In this document: piece by piece, positions 1 through 64,000 of the stretch | Position numbering within the stretch: position 1 is the first letter of the stretch | Layout of the letters: each line of letters starts with the position of its first letter | NCBI GenBank assembly: GCA_024704765.1 | Contig: JAKMXF010000061.1 | Location: 1 to 64,000, forward strand | DNA: 64,000 nucleotides | Source: Oopsacas minuta | Taxonomy: Eukaryota > Animalia > Porifera | Direction: 5' to 3' | Position numbers and translations under genes: made by a program | The notes under the pieces: generated by a model | Told to the model about the DNA's origin: nothing | Database searches by the model: none | Seen by the model: only the letters and a program-made list of their open reading frames with translations

Positions 1-785
1 GCTGGGAAAGAAAATTGTACAATAGGCCTAACTTGTACTGTATAGACCTTATAATATAGTGCCAATCAATGCAAAATCCGAATTTCGTGAATTTTCATAA
101 CTTGAAATCCTGACGTGATAGACCAATTCTAGGAAATATATTTTCATTTGAGGAATAAATTTGATGTTGCCCAGTGTTATAGGACCGCTGATGATGTGAC
201 AGCTTCCATGTACCACTTCCATGTAGTACGAATAAATGATGTACATTTCGTGTATTCACTATGTTCCAAGTATATGTATTTGTCACAATGGTCTTGTCTT
301 GAATTGTTTCTCCCGGAATTCCCGTTATAAAATTGTCTGCGTCCCATTTTGATATTATCAATCAATTTATAACTTTGATTTACGATTACGAACAATTCTC
401 AAATAGTCGAAATCTGTTTTTTGCCTTCCAAAACATTTGACCGACGAAAATTGCACTCTAAATCGGGAATTATTCACTAGACACATTTATGAGGGCAAAA
501 TTTGGGTAAAACCGATACGCAAAAGTCCTTGCAGTATAAATCCCAATGAGTTTTGTGTTTAAATAGTTTTAAGAAGTAATAATCAACTACAATGAGCAAA
601 ATACCACGAGGAAGCAAAATTGCCGAATTTGACTATATGCCTAGATATACTTAGATTTTATAAACATGTTTACTTCCACTAAGGCGTTCATTTAACTCAC
701 TGTGCTTGGTAAGACACCGAACATTTTCTTAATTTAGCGTAGCAATATTCTCTACATTACCTTTCTTTATTTTCTCTTCTCTCAG

Positions 786-956
786 GTGCGATATCGTCAA
801 ATGGAATTTGAACGCAAGCACAAGCTTTATAATGATCATTGTATACTTCAAGATGGGCAATTAGATTCTAGTCCACTTTCTCATCAAATATTCTCTGGCA
901 ATGCGCTTATTCCCCCAATTCAACAACATCCTGTCCTACAACATCATCATACTTAA
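786..956 (+). CDS. CBFB: Putative terminal coding exon (exon 2) of core-binding factor beta: VRYRQMEFERKHKLYNDHCILQDGQ...VLQHHHT*
   Basis: Strong acceptor (ctttctttattttctcttctctcAG, AG at 784-785), phase 0, open for 56 codons to TAA at 954-956. Joined to the phase-0 donor at 16077 it gives RAQLEEKLRKDAMEQ|VRYRQMEFERKH, which aligns without gaps to the vertebrate CBFB stretch RAQQEDALAQQAFEEARRRTREFEDRD (recalled from memory). Not in the ORF track. Confidence 0.75.
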   Translation: MRYRQMEFERKHKLYNDHCILQDGQLDSSPLSHQIFSGNALIPPIQQHPVLQHHHT

Positions 957-2048
957 TTCAAATTATTCCAATTTATTTATTTATGATGATACTCTCGGCT
1001 AACTTGTGTTTATCTGCCGCAAAACTATTATACCTGAACTTTTGTATTACTATTTTTGTCAATCTGTATGATATCCTCACTATAGTTTCTTAATTATACT
1101 TACTATATTTTTCCTATGCATATATTATTCATATGTTGGTTCGAGATAAATGGATGAATTTTCGGTCTAAATATGTGAAGTATTATTTGTTTTATAGTTT
1201 TAATGAACCGCATAATCTTATTCATTTTTATGCAAAGTCCAGTTTCATCAATTTCGTTTAAGCCTAGTAGAATAAATTTCAATGATCATTACTAAATTTG
1301 ACAGTATTGCTTTATTTCAAGATTTGCTTGAGGCCTTTTGCCAACATACTCTCATCCCAAATGTAGTGAATTTGAGAACTTAGCAAGTTACATATTACAA
1401 ATCCCTGATGAAATTTAGAGGGCATTTAGGCCCTCCATCCTTACGAATTTAACAAACTTCAATTCTCAACCTCTGACCTTTCAACAGATGTTGCTTGGGA
1501 GGTATGAAATACTTTGTGACCTAAGAACATTTTCGTTTACAATGATTTCTAATATTACTTTCAGCCCTCGAGCATCCGACTATTGCGTTGGGTAGGAAAA
1601 TGGGCCCATGATATGTGACCAGACCGACCATTATATAGGATTACTTTTATCATTCAAAACCTCTGTGTTTTGGCCCCTAATTAATGTTTTACACATTTGC
1701 TGAAATACCTGTCATCAATACTGAATTACAAACACATTCCCCTTCTAGGTTGCTGTGGCACGGCGATATTCCTCGGATTTATATTTAGAATATCTTAGCT
1801 GTGCGTTAGTTCTCTGCAGGACTCAACTCCTTGGCCCTAGGTGCCTTAAATTTTGATATAGCATCGTGAGGGGACACTGAGGTCCTTACACACAGGGTTG
1901 GCAAATTTACCAAACCCTCGAGTTAAACCCTATTTAATTCCGGCTCAGTATAATCCCAATTTGGGCTTTTGCTTTGTGAAACCTGATTACTTATTTCGTA
2001 ATAATATCACGATGTTTATGTCACCCTTCATTAATTTGCTTAGGCCTT

Positions 2049-2390
2049 AGGGCATTCAAAAAGTTCCCATCTTTGTTTAATACCTTGACACTACAACAAC
2101 TTACTAATAAAGTTTCTACATAAATGCTCAAAATACTCCCCCTCTAGATCAATTCATTGTTACCTCTCAACCTACTTCGAAATGATTTTGTATTTTCGTC
2201 CTTGTCTACTGAATTTAGGTAGTAGTAAATGCCGTTTCCTAGCTCTTTTCGGGTATGAAAAAGCCATCCTTCGAGATGTTTGTTCACCTCAGGAAATAGC
2301 CAGAAACAAGGTGGTAGATCTGGGGAATACGGAAGATGTTCAGATCGTTTCAAACACGATATCCCCAATGACTCTCTTAACCTATTTTGA
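2049..2390 (-). pseudogene. mariner transposase C-terminal remnant with one TIR-like end
   Basis: ORF 2144-2368 has HLPYSPDLPPC-FWLFP (mariner YSPDLAPxDF motif). The end at ~2049, agggcattcaaaaagttccc, resembles mariner termini. Confidence 0.65.
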
Positions 2391-3829
2391 AAAATGAGGC
2401 CTGATATTATCGTGGAGAAGTTGGATTCCTCGAGTTCCTGTACGCGGACGTCGTGTATTATAGTCTCTCCCGACTTCCCTTAGGTATTTATCTGCGTAAA
2501 ATTTTCCATTGAGTCGTTCTCCTTTAGGCATAGGTATTTGGGCCACTGGCTCATTCGCATAAAAATTATGTTATAGAGAACTTTATCGTCTCGGCAGTCT
2601 GGATGTCCCTTTGGGGGGATAAGAACCTTTTGGGAGCCGTGACTGGCTTTGTTCCTACGCAGAGGTTCAGAAAATTTAATCGAAATTTCGTCACCTGTAA
2701 CGATTTCATATAACTTTCGAGAATTGCATCTCTATATTCTTTAAGCAATTTATTCGCGCATGAAACCCTCTTCTCCTTCTGCCCCTTTGTGAGGATTTTT
2801 TGTATCCATCGCGCTGATATCTTTCGATTTTCGAGATAATTGTGTAGAATTGTATGAACGCTTCCCGATGAGATTTCCAGGATGGAGAAATCTCTTCAAC
2901 GATCAAATGGAGGGCCAATATCCAATAGTTCTATAATTTGAGAGGCTATTTCAGGGGTAGCGGAAATTGGTCTTCCGGTCCGAGGGGGCATCTTCATTGC
3001 TGCCCCTACCAGCCTTTAATTTACGTGCCTATTCCTTTACAGGGGGATACGCTAGAGCTTCCCCCCATGATAAACGGTGACGAGATCCTCGTGTATCTGG
3101 AGTGGTTTGTCGCCGAATACGGTACAAATCATTATATAGGCTCGTTTGGTTTTTCTTGATGTAGTGAAACCGCGTTAATACAAACACATTTAATACGAAT
3201 TTCCGTTAAGACGAACAGAATCTTACACAATTCTCGTCCGTACATTGGATATTCCATTGTTTTTACTCCGGATAGGGAGTACAAATCTCGACGGTTCCTT
3301 GTTGTAAGTATTCACGAGGTCCTACTGTATGTGTTTTGAAGCCATGAAAAAGTTGACTCTCGAAATAGGTACAATTGAAAGTAGCGTAGATCAAGATATA
3401 TAATAGCTAGAGTGAATTGCTCAACATACAACAGCATTAAATCGGTAATCGATAGAACTATAAGGATATACTATGTTTTCATGTAATTGAGTAGAGTTTG
3501 GATGCTATGAACTAAGGATGGGAACTTTTTGAATGCACCAAGTATTTATGAATCTTACATAGTCATAGAATTCATAAATAATATTATAAATAGGTAGTTA
3601 AATCATCCACATTTTCTATTCTATATTATCTAATTGTAGAAATTTGGAAACTAGAAGACTGGAGGCACAATATCATTCATTTTATCTATTTCGATCTTAG
3701 GTTCATATAGATAATAGACTGTAGACACATGGAATCTCTAGGCCAAACTTTCTCCTCTGTCAGTTTGTTTTCAATAATCAGTTGTATTACTTATTGTTGT
3801 TAACATCCTATATTTGGGCCTTAAAATAG

Positions 3830-5350
3830 TACATTAAGCTTGTATAAGGGCAACTTCTGAGATATGATGCCGTATCTCGGAGTTACCTGTATACACACAG
3901 CTTCGCAAATCTTTAATTCCCGCAAATATTATATACATCTCATATGTCAAGGTGGCAGATCTAAGAAACATCCTGATTTCGCTGCCATACACTTGTGTCC
4001 AGACCCAACTGCCAATTAGTGTACACATTTTATATTTCCTTCAAGTTCAACAAATCTTGAGGAGAATATCATCCACTATTAATCTTCCACCTATTGAAGA
4101 ATTCCCGCTAACATTTAGAATTCTGGAGGCCTAGTTGGCTCTTGGTTGCCATACTATCTATAACCAACAATATACGAACATTAACACAAAGTATGTAACT
4201 CTATTTTGCGTAACCCAAACTCTATCAACACACATCGAACACGGTTGTTTGGCGAAAAAAATTCTGATTTCTCCATTCTCACAGAGACCCATCTATCTTT
4301 GTGCTGTGAATGAATGTAATATATATCCTGAAATTTATGAAAGATATTGTAAATCCTGAAACGGCCAGGCGCTGAGCTGGTGTATCTCTCGATAAAGGTC
4401 CAGAAATTGTTGATATATTCCGATCAATGTTCGATGGAAAGTTGGAGGCGCTAGTTGTGAAATATACACTGCCGCACGCATAATTTCAGAGATAAGATAT
4501 TAGGAGTTGACGGATTCCCCATTTAACAAAACAATTACTGTTGCTAGACAGTTGTTTTCTGATATTGATGATAAATGTTCTTTCTTTGTAGTTCCAAATG
4601 CTGAGCGATCAGTATGACTGATAAACCTATTTCGACCATAGACATCAATTCAGCCCCTCCACTACATTTATAAACTGAAATATTTCGGTTTATTAATCGG
4701 CTGGTTTATCACCTCCATATCGAGAAATTGAGATGGTTCCGACTTCCCCCACGATCAAACAGTCGATGAACTTTGTTTAAACTTTAATTCAGAAATATAC
4801 TGGCTTGAGGTTGAAGATCCAGATACAAGTGGAGGAACAGCATGTATAGGCAACGTAGCTCGCAGAGCATTTTGTGATGAAACTGGTTATCTAGAATTCG
4901 CACAATCTACGTTTGCAATTTTCCATGTACTAGCATATGCAAAGATATATACTCAACTAGCTGCTATTCTCGAAATGTATAATTCCTATATAATGTGAAT
5001 ACTGTGGAATTGGGTGTGCAAAACATCTATCTATTGATTTTTGATTCATTGGCGAGTATCACACCAACGGTACACAAACTTTTAGCCATCCTTGAAGAAT
5101 TGCTTCCTGATTCCAACTCTGGATTTGGTTTATAACATTTCTCCGAAAAAGGAGCAAAGAGTTGTAATGAATTGGCTATAAACGATAGGGAAATTGGGTT
5201 CTAAAAGATGATTTCGAAACTACTTAAGTAATATTATGGACATATTTGTTAGATTGGCCTGAAATTGGCCTCTTCATTGAACTCTCTGGGATGTATAATC
5301 TGCCAACGATGTGGTTAGCCTGGACATTCATAAAGATCGAAATGTATGTC
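3830..5350 (+). pseudogene. RAG1-core/Transib-like transposase remnant (T1), heavily frameshifted
   Basis: Motifs in order: YTQLRKSL; degenerate first-Asp region (PLTFRILEA*LALGCHTIYNQ); SPFSQRPIY; RSMFDGK (~4425); SGGTACIGNVARRAF (~4830); frameshifted SITPTVHKLLAH/FSEKG region (~5050-5160); C-terminal CQRCG*PGHS*RSKC (5301-5345). Termini not found. Confidence 0.8.
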
Positions 5351-7689
5351 AGAAGATACTATGCAAACATCTGAGAGTCACACTTTTTCTTCCTTAACCA
5401 TTTAACCATCATTATTAACTACAATGACACCTTATGCATATTTCTGAATAAACTATTCTAATTAAGTGGCAAGTTTACCCTATATTTTTCCAAAATTTAG
5501 GAAACTGTAAAATTTCACGATTAGTGGATTATTGCATTATCGGCAACGGTAGAGACTTCCTAACTTCTATTTCAAATTTTAAATTACTATCTTTTATAGT
5601 TTTTAAAGTATCCACTTTCTACATACCTCCTTTTTCTGAATTTTAGTCTAGATTTCGTCATGAAAACCTCAATTTCCCATGAACTTTTTAGCCGCCATTT
5701 TTCCACTGTCGTTATATGTCTAACTCTGCATGTATACAAGCTAGATTCAAAGACTCAACTTTTTTGGATGGATCTAACAATCTACAGGATAATAAGCGAA
5801 CTAATCTTCAATTAATGCAATAAAACATTATTTATAAAATTTAAAATTTATGTCATTCGACGTCAAATCATATCCCGAACTGAATTGACCACCAGCTTGC
5901 TCCATTTTGGAAAATTCAAATTCTAGTTCGCTTATTAGTCAATTCGAAGGAGTAGTAACAGAATCCCAAAACTATTTGAGGAATATAGCCAAAAACATTC
6001 TTAGAATTTTCAAAAATATTTTAGGCTAATTGAAAAATCTAAAGTTTCTAATGTACATATATGTTTAAGTATTAGTGTATTTTTGGACTCAACTGGATGA
6101 ACCGGATACGCGGTTAAAATTTCAAAAAGATCGAACCACAGGGACATATATAGTAGGTCTCTAGGGTATACTTACCTGTTAATAAATATTTTCAAACATA
6201 TAATATCTTTAAGAAATAATCCTTTATGACGTTTTATAATGAAAATCGAAGCCAATATTTTTTGGATTCCTTTCGACCCGCAGAGATCGATAGCCCACAT
6301 GCTGCTAACACATTATATGTATCTAGGATGCATAAAAAGTCCTATTCTTTACCAAATTTCAGTTTAGACCACCGTGCGTTATTCTACTACAATCATAATG
6401 CAATAATTCACCGAATAAATTGAATTGATATCAGTGCAAACTATATAGTTAGGCTAATTAATTAGTTGGTTGAGGATATTCTAATAGGCTCAGGAATATA
6501 ACAGTATGAATAAATTTCCATAGCTCTGACATGACGTATCCTTGACTCAAATCCGTCATTTAGTATCATTGCCCTAGTGTACAGAATGCTATGTGTAAGC
6601 TTTAAGCTATATTTATTAGATGGCTATATTATTTGTATTCTATAAATACCTATTTGTAAGTATGCGGCCATACTTTAGATCACTAATCAGAAAACTGCAA
6701 CATTCACCCTCAAATTCAGTAAATCTCATGTAGAATATAATTTATTCTAGTAATTGTTTTAGACAGGCGATGATAACAACAATGATTGATTGCACGATTG
6801 TATTAATTATAACATTCAGATAATTTTAACATAATTTCGTGCAGAAAATGTGTTAAATATATCCGGTTTCTATAGTCCATATAATCTCTGGAATTAGAAA
6901 GATGGAAGCTTGTTCTTGAGGTATTACTGGCTATTTTAGATATTTTACTAAGAATGTAGATAATTAATAGTACTAACGTGAAAAATCAACACAATGTTTG
7001 ACAACCGTTATGAAGCGATATTCGATTATAAACATTGCTAAATTTACAACAGATAACTAATTTCAAATTTTTCAAGAAAAGTTGCCCGTTCAGTCTCTGA
7101 ATTATGGGAGCTACGTATCAATCTTCATAATCAGCCAAATAGTGTATGGATCAGAATGATGCCCTCAAATTTTCGACCTCCTTTTCTTGACTAATGCGAA
7201 TTAATTATCAAGTTGGAATTGCTATAATATTGTACAATGGTTACAAATTTGACATATTGGTTGCCATCTACATTCATGTCATAACAAATGCTTGCCAACT
7301 GTTTTGTGATCTTCAAGGTAGATTATGTCAAGGAACAAATTTTGAAATGCTTCAGGATAGCCTTTCGTTCCTTTTCGAATATCAGTGTATCCATATGGTC
7401 CATCACGTCCGTGAATTATCGAAGCCCTTCGACTTTGAGTAATGGGGCGCGAAGAAACAAATCAAAAAGGAGAAGAGGAGAGAGTGTCAGGTCTTCGTAA
7501 AACATCCTTGACATCTGAAAATTCTTTCGGGAATTCTACAGATATGAACAACAACGATCTATCGCGGATAGAGGTCGCTTCAAAGATGTTGGTGTCCAGG
7601 TTCGTTCACACCCCGTTTCTAGAAGATTATCATTTCCCGGAATTCCCATATCACAGTTGACAATGTAGTCATATGTATGGGATTTCCAC

Positions 7690-10530
7690 GGGAGGTGCAC
7701 CTATTCTCGCAGCACCTAAAACTTCCGCAAATATGCTCTAAGTGGATACCTCATTCCCTTTAGGTACCCAAAGACCGCTGTTTTTGTGCTTCTAAAGTTA
7801 CCCTCAGAGTACGGGATGCTGATTTCTATCAGAAATAATTTCTGAGAATGAGACATGGATTCGATATGATGAACCGCTCTCCAAGGGTAAAATATGGTAG
7901 AGATCCTAAAAGGAGAGGAGCGTCCAGTCAACCCAAAGGGCCATTTTAAGAGATTAAAGGTCCTATACTCAATATATTTATGCTCATGGTCTGGTTGTCC
8001 AGATAACCCAAGGGCATACGTACGTCTCCTCCTAATCCTCAAAAGTCTCCTCCTGATTGACACCCTCATTCATAGTCATTCCTGGCTTCCGACTTAAGTA
8101 GTCGGCAACTGGATTTTCCCTGCCTGTCCTGTATTACGTTTTAAACGGTAGTTTCTGAAGTTCCATTAACCAACGGACATACGTATGTTTGGGATTTTAG
8201 CCACTTCAGGGGGCAATCGTCAGTCAATCAGACAATACTAGGAGCAGATTTTAGGTAGACTGCCCATTTACGGCACGTCGATACCACTGCCCATGCCTCT
8301 AACTGTCCCGACGAGTAATTCCTTTGTGCTGCTGTTAGGGATGAGCAGAAGAATTGGATCGGTCCCAGTTTAACTGTCTGCATGTCCAGTTGTGACAATA
8401 CAACATCGATAGTAGTTGACGGTGCCCAAGAACCTCTCTAACTCTGTTAAAGATCTCAGGTGAGGAAATGCTTCCATTTCCGGACATAATCAGGAACAGG
8501 ACTTCTTCCTGCGCCTGAGATTCGGTGACCTAGATACTGCACTTCCCTGTACCCTAGCTGACACTGGTCCTTTATTAACTGCAATCCGATCGAGTCGAGA
8601 CGTTGGAAGACAGTTCTTGAGTGTAGAAGGTTTTGCCCAAATGTCGAAGAAAATACGAATATGTCGTCGACGTAGCTCTCGCAGTTGGGTTCCTTTTCAA
8701 ATCCTCTGTCCATAACTCTTTGAAACGTGGCAAGTGCATTGCACAACCCGAAAGGCATCATTAACATTTCATACATCCCCCAGGGTGTGGAATACCGTCT
8801 TCTCTACATCTTCTGGATGAATTGGGATGGCTCAATATTCAGAGGCGATATCGAATATAGAGAAATATCGCCTCCCTAGTAATTTATCGAATATCGATAG
8901 GGGGTCAGGTAGAGAGTAATCGTCACTTTTGGTCACTGAATTCAATCGACGATAATCGAGGGCATATCGTAGGGTTCTATCTTTCTTGTTCACCATAGCT
9001 ACATCAGAAGACCATGGAGATTTTCTGGGGCTACAAATGGGGGGGTCTGCCACGAGTACTTCTTCCATTGCCTGGAAATTATATACTCTCATCGGGGAGG
9101 TATGCGTTTATGACGTGACCTTTGGGGTGGTACGTCTCATATTAAATTTGCATGAGACTCATTGAACTTGCATCTATTCGGGCGTTTGTGATGCTGTGCG
9201 AACAAGAACTCGTATCCCGAATTCAGTTCCTCGCGTTTGGAAACACTGCTAACATTCAATTCGGGGCAGATAAGCCTTCCACTTCCACGGGGGGTTTATC
9301 TGCTTTCTTCTCTACATCTTGTTGCTCCGCTACCTTCGCACGTATCAGGCGATTAGCTCCGCTGAAAGAGTATTCTTCGAGAATCCATGCCGTCCTAATC
9401 GAATCGGTCGATTAGCCCAGTCAAACGTGACAGTCCCATGCTGTTCCAGAAAATTTCTCCCCAGAAGCAGGAGTGGTTCTTTCTTATCAATTTCATGGCT
9501 TTGTTCCAATTTCGTTTCAGAATTCCCTATCCGGATCGAAGCGTCGACAAAAGTATGGACTCGCACAGGGCTATCGCACAGTCCAATACTTTGCTCGTTG
9601 CGGTACAATGTCATTAATTAGTTGGAGTTGTGATGCTGTGTCGTAGCCCATGACACTGGGTTTCGCACCTGTATCCAACATCGCAGCCATACTGTGATCC
9701 CCGATTCCGACTTGAACTGTTACGGATTCTTCCCTGTAGTTATTTCGTATATCCTGCGCTTCTGATCCCATGGTCTTCTCAGTTTACGGGGACATTTAAA
9801 CGGTTTGTGACCTGCTTCGCCACAATTATAGCAGTGCTTGTTAGGGCAATTGCCAATTAAATGATTTCTCGAGCCACATGCATAACATTTCAGGGGCGTA
9901 GTTCTAGTTTTCCTAGGGATTGTGGACTTGGTCCGGATACTTGAAACCTTGGTGGGAGTGGGCTCTCTGTTGCTTGACTCATCACTCTCCATGTCCTCTG
10001 ATGTTGTTTTCACTTCAGAGGCCTTTTCCTGAACGCGTTGTATGCGACACCCCCGATCCAATGGAATCCCCTTCTCTGCGAGTGCTTTATGAATTACTGT
10101 ACTCAACTGCAGAGCTTCGTCCATTGATAGTCCTTCATCCTTGGTCCTCACCCATTCTTTAAGCTTGGTTTGCACTTCGGAAGTACTTGAGACACCATAA
10201 ACATACATGCTGTTTTTGTCTTGATTTCAGCGTTGACTGCCTCTTCAAGGAACCTCACAAAGAAATCTTGAACGGGCTCTCCGGGGGACCATGCCATGCC
10301 ACGGAAGCTCGCTGTGGATCAAGACCTCTTCCTTCGTGTCCAGAAGTTCCATTAGATAAGCGAAGGCTTCAGCTAGTGTGTCCTTAGAGACTGCTCCCAA
10401 GACCACTTTTTCTTCGAGTCGACCGCGAATGATGTGAGCTGGTAACAGTTTAACCCCCGCATTTCTTCTATTGTTGCTATTGCAGCCACAAATAAGGGTT
10501 GTCATCTCCCAATGGTCTGACCGTGTTTTA
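7690..10530 (-). mobile_element. Degenerate Ty3/Gypsy LTR retrotransposon internal region (gag, protease, RT, RNase H, start of integrase), internally deleted
   Basis: Two CCHC knuckles (CYACGSRNHLIGNC, CYNCGEAGHKPFKC); protease MLDTGA; RT motifs SPWSSDVAMVNKKD..LRYALDYRRLN, MPFGLCNALATFQR, YVDD; RNase H QRNYSSGQLEAWAVV...NPVADYLSR (~8100-8350). PR-RT-RH order is Gypsy type. Confidence 0.9.
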
Positions 10531-10535
10531 AGTGT

Positions 10536-10766
10536 TGTAAAGCTACAGTGAGTTCAGTTGCCATAGTTGAAACATTTGTTATTTATGTAATGAACTAAGT
10601 AGTAGAATGCCGAAGCAGAATGTGAGTAAGATTAATAGAAATAACAAACAGATTAAGGCAAACAAATAAAATGTAGATGTCCCTATATATAAATATTGTA
10701 AGCCTATAGACAGGTGGTACTACAAGCACCTTGTGTGGCATATTATAATTAATCATAACGGTTACA
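10536..10766 (-). repeat. Candidate 5' LTR of the Gypsy element
   Basis: 231-bp segment bounded by TGTAA...TTACA directly upstream of gag. No second copy in the window and no clear primer-binding site. Confidence 0.4.
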
Positions 10767-12177
10767 ATAATATATGGTTGGGTCGGGAAGCTTTAGAAGC
10801 TCATTAATTTTAGAAATGAGTTGATTGTACCAAGAAATGATTGTTCTATCAACTTATTTACCCTTCCTCCAACTCATCCAATTTGGTTAGTATCAACTCG
10901 TTTATGTTGGCATTACCAACATAATCAAGAAAATGAATTGATTTTGAAAAACCAATTGGGTTGATATAGCTCTGTAATATATATATAGTGGGTGAGTTAT
11001 CAAAAATCTGAAAAAGAGAGCATGTTCCCCAATTAGTGATCCCTGTCTGACGCCTTTTCTGTTTCTTGCCAAGTGACCCGATTGTAGGTTACTCTATTAA
11101 GTGGAGTCTAGTGAATATTAATTTATTAATAAAACGCGAGTTAATAATGAATTTGTTGTAAGAAATATATAGAAATGTAATTGGGTACTAAATCATCTTA
11201 ATGGCAAATTTAGATAGGGGGCCTCTGAAACTATTATAGTACAGGGGCTTAAAATTTATCAAGCAGTTCCAAAGCAAAATACAACTCAATAGTGGCTTTC
11301 TAACATAATTTGCTCGATATTTTCAAATATTACTAAATTTACTACAAATATGGCAATTTACCGCTGAATGTCTGATATATTGACTACAGGGAAAATTTTT
11401 TGCAAATATCAAAATTGTATGTTTTGTCTAACTGTTTCAGATAAACCACATCTGTTCATATGTAATTTTCTTTAGTTCACCGATAGTCGAACAGACATTT
11501 CAGCACCGCCCACCGCATTAAGTGAGAGGAAAATATGATTGATCAGAAAAGATAGATTTTATTGATATTGGTTTTGAAATTTGAAATTTGAAATTTCCTA
11601 GTCGATTTACTCTGACTAACAGTTGAGACGAATATTCTAACATCATTCTGAAATATTTTCAAGGTGTGAAAAACTATAAATCATTTGATAAATCTGTGAA
11701 TTTGTAACTATTAAATTGTGACAATATACACATATCAATAATTTCAGATGCCAAGTACACATCTAGAGGTAGCTACGAGTATACATACAAGATTTTTAAG
11801 TCTTTTTACACTAACATAATAGATTCTTTTGAAAGCTGTAAATTTCAACTGTTTAGAGCTGTTGCGTAGGATTTTGACTCGCAATCCAAAATCCCAATAG
11901 CATATCCATGGTGCGGGTCAAAATCCTACGATGTAATATATGCGTGGGATTTTGACTCGCATCCAAATGTATTATTCTTGTAGGATTTTTGACCCATGTA
12001 TTACACAACTCAACAAGATTTCTCATCAGAGATCACATACATTCACCTTAGCATACTTTTGAATGCTGAACTCGAATCTGCAATCAGAATTTCTCTAGCA
12101 CGTCTAGTTATTCTGAAATCCAATATCCATTTTTTCAATAGTATAGTATTACCTGGTTACTAAATTGCTATATGAGN

Positions 12178-12392
12178 TTCAGTTTAGTGAATATCTAGAT
12201 TTCTGTATTTACTGTATATGGTAATTACGATTACGTCATATATGGAAAACCTGATGTGATACAACAAAATTGAAATCAACAAAAGAACCGCAATAGTCGA
12301 CTTACTAAGTAATAATGTATTTTATAAGCCTATCTCTAAAATTGAACGCGTAAAACCCTAATACTAGCAATTCGCAATAATAGCCCACTGTG
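12178..12392 (+). mobile_element. Isolated right end of the RAG1-like/Transib family of 17545-20741
   Basis: Near-identical (a few small differences) to 20526-20741. Ends in CACTGTG (12386-12392), begins immediately after the single N at 12177, and is followed by CAGCTC. Confidence 0.95.
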
Positions 12393-14500
12393 CAGCTCCA
12401 CGCCTAACATCATCTACATCAGGATCAAGAGCTAAGAAGGTGCAGGCAGCTAATGAGGCTGCAGACAAGATCCAAGATTTCGACCACTTCTCCGTCAAAA
12501 TATGTTCCTATTTTCTTGGCTTTATCGTCATAAAAGACCAGAAAAACCCATACCTATCAAGAACTTGCGCTACTGTACAAACTGTCAAGCAGTTCTTTCA
12601 TTTTCAACAAGTCAGTTCACCATTTGGATTCCTATTCTTGAATAGAGTTGACAAAGATGGTTTTGAGGTGTCCGAGCGACTATTTCCTTTGCAGAAGAAC
12701 AGCTAACTTTCGAATTGGTCCCAGATTGGATACATAACTGACCAGGTAAACGCCTATGAGTACACAAGCCAAGAAATTCTTGAGCACGCAATAAGTCAGC
12801 TCTGCAAGATGACTGAGGCGCACGAGCTTGCTCATTTCACCTTCCTTCTGTCGCAGTTGTGCCTTATATTCAAACCTCCTGATGGACGCCGATTTGACAC
12901 TGATCCTATGATTTTCGCAGTGCAGCTTCACAAAATATCACCCAGTGCATACAAAATGATTCGCCGATCCGACTTAATCATTCTGCCATTCTGCCATCAA
13001 CAGAAAGGGTAAAACAGATGCTTGCTAGGAGTCTGCAGGACTCCCACCTCAAAATCTTTTTCGACCAGCTTAAGCCACAGCAGAGTTGATAAATTTAATG
13101 TTTGGCCAGGTAGAGCGGGTCATTGCGACATTCTGGAGGGCATGTTCTAGGATACTCGCAAAATACTGTAGCGGGTGGTGACCATGAAATGCATTGCTTC
13201 ACATGTTATGGTCGTTGAGGTTGCCTGCCATTTTGGTGGTCCACGCTATATTCTACGCCTTTTGCCTTGCAAAAAATACGGATCAGCTGAAAGAACTCCT
13301 TATCGAAGCTGGTTCAGCTGTAGTTGGTGCTGGCGGAACTGTGATTTCTTTGATATGCGATAATTGCAATACCAACCGCAGTGTTTATTCAAAACCTAGA
13401 GGATCTGGAAGTTGTCAAGTGCTATCGACTCAAGAACAATCTATTTTCTTAGTTCACGACTACTTGCACATCTTCAAACATATACGGAACAACTGGATTA
13501 CTGTTGATAGCAAAACACTCATTTGTCGTAGATGGCAATGAGTCAAAAGCTTACTGGAGTGATGTTCAGAAGCTTTATGAGATTGACAGAGCTATTCCTA
13601 TTCGCTTAACCAAGCTGACACACACCGCTGTTTTCCCCAAACCATTTCAACGGCAGAGCGTACCATTGGTATGTTAAGTGTTCAATGCAAGACTGTCGCT
13701 GCCTTGAGGACGTTCAAGGGTTCACTGGACATCAGCGAAGGCACCTTCATTCTCACCCAGGCAAAGTGTGAGTGGTTCAAGATAATGAATGTGAAAGACC
13801 GTTTCTCAGCTCTCTGTCTTCAGGACGAGTCCAGACAGCCTTGGACAGCAGACTGTACAAGTTTAACTAGGCTGGAGGAGTCCTGCCAAATTATATCTAC
13901 CTGTGCATGGCTAAGAGGTTGTGGTCGTAAGCTGAAGCTAACTAAGCAAACTGCTGAAGCCTTCACTGTGTCCACACGTAATAATGTGGATGCTGCCAAA
14001 TTGCTTCTGGCGGACAGAGACTTTGACTACGTTCTTCCTGCTATATTCGCGGACGAAGCCTTGGAAAAGTTTTCGGCCAAGCCAGGCAAAGAAGAGGTGG
14101 AAACTTTTACATTGACGATATCCTCTGCATAAAGTTGTTTATTTGGCCGGGTACCTTGTTTATAAATATGGTGATACCATTAGTATGGAGGAGATCATTG
14201 GTGATGAAGATGGTAACGAGGTGTCTTCTGAGTTCCTAGATAATTTGAATAGAAGTGGATTGTGTGTGCCGACTATGTCAACCGTCTTTTTTGTACCCAA
14301 TGTCTATAATTTGCATGACCAGACTAAATTGCGTTGCAGCTTTCATTTTTGCTGAGCTATTATCTTTTGCAGATGCACCTTTAGCAGATAATAAGGCTGC
14401 ATGTACTACTTTAGCTAATATTCTATTGAAAGCTCATGTGCTCAATGTAAGTGATAAAGAAAAGTCTGGGATGCCTCAGGAGGCAAGACAAGCTCTCTAA
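12393..14500 (+). pseudogene. THAP/P-element-like transposase, central and C-terminal part (continuation of 17264-17544)
   Basis: AVQLHKISPSAYKMIRRS..ILP, LICDNCNTNR, VHDYLHIFKHIRNNW (DxxH), RQSVPL, WFKIMNVKD, FADEALEKF. Many frameshifts and stops. Confidence 0.85.
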
Positions 14501-14564
14501 CTAACGATAGGTATAGGCAATGTTGTAATAGACATAGTGTTGTGACATGCAAATATTGTACATA

Positions 14565-14704
14565 CAGTAGAACTCGGATAAGACGTACCTCTCCGGGAAG
14601 TCTAAAATAGTACGTACTATCCCAGTTTACGTACTAACCGAGTTGTATTACATAGAATCATAGGTAATGATGAATTTTGGTTCATAAAATTTGGTACGTA
14701 CTAA
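14565..14704 (+). mobile_element. pogo/Tigger-type terminus running into the assembly gap
   Basis: TA followed by CAGTAGAACTCGGATAAGACGTAC with internal tacgtac repeats. Other end not seen. Confidence 0.4.
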
Positions 14705-15133
14705 NNNNNNNNNNNNNNNNNNNNNNNNNNNNNNNNNNNNNNNNNNNNNNNNNNNNNNNNNNNNNNNNNNNNNNNNNNNNNNNNNNNNNNNNNNNNNNNN
14801 NNNNNNNNNNNNNNNNNNNNNNNNNNNNNNNNNNNNNNNNNNNNNNNNNNNNNNNNNNNNNNNNNNNNNNNNNNNNNNNNNNNNNNNNNNNNNNNNNNNN
14901 NNNNNNNNNNNNNNNNNNNNNNNNNNNNNNNNNNNNNNNNNNNNNNNNNNNNNNNNNNNNNNNNNNNNNNNNNNNNNNNNNNNNNNNNNNNNNNNNNNNN
15001 NNNNNNNNNNNNNNNNNNNNNNNNNNNNNNNNNNNNNNNNNNNNNNNNNNNNNNNNNNNNNNNNNNNNNNNNNNNNNNNNNNNNNNNNNNNNNNNNNNNN
15101 NNNNNNNNNNNNNNNNNNNNNNNNNNNNNNNNN
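14705..15133. other. Assembly gap (429 N)
   Basis: Run of N. The poly-X ORFs in the track are artefacts of it. Confidence 1.
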
Positions 15134-15638
15134 GAAATTTAACTTACATAAATGTCCATGGGTAACAAATATAGACAAAATTTCAGATTTGAATTCTCAC
15201 TTTCAGGTCGTATTTTTAATAGATAAGCGACCCTACTAGTCATGACAAAAATCAATAGGTAAAGGTTACAAATATTTAAGAAAATGATATTTTTATAAAC
15301 TTCCAAGACTCCTCTACCGAATGATATTAATTTCGGGTAAATCTGATGAGTACAAGTAGAACAAATTAGTGATTGAAATGATCCTGGTCGAATATCCTGC
15401 AAATTCACAGTCTAATATAGATGAGTTAAAATCTCATGGTGAAAGGCTGTCCCTGGTCCAATTATACTAATGAGTTCGAATCTCACGTAACAGGACTATT
15501 AGTGTAATGCTAATCAGATTTAATTGTTCGGACTTCCCCACGATTTCACTCCTATGAACCTTACACTTTTGCAGCCATAATAAAATTCTTAAACACTAAT
15601 TTATCTTTCACCTATTCTTTAATTTTAGCCCATTTGAA

Positions 15639-16076
15639 ATGCCACGTGTGATTCCTAATCAGAAGGAACGATTTGACAAAGATGAATTATTCAAAAAGTT
15701 GACCCAAGATTGTGAAGTGAAATACTCTGCATTTCGTGATTTGCAACATGAAGAGCGTAAGAAGAAATTTCTCGAATCAATCAAAGAAGGTTACTCCACT
15801 ATTTCTTTCGTGAATACTGGCAGCAATCTTTCTCTTCAATTTTGCCGTAATGCTTGGTCAGATATTCGTGAAGACCGCTTGCCGACTCCTGATTTTGTGG
15901 ACTTCTCTAGAGAGGAGGGTAGGGTAAATTTGGAAGCCTTTTTAATATTCAATGGAGTTTGTGTTAACTGGGTTGGGTGGATTGATCTCGAATCTTTATC
16001 AGGTAAGGCAAAATTTGTTTTCAACTTTGAACGAGCTCAACTTGAAGAGAAATTGAGAAAAGATGCTATGGAACAG
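15639..16076 (+). CDS. CBFB: Core-binding factor beta (Runx partner), exon 1, 146 codons; unspliced read-through stops at 16100
   Basis: MPRVIPNQKERFDKDELFKKLTQDCEVKY...TGSNLSLQF...FNGVCVNWVGWIDL...FERAQ matches the CBFB/Brother family end to end. Donor CAG|GTAATA at 16077, phase 0. Confidence 0.97.
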
Positions 16077-17263
16077 GTAATAATCCCTTTAAGTGAATAA
16101 CACTGACAATTTTCGTTATATTTCAACTAGAAAGAATTGGTGGAAAGCTGGTTATTACCTCATTCGAAGCTCATTTTTAGCAGATTTTCATACGTTATCC
16201 AATAATGCATGAGTGCGTTTTGGGTAAATGTTTAGAGCACTTTACATTTCCACTTATCTAGTGAATCGCTACTAACCATTTCAAATCCACTCCAATAGAC
16301 TAAATATCATCCTATTGGATCTCATCGTTAGTTTGCCACCACTTTGATATGTCAGTAATCAAACTATTTGCCCTTTGCATCGCGGAATGAGTTAAGAATG
16401 TTCTGGCATTCAATTGTCGGAATGTGTCTAACTCTATCGTGTGACCTATTTTTCGTCCCTGCTAAGGCTAGGTGACAGTTTTACAAGATAGTCATTCCTT
16501 AATTATACCTCTCGGGTTAAAGCTTATTTAGTGGGATAAACTTTTTTAAATTTTGTATATTCCGCATAGATCGTAACTATAGTCATTTCATTATCTTGAT
16601 CGATTGATTTCTTCTATCAATTCTATTTGTCTAGAAATTTGTTATTCTGATAATATATGATTGGTGCATTTGACTCCGAATAATGTGTATTATTGCTGAA
16701 TATGAATTAATAGGCTCTGTTTACGAACTCTTTCTAGGCGATTATGAAGTTATTTGAATGGTTGGATTTGAACATCTTCAAAATCTCTCCCTTCAGCGGT
16801 CTATTCCGTCCATAGACTCCTTTAGAGAAGGACTAGAACGTCGCGATCTCAGGGTTTTAACTTGAGTCTGAGAAGCTCCAATTTTAATATTGAAAAAGCA
16901 TTAGAACTTATATTTACCTGTGGTTGGGGGCCAGACACCACCAGGAAGCTTAAAATGAGAGTATTGGCCACATTTCCCTTTGACCTTATGCAGATATGAA
17001 CTTCCTGTTTTCAACCATATTTCCTTATATCTTCCTTCTGTTTTGGGATATGTGCATATTTTGTGCAGTGGTTGCGTGTTAATAATTTATTTTTTGTTGC
17101 AAATATGTCTTCATGTTTATTGATATTGATTATGCATGATAACGTGTCATATGTCCAGACTTTTGAACATATTTTACTGGATTGATACTCTGATATTTTG
17201 ATTGAACCTTTCTAGCTGGTGATCTAACAGGATCTTTGTTTTGTTTTCCGCTTTTGTGACAAT

Positions 17264-17544
17264 ATGCAACGTCGTTGCAGCTGTTTTGGTTGTAGTGTAA
17301 ACTATGATGGGACGCCTTAACTAAAGCTCATATCCTTCCCAAAAGATCCTGGGGACAGAAAGAGATGGATATTGGCAATGCCAAATGAAAAATAAAGCTT
17401 GAGGCGCTTGAAGGAGATATATATATTTGTGAGAGACAGTTCAATTGTGAATGGGTGTCAGTAAAGGGTTGAAAGCGATCCAAAGAACCGCCATCAATAT
17501 TCCTGGAGTACCGAAATCAGTTTTTACGCAGGTAACCTCAGCTC
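17264..17544 (+). pseudogene. THAP domain N-terminus of a P-element-like transposase, interrupted by the RAG1-like element
   Basis: MQRRCSCFGCSVNY...FPKDPGDRKRWILAMP...ICERQF...PPSIF(P)GVPKS with stops and frameshifts. Ends at CAGCTC directly before CACAGTG. Confidence 0.85.
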
Positions 17545-20500
17545 CACAGTGGGCTACTAGGATACATTAGGCCCAAATTCTTACCTTCAATTTATACCAT
17601 TTTGAATTATGAATTAGATTCTAGATATATTCAACAAGCGATATGTAAAGTATCAGATGAAACAGTTAAGTATTCTATTTTTGTGGTCAATCAACTGTAG
17701 GACTTCATTGCTGTATTCTATGTTTATCCAAACATTATATAAATTACAGAAGCAATTTCAGTAATCTTTTGAATTTCTGATGCATACTATTGTTCATTTA
17801 CATGCTTTCCAAGCAAGTGAGTGCGCTGAAATTGAATCTATCATTGAATTTCTTCAGGAGCGAAAAGATTAATCAGATATTACGGATACGATACTGGGAA
17901 AATTTTGTAGAAATTTCTCCCTCCGCCATAAGCCATCCTGTTGGCAGCAAAATTTGTTTGCACTAGTTTCCACACTGAATTTTTAGTATGTATTCTTCTC
18001 AAGTATTATAACCATTATATTCAAAGTACAAATGCCGCTTCATTGCGCAACATATTAAATATTGTCAAATTCCATTCTCACATCTACGTTGCTATGGTAC
18101 AATGTAATGTAATTACATGGTAATTTACACCAATATAACGTATAATTATTTATATTATACTGCATATTACGAGGTAGCACACAAGTTCATTAATTTGATA
18201 ACCTATTAAACCTCTAATTATCAATGTAAAGATGGCTGAAGCAACAATAGTATCTGAAAGCCCGAAAACACGTCTTGACTTGGCTATTATATTAAAGGTT
18301 CACGACTATGATATTAATCAAGCAGCAGATGAAGTGGTGCGTATACTAAATCTCGAAGAGGAAAGAGACATTCAGTATACTCTCTAATGTCTAAAGTATC
18401 AATAAATTTCAAAAAGAGTAAGAAATCTAATGAGAGCTTAGATGGTGAGTGGTGGAGTGCAAGTATTCCATGGATACTTGTTAAACCTAAGAGTACCCAA
18501 TCATCCCTTTCTGTTTCAGACTGTGATGTAGAAAGCGGTGTTATATTGGTTCCAAATGTAGAGAGGAGAAAATCAATTGATGACATTCAAGTTCGTTCAA
18601 AGAAGACAAGGCTTGATCAGACTGGGATACTTACTTCCATCCGTCAGTTAGCACAACTTGAAAATATTTCTGTTATTCCCTACGTTGCTCTCCTCCTGTA
18701 TATTGTAGCTGTAGAACAAATTGGTTTTAAAGGCATCACAAATATCGCTTGGAAAATCTATAACGAAGAATCGATACCAACCCTCAGTAACATAGTTTCA
18801 CCAGAAAAATCAACATTCTTAGCATATCAACTTAAGCTGGGAAAGGAAAATGGAGGGATCTTAAATATTATCTCCAATCAGAAGGCCTCGTTTTGGCAAC
18901 TTGGGAAAAAATTAGTGAGATTAGAAAATCAATTGTTCCAACATTCGACTGGTATCCAAATGTTTTCAATCCTATAGGGGTCTATATATCTTACTCATCA
19001 CATGTAATTTCTCTCTTTGACCGGTTGTTAAAAGAATGTGTGCTAAATTTTCCTGCACCACACTTCTATCCATTAACACTCAAAATCAAGCATGGACTGG
19101 ATGGTTCTGGATCTCATTCCTCTCCTGGGTTATTGTCAGACTTGAATATAGACTGATCAAATTATATTGTCTTCATGGTTTGACCCCTTCAGGTAATAGA
19201 TCGATTCGGGAATGTTCTGTGGGAAAATAGCCATCCTAACTCCTGTTTTTCCAACCAACCAGTAGCACTTATTTGCCAAAAGGAGACTATTGACACTATG
19301 ATAGAATTGAGCAAGTAACTAAACCCTGAAATTGTTTCACTAAATGAGAATGGTTTTGATCACCTAAATGGCTATGTTAAAGTAGAAGTCAAAGCTTCAA
19401 TGTTTGACGGAAAAACGTTAGCAACAATGACAGGTAAAGGAGGAGCGCCATGTATTGCCTGCAAAGCAACCCGAAGTGACATCAATAGTATTACGAAAGT
19501 TGTTTACGGGTTTCCTTTAGATTGTTCTATAGAGGATATCAAAGAGACAATCCGTCAGTTAACCTCTGATGGAGAAGAGCTGATGAGCTACAATACAGAG
19601 CAATGGTGTGGGATTACACACGAACCTGCAAGTGGCATTGATGTATTTCCTGCAGCACCTTTACATTCTTACCTAAGGATTTTAGATTGGTTTTTGAACC
19701 TCATCTACCGAATTGCAGCAGGAAAGTCCAAGTGGACTGAAGATCAAATGGGGCGAGATTATCGAGGTTTAGTATACAAGCGTATCCATGAGCTTACGAA
19801 CTTATTATTCCACCAACCAGGAGGAAGTGAGAACACAAGCACTGGTAACATGACAAAAACATTTTTGTCATATAAAAAATTGTGTTTTAGGATCGCTTTA
19901 TCGTTTGTACCAATGTTTATAGAGATGCTCTGACAGAGATTCACAGGAATCTATCTGCATTGCTCAGAGTTGCTAATAGTTATGAAGTTGTCGATGTAGA
20001 CAGATTTCGTGTATTAAGTCAAGAAACCTACATACTAATCTTACAAACCTTTCCCTGGGTATCTATTAGCAATACACTCCACAAATTCTTGGCTCATGCC
20101 CATCAGTTTATTGAGAGAAATGACAGGGTAGGATTGTGTAGTCTTTCTGAAGGAGGGTTAGAACAAGGACACAAGTTGATCCGAGAGTTCCCAACACATT
20201 TGAGGAGGAATCAGATTTTCTAAGTGGGTTAACTGATGTTGCAATGAGGCTCTATATCTATGGTTGTCCAATTCTGAATGAAAAATTCAGAAGGATCACA
20301 ATTTGTTCCATCTGTGATCAAGTGGGCATCAAAAGAATTGTGTAAAAAACAGGCAAGGTGAAAACGTTACTAATAATATTGATAATGAAGATTCTCTCCC
20401 TCAAAATTCCATAGATGAAATCTTCTTGTATTTAACATTAATTCATCAATAAGATATTCGTATGTTAGTTATTCTTCAGTTACCATTGCCATTATATATT

Positions 20501-20741
20501 CATATTCTATTTCTTCTAATAAAAATTCAGTTTAGTGAATATCTAGATTTCTGTATTTACTGTATATGGTAATTACGATTACGTCATATATGGAAAACCT
20601 GATGTGATACAACAAAATTGAAATCAACAAAAGAACCGCAATAGTCGACTTACTATACAGTAATAATGTATTTTATAAGCCTATCTCTAAATTGAACGCG
20701 TAAAACCCTAATACTAGTAATCGCAATAATAGCCCACTGTG
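17545..20741 (+). mobile_element. Full-length (3197 bp) RAG1-core/Transib-superfamily DNA transposon (T2), single gene, pseudogenised
   Basis: TIRs: left CACAGTGGGCTACTA (17545), right reverse complement CACAGTGGGCTATTA (ends 20741); 14 of 15 identical. Transposase fragments lie in between. Confidence 0.92.
18232..20420 (+). pseudogene. RAG1-like/Transib transposase of T2 (~720 aa if repaired)
   Basis: NBD-like RKSIDDIQVRSKKTRL; GLDGSGSH (Asp 19100, D600-like); MFDGK (Asp 19406, D708-like); CIAC; PLHSYLR; TSTGN; LHKFLAH; SEGGLEQGHKLIR (Glu 20161, E962-like); C-terminal CSICDQVG(H). Several frameshifts. Confidence 0.92.
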
Positions 20742-23018
20742 AACCCAGTTACTTTGAATATTTTCCATACCTGGTTAATAAGATCAAGAAAATCTACTGT
20801 TTGATTGATGTGTTTGGTGTCATTTTCGATTTTCACGCTAATAGGCTGGCAGATGTTGTCTCATGAAAAATCTTCAATGCAAACTGACATTTTGCCGTTC
20901 TAAGCTTGAGGGCCAACAAGCTTTCGCTGTTAATTTTGGTGCTCGTTTCAATAAATTACATCTATCCGATCTAAACAAATATCGTACATCTTGAAATAGA
21001 GCGAAACTAATATCTGGATATACAGATTTAGAGGTCAAATTGGCAGTAGAAATGCTGGCTCTAGGGATGGAGAGGCAAAAATTTTTGTTAGTGTCAATGA
21101 TGTTTTGAATACTTACTAGACATTCGTCGAACTTCGGAAAAATGAAAGTGTTGTCAATATTTTTGAGATTCAACCAATTATTTCGGATGCACTTAATGAT
21201 ATGAACACTATCAAAAAGCAAAATTAAATTTCTATGTGGGTTGCAGGGGTGTTGTACTTTTGGCTCCAGTTTCGAACTAGTTGAAAACAATTTGTATAAA
21301 CGAACGTTCAGTGGATAGTTGTCAGTACAAACAGCTTCTACAAATAGACCGCAAGCTTCGATATCACAGATAGTAGACCTGACAATAGGATACAATGATT
21401 CAGCAGAAGAAGAACCCAAAGGAATCAACCGAACAATGGTAGAAAACTTGGCCGATAGGCTAGAAACCATCATGGAGAAAACTGTGGTATATGGATCATT
21501 AGGATTGTCAATCGACCCAATTACTCTCCCTCCCTTATATGATGCATCACCACGGATATGTACCTCATCCATTTGAAGAATAACATGGCGTTCTAAATTA
21601 TTGAATGTAGTGGCAACTTCCCTGAGAATTTTTGTATAATCACTCTCTAAGCCGATACTATTTTTTACTTTCAACAAATTACGCTCATGAGGAAAAGTTA
21701 AGCAATTAGAGCCCTGAATGAGACGGTAACAAGCTGGGGAAATGCCGTGAATTTTTAAACAAAAGACCAGAGTGATGATGTTATAACGTCGAGCATGTTT
21801 ATCAATGATTAGATATTTCAACTGATCGAGCAAAAAAGTAAGACGCATTCGTAAAGAAGCCTCAGCGATTTCGAAATATAATTTGGAATCAGTGTGCTCT
21901 AATGTATCAATAGCTTGACCAAGACTATGAATAGAGTTCTCCACATGTTGTATCAGAGATGTCGCAGAGGTATTTGTATTAGTACTTGGAGATATTTCAA
22001 TAAATCAACTTCATGTATAATGTTTTCTAATAACCTGATATCATTTATTGAGGAAGACGAGAGCTGAATTTTGTTCTTTTCTTTATAAAAAGACTTACAA
22101 AATAAACTTTCATCGACAATTATACATCGTTCAATAGTGGAAACTTCGTCACAAAATTGAATCTTAAGAAATAGTATGTTAGAAGAATCAGGGCGATGGA
22201 AAAGCCAACCGTTTGGGAGTTCGATCATGTGCAACTCAGATATAATACAACTAAGACTCGAAATCCTGAACTTAGCTTCTGTCTCTTGAAATTCTGTTCG
22301 ACTTTTCTTGTATACATCCTGCATCCTCTTCTCCTCTTTATCGTCTAGAGATAGCCTTTGGGTTTTAGCAACTGCATCTGTGAAATAAGTTGGACAATTT
22401 GGAAAGATACTAGGAACTGCAAATTTCTTAAGAACAACTTTTTTCCTGGGCATCTTGATCATCTCAACTCCGTTATAATATTCAATATTCCTCTCGATAT
22501 CTTCTTCACGGAAATGATGTATACAGACCTATAAAGATAGAAATAATTATACTATATCACAGGCAAATTTCTATAGCAACTTACCAAAAATCGTTTATTC
22601 TCCTCATAGTCTCCTTTCGGTGGAGGGATCGCTCGAAACCACTTTTCACGAGTTTCAACATCAGTAGGAAAGGAAAAAGTAGGCACATATGAATCACCTT
22701 GACTGTGATAATTCGACTTACAACCAGGTACTAGGTATGTCATGTTGAATATGTGATGATGCGTACAAATATTGCAGTAATTGGAAGAAACGAAAATATT
22801 TACAATAATTATTATATATTATCAACATTGAATACAAAATTTATGGGTGGGTAAATATTTTTCATATTAAGACGTTTAAGACACAAAATTTCAAAAGTAA
22901 TCACAAATATTGACGCTAATACATAGTTTGCATGTTGCTACATAAGATGAATTTTAACTCAAGGCTCGAACTTGTTCGTTCCAAGCCCAAAGTACCCCAG
23001 TATGCAATATCAGCCCTG
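20742..23018 (-). mobile_element. THAP/P-element-like transposon, C-terminus cut off by the T2 right end
   Basis: THAP (VPGCKSNY..FSFP...KWFRAIP..VCIHHF..AVPSIFP); ORF 20874-21944 with LQMDEVHI, VCTDNYPLN, LFDSVHIIKCIRNNW, LERQNV; a degenerate reading continues to the junction at 20742. Candidate left terminus CAGGGCTGATATTGCATACTGGGG at 23018 is tentative. Confidence 0.88.
22529..22584 (-). other. 56-nt spliceosomal intron within the THAP domain
   Basis: GTAAGT...ctttatAG, phase 0. Removal gives ENKRFL|VCIHHFREED, restoring the THAP CxxHF motif. Confidence 0.85.
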
Positions 23019-23460
23019 GTTGTCCTCCAGCTTCTTCAATCATTCTGGACATAGAAACATATATGTATATCTATACACATATACACATAAAATAATTGGG
23101 TTCAAGGTAGCAACTGAATAGTTCAATTTTCGATCCAACCGAATATTATCGGTAGTATTCGGTCAAGCAACTATTCATGAATACTGATATTGCGTTTAAT
23201 ATTACAGATATGTGAGTTGTAACTTTCTCATAATCTGTAGTAGTAGAGATCCTGTTATAGAGCCCCATTTGTGGGCTGATTCGATGTACACATAACGTAG
23301 GAAAGGTAAAAACAGGGTGGTTCGCGCGCCATCCTGAAAATCCTACACACCACTTCAGGTGATGCGTGTACCCAAATGAATGCACAATTTATAATGATCG
23401 ATAAGGCTGACACAAACCTGATACGTTAGATCAATTGTTAGTACATCAGTAGTCTATATA

Positions 23461-24770
23461 CAGGGTGGCCGCTAAGTTCTGATACAAAAATTCAATTACA
23501 ATATAACCTTGATCGTATTGTATTTACAGTATTTTGACTATCTAAGACTTTTCATATAACCTTCTTAATGTATTCATATTCGATTTAGCCTACAATTTTC
23601 ACAAAAATTTATACTATTGACCATGAGTCATGAGAGGTTAGTAATTGTTGGATTATACCCGGCGGAAAAAAGCCCTCCTGAGATTTAAAAAATGTTAAAT
23701 ATTGCTAAAGGACGGAGAGCATTCATCTACAGGACAATGAAACGTTACAATGAAACTGGGGACACAAACGACAAACCAAGATCTGGTCGTCCTTGTTCTG
23801 TGAGAACCGCAGCCCTCAAGGAGAGGGTGAGGGAACGGAATCGGCGAAATCCACGGTTATCCATGAGAAAAATGGCCTAGGAGTTGAAAGTTGTACGTCA
23901 AACTGTCCAAAAAGTGGTACACCGTGACTTGAAAATGAGTTGTTTTCAAAGAAAGAAAGTACAGTTCTTCTCAGAGTTAGTCAAGACAAAACGATTATTG
24001 AGAAGCAAGGCGTACTTGCAAGACACGCTACCGGCGGACTCGAAAATATCATCTTTGCAGATGAAAAGATTTTCACTATAGCTGAGGCTACGAATGTTCA
24101 AAATGATCGTGTGATCTCTACAGCTAGCTCAGACATCCCTGATAAGTTTAGGTACATCAGTCGGAAAATGAAACCTCTCTCAGTGATGATTTGGGCTGGT
24201 GTCTCTGCTGTTGGCCGCACGCCATTGATTTTCGTACCTGCTGGAGTGAAAATCAACGCGAAAACTTACAAGGACTTGATCCTAGAGCTGTTATAAAAGA
24301 TCTGAGCCAGACAATGTTTTCCGGACAGCCATTTGTTTTCCAACGAGATGATGCTCCTGCTCATACGGCGATTACCACACAGGACTGGTTAGAGGGCAAA
24401 CCCCCCGATTTTATCCGAAAGGAAGAATGGCCTCCATACAGTCCCGATTTAAATCCAATGGACTATTCTCTTTGGTCCATCTTGAAGAATAGGGCTTGTT
24501 CGGTTTCACACAGCACTATAAAGTCCCTGAAAAAGTATTTGTGTCACGAATGGGAGAAATACCTCCAGGAAACCCTGCGTATCGTAGTGGAAAGTTCCAT
24601 ACCAGACTCAAAGCTGTAATTTCCATAAAAGGAGGATATATAGATTAACTATTTTAGTAATTGAATCATAACAGTAGTAAATAGTCGTATATGCAATATT
24701 AACATTATTTTCCAAGTAGTGAAACTATAATGGAGAAAATCCTTTGCATCAGAACTTGACAGCCACCCTG
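23461..24770 (+). mobile_element. Tc1/mariner DD37D (maT/mori-type) element, 1310 bp, frameshifted
   Basis: TIRs CAGGGTGGCCGCTAAGTTCTGATACAAA / CAGGGTGGCTGTCAAGTTCTGATGCAAA with TA on both flanks. IFADEK, QRD...WPPYSPDLNPMD with 37 residues between the last two Asp. Confidence 0.92.
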
Positions 24771-26149
24771 TATCGAATTCTTTTTAATTATTCGGTTGGT
24801 AGAATATCGGCCATAATATTTAGCGGAAAACTATTTCGATCACTACTACTACCCACGCTTAACGTTATCCCTTGCATAATTTACTGATTACCAGATGATA
24901 ACTAGATCTCACTACGAGTATACATGTCAAATATGGTGTCCTAATATCTAAAGATGTGAACAAAAGATTCATAAGATTACAAGTAATACTAGGAGCTCAA
25001 CGGACACGAAAGGTTCGCAGGCTGCATAGAACATACGCACGCATCTACTTCTACCATTCTATGATAAATTGTAAAGGGGCCGAAGTCACCTAGATAAAGC
25101 CTTTCGCAGGAGCTAGCAGAAGCGGCGCATGAAGGGTGATTTTAGGCTAGTAATTGTTAAATACATCTCGAATTATTCATTAACTATCTGTTCGAGTCAA
25201 GAGACCATCCAAAATGTAATTACTCCAAATAAGTTTGGAGAATGATAAAGATCGGCGACTGTGATACGAGTAGATTACTCTCGGCTATGGTTGGCCCAGC
25301 CTGTGAAAACATCGTTAGACTAAGGTAGCAAAGTGTAATTTGCAGTAACTATATGTTGGTTAGTGTAAAATGTAAAATGGTCGAAGAAGGAGAATTTAAA
25401 ATCTGATTCTCTGGAGGCCTTGTTAGAGTAACTCTAACATAACTTTCCGGGTAGACTCTTCGTGGTTACTCGGATCAGCTAGATAATGGTATTAAACGTA
25501 GCTGACTGTAAATAATTTTGAATCGCTGAGTTTGTCATAAATGTTTAAGAAGTTGTAAGGAATATATCATAAAATATACAGTAAAACCATGCTTTCTAAG
25601 TTACTGATTTCAAAAAGGCAGGTATATTATTGAGTTTCAGCATCTAGTAGAGTTTGTGAATGAATAACAAATCAAGTCTTAAAAATTTGACAAGTACGTA
25701 CTGTGAAAATTGATGTGGGAGTTGAATTGTGGAGCATTTGTACTTTTAGAGTGAAGCATTATGAATAATAAAATACAACCATATTTAGTCAATATATATT
25801 TTGTCTGACTAAAAAAATTGGAATCAAAATCAGGTACAGATGGTAAATTAATAAGTTGATTTGGCACGTTGCACCATGGATTATATCCATAACATATAGT
25901 TTGCTGTTGCTGATAGAAAATGTCCAATAAAGTAATAGTAGCATTGGCTCTGCATATAAACTTCATTAAATTGGAAGAGCACACCTAGAGGCAAACAAAA
26001 CTACTCATTCCTAAAGTATGATTTCTGAAAGAATTTATATATATGCTACATTCCCAATCCTTAAGGATCGTTATTTACATACTTTACGAATGATTTTAAT
26101 ATCTATTGGAATATAAATGAGTTCACAAAAGAATTATCCTAATCTAGAA

Positions 26150-27427
26150 ACGTCAATTTCCTGAAATGGTTAAAGCTTGCAAGAAGAGAGTCACTCCGAC
26201 AAATATGACGTAACAGAGTATCTTTTGTATTGTCTTCAAAATTAAACTTGATAGGGAGCCCCTATCTGTAACTTCTGGTGTATTTGTTTAGGGATTTGAT
26301 GTATTCTTCAGCTGCATAAGTGATTTCAACCCGAAACCAAGATTATTTGTACGGGTATTCTGTTGTGGTTCAAATGTTGATACTAATTCTAGAACTGTTC
26401 TGTAAGGAAATATATCAATATAATGTGACAACTTTTGCTTAGGCAAGCATCACGCTATCATTGCATAAACTACTTGCTCATTCTGCGATCATTTTGCTGA
26501 TTACACAGATAATATCTTCCGAGTGAAAGTCATTGATAATCTATCTTGGGGTAATGATGATCAATTCTCCTACTTAGTGAAATCCCTTACATCAAGGAAA
26601 CAGTATCGTGCTATATTCCCTGTAGTACTGGCACTTCCATTGCATGAAGGAAGATCTATATGGAACCCAGTGTTTCCAATAAGAGATTTCGCATTGAAGT
26701 ATTGAAGTTTTGACCAAAGGGGAAGTAGGATTCCATCTTTCAGGCCGGCATTTAGGTGATAAATCAATAACATAAACCATGTATAATGGCACAAATAGCT
26801 ATCCAGTTGCGAAGCAGATATGATATTGATGTATTAAAATAGTGGATGAGTTAGTCCATACCTCATTTGAGATGGAGGCTTAAACTCTACATAAACTGTT
26901 GGTGATAAACTGCACATAATAGACCGCTCCACTGATGATGCTTGACATTTTCGATCAAGCATCATTCTCTTGAATGAAACATTGATTTGTCCCTGACCAA
27001 CCTTCAATCCAAGTACTTGACTTCGTCAACATTCTCCTTTGAAGGAATTAGAGCAACTAGAGGGCAACAAGGCGAACTGGGAGAAAATTAGTCAAAATTT
27101 CGGTTGCTGATTTATTTACAAGTGAGGGAACTTTAAACCCGAAGATAATAAATCATTTAATGGAAAGATTAGGATCAGAGTATATCTGATTAAATACCCT
27201 TAGACTTCCAGAACCATCGAAGCCATCAGTTAGCTCATTGGTAATTGGTAATTAAGACAGCTCCAAGGGAGGAAGCAATTGTAGTAATGGTTCAGCTGGT
27301 TTGTGTACAAACTTTGAATTTTGTATGCCTGAGCCGATTGATTCTCCCAGTTCATTATGGATTACATTGATTTCGTTGGCTGAGGTAATTTCACTCCGGA
27401 ATGCTGTTACCCTCTTGCAACCTGGAA
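26150..27427 (-). pseudogene. RAG1-core/Transib-like transposase remnant (T3), N-terminus replaced by a hAT end
   Basis: FPGCKRVTAFRSEI, DGFDGSGS (~27230), MMLDRK, YTWFMLLIYHL, GSASTTGNIARYCF, GFGLKSL, RKFNFEDN. Confidence 0.82.
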
Positions 27428-30400
27428 CAGGAGTGGCGCCAGGAAGTCCCCAACAAGGGGGCTTAGGTCCCCAAAGGGGGGGGTCTAATTTTGTGATATA
27501 CATCCTAGAATACACACTGTTTTACTAGACAGATAAATAACCATTCACACTTAACATTTATATTAGGCTAATAATGAGATTCTACATTTGGGGAACTTTG
27601 CTTTGAATCTACTTATTATGGTGTCTAAATCAAGCCCGCTACCTCGATCCCGATGAATTCCTAGAATTAATAAGCTATCCAAACAATCTTGTTTCATTAC
27701 TGAGCGGAGATCATCATTCATTAGCCGCATTGAGCTCAAATTTCTTTCACACTCAGCTGTTGATACTGAAAGGCGCATGCAATTATGACAATTCCATGAA
27801 GCTCAAAAAATGCCTCCTTTAACTTCTGCAAATATGCCTGTAATTCAAGTAGACTATTAGCCCTTTCTTGGTCTGCTTTTCCTTCTAATAAGTGTTTAAA
27901 AGTGTCAACTTCAAATTTAAGAACACTCAGGTCGAATTTGAATAACTTTGCGAAGAGGATGAATGAATTTTCATCCATGAAACTGCTCGAGGTAGTGCAT
28001 AAAGATGTGATTCCTCTCATCATGACAATATTTTCTCACTCAATCTCTTTGTGAGCTCTAGAAAACTTTGCTTATGATCTCACAAACATCAAAAAAATAT
28101 CCATCGAACCCTACTCCAGTAACTTCTTCAACATTACCCTCAATGACATAATCGTGCAAGGCTACAGGCATCCATTTTCCTCTGACAGGTCGTGCACTAT
28201 CAGGAAGGTTTAAACGATAGCTAACTTCTTCTGCTTAATCCCAAAACTTTTGACACAGCTCTCTCGCGCTACAGGCTCCAATTTCATCTTTTAATGTCCC
28301 AATTAGATCGATCGCCCCACTAAGATCATTTGTTGGCTTTTGCAGGATATCTGAGGCAAATTTTTCCTTCTTCAGAATATGCTTGGTAATGAGAAGATAT
28401 CCAATGAAGCGGCGATCTATCCGTAACAAGTAGCCAATTGGTTCAGTGGTACGGTTGGTGTTACTGTCGTCATCGATCACATCCTGCAGTACTTCATAGA
28501 CGATATCGATGCGTTTCCACATTGAGTCAAACTGTTTCGCTTGACAAGACCATTGAGTATCAGAAAATTTCCCAATCTCCATCTTCTTTACTAGATGTTG
28601 TCCTGTATTTCTCCCACCTGACATGAACCGTGCTGCTACACAAAAATGAGTGTAGCTGTTTGAAAAGTGATAACATATTGACCACACAATTGATTGAATA
28701 GACATCATCGACAATTACCAGATTTATTCTATGACAAAAGCAATGGATGTAATAGGTCATTCACCAGCAGTTTTTTCAGGAATTTTCTTTTGAACTCCTT
28801 TAAAATGACCAGAGACAACAGATGCACCATCATGGCCTTGTCCAACACAGTTCTCCATGTTCGCATAAACTCTTCTTAACTTCCGGATAATGGTATCGGA
28901 AAATCCATCAGCATCCAAACTTTGTGCTTCAGCAATGCCAATGAATTCTTCATGGATGATGTTTGGATAGCAGTATCGTAGAGCTACAACGACTTGCTCT
29001 TTTTTTCTGGTTTCTTTAGATTCGTCTGCAATTATGGTGAAATATTCCGCCTCATGAAGTTCTTGTTTGATTTGTTCCAATATCATGTCCTTCATGAAAT
29101 CCAACAAAGTATTCTGAACTGTATGGTGTGTGTATTTCGCATTCATTGGACCAGTGCGAATTCTCTCAGCCACAACGGATCATGTCTAGCAATTAGAGTT
29201 AGTATGCCAAGGAAATTTGCCACAGTATGGACCAAATTAATCCTTTTCCGTTGATATCATCCACTCGAAATCATCTACCGGTCTCACGTTGGGCAATTTT
29301 CCGTTGAGCAGTGAACAGCCAAACTTCACATAATGTGCGCATATATATCCTATTTTCTGTAATTAGCTCCGTATGTGCAAAGTCCTGGAGTTTAGCAACT
29401 GATAGAAAACTGCCAGACTTAACAGCTTGATACTGCGGATAAGCATCAACACATTCTGCATGCTGAAGGCTGACTTGTTGTTGCATAAGTGTGTTGTCAC
29501 GGGCTGTGGTTCCATAGCATTTCTTCCCATTGCGCATACTTTGGCTCACAAAGTGGGCTATTTTCTGTTTTGGAGAAATGTCACAGTGATAGCAGTAAAT
29601 ACCATCTTCGCATTCTGAATACTCTATCCATGGGTATCTATCATACAGGGATGAGGTAAATGCTCTATACTGCTTGCCAATCATATGCAAAGGGAACTTT
29701 ATGGTACGAGGCTGTACTTGATTAATCTCTCTTGACATAGAAATATCTTTCTTGCTTGGACTGTAAACTTTCTCACTATATTGAATTCCCAAATTTGGTA
29801 CCTGAATGCTAACATAGTCATCCTCATGCAGTGTACCTAAACAAATATATTTATCAATCAATACTACAAAAGTATAAACCATATTACAATAATTCAATTA
29901 TATGACTGAAACAAGGTTCCTACTAAATATGGCTAATATTGATTACAATACTGCTGAATGCATTACAATTTTATATACCTTTGTGTATGTCTTCGAGGAC
30001 AGCTGGATCGGTCTCTTCTGACATCTCACCAAACGAACCCTCTTCACTTCCATCTCTTCGCTAGGGATCGTATATTGAGAACTTGAATCAGAAAATATAG
30101 AGATACCACATGAGTCAAAACATAACTCCATCGATTTTTCTGTTTTAAAGGATTCAGCCAATTCAATTATTCTCCTCTTCGAAGTAAGGACATCTTCGAT
30201 ACTGGAACTAAAGAATGAATCCATTTTCATCAGACGACCATGATTTTCCTCAAAAATAACTGTTGCCGGTGGTGTGTGACCAAATGTGCGTAGATTTTTA
30301 TGCTTGGATTTTGTATGTCTTTCAACATAGTTGGTTTGAATACTTCTTTGCAACTAGTGCAACGCACATTGTAGCGAACAGCTTTGCCAAGTGTATGAAA

Positions 30401-30454
30401 TATGAATCCAATATTACGTATATGAATCCGTATATCATATTGCAACTAGATATA

Positions 30455-31786
30455 CAATTTGTCCCATAATTATTGAGACTAACAGAAAGGATAATATTTT
30501 ACTACACATTATTCATTGAATATTTTTCTACTATTTTATCGATAACTTCTAACGAATAGATCAATAATTAATTTTTGAACCATTCTGTTCTACCACTAGT
30601 CTACACCTATGACTCATAGACTTGTAGTATGGTGCTAAAAATTCGGGAGTGATATAATCCCATATTTCTTGGATCCTCTTTTCCAATTGGACCAAGCTAG
30701 TAAAGTTGTCCTTATATAGCTTTTGCTTCATCCAACCGAATATATTCTCAATTGGGTTGAGATCAGGACTTTGACTTGGCCATTTTCTTTGGTTTTTCTT
30801 CATATTTTTCTCCATCCAAGCTTTGGCGATCCTTGAGGTATGTTTTGGGTCGTTATCCTGAATGAGAAACCACTTCTGACCATGAAAAACCTCAGCTTGC
30901 TCAATCAAATGCCATTCCAATATGTTGACAAAGAAGGTAGCGTCCATATTCCTTCGAAAGAAACACAGAGGGAAGGTTCCCATACTTGAAAAGGCTGCCC
31001 AAATATGTAATTTAGCGGAATGCTTGGTTGTTAGCTGAATGACTTTCCGATTTCTTTTTGTCCATAGCCTAACTCGACCAGGTTTGAGCCAGAAAGAAGC
31101 TTCATCTGCAAACACAACGTGACACCAATGAATATTCTCATTTTTCTTGCCCCACTCAATACGTAACAGTCTGTTTTTCTCACTTAGCATTGGTACAAGT
31201 GTTGCCCAAGGCTTGCTGTACTCCATTTCCTGTAGGCATCTTCTAATTGTACTCTTCGACACTTTAGTGCAACTTTTCTCTTCTAGATTTGTGACAATTC
31301 CACGTATAGTCTTCTTTTTATCATGCTTAACATATTGCGCAATGCTATGCTTGATGAGGTTTCTAAGAATAGCAGGCCTTCCAGCACCTTTCTTGTGAAG
31401 TAAATTTGTACCTTCTTGAGAGTTTCTGAACGCGAAATACAGTCGCCTGCCCCAACTCCTAGAGTGGCAGCCATTTGATTTACTGTGTGTTTTCCTCCTT
31501 GGAGAAGTATTCTAATTTCATCCCGCTTGATAAATTGTTCCATCTAAGAAATAATAATATATAATCTATAATTAAATAATTATTAGCAATAATTGTTACG
31601 TCATCATCATAAAAATACTTGAAAACTAAAATTACAGATAAAATTGAAATATAAACATGCTCAAATCTATTAATAGAGTCAATACTATTGTTCAATAGAA
31701 TAAAACTTGACGGCAACAATGTATTAAGAAAAGTAGTCAAGGTTGCATTAAAATGATGTTAGTCTCAATAATTATGGGACAAACTG
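30455..31786 (-). mobile_element. Tc1-like DD35E element, 1332 bp, one frameshift
   Basis: TIR CA(G/A)TTTGTCCCATAATTATTGAGACTA, TA flanks, FADEA, QDNDPKH...WPSQSPDLNPIE with 35-residue spacing. Confidence 0.92.
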
Positions 31787-31815
31787 TAGTTTGAGCAAAG
31801 GAGTAAACTGGTGAA

Positions 31816-31921
31816 TCTTTGCCACTTCGCTATTCAATTACAGTAGCAATGATTCTTTGTCACTTGGCTATTCAATTCAGTAGCAATGATTCTTTGCCAC
31901 TTGGCTATTCAATTGCAATAG
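31816..31921. repeat. Short tandem repeat, ~37-bp unit x ~2.8
   Basis: Unit tctttgccacttggctattcaatt(a)cagtagcaatgat. Confidence 0.85.
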
Positions 31922-32169
31922 CATAGTGCTTCTCTGACAGTATTGCCGATTGAGTGAAAGTACATTATCAAACACATCAATAGTAAAAAGTTGAAAGGTG
32001 GAAATACTGGCGAATATCCTTACCGAGCTTAATACCTTCAGAATTAATATTCTTGTCAAATTTCTTCCAATTCCTTCCCCAACTGAGGGGCTGTAGCCCC
32101 CAGCGCCCTTCCCCCCTAGCGCCACCACTGAACAAAGGTATTCTTCAATGATAATATCTGCCTCCATGT

Positions 32170-33360
32170 TAGGCTAACAAACGTATGCCAAATCTGTGTT
32201 CGACTCTCATATCGGTTGATTCATCAATCTGTAAGCCAAACCAGCAGGTAACTCGAAGTTTTGGAACAGCTAATCTTTAAGGTCGAGGTTTATGTAATTC
32301 GCTCGCCGTGACATCGGGCAAGGGGAGTTCTTTCACTATTTTGACAGCCTTTTCACTATGAAGTTCTTCAGCTGCAATTTTAAGACTTGGTTTGGTGACA
32401 TCTTCGCCCTCAGTAAATGTCTCTTTTTGCTTGCACAAGACTTCAGCAATTCGATATGATGCTCCCTATAACCCAGTATCCCCATTAATACCCTTCATAG
32501 TTTGATTAAGGAGCATTTCTGTCTAGATATGAATTGACGCATTCTTTCGAAGAACTCTTTTGTTTTAGTTTGGTATTCTCTGTGGTTGCAAGATGTCGTT
32601 TCAGTTTTGCAACTGCTTGGGACGAATTGCTCAGTCGCTGTCCACAAATAAGGCATTCTCCCTCAGCTTCAGAACACATCATCTAATCATTTGGAAGGTA
32701 GAATCCGAGGGCAACATATCCGTCATTTCATTTTCTTGATTTTCTTACTTTGTTAAGTCAAATTTGTCCAATAACTCTTCTTTTATTCTTTGGCTGTTCC
32801 TCTAAAACTATATTTGTTTCTTCCGTGACTGAAAGACATCCTGCTCCAGAGACTCTGACGAACTATTCAGTGAATTTTCGGACAGATTTAGTCAGATCAA
32901 ACTGACAAATTAGACTGTTTCATTCAAATTTACCTTACTAGTATGACTTGGTTTGAAAAGTGTAAATATACATGAATACTTTTATTTATCAATATGCGGC
33001 CGGGGATAAAGGGATGTTATATCAATAGATTAAATATCTAATTCTTAGAAATGATAACTTATAAGACCATAAAAAACAAAAACTGCAATGTTTTAAATAC
33101 ACATTGAATCACTGAATGAAATTTTCAGTTTTCTAGTCTCCTATGATAATACTATAGCTATTAGCATGTTATTAATAATTGATGTTGTTGCAAAGTTAAA
33201 ACATATGAGAAATGAGAGAACATAGATATTTAGTTATGCTAACGATCTATTCTAAGACGTCATATTTTCTTAGAATAAAATTATCGAATTTAATTAGTCT
33301 AGATAATCATCTATGTCGCGGAACCCTAAAATTCAGTGGAACCCTGGTTGAGATTCACTG
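32170..33360 (-). mobile_element. hAT Buster/Charlie (ZBED5/ZBED8-like) 5' fragment
   Basis: Terminus CAGTGAATCTCAACCAGGGTTCC at 33360. Degenerate CLICGQRLSN...KLKRHL and FGLQIDES motifs at 32200-32740. Confidence 0.7.
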
Positions 33361-34692
33361 CCCTATGAGATAGGGCAACTTCCAAATCTAGTAACCATCT
33401 CACGAAGGTATGCATCGGGTCTTTGCCTTCTCATTCACTTAAGTGGGTTATGGTCTGCTGGAGCACAACTTTTTAGGCTGCCTTACATACACTGACAATT
33501 TCCGTGCTGCGAATACCAGCGCTCACGCCTCCAACTGGCGGAGCTGTTGTTTCTCTGGGTCAACTCCAGTCCTAGTGAATGGTGACATACACTCCCTAGT
33601 GCTAAAGTATTGGAACACTCTGCCACAATTGACATATGGAACAAATGTGTATTTACTTTAGTTGTATAGGCTGAGATAATTTTAAACATCTGTGAAGATA
33701 TTTCGATCTTTACTTTGATCCTTAGAATCGCCTTTTATCATATATTGACTATTCAGCACGTATATTCTCGCAAAGTGCCATATGCCACACGAGTCACTTA
33801 TGGTATGTTGCTTCAATACCTTTGGGCAGGGAGTGTATGGGTCTCAGTACGCGAGTTCTGTCATCCATTCGTGAGAGAACCGCCGCCACTCTCAGTGCAC
33901 TTGCATCCACTTCAATATAGAACGACTTTTCCTACCCAGGTTACTTCAACATCACCTTTCCTACACCAGATGCTGGTGTAGCACATAGAATGCCGCATCA
34001 CACTATGTCCCAAAACTCAGAATTTCAGTCGCCGAACTTGCATTGGTCGAGCTAGTTGAATACCAGGGGCCTTATTAACTAAAATTCTTAAGTCAAATTC
34101 TTAGAATAATTCTTAGAATTTCCCAACACTTAAGTCATATTCTTAGAATTTATAAAAGTGGTATTAACTAAAATTCTTAAGCCAAATTGTTAGAATTTTG
34201 CTTAACTTTAAGTCAAATTCTTAAAATATGACTCAATTCTTAGAATAATTCTAAGAATTCGAACAATTCTAAGAAAAATATTTAGTGAGGTAAAGAGGAC
34301 ACTTAACTTATAATTTATTCTACTTTTCAATAAAATGATAATCAAAACGCATTTAATAACAAGGAAGATTGTTTATCGCTTAAGACAATATGTTTGATTA
34401 TCATATCTACAAGTTGAACATCCGCAGCATAGAACTATAGTCGAATTACATACCAACTATATTTAGATACTATTTCTTGACGTCACTCTGAATTGTATTA
34501 TAACATCAGTAAATGTATTTATGTAATTAAATTATATCTCATATATTTTGAAATATAATAGTTTTGTATCTAAACTAAGGTAAATAAAGTCAATGTCATT
34601 TGAGTGACGTCCTGCAAAATATACGCAATCTATGCAATTTTATCCATTTACGTATATTATCATCTTTAGTGATAAGTATAAATAATAATAAA

Positions 34693-35478
34693 ATGTTAAC
34701 TAATTATGATAATATCTTAACAATCGCTCGCATTATGACCACTGAAAAATCGAAAACTCGTTCGAAGAATTTTACTCAGGAGGAGATTACGTCACTCGTG
34801 GATCTCATTCATGATCAAAAATCAAAATTGTTCGGCGCTCTAACATCAACTCTGACTTTCGATGATAAGAACACAATCTGGGAAGAAATTTCAGGGAGAC
34901 TGTCTGAATTACATGGGTATGTAAGAACAAGAGATGATGTCATGAAAAAATGGTATAATATACTAACAAAACATAAGCCTCGTATTGCAGATAAGTTAGC
35001 ATCAGCAAGAAAAACTGGAGGAGGTCCTGCAGATGCTGATTTGAATGAAATAGAAGCTAAAATCAGTACCATCAAAGGGAAGGAAGCTTTTGAAGGCATT
35101 GAATCGGGTATCGATCTCTCTCTTGAATCCCAATTTGCAAATGATGAAACTGAAAGTATGCTGATAAACCCAGTTCCCTCTGAAGATATTGAACAAATAA
35201 AGTTTTTCCAACAAGTCCCAAGAAAACGTCATCGTTTGGAAAATGACGAATTGGAATCGACCAAACGTGCAATTTTAGAGAAAGAAGATAAGAAATTAGA
35301 GATTTTGACTAACATTGATTCTAAGCTAGATCGGCTTGAGAGTAAATTCGATCGAGTGATCCAGATTTTGCAACATACAAGCAGCGGATCAATCAAAGAC
35401 ACTTTCTCTTCTGATGGCTCAAACTATGCCTCCTCTGCCGCATTTTCAGACATTGCCCCCTTCATTTCCTACTTCTAA
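34693..35478 (+). CDS. Harbinger ORF1, Myb/SANT-like DNA-binding protein (open frame; start codon uncertain)
   Basis: KNFTQEEITSLVDLI...WEEIS..L...RT..DVMKKW....RKTGGGP. Confidence 0.85.
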   Translation: MLTNYDNILTIARIMTTEKSKTRSKNFTQEEITSLVDLIHDQKSKLFGALTSTLTFDDKNTIWEEISGRLSELHGYVRTRDDVMKKWYNILTKHKPRIADKLASARKTGGGPADADLNEIEAKISTIKGKEAFEGIESGIDLSLESQFANDETESMLINPVPSEDIEQIKFFQQVPRKRHRLENDELESTKRAILEKEDKKLEILTNIDSKLDRLESKFDRVIQILQHTSSGSIKDTFSSDGSNYASSAAFSDIAPFISYF

Positions 35479-35602
35479 TTTGTCTTCATTGCCTCATTAC
35501 TTTCAAAGTCAAGACTAGGATCCTTAATTAAGATAATTATGTTATAAGTAAATCAGAGCCTAGTTCATTCATGTGCTCAGTTAATTAATTAAACTTCCTA
35601 TA

Positions 35603-36656
35603 TCATGTGAAAGAATTTATAATTATATTTTCTCGAACTAAAATCCCATTATCTGAATGTTCAGTGTCTTCTGTTTCGGTGTAGGGCATATCACTTTCCA
35701 AGTTTTCAATATCAATTGGGAGACCGCAATCAACACAAAAATTATGAAGTACCATGGAGGATAAGATTAGTTTGCAAACCCTCTCTGGACTATAGCACAA
35801 ACTGCCACCAGTCTTGTCCATTGATCTCCATCTGCTCTTCCATATTCCAAAGGTACATTCAATTGTCTTTCGAGTCTTCAGGAAAGCACGATTATACCTT
35901 CTTTCGCGAGGTGTAACAGGAGATAGTAATGGAGTCATAAAATTTGGGCGCAACGTATAACCACTATCGCCGAGAAACCATCCATCAAGAATTGGAATTT
36001 CTTTACTGGTGATCTTAAGATTGATTCCTGATTGCCTCCATATGAACGCGTCATGTGTGCTGCCTGGCCACTTCACAACTACATCAATAAACTTGAATAC
36101 ATCGTCACATATCGCTTGGACTTTAATTGAATGAAAACTTTTACGATTAACATAAATTGCTTCGTAGGTGCTAGGTGCAACAATTGGGATGTGTGCCGTC
36201 TATGCAACCTAATACTTTAAGAAACCCGAACTTTTCCATAAATCCATGCAGCATGCTCATCGGTCTAGCAGCAGTTGGAAACTGTATATACTCTTTCGCA
36301 ATTGAGCACAATGCATCTGTTACACCTCTAACACAGTTCGACACAGAGGGCTGGGAAATTCCATGAGCTGATGCAACCACAGTTTGGAAACTACCCGTAG
36401 CTAGAAACTGAAGAGTGACCGCTAATTGAGTTGTCACCGAAAGTGAATGAAATCGGCTTGTAGATCGAGACATGAAAGTCTCAATTTTATCATGTAATTC
36501 TAAGAACATCTCTCTTCTGATTCTATAACGAGAAATAAACTCTACATCTGTGTATGCATCAAGAGGGTTTAACCTGTCACGAAGTATTCTCTGGCGTCGT
36601 AAACTGCCTATTTCCAGCTCCAAAAGAACAAAAAGCGAGGCCATGAGTTTATACAA
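35603..36656 (-). pseudogene. Harbinger (HARBI1-like) DDE transposase with a frameshift near IDGTH
   Basis: LQFLATGS, GISQPSVS, GCIDGTH, KWPGSTHDAFIW, LGDSGY, TIECTFGIWKSRWR. Confidence 0.9.
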
Positions 36657-37947
36657 TAGTACACAAATGAGAAATGCAATGAATATCCTTTACTATTGGG
36701 TGGGGCAATTTATTTTCCACTATGCGCATATCTTCTCTAGAAGCTATTGAAGTCGAATGAATTAGCATAAATTTTCTTAATCAATAGCAAGAATTAATCT
36801 AGTAGAATTACCCAATTCTAAGAATTATTCTTAGAATTGCTTAATTCCAAGAATTGTTCTAAGAATTATTCTTAGAATCCTTTAAGCATTGCCAAGTTAA
36901 GAATTCTTAACGAAAACTAAGTATGTTTCATGAATACTTAGAATAATTCTTAGAACTTTAGTTAATAAGGCCCCTGGCTTCTGAGACATTGCACGGCGGC
37001 CCTGAGGTCCCATAAGTGCTTCCCCACGTCGGTGAGTGTGTCATAAAATCATCTCCGTAATATTCTGTCTGCTATGCTTTTTCACTGTTGAATTGATCGA
37101 TCGCTAGACTATGGCCTGAGAATTGCAGAGACCAAACTGAAGTACTTCAAACTGGAACTGCCCTCTGGGTGTATCAAACGTCGTGATTCCCTATATTCTT
37201 GACATACTGACATAGCAAATATGCAGCGGCCACATCCATACAAGAAAAGATCTTGCTACAGTCCTATCAGAGACGTCACCAGGATTTTTCACCAAGGGGC
37301 AGGACGATGGGTAAGGTGTTTCATGGGTTTAGCAGGAGCATGCCCAGTTCCGGATCTATAAATTTTTGTTGGGTAGAACCATCCAGCGCGGCAGTTGCGT
37401 GGTGTAGCTTTGATACTCGGGGGGATAAGATTTCAATCTGATTGTCAACAAGTTCTAGATGTTTCCTACTAGATTGAATTTGTGCACCGCAGATTTCCAA
37501 GCCTATGGCGCTGTAAATAATCAGTAATGGCGAAGAGCCAAACAATTGAAAGAAATTATGTTTGGCTGCAAATACCTCAGAAAGTTGTTTTTTCTGGTTG
37601 AGTAATGTGTAGCTCGGAGAATATTTGTGGCCCCCCAGTCACATATGCACGACGCTACTGCAGCTGGGGTTCTGGTGTGGTGTAGGTGGTCCAGTCGTGA
37701 CGGGACGTAGCCCTGGAGAATACTTTATGATTACTACTACTAGGCCCGACGGAGGCTCGCGAGATGTGAGGCGACCTTGAATTGTGATAATCGAAGAGTA
37801 AATAAAGTTACTTGAAGGAATCGACAACCCTCAAATATGCATTCCGATTATGAATGGAGTCATAAAGTTTGAGAACTCCACTAGAGATTACATTTGTCCT
37901 CAATGCAAACTAAAGTTGAGATACATTACTATAAATCAGTGTAAATA

Positions 37948-39305
37948 CAGTGCGTTCGGAAATTATTGGCAGTGAATTTGATTTGGTTCCATTCAATATC
38001 TATGTTAAGAATGATCAAAATCATATGATTTCTAATAATTCGGTACTCTCTCAAATAGAATATACATGAGTAACTAACATATAGCTAATAATTTATCTTC
38101 TTACCTCCACCTTTGATGCATAACCGAATTCTTTTGTCCATTGATAGACAAAATGGCTTTAAAAATTCAGGGTCAAATGTGTTCCATATCTCCAAAATAG
38201 CTTCTTTCAACTCATTTGAGCTAGTAAATCTCTTCTTTAGTACAGCCCAAAGATTTTCAATTGGGTTCAGATCGGGGCTATTGGAGGGCCAGTCGATCTG
38301 ATGTGGGACAAATTCCTGTTTCCAAGCCTTTGCTGCATTTCCTGTATGTATAGGACTGTTATCTTCCTGCAATACCCATTGATTTCCGTATAAAGCATTA
38401 GCTTCTTGTATAAGACACTCATTTAGAACTGTTTTGTATCGTTCCTGGTTGAAGTTTTCGGTGAAAACTTTGAGGTTTGTTTTGCCCATTACCGAAATAC
38501 CACCCCAAATATGGAGCTTCGATGGATGTTTGAAAGTTGGCAGGTTAATGGGCTGTCCTTTCTTTGTCCATACATGTATCTTGCCTGAATTTATCCATAT
38601 AGAGCATTCATCAGTAAAGAACACTTTAGACCAGTTCTGACCCCTCATTCGTTTACACCATTCCATTCGTTTAGTAATATGGAGTTGTGACAAGGCTGGA
38701 ATTCTTACTGCCTGGCGATATTGTAAGCCTCTCCTCTACATTTCCTCTGATAGTGTGCTTTTGGCAACTGGAGTACTCAATTTTGCTCGACATTCATTCA
38801 GAGTGATCCTTGGATTGTGTTGAACGAGTGCCATAATCCTATTCCTATCAGACTTGTGCAATATTTGAGGTCGACCTGCTCCTTTCTTATGAGTCAAGCT
38901 CTTTTTGTCAGAAATAGACTTCAAAACACGATATACTGTCCGCTCTGGTATAGCTAGTCGTCTTGATATTTCAGTCGCTTTTGTTATCCCAGCATCAAAG
39001 AGTTCCTTTATTCTGATTCTATTCTTTTCCTGAGCCTTCATACCAAAATTGTGGAAAGATATTGTTTGTGAAAGTCGGAAAATATGGGTCTAAAATGTGT
39101 GAACAAAAATAATAAGCACATATTTAATGTCAAAGATCATTTGGGATAGATAAGGCAGAAAATTAGAATGTCAGTGGATCTATACATTATATTTCGAGTA
39201 TATTATATGTTGCTATAACTTAGACGTCGTATATAAGGTTGTTTTAGAATATTTATAAAGGATAATGAAAATAGTATTTACTGTCAATAATTTCCGAACG
39301 CACTG
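37948..39305 (-). mobile_element. Tc1 DD34E element, copy A (1358 bp), inactivated
   Basis: TIR CAGTGCGTTCGGAAATTATTG, TA flanks. Premature stop at 38736 and a 15-bp deletion relative to copy B. Confidence 0.95.
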
Positions 39306-40329
39306 TACATAACAATCAATCAAAAAGAATATCACTACAAATATAATAACTATACTATTCATATCCGAACGAATTATTGATAAATTTGAGATATAGGCGA
39401 TAAGTGGTGAGAAGACGAGATCCTGAGGCGATATGCATCCTACTCGAGGGGTATTACATCTTCGATAACGGGAAATCGGTCATTGGGGATCCATTCGAAA
39501 GAATGAGGTAGTGGGTTGCTGCACTAGGGCCTTAGCACCTCTAACCTCCAATAGTGGCGGATCGGGATCACAAATGGTTTCCATTGATGGAGAGGAATTG
39601 CTCTCGCGAATTCATTAAAATATGATGGCTCGTCAAAAGATAAACAGTAAAATTATCGTGAACCACGCCCCCGAAACTTTAAGTACCAACAGATTTACAT
39701 AAAAAGTGGGGCGGCTCAGGCCGTCCCAGCCGCCCCTTCAGATTCCTAGGGGTCAATGTACCTAGAAACAGATCTAGCTTCTTAGGCAACAAATTGTTCG
39801 TTGACCAGTGTTATTTTCCGATTGGCTTTGTGCTTGCGCATATGAATAAGATGGATACATTTCAGGGTTCTCCTCAGGAATTTGTTAAGGCATATCAGTT
39901 TATGTGTCATATGTCTGGAGGAATTTTCACCAGCCATAGCTCAATGCCAGAGTGATATATTTGGACTAAATAGTGAAATCTTAAACAAACAACAACGACA
40001 AGTTATCAATAATTATTATATCAATGGAGGTGTCGCCAAGAAAGTCGTACGCTAATCCTTGATATTATAACTTGTATGGTCAATTCAAATTTTACTGTGC
40101 CGACTATACTTTAGTATAGTGGCCCAGTATTGAGATGGGTTTATCTATCTTTTCGCAACTGAAGAGATACCGGCCCGGGAAAACACTGCATTTGCTCAGG
40201 GTATTACCACTCGAAAATATTACCTAGTTCGGTAGATCAATACAAGCTTTATCCCTTATGTATGTGTGGGATTAATAATATTGTGTGTAAGATGAGAGCG
40301 AAGCTATCCGAAATTTTCCAGTTTACAAT

Positions 40330-41330
40330 ATAAGCCAAGGTACGAGTTTTCTAGGGGTTGCATTGTCCCGGGCACGTATTCTACCAAGAGGTGCATTTCC
40401 CCACTATGCTCCCCGTAGCAACATCCCTGCGTCCAAATGGTCTAAAATGGATTGCTGATAAGGCAAAGTATATGATCTTTCCTGGTACGTCATTTCTTTT
40501 GCGACAATCCACTGCAACCGCATCTGCCCGTCGTTCCTCCGCACCAGTACTACATCTGGAGCCCAAGGTGACTCAGAAGGTCTGACAATCCCATTTTTTA
40601 ATATTTCCTCTACTTGCATCACAATGTTCTCTCTCTACTCTGGAGGTATGCGACGAGATCGATTCTTGACGGGCTGGACATCTTCAGTAATGATAGCGTT
40701 TACGTAGACATTAGCCTTCGTGCTTCCCGGCCGTTTAGAGTTTTGAGGAAACACATTCGTATCTCTTCCAGGTGACTTGGGATCGCGATTTCGTCGGCTG
40801 ATGGGAGCAGAGGATTCACATCCCATGAGCTAATGTGATGCGAGCAGGGGTGTAGTCTAGGAGAGCGGCGCCCCCTCACTTTAACTTGATCATTGATATT
40901 TTATTATAATAATGGTAGATAAGTTTCCGGAGTTTCCCCTCTTTCGTACTCTAGTCAACTCCGCTTAATGGGATAACATCGGTACAAGGCAATTTCCAAC
41001 CAATTTAGTGAATTAAATGTGTTAGACCCGGCCTCTTGAGAATGGAATAGTAGTGTTTCCCAGCAAGGTTCATGGACTGTGCAGTAATTCAGTGGAAGTG
41101 GCCGAGTTTGTGGATTTACCTATCGAGATTGGAGGACATGAGCTATTCATTCAGAGGATACAGGTTTTGGAGAGCCACGAGAATGTATTTTTGTTAGGCA
41201 GGGTATTCTGAGCAAGAATGAGACGATAACCTTCGATTGGAACAGACATCAGGTTTCGGCTGGGAAAGAAATGGTTACAGGGCGACAGCTCTGGAATGAG
41301 CTCAAACTGTTAGGTACATGGAAGAGATAG
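40330..41330. pseudogene. Gypsy pol fragments: RT N-terminus on - (40330-40830), protease C-terminus on + (~41000-41290)
   Basis: Minus: QPVKNRSRRIP, ILKNGIVRPSESPWAPDVVLVRRNDG. Plus: EFVDLPIEIGG...LLGRVF...TFDWNR, similar to ORF 9345-9614. Confidence 0.7.
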
Positions 41331-41449
41331 AGTCATCGCATCCAGGAGTGTAGTCCTCAAATTACTATTGGGGAGCGGTTACAAAATAATATATTACGAA
41401 AAATAGGTAAACCAAAGTTCTTTTTCTCTCAACGGAACATGTTGTAATA

Positions 41450-41660
41450 TACATTACGAGAAATTTAAACTAAAAATACTTTCAAATAATGTTGTCATTC
41501 TTCGGTGCAAATGTAACAGTCGTCTCCGCAATCCATTCTTACCAAACGATTCTATATTCAATGATCGTATAAACGCGTCAGTATTGAATTCCAAGGCCCA
41601 CATTGTGGAATTAGGCGGTAAGAAGTGAAATTTGACTTCGCCATTTATCACAATTAATGT
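41450..41660 (-). pseudogene. pogo/Tigger DDE transposase fragment
   Basis: VKFHFLPPNST...IRS...RRRLL resembles the pogo FLPPNTT..QPxDQG.I...K..YRRRLL region. Confidence 0.5.
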
Positions 41661-43182
41661 GTGCTTCGATTCTACACTATTTCAAACCTAGAAATACGCT
41701 ATTATTAGTTACTCAATTATACCATGTGTAACCAAAGGCTCAAACTTAGGCTAAAATTTGAGATTTGAGAACCTGAAAATCAGCATTCCTGGAGTTTCAG
41801 TAATAACTAATTCAATGGTATTTATCAATGTTCGTATGCATTATGTGATAAATTTTAATGTATTTGCAAAACAAATTAAATATACATTTTTTCATTTTCA
41901 AGCATTTTTAGCTATCTATTTTTATCCATATTTCATCTTCTTGATATTCCTTTAGGTCCCCGATCTTACAATACTATAATTGTGAGTTTATTAGTCGCCA
42001 CTTCGTATAGTTTATCTTTACGAAATTTCATCCTCAATAATTCCTATAACCGCCCAAAGGCGCCCACGTATACTTTTTGACATTGTGTATATGGGGCACA
42101 CCAATTCGGATGGAATATATGTTGAAAATTTTGTTTTCGTTATAACATTTTATTATTACTGTAATTCTAATTCATTAGTATGATTTTGTGAAGTATCCAC
42201 TGCAGAATTTAATTCAGTATATGCATTGTTATTCAATTTCATCAATAAATAGGGCTGGCTGATATAAAACACTCAAAAATTTAGAACTCATTTATTCTTG
42301 AACCAAAATTATTAATTAATTCAAAATACCACAAAAACACTTCATAGTCCCATTTCCAGAAGTGCAACTAAAACTCTTGTGCCATTTTTGATATCTACTC
42401 AGTCGATTATTATATATGACAAAATTTACATATGTCTTCAGTGTAAGTACCTACTACCCCATAATCGCCATTATGCAACACTGCGAGACCTACCACCATT
42501 AGTAGGCTGCACCTTATGACACCGAACTTGTGTATGTCCTCTCTAACCCTTGATTGCACATCGTCGATTGGGCAGAACATTCATCCATGACCTTGTTTCC
42601 CTCAAGTATAGCTTTCCATCCCATTTGACATTCTGCTTGGTGGAATCTAACGCCCTGCGCGCCATGTCGCATCACTATGTCAACTTCCTCGTCCTCTGAC
42701 GAAAGACACTAACTAATCTATTTGGCCTTATCGTCTATGCCATCTACCACTATTATAGGTATTCTGGAGAAGAGCCCAAAACCGTACCTACCTCCATTAT
42801 AAATACTCGACCATCTTAATCTGTCAATTACACAGCCCAACAAAAATGAAAAATACTTTGGCGCCTCAAAATTTTGGCCTGTTATAGAGTATACTTGATC
42901 TGCTGATTTGAAACTACCATCGGTTTTGCTCATTCAGCTCTAATTTTGAGATAGATTATATTTCCTTAAATTCTGATTCCCCTTATTGTGGGACTTAATT
43001 TAAGAATTTAACCTAACTATTTCATATTCCCTTAGCAAATCATAACAGTTTTGTGCCTGACTCAAGTCTTGAATTAAAGTATCTCTCATTTATTCACCAT
43101 GATTAATTTTTATGGATATAATTAATTTTATCATTTATTATTGATTTCCATTTCAAATATTAAGTTATTGTTATTGTATTAC

Positions 43183-44123
43183 ATGGCTTCGTTACCGAGA
43201 AGTAGTTTGAATAACCCAGATGTATTTTGCTCTATTAGTGGTTGCTATAATATGCGAGAACAGCGGGAACCTATTTCTTACTTTGTCAAGAAGGCATATC
43301 TTGCTGATTTACGGACTAAGATAAACTATGGGCCCCGCACATAATATGTAAAACTTGTACGTACCATCTGCGTTAATGAACAGTTTGTAAGAGGAGAAGT
43401 CTGAAGTTTGGTATACCAATGGTTTGGAGGGAGCCACAAAACTATTATGATGATTGTTAATTTTGTATTTCAACATCAAGGGCATCAATTATAAGAATAA
43501 GAGTAATTGGATATATCCTGACCTAGAGTCAGCGAGGCGTCCTGTTCCACGCTCAGAAGAGGCGCCCATTCGGCTTCGAACCTTCATCTAAATGATTCAG
43601 ATATTCCTCATGAAGCAGAATTTAATTCGGGTGATAGCGATTTTGAAGATACTTCATCGATGGCCCCAACGTTTAGATCAACTCCAACTGAATGATCTGA
43701 TCATGGATCTCAACCTCTCGAAAGAATCCTCTGAAGTGCTGGCATCCGGATTGAATGACCAAAATTTACTTCATCCTGGAACCAAGATTCCATACTATCG
43801 TAGCAGAGAAAAGTCTTTACTGCCATAGATTTCCAACGATAATAGTCTAGTTAGCGCAATGATGTGGGAGGTCTTTTAGGAGAAATGGGGGTATCCGAAT
43901 ACAGGGCATATGAATGGCGTCTTTTTTCGACAGTTCTACTAGGAGTTTGAAATGTGTTTGCTCCATAATGGGAACAAATATGCTTCTATTCTAATCGGTC
44001 ATAAACCAGTATGAAGTAGTATGTGTCAATCAAACTGCTTTTGGAGAAACTGGAATATCATGTTTATCAATGGGTAATTTGTGTTGACTTAAAGATGGTT
44101 AATTTCCTCCTTTGCCAGCAAAG
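43183..44123 (+). pseudogene. Chapaev3-like (CMC) transposase N-terminal half, interrupted by T4
   Basis: NNPDVFCSISG...FVKKAY...PHIICKTC...FGIPMVWREPQNYYDDC.FC...YPDLESARRPVP, QLNDLIMDLNLSKESSEVLAS, EWRL..DSS..SLKC.LLHNGN, ICVDLKMVNFLLCQQS. Family name assigned from memory. Confidence 0.7.
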
Positions 44124-46830
44124 CACAATGGCACGACAAGTGGAAACTGCTAAATATTTGACAGTGATATTTTTGAAATCTATTTAATCCTATCTTATTC
44201 AGCATACTCGGAAACCCAGAAATACAGCATATAATGATATTTGATAGTATTACTTTTGAACAATAGTTATTTATAGATGAGTAACTTCAAACATGATGAA
44301 AACACAAAAATCAAGGTTTCTCAAAGTAGCCAAAGGAATTCGACACATATTCATGTTTTAGTTTTGTTTATGATAATTGTAGCCTGTCATATTGAAGTAC
44401 TTTGTGTGGCCATTATAATGAAATACATGACTACTAAATTATAATAATAGCTTTTAGAATAAACTAGATAGAAATTCCTAATATTTTTGGTGAATTTATG
44501 TTTGGTCAATTGAGTTTGAAATGCCGCAACTATCTTTGCCTGTTGTTGCCCGTTGTAAATTGGATTATCTTTTGAAGAAACTTATATTTAAAACAAAATA
44601 AACATAGTTCTAGCCTGGCGCTACTTGGCGCTAATTGAGTTTTTACAGCCCTTATGTAAGCAACAAATTTTATCTTATGGTTGATTATTAATTAGTTTCA
44701 ATTTTATTCCGTCCTAATGAACAGCAAAGAAGCCTTCAATTTCTATATGTCCAACTCGGAGAAAGCGTTTAATACGATTGTTCGTGAGTTTATTACTAAA
44801 TAGAATCTTGAAGAGTCCAACTGTGACCTTTTCCGACGAAATTTTCGAATATTAAGTCTGAAGAAAATTATATTTGAAAGAGAAGAACTTAGCAACTTGG
44901 GAGGAATTGCTCTTTTGTAGGGATCCTCAAATGGATGACATTCCACAGTCTTCAAATGAAGCTAGACCCTTCAAGGAATCTACAATTGTATTCGAGGAAG
45001 ATTTTAGTCGAGTATCTCGGAAGCACATCAGCGAATTAAGTAATAAAGGTATGCGATATCGATTAGCCAACCTGAGATTACATCTGGAAGCTGTGGCACA
45101 GCGGGAAGAAGTTTCATCTAAGATTATTTCTAGCTACTTACTGTTGTTGTATTCACAGGAAGAGCATGATGTTAGCACCGCTAATATCAGCAAAAATGTA
45201 ATTGCCGGGAGTCATGGATTAGGAAATTTCAACAGGAAACTCTCTTTAGATTCGTCTTGCTTCTTACTAGACACATTAGAAATTGGGAGGTCAAAATACA
45301 TCGACCTAAGACTTATATTAATTAATGAGGATATCACCTTCCTGGTTACAATAGAGTCGCAATCCATCGTAGTCAAATTTGCTTAATTAATGAGTTGGAA
45401 ATAGTGGAAAGTGAGTATTTGGTTTGCATTGGCATTTCAGATCACAGATTACTCACTCACACAGTGAATAGGATAATATTCACAAATACTCCAGTGATGA
45501 CCAACCACTTAAGATTCGGATATCTGATGGGTTAGATGGGTCAGATTCCCACCGCGTAAATCAACAAGCAACATCCCATCCCGATTTAACAATCAAGAAC
45601 TTTCTATTAATTGGATATAAGGTGCTTTCTATCACCAATCACCAAGGAAAAGTCCTCTGGAAGAACTCTGTTCCGAAATCCCCATTCTCGATAAGGCCAA
45701 TAACCATACTTGCTCTACAAGAAAATCTAGAAAACGTAGGCTTCCTTAAGTCGACAATAGTCAACAAGAAGACTGAGTGCATCGAAAAAAATTGTTCTAA
45801 ATTTGATTAATGGTATCACTGCTAGTGTCTAAATTTTGCGTTCGCAAATTGATGGAAAAATGGCTCAAATTTTGAGTGGTGCAGGAGGAGCTTGTTGTCA
45901 GTTTTGCACAACTACATTCGAGCAAATGCACGGTTTAACTTTTGTCCAGGATGGCTTTCCCATCAACAGGTTTATCAGTGATGCAAAGATCATATTAGAG
46001 GAGTTGATGAAGAGCGATTTCTCTCACTAAGTTCAAACGAAAGGTTTAATCTTACGCATGCACCTTTATCTGATATAGACATAATCCCAGGTTCACTATT
46101 ACACGCATACATGAGGTGTTTCAGTTGGCTTATGTCCCTGGTAAGCCATCTAACTGCTGGAGTGACTAAATGGTCCCCAACTTCTACTAAAGTCCAATAC
46201 ACCAAGACTTTTATTTGCGGTTTGTTAAATGAAAAGTTGAATTTGATGATTGATTGTGCTTCTTCACAAGCTGGAACTTCTACAACAGGAAATGTTGTGA
46301 GGCGATGCTTAGTGAAAAAGACTTCCTATACTGGATTTTGACAGTATTACCATCGAATTACAAACAAGTGATCACTGATATCCACACCTACCTTGGAGCC
46401 ATCCTACGGGTATAATTCTAATGGAAGAATACACACAGACGAACTCTCATTGGTATGTCGCGAACTTTATCAGCTGATTTTGGCCCAATTTTCTTGGCTA
46501 ACATAACCCCTACAATGCACAACTGTGAGGTCATGCAGCAAACATTATTTCTGTTATAATGGTGGTTATGGACTGGAACAGTTATCAGAGGAAGATCTGG
46601 AGACAAGCATAAAGTTACTCAGAAGATTTAGAGAACGTCTGTCGAGGAAGTTTTCTTTTGAAGAAAACGTAAAAGTTGTTTTCGCACGGATCATCTGCCA
46701 AAGTGATGCGATTCTTCTACAAACAGAAAAATGCGGAAAAGTGTCTCAAGTAACAGCGATACTCTTAGTAAACAAGATCTTATTGTTAATTCCCTCATAA
46801 TAGAGGATGATTAAGTGTATTTCTAAAAAC
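44124..46830 (+). mobile_element. RAG1-core/Transib-like element (T4), left end CACAATG, right end not found
   Basis: Starts CACAATGGCACGAC exactly where the Chapaev frame breaks. NBD-like RKHISELSNKGMRYRL, LDTLEIGRSKY, DGLDGSDSH, SQIDGK, CCQFC, LHAYMRCFSW, GTSTTGNVVRRC, SEEDLETSIKLLRRFR. Confidence 0.88.
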
Positions 46831-47229
46831 TATATTGAAATTCCAATGGCGTCATAACTCGTGACTCCGAAGCCGTATATAAATTCTGATAGTGTAAATC
46901 TGTTGTATAGGGTAGATAACCTATACGTCAATAATACATCGTAAATCCATATCAGTTACGTAAATTGCTATTTCAACCTAACTGCCATTTCGTGCACTGT
47001 ACGTAAGTTGCCAATGGTTGAAAAGCCCTGGTCTAATAAGATTAGCGAAATTCAATTTTATCTTTCCTTGGTAAAACGGAGGTTTAGTAGAATAATATTA
47101 TTTCAATGATTCGCTAAATTTCATTTGTAAAATTTACGTCAGCACAGACGGCGATTCGACATTTCTCATTAGATTCGAATAAAATGTATTTTTCGATAAA
47201 AATATCTAAGATGTCATCAAATTTATTCG

Positions 47230-47760
47230 TCTGGAACCTTGTTACTAATAGTTACGCATTTATTACATCATATACTTGATCCAATTATTACTAAAATCTG
47301 TGAGCTCGACCGTTTAACACTGGTTGAATTAACATACTCTACACTATCGAACCATGCATGTGTACTGTGCAAGCTCACATTACCACAATCTAGAACTACC
47401 AGATTCAAAATTGCATATAGGAAAACTAAAGGTATTGATCAAGATAAGCTACTAGAAATATCTCTGCGGCATGTGCAGATATTACTTCAAGAGACTTAAT
47501 TCTATTCCACAAAAATTGGTTGACTTATATGCTTCTGTTCCTCACGAGTGATAATATTCTGTCCTAAAGCTCCTTGATACAAGTGACTTCATGGACACCA
47601 AAAGATTGAAACGGAGAGCTGAAAGAGGATACCTTAAATCTTGACTTGGAACTTACCATGACATCTTAAAAGAGAAATGTCTAATACATAATGAGTTGAT
47701 AGAATCTGCTAAAAATATTATAGAGCTAAGATTGAAGAATGTGGTAATAATCGCCATATA
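47230..47760 (+). pseudogene. LINE (CR1/L2-like) ORF2 fragment, end of endonuclease and linker
   Basis: LSNHACVLCKL...IAYRKTKGID, then KRLKRRAER...HDILKEKCLIHNELIESAK. Confidence 0.55.
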
Positions 47761-47928
47761 TGCTCTTTTCTGGGTGAAAACTTCCTTGCTTCCGCCTCAT
47801 TAAATATAATTCTATTGCTGGTCTTGCAGATATCTTTGCGGACTTCTTTCATAATACAGGAGCACTCGATAAATACTAATCATACCATACTAAAACTATA
47901 AATACTTGCGTAAACTTGGTGATTTTTG

Positions 47929-48504
47929 CTATGAATGTTCAAAGTAGTCTCCTTTATACGCTACAACTGAATTTAGCCTTTTAATCCAATTTTCAAAGGT
48001 CTTCCTGTACTCATCCTTGGGTATGACTACAAGGTATCTGTAAATCGCCCGACCAAGGCTGAGTTGATCCTCAAATTCGCGTCCGGAGAGGTTATCTTTG
48101 AGTTTTCTAAACAGCCAGAAGTCACATGGGGCTATATCAGGGGAGTAAAGTGGATGTGAAACTTCGTGCATATCCATATCGTTAATTTTTCGTCTTACAG
48201 TCCAAGATTTATGCGGTCTAGCATTATCATGCAAAATTTTGAGACCACGAGTTCCAGTCTTTGGACGATGCTTAAGATAAAGTTTTTCGACCTCAGGCAC
48301 ACCACATCTGCGTAAAATTATCCTATGAATATCTGACCTTTTCGGAACAGGGATTTGGGCTACAGGACCTAGGCATCGAAAAGTATGCAGTACAAGACCT
48401 TCGGGGCACGGAAGTCGGACACACAAACAGCTGGGGGCACCCTTCCCTTCTTTAGCCATACCCTGCCATCTTGCTTTATGATCGGTGGTTTGAATTGTAT
48501 CCAT
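47929..48504 (-). pseudogene. mariner DD34D transposase C-terminal remnant
   Basis: ILHDNARPH...HPLYSPDIAPCDFWLF (34 spacing), GDYFE at the C-terminus. Confidence 0.88.
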
Positions 48505-49759
48505 GTTTCATCTCCTGTTACTATCTCTAATAACCGCCTAGGGTCACTCCCTTCATAAATTTCAAGGTTTTCCTAACCATTTGGAGTCTCGCTGCCTTTT
48601 ATGGAAAGGTTAAGCAATATGGTACCCATCGCACTTGGACCTCCTCAGTTCTAAATCCGGGTTCAGAATTGTGTGTGCACTTCCCGTTGAAATTCCAACA
48701 GAGTTAGCTAGCTCCTCAACCTAAAAATGCGGAAAAGATTCGACATATTCCTTTACTTCACTCAATTTGTTATTGTTGGTTGCCATCTTTGGTGCTCCAG
48801 GACGAGGGGCGTCTTGGACAGAGGTCCTACCTTCCCTAAATAGGCTCACCTACCTTCTGACAGTTGAATACGATAAAGTATCTTCTCCACATATCGTTGC
48901 CAACTCGTCAAGAATAGACTTTGGAGGAATTTCGAGAATGGTGCGAAATTTGATGTACGTTCGTTGTTCAAGTTCCGAAAAATTTGGACAAGAAGCAATG
49001 AAAAGTGTAAAGGAGAAAATGTAGGTTTCTAAAAATAACTGAAACTTGGGAAATAATTAAGTGATCTACTCTTTCTATGTTTTGTTAGAAAGTTGAAATA
49101 TGGTTCTATATAATTGCACCAAGAAATACACAGTATGCAAGTGTGGTAACATGGTGAATAGGCATATTTTAAATAACATATTTTAATGCATTTTTGAATT
49201 CTCCATAGTTCAATTAGCAAGAAAATATCATTGCAAGCATTAGAAGCAGTTAGGAATCCTAACTACGCACAACTTTGGTATGTATTTCTAATAATAGATA
49301 GATATATTTTCAAACAGCAAATTCCTATGCCCTATTGTATGTAATCATATTTATGCAGATACTAAATATAAGAGTAAAAACATCTGATTATAAATCTATA
49401 TTGTAACAACAATTTAATCATTGATAGGTTACCCTAGATATTCATTTATACTTTTTCTGGGTGCCTAGTTTGGCCCTCCCAAAGTTATAATTTGGAATTT
49501 TTTCTCATTGATTGAAGTGTAGCATCTCTTGTTTGGCAAAATTTGACAAAACATTATTAATACACGTAATGTTACTATATTTAGTGGACTATTTAATCAC
49601 TTTCCAGGCTTGCCAAAAGCTGCCCAAAAATTTATAACGTCATTCGTTGTCCAGACCGGACAAAATACGTAAAAAATATATTTTTCATACGTTTCGAATT
49701 TTTCAGTAAAATTCTAGATTTTGCTGGTTATTAGTTATTCCAATACTCTACAACCATCT

Positions 49760-51950
49760 ATCATAATGTTTCTATGTTAGAGTAGCCCTTTTGCGGATCA
49801 TGTCTGTACTACTCACGAACAATGATGCATATAGTTTATATATTTCGAATGGAAGAAGTGTTACAGTCTCTGTTAGGAAACTTATCGAGAAGAACCATTT
49901 ATCGGATGAAGAAACTGCTACTCTCCATTTCAAATTTAAATCACTTCTAACATCCAGAGAGGCTTACTGCAGAAGGATCTTGAAGCATGGATAACATGAT
50001 TTTCCACTCTACTCATCTAGCATATCCAATCCGAGAAAGAGAATATCGCTTGATCCTGAATTTTCTTCTTTAGTCACTGATTCTGAAAATCGGAACTTTT
50101 CAGAACAGATTGCAACTGAGTCCCGGAAGCATATTCTCGAATGTCACATGAAGACTTCCAGATCGAGACTTGGTGTTCTTTGAGAGCATGTGGACTTTTT
50201 AGCAGAGAGAGAAAAGATTGAGCCTAACCAACTACTCGCGCTAGCTTTAGAATTAGTCTCAAATAAATCCTATGACCGTGATACTTCAGACATGTGCAGA
50301 GAAATAATTGACAAGGGATCTTTTAGCGGTGTATTGAACAAAGTAGAAATCTCTAAATGTGCTTATATATTGGACAGCTTAGAAATTGGGGCGAGTAAAT
50401 ACACGAACCTGAAAAGAATTTTCAAAGGTGATGTTAAGCTTCCTTCCTATAAGCTTGTCTCGCAATATCATAGGGAAATAAGCCTAATAAATGAAATGGA
50501 AATAGTCAGAAACCCCGAATCATTGTCAATTGGGACTTGCGTCTCTTATCATTCTATCCTTAGTCTGACCATTCAACGCTTGCTTTCAACATTAGACCCA
50601 GTTCCTTATTCACACTACCCACTCAAAATTAAGATATCTAATGGATTGGATGGCTGCGGTTGTCATCAAACCTATAACCAACAAAGCAACAATTCTGTAT
50701 TAAGCACAAAGGCTTTCATTTTGTTCAGATTCAAAGTAATATCAATTACAGACACACTTGGAAATGACGTGTTCTATAACAGCTCACCCAACCTTTCCGT
50801 TATGCTATAGGTCAGTAGCACTGATAGCTTTGAATGAGGAATATTCTAATGTAAAGCTTATCAAGAATACTATGGTCAATCCTCAAACAGACCATATCAT
50901 ACAGGATGGGTAATCTCTTATTGAAGGCCATGCACAGGTCGAGATAGTCCGTTCCCTTTTTGATACCAAGATGGCAGGATTGCTGGATAGAGCTGGTGTG
51001 GCTTCTTGTCATCTGTGTATTGCAATGGATAGCCAAATTAAAAGTTTAGAATGGCCCCGTTCTGGTTTCCTTATTAACAGATTAATTAGTGATGCTCGGC
51101 AACTTTGTGAAGAGGTTGATGAAGAAGATTAATTGAAACTCCCATCAAATCAACGTCTTGGTATTACGTATCAGCCACTTCTAACAGCGAAATTATAGCT
51201 ACGTCTCCTTTGCATGCTTACCTTTGTGTATTCAGGTGGTTCATGCTATTGATATACCATCTTGATGCAGGACACAAGGTGCGGGCACCATTAAACTCGA
51301 AAGTATATTCTTCTATGAAACGGGTTCAAGCTAAACTCCAGGAAAGATGTAACTTCAGTGTCGATATCTCTTCGCGCCAGGGCGGCACCTCAAAACTGGT
51401 AACATTGCGCGTGACTGCTTTTAAATAAGAGAGACTTGTTGATCTGGGTCACTTATTCCATTAATCCTTCAGATAAAGTATCATTAGAAAGATCCAGACG
51501 AATCTATCTGTTTTGTCAAGACTCCTCAACAGTGTTGACTGGATTAATTGTGACCAAATGCAAGAATTGTGCAAAGAAACGTACGAATTTATTCTAGTTA
51601 AGTACCCATGGGCAAGCATCACTCCATCTTTACACAAGTTAGTTGCCCATCCGTTTCAGTTTTTTGGTGCTTCCAATAATGGTAAGGGATTACAGAATCT
51701 CTCTGAGGAACGTTTAGAACCCTGCAATAAATTTGTAAGGCGGCATCGGGAGAATCTTGCAAGAAAAAATTCTGTCACAGATAATGTTAGACATATTTTT
51801 TGGTCAGGTTGTTATATTGTAGTGACCCCATCTTAGTACAGAATCGTTTGAAGCAGGCAAAGAAGAAAGAGACGTTGCAAATAGCCTCCAAGAAGTATTA
51901 TATAATAGTATACTATCAGATGATTTATGATAATAAGTATATCCAATAGT
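49760..51950 (+). pseudogene. RAG1-core/Transib-like transposase remnant (T5)
   Basis: LDSLEIGASKY, NGLDGCGCH, SLFDTK, CHLC, LHAYLCVFRWF, QGGTSK(T)GN, WASITPSLHKLVAH, LSEERLEPCNKFVRR. Termini not identified. Confidence 0.88.
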
Positions 51951-52046
51951 CATACATAATTAAGGGTCTTTAAATTGTACGTTATCAAATAGCAGGATAG
52001 AGACCATGAAATGCATGTATTATCAACTTTCACAACATCCATACGT

Positions 52047-53518
52047 CACAGTGGTATGAATGCAAAGAATAGACAAAAAATAGATTTCATTTTTAATGGT
52101 TAAACTCGTTCTTGTTTGTTTGAATAATGTTAATTTCAAATTTCAATTCGATCGATTACATATAGCTCTCACAATATGAATTTAAAGAATCAATCAAAAA
52201 TAGTTCTATTTGCGGTTTCAGTGATGCTAATATTAGCGCCAATTTAAGTTTACTTGAGAGCGTCACAGAATTCTCCGAATCAAATTTATTTTATTTCGTC
52301 AACACAATTCAGTTATGCTAAATCTGATTTCTCATTTTCGTCAGTGTATCTTTACTACATTTGGATTCAAAGTTGATTTGATTAATGGTACTTTAGAGGT
52401 ACAATATTTTTAAAAAAGAACTTCCAAATGGCCGCAAAAAAAAAAACATCACAAAACACAACTTAGAAATTAATTCCAAAATGGCATTATAATATCTAGA
52501 AAGACATATTAAAATGATACGCCCCGAAACAGTGCGCAACATGAAAATTTCTAGCGAATTCCATTGTCACCTTTTTGTTGCTATGCAATTTATATGCTAA
52601 ATTTATCTACTCGATTGCAGCATTCCAATTACCAATAAATGTAATATATAAATACATGATTAATATGACATTAACAAATTGAATTTGCTGATAATCAACC
52701 GTTTTCTACGCTTTTATCAATGACTCAAGAACTAACTTTCCCTAACTCTCATCTTGAATTTGCGAAGATTTTGAAGACAACAACAACTGTATCTCGACGA
52801 CACTCAGTTTCTTTGAGCAGAACTTTCAAATGGACTTCGAAGAAAGGAAACAATTGGAAGCAACGCTCCTCCGAGTAAGAAGCAGGATCAGGAAGGCAAA
52901 GAAATCGCTAGATTGCTTAAAGGGAGACTGGTGGCATTGAGGTATATCCATGCAACCAGAGTTGAAGAGGAACCGTTTTTATGATACCGTTGAGCTGTCT
53001 TCAGATGATGAAGAAGTCATATCCACACTCTCTGCAAACCATAGGAAGAGTATTGACAATCTCACGATGCAACAACAACGCTCACGACTCTCAAATGTCT
53101 TGGAATCTATCAAAACACTCTCAATCGTTGAGAATACTTCAGAAATCAAGATAGCTGCACTTGCCTTGCAACTACTATCGAACCAAACAAAACAGCGAGA
53201 AATAGCTAAAGTTTCAAAATCTGTAGTCTATGACAAGTTTTCGGGTCAATTCGGTAAATTGTTGAAGAAAGAGCTCGATGTTACCAAGACAGTGTTCCTT
53301 GTAGATCTCCTAGAAATTGGCAGGAGGAAATACACACAACTCCGACATCACTTGCTATCTAGCGATATTCGTTTCCCGGCATACTATAGGGTAGTAGAAG
53401 AAAGAAACAGTATAATTTTACGGTCGGATATTCAGATGTACCCCAATCCTGAAACTCCACTTGGTGTATATATACCATATGCCCATCACGTCCGCCATAC
53501 TTTTTGCAGGCTTATGTC
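52047..53518 (+). mobile_element. RAG1-core/Transib-like element (T6), 5' part only, cut at N 53519
   Basis: Starts CACAGTGGTATGAATG. ORF 52950+ has RKSIDNLTMQQQRSRL and VDLLEIGRRKYTQLR, homologous to the T2, T4 and T5 N-termini. Confidence 0.82.
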
Positions 53519-53521
53519 NTT

Positions 53522-53613
<92 letters not shown>
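53522..53613. repeat. (ATC)~30 microsatellite right after a single N
   Basis: Direct reading. The poly-Ser in ORF 52950-53777 is an artefact of reading across the join. Confidence 0.97.
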
Positions 53614-54185
53614 TAACAGTTCATGTGGCATATATCAAAGTCATAGCCTCTACTTTGTTGTTTCATTCGGAGAATAAGGAAAGTAATTCCTTTTACACAA
53701 ACTCAAATATTACAATTGCCTTTCTGCATTTCTTGTTTTCTTCTGAAAAGTTTGCACTTTCTTGTTGTTGTGAGTAGCGCAAATTCCTTTCAACTCTCCT
53801 CTTTCTTGAGGTTCCTTTATCAATTCATCTTCAAATTGGTAGTTCAAAGGACCATCTTTCCCCAGGAGAAGTATTTTGTTTTCAGTCTAGGTATATTGCA
53901 CTTGCATTACATGTATTATTCCATATTATTAAATTATTTGTTGTAGGATTTATTCATTTTGTATCGAATTCGAAATTCTGAATTCTGAAATATTGTATAA
54001 TTATCCATTTATCGTGTATATCAATAAATTAAACATTTCAATCTAACCTCACTAAACATGGAATGTGCTGAATCGGAATTTCACAATTTTGAAATAATCA
54101 TATGTAGATTTAAGTTTTTTATTAATATAAAGTAAAGAAATTTCAAAATAGTTGTAGAAACATGCTTTCAATGCTCATACTGAGG

Positions 54186-57100
54186 CAGTGGCGTAGCTAA
54201 GCATGGGCCTGTCGGACCTGTGCCCGGGAAATAAATATTCCGGCTGTACATTCACATCAGTTCTTCCCTATTAATTGTTATATTACAAATATCAATTCCT
54301 CTTACTTTTTGACTTTATTTACTATTCTATGATTTATTATATTTAGTAATTAGCATAAACAGTATGTCCAATAAAAATCTGGAAATTGGTAATTATCTTA
54401 CATCTAGCATTTTATGAGTTTGATAGTTTGTATTAGACATATCTACTTAGAATTTTATATTCCATTAAGTCATGGTTTTATTGGGAATACATTTCCCTTA
54501 TATTATAAAATATTTTTGCGCATATTTATTGTTGCATCATCATGACACAAACACTCGCTATAATAATTTATATCTGTATTTTCATTCTGATTTAACAGCA
54601 TTTATTCTTCACCATGTGTCAGACTGAGAAAAGGGAACACGCAATTATACTTCTAAAGGGGAATAAACACTCAGTTAAGGAAATATCTAGAAATGTGGGG
54701 GTCTCATTATCAACGGTTTACAACCTAAAATCTCGAATAAGTGAATGTTTGCCAATTGAACGAAGAAAAAGGAGTGGGAGGCCAGGGAAATTACTCCCAT
54801 TAATAACGAAAAGTATCGCACAACAAATTCGGAGAACCCCTTACATTTCTCTTAGAGCTATGGCAGATAAGTGTCCAGTTACCACCTCAAAGAATACGAT
54901 TGCACGTGCTTTGGAGAAGTTAAGGTATGCGAAGCCCTACCCTAGCCCCATTCCTCAACTATCTGAGAAAAATCGTATATCACGACTTGAATGGGCAGAG
55001 AAAATCTTAGTAATGATTGGTAACATGCTATATTTGCCGATGTGACTTCGATTTGGATCGCACGTGGGAGAATTCGCATGTGGACCAAGGAAGGTACTGA
55101 GAGGCTGCGAACAACAGTGAAACATACCCAAAAAATCAACATTTGAGCAGCTTTTTCGTCTGTAGGAACGTTTCCACTATGTATTTTCCAAGAAGTACTC
55201 ACAGCAGCTCTCTTTGTGAATATACTAGAGGGGCACTTGACAACACAAACAACTGTTTTTCATGGGTCTGAGTGGTTTTTGGTGCAGGATAACGACCCAA
55301 AACACACAGCCAAACTAACCAAGGCATGCATTGACAAAATATGAAACAAAACAGAATAGACTGGCCAAGTCAAGGTCCAGATGTTAACCCTATTGAAACT
55401 TGTTCGCCTGGATTAAGTTAGAACTAATCAAACGCAACCCTAAAAATATTCGAGACCTCAAATTACAACTATTGAAAATTTGGAAGGGGATAGATGCAGA
55501 TTTTCTTCGACCTTATTGCGCTTCCATGCCCAAAAGATGTCAGCTGGTTCAGGAAAGTAGCGGTTATAAGATAAAATACTGAAGAACTACTATATTACTT
55601 TAGATATTTTGGAAAACATTGGAAAAATCTTCGATAATAATATTCTTTGAAATGATTTACCTATTCCAGTTTTTTATGGGACACACTGTATTTCTCGAAA
55701 ATTTAACATTAGCAACAGCTCGCAGCTAACTTTGTTTACCACTTACAAGAGAATAAAGCTAACTTCTGAAAATGATATTGATATTACCTATGATAATAAT
55801 GACCCTTTTCGGGAAGCACAAGAGCCTGACTTCGTGCCTACATGTGATACTACTAATCTTGTCAGTTTTACTCCAATTGAGGTAGCAACGCCACCCAGTA
55901 TGGCACCAACATAATTATCAATTTCACCTGAAATTCCAATGTCAATCTACAGCCACCTTTAGATATTGCTCAAGGGCCTAATGATAAACCGGTTCAGCCC
56001 AGTCGACATACTTGTCGATTTCCTTCAACATCAGTGGGAACGAAGAAAAGACAATTCAATCCAGAATGGTTTGTCACTTTTAGTTGGTTTGAATACTCAG
56101 TAGAAAGAGACGCTGGTTTCCTCTACCAATGCTGCATTTTTAATGCTGTAAGTGGTAGAACTGAGGATGCATTTAAAAGTGTGGGATTTAAAGACTGGAA
56201 GCACGCAACAGGAAGAGATGGTACCCTCCACTTCCATGGAAATGCCTTACGCACATCAACGCGATGGCTTCATGGCATGAATATAAACAAAATGACAGGA
56301 TTGATACATTAATTGAGAGTCGCATTAATTCGTCAAGAAGTGAGCATATCGCCTAGGCAGACCAAATTTTAAAAGTATCGCCGAAGTTATACTCTTGTGT
56401 TATCGCCTTGAAATTGCCTTTCGAGGACATGATGAATCCGAAAATTCACTGAACAAAGGAAACTTTTTCGAGGTACTGCAAGTTATTGGCTATCATGACC
56501 CAATTATCCAACATAAATTAGAACATGGCCCATAAAATGCAATATATCGTTCACCAGAAGTTCAGATTTTGTTATTAAATATCATTGGTGACATGCTTAG
56601 AATAAAAATTTGTGATAGTGTACGGAAAGCGAACTTCTTTTCGCTGCTTGCAGAGGAATCAAAAGCTGAAGGCAGGATGGAGCAACTGGCTATTATTGTT
56701 AGGTACGTTGACGACAAAGCAAACATTCACGAGGGATTCCTTACTTTCGTGGTCGCAACTAGTCTAAATGCTGAGAGTTTGATTACTTAGCTCATATCCA
56801 CTCTCAAAAAGCATGGGTTGGATCGTGCCTGCATCGTATCTCAAGGATATAATGGAACTGCTGTCATGTGTGGAAACTGTCAAGGTGTGCAGCAGCGAAT
56901 GAAAGAAATAGATTCCTGTGAATGTATATCCATTGCTATGCAAACAAACTAAACCGAGTTCTCTTTGGCTGCGCAAAGAAGATTCAATTCGCTTGTGATT
57001 TTTCATATTGCTTGAGGCTCTCTATGTATTCATTTCTTCCTCTAAAGCGCATACGATCTTCGTGTCAATGCGAAAGGAACTTCACCCAGAGAAGCAAGTA

Positions 57101-57660
57101 CATCACCTACCAAAGCTATCAGATACAAGATGGACATGCAGGCAAGGTTCTGTTAATGGGATTTGCCACACTTATGATTCGTTGATTGCTACCTTGGAAG
57201 TAGTTCTGGTGGAATAATTCGAGAAAAGGCCTTTAAGGCAATATACCTTCTTCTTCAGATCAAAAGTTTTAAATTTTTGCTATTACTCATCTTGTTTGAT
57301 AGAATATTAACCTGCACTAAGAGTTTATCAGACTATCTGCAGTCTCCACAAATTAATTTGGCTAACGCAACTGATTTAGTTTCATCAACAGTGTCAACTC
57401 TCGGATATTTTTGTGCCGATGAAGAATTGGAGAAGATATTCAGATATTCTGAGAACGTAGCCAGATCCAATACTATAGATATTACAAAATATCAGAAACC
57501 AAGACAGAGACGACTTCCTCAACACTTGAAAGATTACACCGTCTTTGCACCTACTGGAACAAGGGAATCCCTTTCAAACAGATGTCATTTATTTGCTCCA
57601 GTGTCACCACAGAGGACCATTAAATGCAATTTGGACGGACCATGGAATAGAAAATCCTAA
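54186..57660 (+). mobile_element. hAT transposon (ZMYM1-like), disrupted, 3' end lost or degenerate, with nested Tc1
   Basis: Terminus CAGTGGCGTAGCTAAG. KRQFNPEWF..FSWFEYS..DAGF, GFKDWK, AFRGHDES..S.NKGNF, LLAEESK...EQL, YIHCYANKLN, LSDTRW. No hATC domain seen. Confidence 0.85.
54360..55688 (+). mobile_element. Tc1-like DD35E element, frameshifted
   Basis: TIRs CAGTATGTCCAATAAAAATCTGG / CAGTGTGTCCCATAAAAAACTGG. QDNDPKH...WPSQGPDVNPIE gives 35 spacing after one frame repair. Right flank TA, left flank AA. Confidence 0.88.
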
Positions 57661-58811
57661 AAATTGAGCTATTATATATTTTCGAAGGAGGAAGGCCGAG
57701 TAAACTCGTCTCGTAGCGACCAAATACGCTAAGAAAATTTGCTGGATAATCCTTAGCCCTCTTCAGGCATTAAGCTCTCGTGCAGCAACAGAGCAAGCGA
57801 AGCGCGCCAGCATGAAGAGAGTGAAAAAGAAGCCCTTCCCAAGTGAGTAGATTACTACGTTGGCTGTGGACATTGCGATAAGATTTAGGTTGGGAGAATA
57901 CGACGAATAGAGTGTATCTTGGCTTCAGGGATTTGATTGTTTTCCAAGAAAACATCTGTTGCTTCTCTAACAGATGAGTAAGAGTTCAGGAAATTAAATC
58001 CCTCCTTGTAATTCATTATAATTAATTAGCGCTTCTGCCCACATATTGCCTACGATGAATTTTTCCATAATTTTTCAATGCTCCTAAAGTTTCCGTGATC
58101 ACATATTCCAGTGTAAAATGGAATTATCAGCTATCAAATTTAAAGTGTGTAATACTTTGTTTATATTTTAAGTTGAGACTATCCATGTACTAATATTAGA
58201 TGCAATTGTTAGGAAAATGGAATGCAAATCACTGCGTTAGAAGTTGATATATCATCAGAAGTGACTACAGAACATTTCGAATAAAAGGAAGACGTCACAT
58301 TACATATCAATGTACCAGAATATCAAGTCAATAGAATACAAAGCCCAAATTTGATCTGGATAGGTTTTTGAATATTCTGATTGCAATAGTAATATTTTCC
58401 AATGAATATAGCAACATTAAATTTTCATGTTATTTCAAGTTATAGAGGCACTGTGCTGAACAAACAACCTGATCTCGGACTGCCTTGTGGTCATGATACA
58501 AAATTTATATATAGTTTAGCCATAGCGGATGAGAGTTCGAGAAACTCCTGATTCGAAGTATATGATAAGTAAACTGATAGAGAAAGCGAGAACTATCTGT
58601 TCACTCATACAAAATGGAATAGTTTGTGTTACTGTTATAAATTATGACATAATTTCACAAGAATGTTTTATCTAAAATCGGACAATAACAGACAAAGATT
58701 TGTTGCTAATGGTGGTCATTTTGATATGCCACATTCGGGGAAATTTTACAGTGTTTGAATACATATAACTTATCCAGTGTGAATCCAATTTGGTACAGAT
58801 ATTAGTAATCA

Positions 58812-58912
58812 GTGAAAGAGTTAGCGTCGTTTGAGTAGCCACTCAAATAGTTTCGGGGAAAAACATGCCCGAAAATATTCGAGTGACCGCTCAACGACAC
58901 TAACTCTTTCAC
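58812..58912. repeat. 101-bp near-perfect palindrome (MITE-like hairpin)
   Basis: GTGAAAGAGTTAGCGTCGTTTGAGTAGCCACTCAAATA pairs with TATTCGAGTGACCGCTCAACGACACTAACTCTTTCAC; inner TTTCGGG/CCCGAAA; ~10-nt loop. Confidence 0.85.
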
Positions 58913-59735
58913 CGCCACGAAATATGGCATTTTCTGTAATTTTTGGCCTTCTCTCTTCTCACTTAATTATATATTTATTATAGGCAAATTTTGGATGCTC
59001 AATTTTCATTAAAAGATCAATAGTTTAGAGTAGATCTAGGGATGTATAGAAAAGTAAGTGAATTCGGGACTAAATAAGTTATACTTTTGTAATTGCATTA
59101 TTCTGAACTTTTCCAGTAAGAGTTTTAAACTATAGCATAACTTAAATGATATGGAAGATCAAAAAATGCTTACCCAAATACTATTGGGTAACACCTTTTT
59201 CGTCACAGTGAAACTAATTAAGTCAAATAATGCACAGATTAGCCCTAAAATTCAAACAATGTGAATGAGATGATCGATCTGAGTATTGTGATGCTAAGAA
59301 GCCCCAAGACATTTAGATGGACCGTGACTTTTAGACTATTTAAGTAATACAGTATTTTAGGTTTGATGTTATATTCATCCTGGTCACTCATAGGTGTATA
59401 AAATATACTGAAAATATGGTGAAACTTTTAGATTAATCAGATTTTGCAGTAAGTTATTCCATGTATATATATTTGTGGAATCTCAGAACAATATTTGAAA
59501 AGAATATGTTGCTGTAAGGCAACGAATCTAATCGAAAATTGGTGAAATATTTGGATACCCAGAGGAAAATATTCGTGTTTGCTTGTCTACAAGCAGAATT
59601 TTAAATACTTCCAAGATATACATTGCTGGCCCAAGGTATTGAAACACCCTGCCACACAATTGACACCTTGCATCAAAGGGATGCCACCTTTGTTTATATG
59701 CCAAAGATGATTTCTAACAATTTTGAACATAAATA

Positions 59736-61108
59736 CAGTGCGTTCGGAAATTATTGGCAGTGAATTTGATTTGGTTCCATTCACTATCTATGTTAAGAAT
59801 GATCAAAATCATATGATTTCTAATAATTCGGTACTCTCTCAAATAGAATATACATGAGTAACTAACATATAGCTAATAATTTATCTTCTTACCTCCACCT
59901 TTGATGCATAACCGAATTCTTTTGTCCATTGATAGACAAAATGGCTTTAAAAATTCAGGGTCAAATGTGTTCCATATCTCCAAAATAGCTTCTTTCAACT
60001 CATTTGAGCTATTAAATCTCTTTTTGAGGAGTCTCTTCTTTAGTACAGCCCAAAGATTTTCAATTGGGTTCAGATCGGGGCTATTGGAGGGCCAGTCGAT
60101 CTGATGTGGGACAAATTCCTGTTTCCAAGCCTTTGCTGCATTTCCTGTATGTATAGGACTGTTATCTTCCTGTAATACCCATTGATTTCCGTATAAAGCA
60201 TTACCTTCTTGTATAAGACACTCATTTAGAACTGTTTTGTATCGTTCCTGGTTGAAGTTTTCGGTAAAAAATTTGAGGTTTGTTTTGCCCATTACTGAAA
60301 TGCCACCCCAAATATGTAGCTTCGCTGGATGTTTGAAAGTTGGCAGGTTAATGGGCTGTCCTTTCTTTGTCCATACATATATCTTGCCTGAATTCATCCA
60401 TATAGAGCATTCATCAGTAAAGAACACTTTAGACCAGTTCTGACTCCTCATTCGTTTACACCATTCTATTCGTTTAGTAATATGGAGTTGTGACAAGGCT
60501 GGAATTCTTACTACCTGGCGATATTGTAAGCCTCTCCTCTTCATTTCCTCCGATAGTGTGCTTTTGCCAACTGGAGTACTCAATTTTGCTCGACATTCAT
60601 TCAGAGTGATCCTTGGATTGTGTTGAACGAGTGCAATAATCCTATTCCTATCAGACTTGTGCAATATTTGAGGTCGACCTGCTCCTTTCTTATGAGTCAA
60701 GCTCTTTTTGTCAGAAATAGACTTCAAAACACGATATACTGTCCGCTCTGGTATAGTTAGTCGTCTTGATATTTCAGTCGCTTTTGTTATCCCAGCATCA
60801 AAGAGTTCCTTTATTCTGATTCTATTCTTTTCCTGAGCCTTCATACCAAAATTGTGGAAAAATATTGTTAGTGAAAGTCGGAAAATATGGGTCTAAAATG
60901 TGTGAACAAAACTAATAAGCACATATTTAATGTCAAAGATCATTTGGGATAGATAAGGCAGAAAATTAGAATGTCAGTGGATCTATACATTATATTTCGA
61001 GTATATTACATGTTGCTATAACTTAGACGTCGTAAATAAGGTTGTTTTAGAATATTTGTAAAGGATAATGAAAATAGTATTTACTGCCAATAATTTCCGA
61101 ACGCACTG
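59736..61108 (-). mobile_element. Tc1 DD34E element, copy B (1373 bp), structurally intact
   Basis: Same TIRs as copy A, TA flanks, uninterrupted ORF. Confidence 0.96.
59873..60844 (-). CDS. Tc1 DD34E transposase, 323 aa
   Basis: HTH N-terminus, GAGRP linker, FTDEC, QEDNSPIH...WPSNSPDLNPIE (34 spacing). Confidence 0.93.
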   Translation of the reverse strand: MKAQEKNRIRIKELFDAGITKATEISRRLTIPERTVYRVLKSISDKKSLTHKKGAGRPQILHKSDRNRIIALVQHNPRITLNECRAKLSTPVGKSTLSEEMKRRGLQYRQVVRIPALSQLHITKRIEWCKRMRSQNWSKVFFTDECSIWMNSGKIYVWTKKGQPINLPTFKHPAKLHIWGGISVMGKTNLKFFTENFNQERYKTVLNECLIQEGNALYGNQWVLQEDNSPIHTGNAAKAWKQEFVPHQIDWPSNSPDLNPIENLWAVLKKRLLKKRFNSSNELKEAILEIWNTFDPEFLKPFCLSMDKRIRLCIKGGGKKINY

Positions 61109-62199
61109 TATATCACAAACAACAATTGATAACAAGATATTGTTCTAATTCTTGCTAAATCCATAGAATCTTTCTATGTATTCCCGCTGTGTCCCACTTA
61201 TGCCACAAGTTATACAGTGTCCCAATTATTTTGGCCAGGCAGTGAATTCTAATTCCATATTTGATATTTCTTCGATAATAAGGTATACAGCTTAATAGAA
61301 GCATAAGTAGACTAATTCTAAAAATATGGCTTTATAAGACTAATATAAATTAGGAAAATGTTATGTTGTATATGAAAGAAATGGATATATTGATTTAATG
61401 AAGTCACAGGTGTACAAATGACATTAAAGTATTTGGTGCCTTTATGTGCTCCTCAAAAAAACTCGGGCTTAATTAGAATATATTTGCTTAAACAAAAGTG
61501 TTACATTTAAGAGGAGTCGACTGTAAAAATCTAAAAAGAGAAAACAAAATGTTGGCATTAAGAGTTAAACTTGAACACTAAGAACAACTAAATCGTTTTT
61601 TTCTGATATATTCTCAGTTTCCAATCATTGTGCTTGGTTGTCAATGTAGGGTAATTGCCCTACTCCCCTTTAGAATTAACGTAACCCATCCTAGCTGGAT
61701 GCGCCAGTGATAGTTAGTAACCGCATTAGATAAGTAATGCAACTTGATACTAAGCGGATAGCGAATATGCAACGTATTAAAGTAAAGCATACTATGCGGC
61801 CAATTTTTATGGGTTATCATTTATCGGTATTCATTACTTGTGAGAGATTGGTACAGAATACAAGCGGGAAGCTGAAAAATACGCGTTATAGTTCAGACAA
61901 CAGTGTATATTGCATCAAAATCAGAAATACACAAACTTGGACACCTTAACTACAAGGACAGTCAACTCGTATTCAACTCACAATGCCAGTCCTCTGAAAA
62001 CAGGCCTCAGTGAAACAAGCATAGTGTTTCAGTGTGAGCTAACCCAGGAAGTTAAAAACAATTGTCTGAATTAACAAACGAGGGACTCAGACATTGATTA
62101 AAACCAATTTTGGATTTAATTTCATCTGTAGCTCAGAACGAGGATGTTGATCTCGATTGAAATAGCAACATATGTTCCAAAGCTATATGGTGGCGAAGC

Positions 62200-62808
62200 T
62201 AGAGACCATGAAATGATTGACTCTTGACAGCAATATATCGAACATGGGACATTCGGAAGTGCTCTGAAGCGGTTACCTTTGGACAAGTCATTGTGTTGTT
62301 AGATTTTTGGAATTCGGGAAACGTAAGTAACAATAATGTAACAATTGTGTAAGCCAGAAAGCATAGTCTTCGCTCCAGATAATATATTTTCTGACTATCG
62401 TGCTGGAAATATCATCTCATCTGAAATCTTGAAATTCAAAATTCAGATGACTCAATATTGGTATCGGAATTTCGCATAGATCCACTTCGAAACAAACTGT
62501 GTTAAGGTTATAGGAAATTGTTCCTGAACTACTTGAGAGTCAATATCCCTTAAGTTTAGAGATCTCAGATGGCTTAGATGGCTCAGGATATCATAAAATC
62601 TACAATCAGTTTGATGGAATACCGAAGTTCAACACCAAATTTTTATCCTTTGGGTTCAAGGTTATTTCACTAATTGACTCAACTGGCACTACTGTTTGGT
62701 CAAATGACATCCCAAATTCATCATTTTACGTACGACTTATTGCATTATTGGCTCAAAGGAAAACCAAGAGAACATCAAATTTCCAATTGACAGCATAATT
62801 AAAGTTGA
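62200..62808 (+). pseudogene. RAG1-core/Transib-like transposase fragment (T7)
   Basis: Degenerate LLDFLEFGKRK, ISDGLDGSGYHKIYNQ, FGFKVISL...VWSNDIPNSSFYVR. Truncated at ~62808. Confidence 0.75.
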
Positions 62809-63591
62809 CTCCTTTAATAATGGATCAAAACTTGATCCATTACCTGAAAACCCAGCCCAACGAGTTCCAGTAGGGCCCAAAAACACCCAAATATCTATAT
62901 TAAATAACAACGAAGTTGCAAATATCTCTAAGTCAGTAGCCCATTTCCCAACCTTATTCATGCCCATTTTATTTACCCAATCCTGAATCTTCCTAAAATT
63001 ATTTTGAGTATAAACATACTTAGTACGCAAAAACGCATTACAACTCGCACTTAATTTACCAAGCATGTTTTCAACGATAATTGCCCGTAATTCTTTATGA
63101 TAGGTTTTACTACCTGTTATTAGATAAGAAATTATAGAAAAATAACAGTTTCCATCACCTGATATTGTTTCTGTTGTTCCGGGATTATATACATATAATC
63201 CTTCACCATTATCAATTAAATTATCTAAAGAATAGACAATCTGATTACTATAATGTAGTTTCCATTTCTTACAGGTAGCAATTTTCCATTCAACGTGTGG
63301 TGGACGAAAGCTTGGTATAATATATCGTATTATACTTGACTCTACCAATTCTTCATCAGTAATTATTGACGCAGTCTTAATTTCTGGTGATTTGCAAATC
63401 TTACGTAACGTAGACAACTTCTGACGCTTAATAGGAATCAATTTATCTTTTACTACAATTTTATCTCTATTAAATTGAGGAAATTCATATGTTTTCGACT
63501 TGAAATAGCCACAATGCTGTTTCTTTCTCCTGGACCATTCTTCACTACATTTTTCTTCTGAAATATCTCTTATTCGCTTACGACCTTTCAA
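62809..63591 (-). pseudogene. OTU-like cysteine protease domain ORF, C-terminally truncated, probably transposon-borne
   Basis: ISGDGNCYFSIISYLITG...HKELRA.IVENM and GKWATDLEIFATSLLFNIDIWVF. The catalytic His region is missing where the ORF runs into T7. Confidence 0.7.
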
Positions 63592-64000
63592 AATTTTATT
63601 AGCTCTGGGATGAAAAGCAAAATTGAAAGCGGAAATTCTACTACTCTAATGAAATCTCCAGGCCTCAAATTTGATTTCGAATTCAAAATATCTAATTTAA
63701 CTATACACATCCAGTTCTCTACAATAGCGTTACTATAACACGAATAATTATTTCCAACTGAAACACTGTGGGGCCTAATATAATACCACTCCATAATACA
63801 ACGTACCAGATATCCAAAGGAATACAAAAACAACTTTCTCACTTCTTTATTTAACTTAAATTTCCTATTAATGTGAAAGCCAATACCATGCATTATATGG
63901 GCAGAACATAAATGGAGAATCAATTTTAATTCTAGTTCCTGATTGGCAGAATTTGTATTCGCTCTATTCCAACATTTATCAAGATATGTATCGATATCAC

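Follow-up and report, generated by a model that had tools for sequence, protein, structure and literature searches.

The CBF-beta gene of Nematostella has six exons (PMC2527000). The gene of the glass sponge Oopsacas minuta differs from this in having only two coding exons, separated by a single intron that follows codon 146. It resembles the genes of known CBF-beta proteins in that exon 1 is a full-length match to the CBF_beta domain, and the terminal exon appears to continue their C-terminal helix (alignment A1); a Q/H/P-rich tail, by which it differs from these proteins, was found only in two close relatives.

As assembled, the locus also resembles scrambled or trans-spliced genes (e.g., the scrambled genes of ciliates): the two exons share a strand, and the apparent 3' exon precedes the 5' exon. 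It differs from them in that its breakpoints coincide with assembly joins and the flanks of a transposon argue for an artefact. With the artefacts of short-read and mate-pair scaffolding, it shares joins between contig ends lying in different repeats, preservation of the strand, gap sizes that disagree with the missing sequence, and transposon halves in the wrong order; it differs from them in that the contig of exon 1 also seems to be chimeric inside a transposon. The Oopsacas minuta assembly was produced by hybrid SPAdes, followed by SSPACE, Pilon, and GapFiller (PMC10280926).

We analyzed a window of 64,000 bp, which is the very start of scaffold C61 (1–64000). Our analysis indicates that it very probably carries one ordinary two-exon CBF-beta gene, the order of the exons being an artefact of the assembly and not the structure of a scrambled gene.

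Coding exons, transcripts, and the public gene model

The coding features of the locus are as follows.

15639–16076, plus strand: CBF-beta coding exon 1, 146 codons; ATG at 15639, donor GT at 16077–16078
786–956, plus strand: true terminal CBF-beta coding exon (exon 2), 56 codons and TAA; acceptor AG at 784–785
16738–16815, plus strand: exon that comes second in the public model (171 aa); unsupported, not conserved in relatives and absent from the joints listed for the RNA-like run

The translation of exon 1 matched Pfam family CBF_beta (PF02312) with an E-value of 1.7e-51 at profile positions 1–145 of 167 and a score of 174.6 bits, which is above the curated cut-off of 25 bits. Scanning of the whole 61 Mb assembly with PF02312 revealed one locus (174.1 bits), and exon 1 was single-copy. 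The exon 1/intron boundary reads GAACAG/gtaata with the cut after 16076; a phase-0 donor after codon 146, which an earlier sequence-only reading of this DNA had placed at 16077, is thus present, with GT directly following the 146 codons. Exon 1 of the relatives had 83% identity to that of Oopsacas minuta, with the CAG/gt donor in common.

The acceptor of the 786–956 exon reads ...ttctcttctctcag directly before GTGCGA. In tblastn, the exon 2 peptide had 61% identity with locus L004 of a relative (E-value of 4.7e-21) and 60% identity with relative loci L020/L021 (E-value of 4.8e-22). The phase, the cag/GT acceptor, and the stop are all conserved in the homologues from two related species; the exon therefore stands far beyond chance, and the phase-0 acceptor and 56-codon exon claimed from the letters alone are real. 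The reading frame is intact, with dN/dS of 0.2–0.34 at dS of 0.8–1.2, and exon 2 is under purifying selection. When exon 2 was aligned with distant CBF-beta proteins (P0005–P0007) over their C-terminal helix, the R, E, and Q columns were invariant. Weak tblastn matches in L002 (LSHQIFS, PFLQYHH) were discarded as chance matches without an open frame.

Exon 2 was also single-copy in the 61 Mb assembly, and no further homologue of it was found either within the 64-kb window or across the genome. This agrees with the earlier failure to recognise a matching exon downstream of 16100, and the copy count that had been proposed as a check comes to one copy each of exon 1 and exon 2. In the scaffold as assembled, the terminal exon does precede exon 1, both being on one strand, as had been claimed. 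Pfam gave no match to the 56-aa exon 2 peptide alone up to an E-value of 10, and a word search of protein libraries with it gave no candidates. An exhaustive search of representative proteins yielded one spurious match, to a protein of 2968 aa; the gene calls of the library are unspliced, and this search is hence uninformative. Nor was a spliced CBF-beta with the exon 2 tail found in the protein libraries searched, whose gene calls are unspliced.

The public model, 'hypothetical protein LOD99_10780 [Oopsacas minuta]' (P0001), is 171 aa in length. Its exon 1 and donor are identical to those proposed here; however, its last 25 residues are derived from 16738–16812, and the conserved exon 786–956 is missed. 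It had been predicted that automatic annotation would overlook this exon and call a protein of 153 aa; the exon is indeed unannotated, but the public call is 171 aa. The likely product of the gene is a protein of about 202 aa, made of exon 1 and exon 786–956, for which we infer the splice junction.

Read evidence consisted of Logan contigs from four runs of one sample. In the RNA-like run X4, the summed depth, given per contig and therefore unable to separate one copy from two, was 7,000–72,000 over 15574–16101 against 47 beyond 16102; it was zero upstream of exon 1 and fell sharply at the donor; this run indicates that the donor is used. A low-depth unspliced contig of this run spans the donor. 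Among the joints listed for X4 there was no 16076 to 16738 joint, and the depth did not rise at 16738–16815; no read or contig with the exon 1–exon 2 junction occurred among the rows listed for this run. The DNA contigs agreed with 15416–16987 throughout, without a difference. No repeat was bridged by the Logan contigs of the four runs.

Contig ends and a split transposon

The following features surround the two exons.

1–180, plus strand: scaffold start; final ~180 bp of a MITE-like repeat (~1.2 kb in full), which lacks its first ~1 kb here
12000–12176, plus strand: contig piece P1 at its right end; initial 177 bp of a repeat of very high copy number and at least 1.7 kb, cut at the N
12177, no strand: single N, scaffold join; contig ends in different repeats, sequence not continuous
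12178–12392, plus strand: 215 bp from the 3' terminus of a RAG1-like/Transib-like transposon, with ...CACTGTG as the last bases; 97% identical to 20526–20741
12393–14704, plus strand: 3' part of host transposon R, starting with the target duplication CAGCTC; natural continuation of 17544
14705–15133, no strand: assembly gap of 429 N with unrelated repeats on either side
15134–15500, plus strand: terminal inverted repeat (right) of an F2-type element that has no body in the window
16077–16810, plus strand: unique first part of the intron; depth jump at ~16806, where the repeat begins
16811–17544, plus strand: host transposon R, 5' part; its last bases before the insertion site are ...acctCAGCTC
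17545–20741, plus strand: RAG1-like/Transib-like transposon, CACAGTG...CACTGTG; the assembled flanks do not pair

The contig ends at 1, 12176, 12178, 14704, and 15134 all stop inside repeats, and the repeats at the last four are different. The scaffold begins inside the MITE-like repeat, which precedes exon 2 by 600 bp; the genome holds at least 40 copies of this repeat, and the full element was delimited in loci L007–L013. A gap and a single N had been said to separate the blocks, and they correspond to the 429 N at 14705–15133 and the single N at 12177; the only other N in the window, a single one at 53519, behaves like that at 12177. The sequence expected in the 429-N gap comprises ~365 bp of the R tail and at least 1.3 kb of the F2 element, which is more than the gap estimate. 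Elsewhere in the genome, the F2 repeat forms inverted pairs 1.3–5 kb apart.

Transposon R demonstrated weak P-element/THAP9-like matches (12393–14704). The RAG1-like element inserted in it has CAGCTC as the left flank and, as assembled, aaccca as the right flank, the mismatch being at 20742. The target duplication CAGCTC is common to the left junction (17544/17545) and the right junction at the other side of exon 1 (12392/12393), and joining 17544 to 12393 restores the empty site acctCAGCTCCACgcc, as found in the copy on C303 and in at least seven other copies. In the C303 copy (L023), the homologue of 16994–17547 runs straight into the homologue of 12393–14704, and the ORF is uninterrupted across the RAG1-like insertion site. 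The halves of R are contiguous in at least seven other copies, while both RAG1-like/R junctions of the window are unique in the genome. The two junctions are the two ends of one RAG1-like insertion into transposon R. The split transposon thus indicates that 12178–14704 belongs ~3.2 kb downstream of 17544 and hence downstream of exon 1. The element at 17545–20741 may, as assembled, be a chimera of two copies.

Exon order in relatives and the probable arrangement of the locus

In three long contigs from two relatives, the exons share a strand and exon 2 follows exon 1, with introns of 1.6, 15.8, and 18.2 kb between them and one CBF-beta gene per contig. Neighbouring genes are uninformative on the exon order: tblastx of the window against the loci of the relatives matched the CBF-beta gene and transposons only, and AP-mu, located 8 kb upstream in one relative, is encoded here on scaffold C277, with surroundings that share only repeats with the window.

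The canonical order in the relatives, the repeat-bounded contig ends, and split transposon R support the mis-ordering of the scaffold that was favoured in the sequence-only reading. In the true genomic order, exon 2 most likely follows exon 1, and the intron separating them, which is filled with transposons, would be at least ~9 kb long. This intron would comprise 16077–17544, the RAG1-like element of ~3.2 kb, 12393–14704, the R tail (~0.4 kb) and the MITE (~1 kb), both of these being unassembled sequence, and 1–785. The placing of 1–12176 relative to 12178–14704 rests on the gene order of the relatives and not on the DNA of Oopsacas minuta.

We infer the exact order of the pieces and the route by which the pipeline went wrong as follows. 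The draft assembly would have broken the intron at repeats into short contigs, and scaffolding would then have set pieces 1–12176 and 12178–14704 ahead of the exon 1 contig. Within the RAG1-like element, the exon 1 contig apparently was connected to the flank of another copy. Mate pairs read in the wrong orientation could have been the cause, reversing the order of the contigs and keeping their strand; such a model explains the 429-N join well and the join of the 12 kb contig only with long inserts. Contamination of the mate-pair library by short-insert paired ends was rejected, as it would work only if the two contigs were short and lay next to each other.

Alternative explanations and implications

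There is a slim chance that the locus results from a tandem or partial duplication, in which a complete copy has an unassembled or collapsed exon 1 beyond the left end of the scaffold, and the exon at 15639 belongs to a second, possibly truncated copy. The scaffold start falls within an intron, so the window alone allows an upstream exon 1; a collapsed identical copy of 15500–16800 would look similar, and the link from 14704 to 15134, together with the transposon logic leading from 17544 to 12393, makes a cycle, as in a tandem repeat. The tandem-paralogue option raised earlier is, however, weakened by the single copy of each exon in the whole assembly and the single gene per contig in the relatives. 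Variant letters were absent from 15134–16900 in all runs, and a duplication leaves unexplained the upstream place of 12178–14704, the right flank of an element lying downstream of exon 1.

A real chromosomal rearrangement, with exon 2 truly 15 kb upstream of exon 1, is very improbable. It could have occurred, for example, by ectopic recombination between RAG1-like copies, and exon 2 would then be an orphan, or trans-splicing or read-around of a repeated unit would join it to exon 1. The mismatch of the RAG1-like flanks could in principle arise by recombination in vivo, the region is extremely rich in transposons, and the Logan contigs of the four runs gave no direct evidence for the canonical order. 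However, at least two block moves would be needed, reversing three blocks exactly with their strands kept, and a contig end and an N would have to be present at every breakpoint; single Ns demonstrably conceal missing sequence. Exon 2 has an intact frame and evolves under purifying selection, the transcripts of exon 1 end sharply at the donor, and the relatives have the canonical order. We regard as extremely improbable the more specific proposal that the permuted order arose through recombination of RAG1-like copies and that the exons are joined by trans-splicing of two transcripts; trans- or back-splicing, which had been offered as an option, is not needed.

Finally, the notion of 786–956 as a chance open frame, with a gene product of 171 aa as annotated, or of 153 aa by read-through, deserves practically no credence: it could draw on the lack of a Pfam match to the 56-aa peptide alone, the protein searches that gave nothing useful with it, and the unspliced low-depth X4 contig across the donor, but it is refuted by the conservation of exon 2 in two species (tblastn E-values of about 5e-21; same acceptor, phase, and stop), and the annotated exon 16738–16815 is neither conserved nor RNA-supported.

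For the mis-ordered scaffold, which we prefer, the implications concern the public data in the first place. The C-terminus of the public CBF-beta protein model is wrong, and the exon that truly ends the gene has no annotation. The flanks of the split transposon provide a worked example of contigs mis-ordered, with the strand kept, in a widely used glass-sponge assembly, in which single Ns can conceal kilobases. If such mis-ordering recurs, the models of genes across such joins would be wrong, and long reads would be needed to check any claim that this genome lacks a gene or has a gene of odd structure. The biology of the locus is ordinary: it is a conserved two-exon CBF-beta gene.

CBF-beta exons in the window and in relatives

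Two coding exons of CBF-beta were found in the window, with the terminal one lying upstream:

15639–16076, + strand: exon 1, beginning with ATG, 146 codons, followed by GT at 16077
786–956, + strand: exon 2, a 56-codon frame ending in TAA (954–956), preceded by a polypyrimidine tract and CAG

The translation of exon 1 matched Pfam CBF_beta (1.7e-51; profile positions 1–145 of 167). The donor after codon 146 proposed in the sequence-only reading was confirmed by GT directly after 16076, and the proposed acceptor and 56-codon exon by the tract, CAG and TAA and by conservation in relatives. That reading had recognised no matching exon downstream of 16100. The relatives' exon 2, used as a query against the window, gave no further match beyond 786–956. 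Exon 1 and exon 2 each occur once in the whole assembly.

CBF-beta loci of two related organisms were taken from long ENA contigs. In one (L004, ERZ25766962), exon 1 ends with CAG/gt at 10438, and the exon 2 homologue begins at 12043 after ...tatatttcag/GT, with 61% identity to 786–956 (E 4.7e-21) and the stop at an equal place. Two contigs of the other (ERZ25072740) carry an exon 2 homologue with the acceptor ...ttcttcag/GT, located on the strand of exon 1 and downstream of it, by 18.2 kb in L020 and by 15.8 kb in L021 with L003. The canonical order, exon 1 before exon 2, was found three times in relatives, with a more than 10-fold range of intron length among their loci. Exon 2 also aligns to the C-terminal helix of more distant CBF-beta proteins. 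Between the present genome and the relatives, dN/dS was about 0.04 for exon 1 and 0.2–0.34 for exon 2 (dS 0.8–1.2); the latter value indicates that exon 2 is retained by selection. Judged by sequence comparison, the exon at 786–956 is the true terminal exon of CBF-beta.

The ERZ25072740 contigs, ctg126361 (399x) and ctg126370 (458x), have identical CBF-beta exons with introns of 18.2 and 15.8 kb, and represent either haplotypes distinguished by insertions or a segmental duplicate of recent origin. A 101-aa protein from a 109-kb ENA contig (P0008) matches residues 1 to ~40 of the relatives' CBF-beta, after which the frame is lost; this reflects either a frameshifted copy or an error in a relative's assembly. 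Neighbour-gene synteny between the window and the relatives' CBF-beta loci was uninformative. In one relative, AP-mu (Adap_comp_sub) is found 8 kb upstream of CBF-beta, and in the present genome on another scaffold (G000:C277:556187–556969, 10 kb from the C277 end); thus, local gene order is unconserved or the scaffolds are incomplete.

Public gene model and read evidence

The best protein match, "hypothetical protein LOD99_10780 [Oopsacas minuta]" (P0001, 171 aa), showed 97% identity over the 153-aa query. The expectation that annotation would miss the exon at 786–956 was correct, while the expected 153-aa protein was not what is annotated. After ...AMEQ, P0001 continues with 25 residues encoded by 16738–16812, for which the relatives' CBF-beta loci contain no counterpart. 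The 3' end of the public model is incorrect.

Four read runs of one sample contain exon 1, and their contigs were placed on 15134–17750. Three runs were DNA-like with flat depth, and a 1572-nt contig from a DNA run confirmed 15416–16987 with zero differences. The remaining run, X4, was RNA-like: depth was nil at 15486–15573, summed to 7,000–72,000 over 15574–16101 and fell to 47 from 16102 onward; as these are contig depths, they are read qualitatively, for the step at the exon boundary alone. Among the X4 rows listed, none joined the donor to 16738, and X4 depth did not rise over the annotated exon 16738–16815. This exon ends where a repeat begins (~16811), is supported by neither conservation nor RNA, and looks like an artefact of gene prediction. 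A depth jump at ~16806 in all four runs indicates that unique DNA to the right of exon 1 is limited to 16077–16810. A 934-nt X4 contig (16049–16982, depth 47), unspliced across the donor, represents a minor species, either intron-retaining or pre-mRNA, that would encode a 153-aa read-through form.

Repeats at contig ends and a split transposon

The genome assembly (61.46 Mb in 365 scaffolds, one of which opens with the 64-kb window) was produced with SPAdes from Illumina and corrected PacBio reads. SSPACE was used for super-scaffolding, and Pilon and GapFiller for polishing; the libraries included Nextera mate pairs (PMC10280926). The window outside CBF-beta is nearly all transposons (Tc1/mariner DDE_3, Harbinger-type Myb, P-element-like TNP and RAG1-like copies, with a retroelement at 7.7–10.5 kb), which explains the fragmented assembly. 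Two Tc1/mariner (DDE_3) copies, 37942–39319 and 59730–61122, are in direct orientation with 96.8% identity. Runs of N occur at 12177 (1 N), 14705–15133 (429 N) and 53519 (1 N), and every contig end here falls within a repeat:

1–180: end part of a MITE-like element of ~1.2 kb (at least 40 copies), remainder absent
12000–12176: opening 177 bp of a repeat present in very many copies and spanning 1.7 kb or more
12178–12392: final 215 bp of a RAG1-like/Transib-like element, matching 20526–20741 at 97% identity
13500–14704: repeat sequence
15134–15500: right terminal inverted repeat, element body absent from the window

Since the contigs end in differing repeats, the single N at 12177 conceals kilobases. 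The gap 14705–15133 should contain ~365 bp of one element and at least 1.3 kb of another. The 15134–15500 family (also L022, L024 and L025) has ~365-bp terminal inverted repeats in elements of 1.7–5.3 kb, and one right-hand repeat stops just ~140 bp before the CBF-beta start codon. At 53519, a contig ends mid-repeat with at least 1.5 kb missing: in C364 and C332, copies with up to 100% identity run on for another 1.5 kb or more, and the sequence to the right is unique and unrelated to the repeat on the left. Therefore, the ORF across this N (52950–53777) is not real.

A host transposon with weak P-element/THAP9-like matches (R) is split into 16811–17544 and 12393–14704. In its copy on C303 (L023), the homologue of 16994–17547 is directly joined to that of 12393–14704, the empty site reads acctCAGCTCCACgcc, and the open reading frame is uninterrupted across the insertion site; the halves are contiguous in at least seven further copies. 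The left junction in the window (17544/17545) is acctCAGCTC/CACAGTG..., and the right one (12392/12393) is ...CACTGTG/CAGCTCCACgcc. Each occurs once in the genome, and the flanks at 17544 and 12393 carry an identical 6-bp target duplication (CAGCTC). These paired junctions place 12178–14704 ~3.2 kb downstream of 17544 and hence downstream of exon 1, whereas the scaffold puts it upstream, across a gap. In the assembly, the RAG1-like element is followed at 20742 by aaccca..., a right flank that fails to pair with the left one. Apparently, the exon 1 contig was joined, inside this element, to the flank of a different copy. The 3.2-kb copy as assembled (17545–20741) is probably chimeric, combining two copies; coding capacity of the RAG1-like element should therefore not be read from it alone.

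Probable order of the pieces and proposed origin of the error

Scaffold mis-ordering, the favoured option of the sequence-only reading, is supported by gene order in the relatives, repeat-bounded contig ends and the split transposon R; these support the odd exon order as an assembly artefact. By analogy with the relatives, 1–12176 would follow 12178–14704. The intron would then run from exon 1 through 16077–17544, the RAG1-like element, 12393–14704, the R tail, unknown sequence, the MITE and 181–785 to exon 2. This is most likely the true order, with an intron of about 9 kb or more, inside the range of the relatives (1.6–18 kb), and a predicted product of most likely 146 + 56 = 202 aa. If mate pairs were read in the wrong orientation, contig order would be reversed and the strand kept. 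With an insert near 4.2 kb, such a model would reproduce the 429-N estimate at the 14704/15134 join; for the 12-kb piece it would give a negative gap, written as a single N, and would need longer inserts.

A tandem paralogue or duplication, also raised earlier, is very improbable, being unsupported by the single-copy exons and by variant letters in the read runs; a perfectly collapsed duplicate could still fit these data. A real rearrangement of exon order is scarcely credible: it needs several block moves with all breakpoints coinciding with assembly joins, and would strand an intact, selected exon. A chance open frame at 786–956 is ruled out by conservation in the relatives.

The exon order is not a novel genetic feature. 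In practical terms, the mis-ordering of the scaffold is of modest value: it corrects the gene model and calls for caution with this Oopsacas minuta assembly.

Follow-up and report, generated by a model that had tools for sequence, protein, structure and literature searches.

Inside-out Transib junctions around CBFB exon 1 in the glass sponge Oopsacas minuta: a nested insertion and a probable mis-ordering of scaffold blocks

Transib transposons are known to end in CACAGTG heptamers and to be flanked by a clean 5-bp target-site duplication (TSD), and transposases of the P superfamily (THAP9-like) present their THAP, helix-turn-helix (HTH) and RNase H-like parts in a canonical order. Outward-facing ends with one common target duplication are known from alternative (reversed-ends or sister-chromatid) transposition of Ac/Ds and P elements and from RAG inversional joining, events after which the DNA runs on unbroken through the newly made joints. 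Repeat-induced chimeric contigs and SSPACE-type mis-ordering are likewise recognized by anomalies at scaffold joins, contig ends in repeats, reversed blocks and hybrid repeats without a TSD. Likenesses to all of them were found at the locus studied here, which lies in the first 64 kb of the Oopsacas minuta scaffold JAKMXF010000061.1 (assembly GCA_024704765.1). This whole stretch of 64,000 nucleotides is the window, and its coordinates are those of the record. A preliminary description had reported a transposon right end preceding the left end, both bordered by CAGCTC, and had offered as explanations collapsed copies with mis-ordered blocks, ectopic recombination, or an inverse, RAG-like transposition. 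Our results indicate that Transib is truly inserted in an old P-type transposon within the single intron of CBFB, and that the inside-out order of its junctions is probably an assembly artefact and not a RAG-like rearrangement.

Both junctions were confirmed, each of them once in the window: CACTGTG-CAGCTC-cacgcc at 12386-12404 and gtaacct-CAGCTC-CACAGTG at 17532-17551 (CACTGTGCAGCTC from 12386, CAGCTCCACAGTG from 17539). At the left (17539-17544) and right (12393-12398) junctions the flank is the same 6 bp, CAGCTC. Since CAC opens the element and cac also follows the duplication in the right flank, 9 letters are common to both sides; the duplication counts either as 6 bp or, with one ambiguous C assigned to an end, as 5 bp, whereas the TSD of known Transib elements is a clean 5 bp. 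Evidence on joints and depth was taken from Logan contigs of sequencing runs (X1-X4). In three runs from the same sample, 17538 was joined directly to 12393 (a step back of 5146, with 9 ambiguous letters). One such contig of 543 nt (87 nt of THAP-side sequence and 456 nt from beyond the joint) is about 5% diverged and has a depth of 5 to 20x unique. These contigs derive from paralogues in which the P-like element is uninterrupted and which show the empty site of a nested Transib-in-P insertion. Because they join 17538 to 12393, both junctions come from one Transib insertion, and the order of the domains on the two sides of the joint also supports one insertion into one THAP/P transposase. The in-frame restoration on which this single insertion had originally been based weighs little, since the split gene is a decayed pseudogene; the paralogue joint is a better argument for it.

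The interrupted P-like element (copy 1, forward strand) is assembled in two parts. Its 5' part (16811-17538) shows multi-copy depth from about 16811, with loose contig ends there, and contains the decayed remains of a THAP domain (at about 17261-17525, with GVPKSVF as its end). In this relic the C-x2-C, FPKD and W motifs are accompanied by stops and frameshifts, and the THAP match is weak (E 0.077). The 3' two-thirds of the transposase pseudogene (12399-14550), in at least five ORF fragments, match the Tnp_P_element HTH at 12773-12988 (E 0.009) and the TNP-like RNase H-N domain at 13194-13541 (E 0.005), and have multi-copy depth and paralogue contigs about 5% diverged. Decay of the gene leaves each of these domain matches weak on its own. 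THAP, HTH and RNase H-N follow one another in the canonical order of P-superfamily, THAP9-like transposases. The single gene in separated halves that had been proposed is a pseudogene with stops, frameshifts and ORF fragments. No convincing terminal inverted repeats or target duplication of copy 1 were found that would tie 16810 to 14551.

A full-length Transib/RAG1-like element of 3.2 kb was assembled at 17545-20741 on the forward strand (CACAGTGGGCTA...TAGCCCACTGTG). Its terminal inverted repeats carry CACAGTG-type heptamers, with CACAGTGGGCTA at 17545 and TAGCCCACTGTG at 20730 and, in the upstream piece, at 12381. The likeness to known Transib elements lies in the CACAGTG/CACTGTG heptamers, in the RAG1- and Transib-like ORFs and in the flanking duplication. 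The Pfam RAG1 match (E 8.7e-4) is below the curated cut-off, the PDB gave a single match, to 6pqn, a Transib transposase from Helicoverpa (E 0.27), and the transposase ORF is in at least four pieces; unlike those of known systems, the Transib and P-like elements here are degraded or split into several ORFs. The right end upstream, as had been described, is present, but the 'element' there amounts to no more than the terminal 215 bp of a Transib copy (12178-12392, forward strand, ...TAGCCCACTGTG) placed directly after the N at 12177. It is 97% identical to 20526-20741, from which it differs at four sites (three small indels and one substitution). The assembled element has no TSD, its left flank being ...CAGCTC and its right flank AACCCA...; because of this, and because its right end is unlike 12178-12392, it is a hybrid of two copies. 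Both the Transib and the P-like families are multi-copy. The Transib left end (17600-17790) has a depth of 10 to 35x unique, and in the Logan contigs the Transib right ends at 12392 run on into at least 6-7 different flanks.

The assembled element is followed by a second P-like transposase (copy 2, 20742-22743, reverse strand), truncated at the Transib end and with a TNP-like RNase H-N match (E 8.5e-12). It presents THAP frames, and its gene call of 587 aa includes THAP. Copy 1 is similar to it by tblastn; the two elements are otherwise unrelated and no DNA similarity was found between them. The missing 3' part of copy 2 was sought at the end of the block that opens the scaffold (1-12176), with no similarity detected.

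The CBFB gene provided an independent marker of order. Exon 1 lies in the bracketed segment, as had been noted. The ORF 15639-16100 holds its 146 codons (15639-16078, forward strand, donor cag/gta), which cover nearly all of the conserved domain (Pfam CBF_beta, E 1.7e-51). It is 83% identical to glass-sponge homologues and has single-copy depth. The terminal exon (exon 2, VRYRQMEFERKHK...stop) was located at 786-956, also on the forward strand, after a polypyrimidine tract and an AG acceptor ending at 785. It is in phase 0, matching the donor at 16078, and no other CBFB exon 2 was found within the window. In the scaffold it stands 15 kb upstream of exon 1, whereas in a contig of a related glass sponge (L003) the homologous exon (55% identical, E 5e-14) stands 1.6 kb downstream; this marker thus shows the same kind of mis-order as the Transib junctions. 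The true CBFB terminal exon is 786-956 and not the annotated one ending at 16815, and the gene model is thereby corrected. With the blocks rearranged as proposed below, the transposon-free intron would be about 732 + 155 + 785 = 1.67 kb, versus 1.60 kb in L003. When the intron pieces 16079-16810, 14550-14704 and 1-785 were tested for collinearity with L003, the exons alone aligned, and no transcript-derived CBFB protein spanning exons 1 and 2 was found in the protein database. Comparison of the neighbouring genes with those of the relatives (L002-L005) revealed nothing in common but transposons.

The draft assembly was produced by hybrid SPAdes followed by SSPACE (-k 5 -n 15), Pilon and GapFiller, from paired-end, Nextera mate-pair and PacBio libraries, each from different adults. 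The region comprises three blocks, all taken on the forward strand: 1-12176, which begins at scaffold position 1; 12178-14704, a 2.5 kb piece between the single N at 12177 and a gap of 429 N (14705-15133); and 15134-20741, which follows this gap and holds exon 1, the P 5' part and Transib. The single N is a scaffold join at which Transib homology starts exactly at 12178. By convention, a single N from SSPACE, the program used here, stands for a non-positive gap; literature support sought for this convention was not found. The breakpoints of the anomaly coincide with these contig boundaries, and depth and loose ends place all four contig ends in repeats. The last 400 bp or so of the first block are a very high-copy repeat (depth at 11800-12199 of 50 to 400x unique in X1-X3 and 2.5 to 20x in X4), and the loose ends at 12176 run on as CATGCC... 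and not as the Transib end. A search of the rest of the window did not detect this CATGCC... sequence. The end of the middle block (14552-14704) is a different, low-copy repeat (2 to 7x unique, loose ends at 14552-14559) with a 17-bp tandem at 14611-14644. No Logan contig or joint was listed that bridges 12176-12178 or 14704-15134, nor was the collinear order found among these contigs (a full Transib between 17544 and 12393, or 14704 beside position 1); they break at every repeat, and the absence of a joint cannot be proven from them. Exact-protein look-ups with the CBFB ORF and P-like copy 2 gave no independent assembly of the locus, and that with the P-like ORF 13671-14129 returned the source record only.

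The breakpoints at the N and the gap, the hybrid element and the order of the CBFB exons led us to consider that the three blocks, [1-12176] N [12178-14704] gap [15134-20741], most likely stand in reversed order with their orientation kept. The true order would most likely be exon 1, P 5' part, Transib, P 3' part and exon 2. Transib, duplicating CAGCTC, landed directly behind the THAP domain of a resident, now decayed P-type element, and a recent insertion into a P-type element in the CBFB intron is documented. The reversal would be due to repeats, as Transib (3.2 kb) and the P-like element (2.9 kb) are both multi-copy. The assembler or the gap filler may have continued exon 1, the P 5' part and the left portion of Transib into a different Transib copy, with its right end and flank, which would yield a hybrid element without a TSD and orphan the true downstream contigs. 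SSPACE would then have placed these ahead of the big contig, at its free left end, plausibly because Nextera mate pairs were read in the wrong orientation, by which contig order would be swapped without flipping. Each of the two SSPACE joins needed at least 5 links, so some pairs supported the scaffold order; these pairs were presumably due to repeats or to mate-pair orientation. How exactly the assembler arrived at this order is our inference, as is the true joining of 14704 to position 1, and the probable mis-ordering is deduced here from sequence and contigs. Collapsed near-identical copies with mis-ordered blocks, one of the explanations in the preliminary description, fit all the tests made, namely those on the joins, the hybrid element, the multi-copy families and the exon order.

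Ectopic recombination had also been proposed. Homologous recombination could have taken place between direct Transib copies lying in P-like copies 1 and 2, with loss of the DNA between them, CBFB exon 2 and the 3' part of P included, on one haplotype or in one of the sequenced adults, and contigs of the undeleted allele were scaffolded in front; the genuine hybrid element would then be exon 1 - Transib - P copy 2. The absence of a TSD and the flanks from two different P-like elements agree with this, as does the use of different adults for each library. The only exact-match contig in the middle block has a depth of 35, and the exon 1 region one of 47 (X4); a copy number below the full one would agree with this, but a ratio of 0.75 is not diagnostic. 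Such an event requires a CBFB-truncating allele, and a collapsed 3.2 kb repeat with at least 10 copies yields a like contig without any biology. Recombination could account for the hybrid element but not for the inside-out order, which would still be an artefact, and this explanation was considered unlikely. As the middle block is almost all repeat sequence and both families are multi-copy, it could be a paralogue contig, from a P-like element with its Transib copied elsewhere, that was pulled into the scaffold. However, the paralogue contigs across the insertion site are uninterrupted, the depths just given are roughly single-copy for the exact-match sequence, and the intron arithmetic fits this block at the CBFB locus; another origin was considered very unlikely.

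If the scaffold order were real, exon 1 would have come to lie downstream of exon 2 and of the right junction through inverse (reversed-ends) transposition by the Transib ends, or through a series of duplications and deletions. The arrangement right end-TSD ... TSD-left end is the geometry given by inverse transposition, Transib ends carry the RSS-like heptamer CACAGTG, and there were enough SSPACE links for both joins. Nevertheless, both breakpoints fall at the N and the gap, while Ac/Ds, P element and RAG events leave continuous DNA. Two complete ends on the bracketed segment were not found: upstream there is only the 215-bp right-end stub starting at the N, and the downstream right end belongs to a different copy with a different flank. 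In addition, a third block (exon 2) is displaced too, unlike in those events, and a 3-2-1 block order with orientation kept is not the product of a single inverse transposition or of one tandem duplication. A conserved single-copy gene would also be split. The RAG-like transposition suggested previously has no evidence of its own and leaves the breakpoints and the upstream exon 2 unexplained, and we regard a real order of this origin as very unlikely. It is equally improbable that the scaffold order is real in at least some individuals or cells, with Transib ends or recombination between Transib copies having separated exon 1 from exon 2. If true, it would be striking, as a RAG1-like element would have reshaped a host gene in a glass sponge, an early-branching animal. 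None of the present results requires such a rearrangement.

With the mis-ordering of blocks as the preferred explanation, small repeat-bounded contigs beside N joins in GCA_024704765.1 can be order-swapped, and inside-out junctions or out-of-order exons in this assembly need long-read support before a biological reading. A second single N, at 53519, likewise adjoins a Transib-like fragment, which ends at 53516. A swapped order at that join was rejected, since the Transib-like pieces on the two sides of 52 kb cover overlapping stretches of the protein but have no DNA identity with each other; they are separate relics.

The preliminary description had read the strings CACTGTG-CAGCTC-cacgcc (12386-12404) and gtaacct-CAGCTC-CACAGTG (17532-17551) as the two sides of one transposon insertion, and both were found at these positions, each once in the window. 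A full Transib/RAG1-like element occupies 17545-20741 (termini CACAGTGGGCTA...TAGCCCACTGTG), and a right-end stub consisting of the final 215 bp only lies at 12178-12392, with 97% identity to 20526-20741, from which it differs by one substitution and three small indels. Judging from its domains, the interrupted gene is a decayed P-superfamily (THAP9-like) transposase. A THAP relic with stops and frameshifts, ending in GVPKSVF, was located at about 17261-17525 (E 0.077), and the upstream block holds a P-element HTH (12773-12988; E 0.009) and an RNase H-N piece (13194-13541; E 0.005). Read from the THAP part into the upstream block, these domains are in the canonical order THAP, then HTH, then RNase H-N. 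The full element is followed on its right, at 20742-22743 on the minus strand, by another, unrelated P-like transposase (RNase H-N, E 8.5e-12), and no DNA similarity was found between the two P-like copies.

Logan contigs of the four sequencing runs from the source sample (X1-X4) were placed on 11800-17790. In three runs a contig linked 17538 straight to 12393 (back-step of 5146, with 9 ambiguous letters), and one of these contigs measures 543 nt, of which 87 nt belong to the THAP side. They are about 5% divergent from the window, have a depth 5 to 20 times that of the unique CBFB region, and are uninterrupted P-like paralogues, which represent the empty site. A second joint, from 17337 to 14167 and also present in contigs of three runs, runs straight from the THAP part of the P-like element into its C-terminal region and likewise puts the THAP side ahead of the 12393-14550 side; it appears to come from internally deleted, probably non-autonomous, members of this family. 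Both kinds of contig therefore uphold the single-insertion claim. The duplication at the reconstructed insertion reads 6 bp (CAGCTC), or 5 bp plus one ambiguous C, because the flank continues with CAC, the same as the first three bases of the element (12393-12401 and 17539-17547).

The predicted assignment of 17545-20741 to the Transib/RAG1-like transposons is based on a Pfam RAG1 match of its ORFs below threshold (E 8.7e-4), on the sole match of these ORFs in a PDB search, which was to the Helicoverpa Transib transposase (6pqn, E 0.27), and on the CACAGTG termini. No target-site duplication was present around the assembled element, its right flank being not CAGCTC but AACCCAGTT..., and its right end is unlike the true mate end at 12178-12392; as a consequence, the assembled element is a hybrid of two copies. 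The family is multi-copy, with a depth 10 to 35 times unique in the Logan contigs, and loose ends at 12392 lead into at least 6-7 distinct right flanks. Within such a family, chimeric assembly paths or gap closures by GapFiller are expected. Other Transib/RAG1-like ORF relics, diverged and weaker, are scattered in the window (45851-46650, 50322-51764, 52872-53516, 62469-62639, 26744-26857 and 4608-4736); they belong to other Transib families and show 30-49% protein identity either with the full element or with a Transib-like ORF of L004, a contig from a related glass sponge, and one stops at the single N at 53519.

SSPACE prints a single n where contigs that do not overlap are joined and the estimated gap is not positive. 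The window contains N runs at 12177, 14705-15133 (429 N) and 53519, and both single Ns adjoin Transib-type repeat boundaries. The stub begins immediately 3' of the N at 12177, and the block carrying the right junction (12178-14704) is a 2.5 kb piece between this N and the 429-N gap that starts exactly where a 139-bp exact repeat, also present in the full element, starts. All four contig ends at these two joins fall within repeats: depth over 11800-12199 was 50- to 400-fold the unique level in X1-X3 and 2.5- to 20-fold in X4, another, separate repeat begins at about 14552, and 15200-15600 is repeated too. Contigs reaching 12176 run on into CATGCCTATTTTG... and not into the Transib end, and among the contigs and joints listed none bridged the N at 12177 or the 429-N gap, although absence from Logan is not proof. 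The end of the first block (11800-12176) is a very high-copy repeat with recurring ggattttgac motifs, probably a MITE-like family, whose depth reached about 140 times unique in X1 and more than 400 times in X2. The assembly was produced with hybrid SPAdes, SSPACE (-k 5 -n 15) and then Pilon and GapFiller, from Illumina paired-end, Nextera mate-pair and PacBio libraries, each made from a separate adult (PMC10280926).

The CBFB gene, an independent marker, shows the same displacement. Exon 1 lies in the ORF 15639-16100 (CBF_beta, E 1.7e-51), and the terminal exon, at 786-956, is placed 15 kb upstream of it; this exon has a polypyrimidine tract and an AG acceptor in phase 0, matching the donor cag/gta at 16078, and no second copy was found elsewhere in the window. 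In L003, a related glass-sponge contig, exon 1 (10001-10438) is followed 1.6 kb downstream by the homologous terminal exon (12043-12210; 55% identity, E 5e-14). Once the blocks are arranged as exon 1, P 5' part, Transib, P 3' part and exon 2, the intron of the glass sponge Oopsacas minuta would, without its transposons, measure about 732+155+785 = 1.67 kb; the value in L003 is similar, at 1.60 kb.

All in all, the inside-out geometry is quite probably that of a mis-ordered, repeat-chimeric scaffold; the event behind it is an ordinary insertion of one transposon into another within the CBFB intron. The preliminary description had offered collapsed copies with mis-ordered blocks as one of three options, and this is rated the most likely, as it fits the joins in repeats, the hybrid element and the displaced exon 2. 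The scaffold shows three blocks in the order 3-2-1 with orientation kept, the first of which (1-12176) begins at the end of the 82.7 kb scaffold JAKMXF010000061.1 (window, 1-64000), an outcome of neither a single inverse transposition nor one tandem duplication. Wrongly oriented mate pairs would swap the order of contigs without flipping them and so give this pattern; with inserts of about 4.2 kb, the apparent gap at 14704-15134 would be about 430 bp and that between the first two blocks negative.

The other two options, ectopic recombination and a RAG-like inverse transposition, both take the scaffold order as real; they are improbable, have no evidence of their own and conflict with the 215-bp stub, with breakpoints falling on an N and a gap, and with exon 2 lying upstream. 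The hybrid element could also be a genuine recombinant: two direct Transib copies could have recombined homologously, with loss of exon 2 and the P 3' part from a single haplotype or adult. Within the small block, the one contig that matches exactly has a depth of 35, versus 47 for the exon 1 region, which does not decide on this, but the inside-out order would even then stem from scaffolding the contigs of the other allele. The small block (12178-14704) might also derive from a paralogue, a reading that is not favoured.

The main value of the finding is as a caution on N joins in the GCA_024704765.1 assembly. It also corrects the CBFB gene model, whose conserved terminal exon is 786-956. The TopHat settings (maximum intron 5000, no discordant pairs) made the true CBFB splice unmappable. 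The annotated model LOD99_10780 (171 aa, P0001) has a non-homologous tail, AIMKLFEWLDL..., encoded by a predicted exon whose end (about 16815) falls on the 5' boundary of the P-like element. In X4, depth was 10,000-60,000 over CBFB exon 1 only (15600-16199), versus about 47 for the adjacent intron, and a contig begins at 16049, 30 nt (k-1) ahead of the donor site at 16078, a start consistent with branching at that site. These observations point to abundant spliced CBFB RNA or cDNA in X4; the splice partner of exon 1 was not among the loose ends listed for this run. A Harbinger-type pair (DDE_Tnp_4 and a Myb-like protein) is present at 34741-36659. Two contigs from related glass sponges (L002, 9408-11336; L003, 6518-8601) carry such a pair too, a few kb from CBFB and with differing positions and orientations. 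Finally, the window carries a 1.39 kb direct repeat (37942-39319 and 59730-61122; 96.8% identity, 21.8 kb apart) and, at 8832-10505 on the minus strand, fragments of an LTR-retrotransposon-like gag, with CCHC zinc knuckles, and of pol, where GC is raised to 46%.
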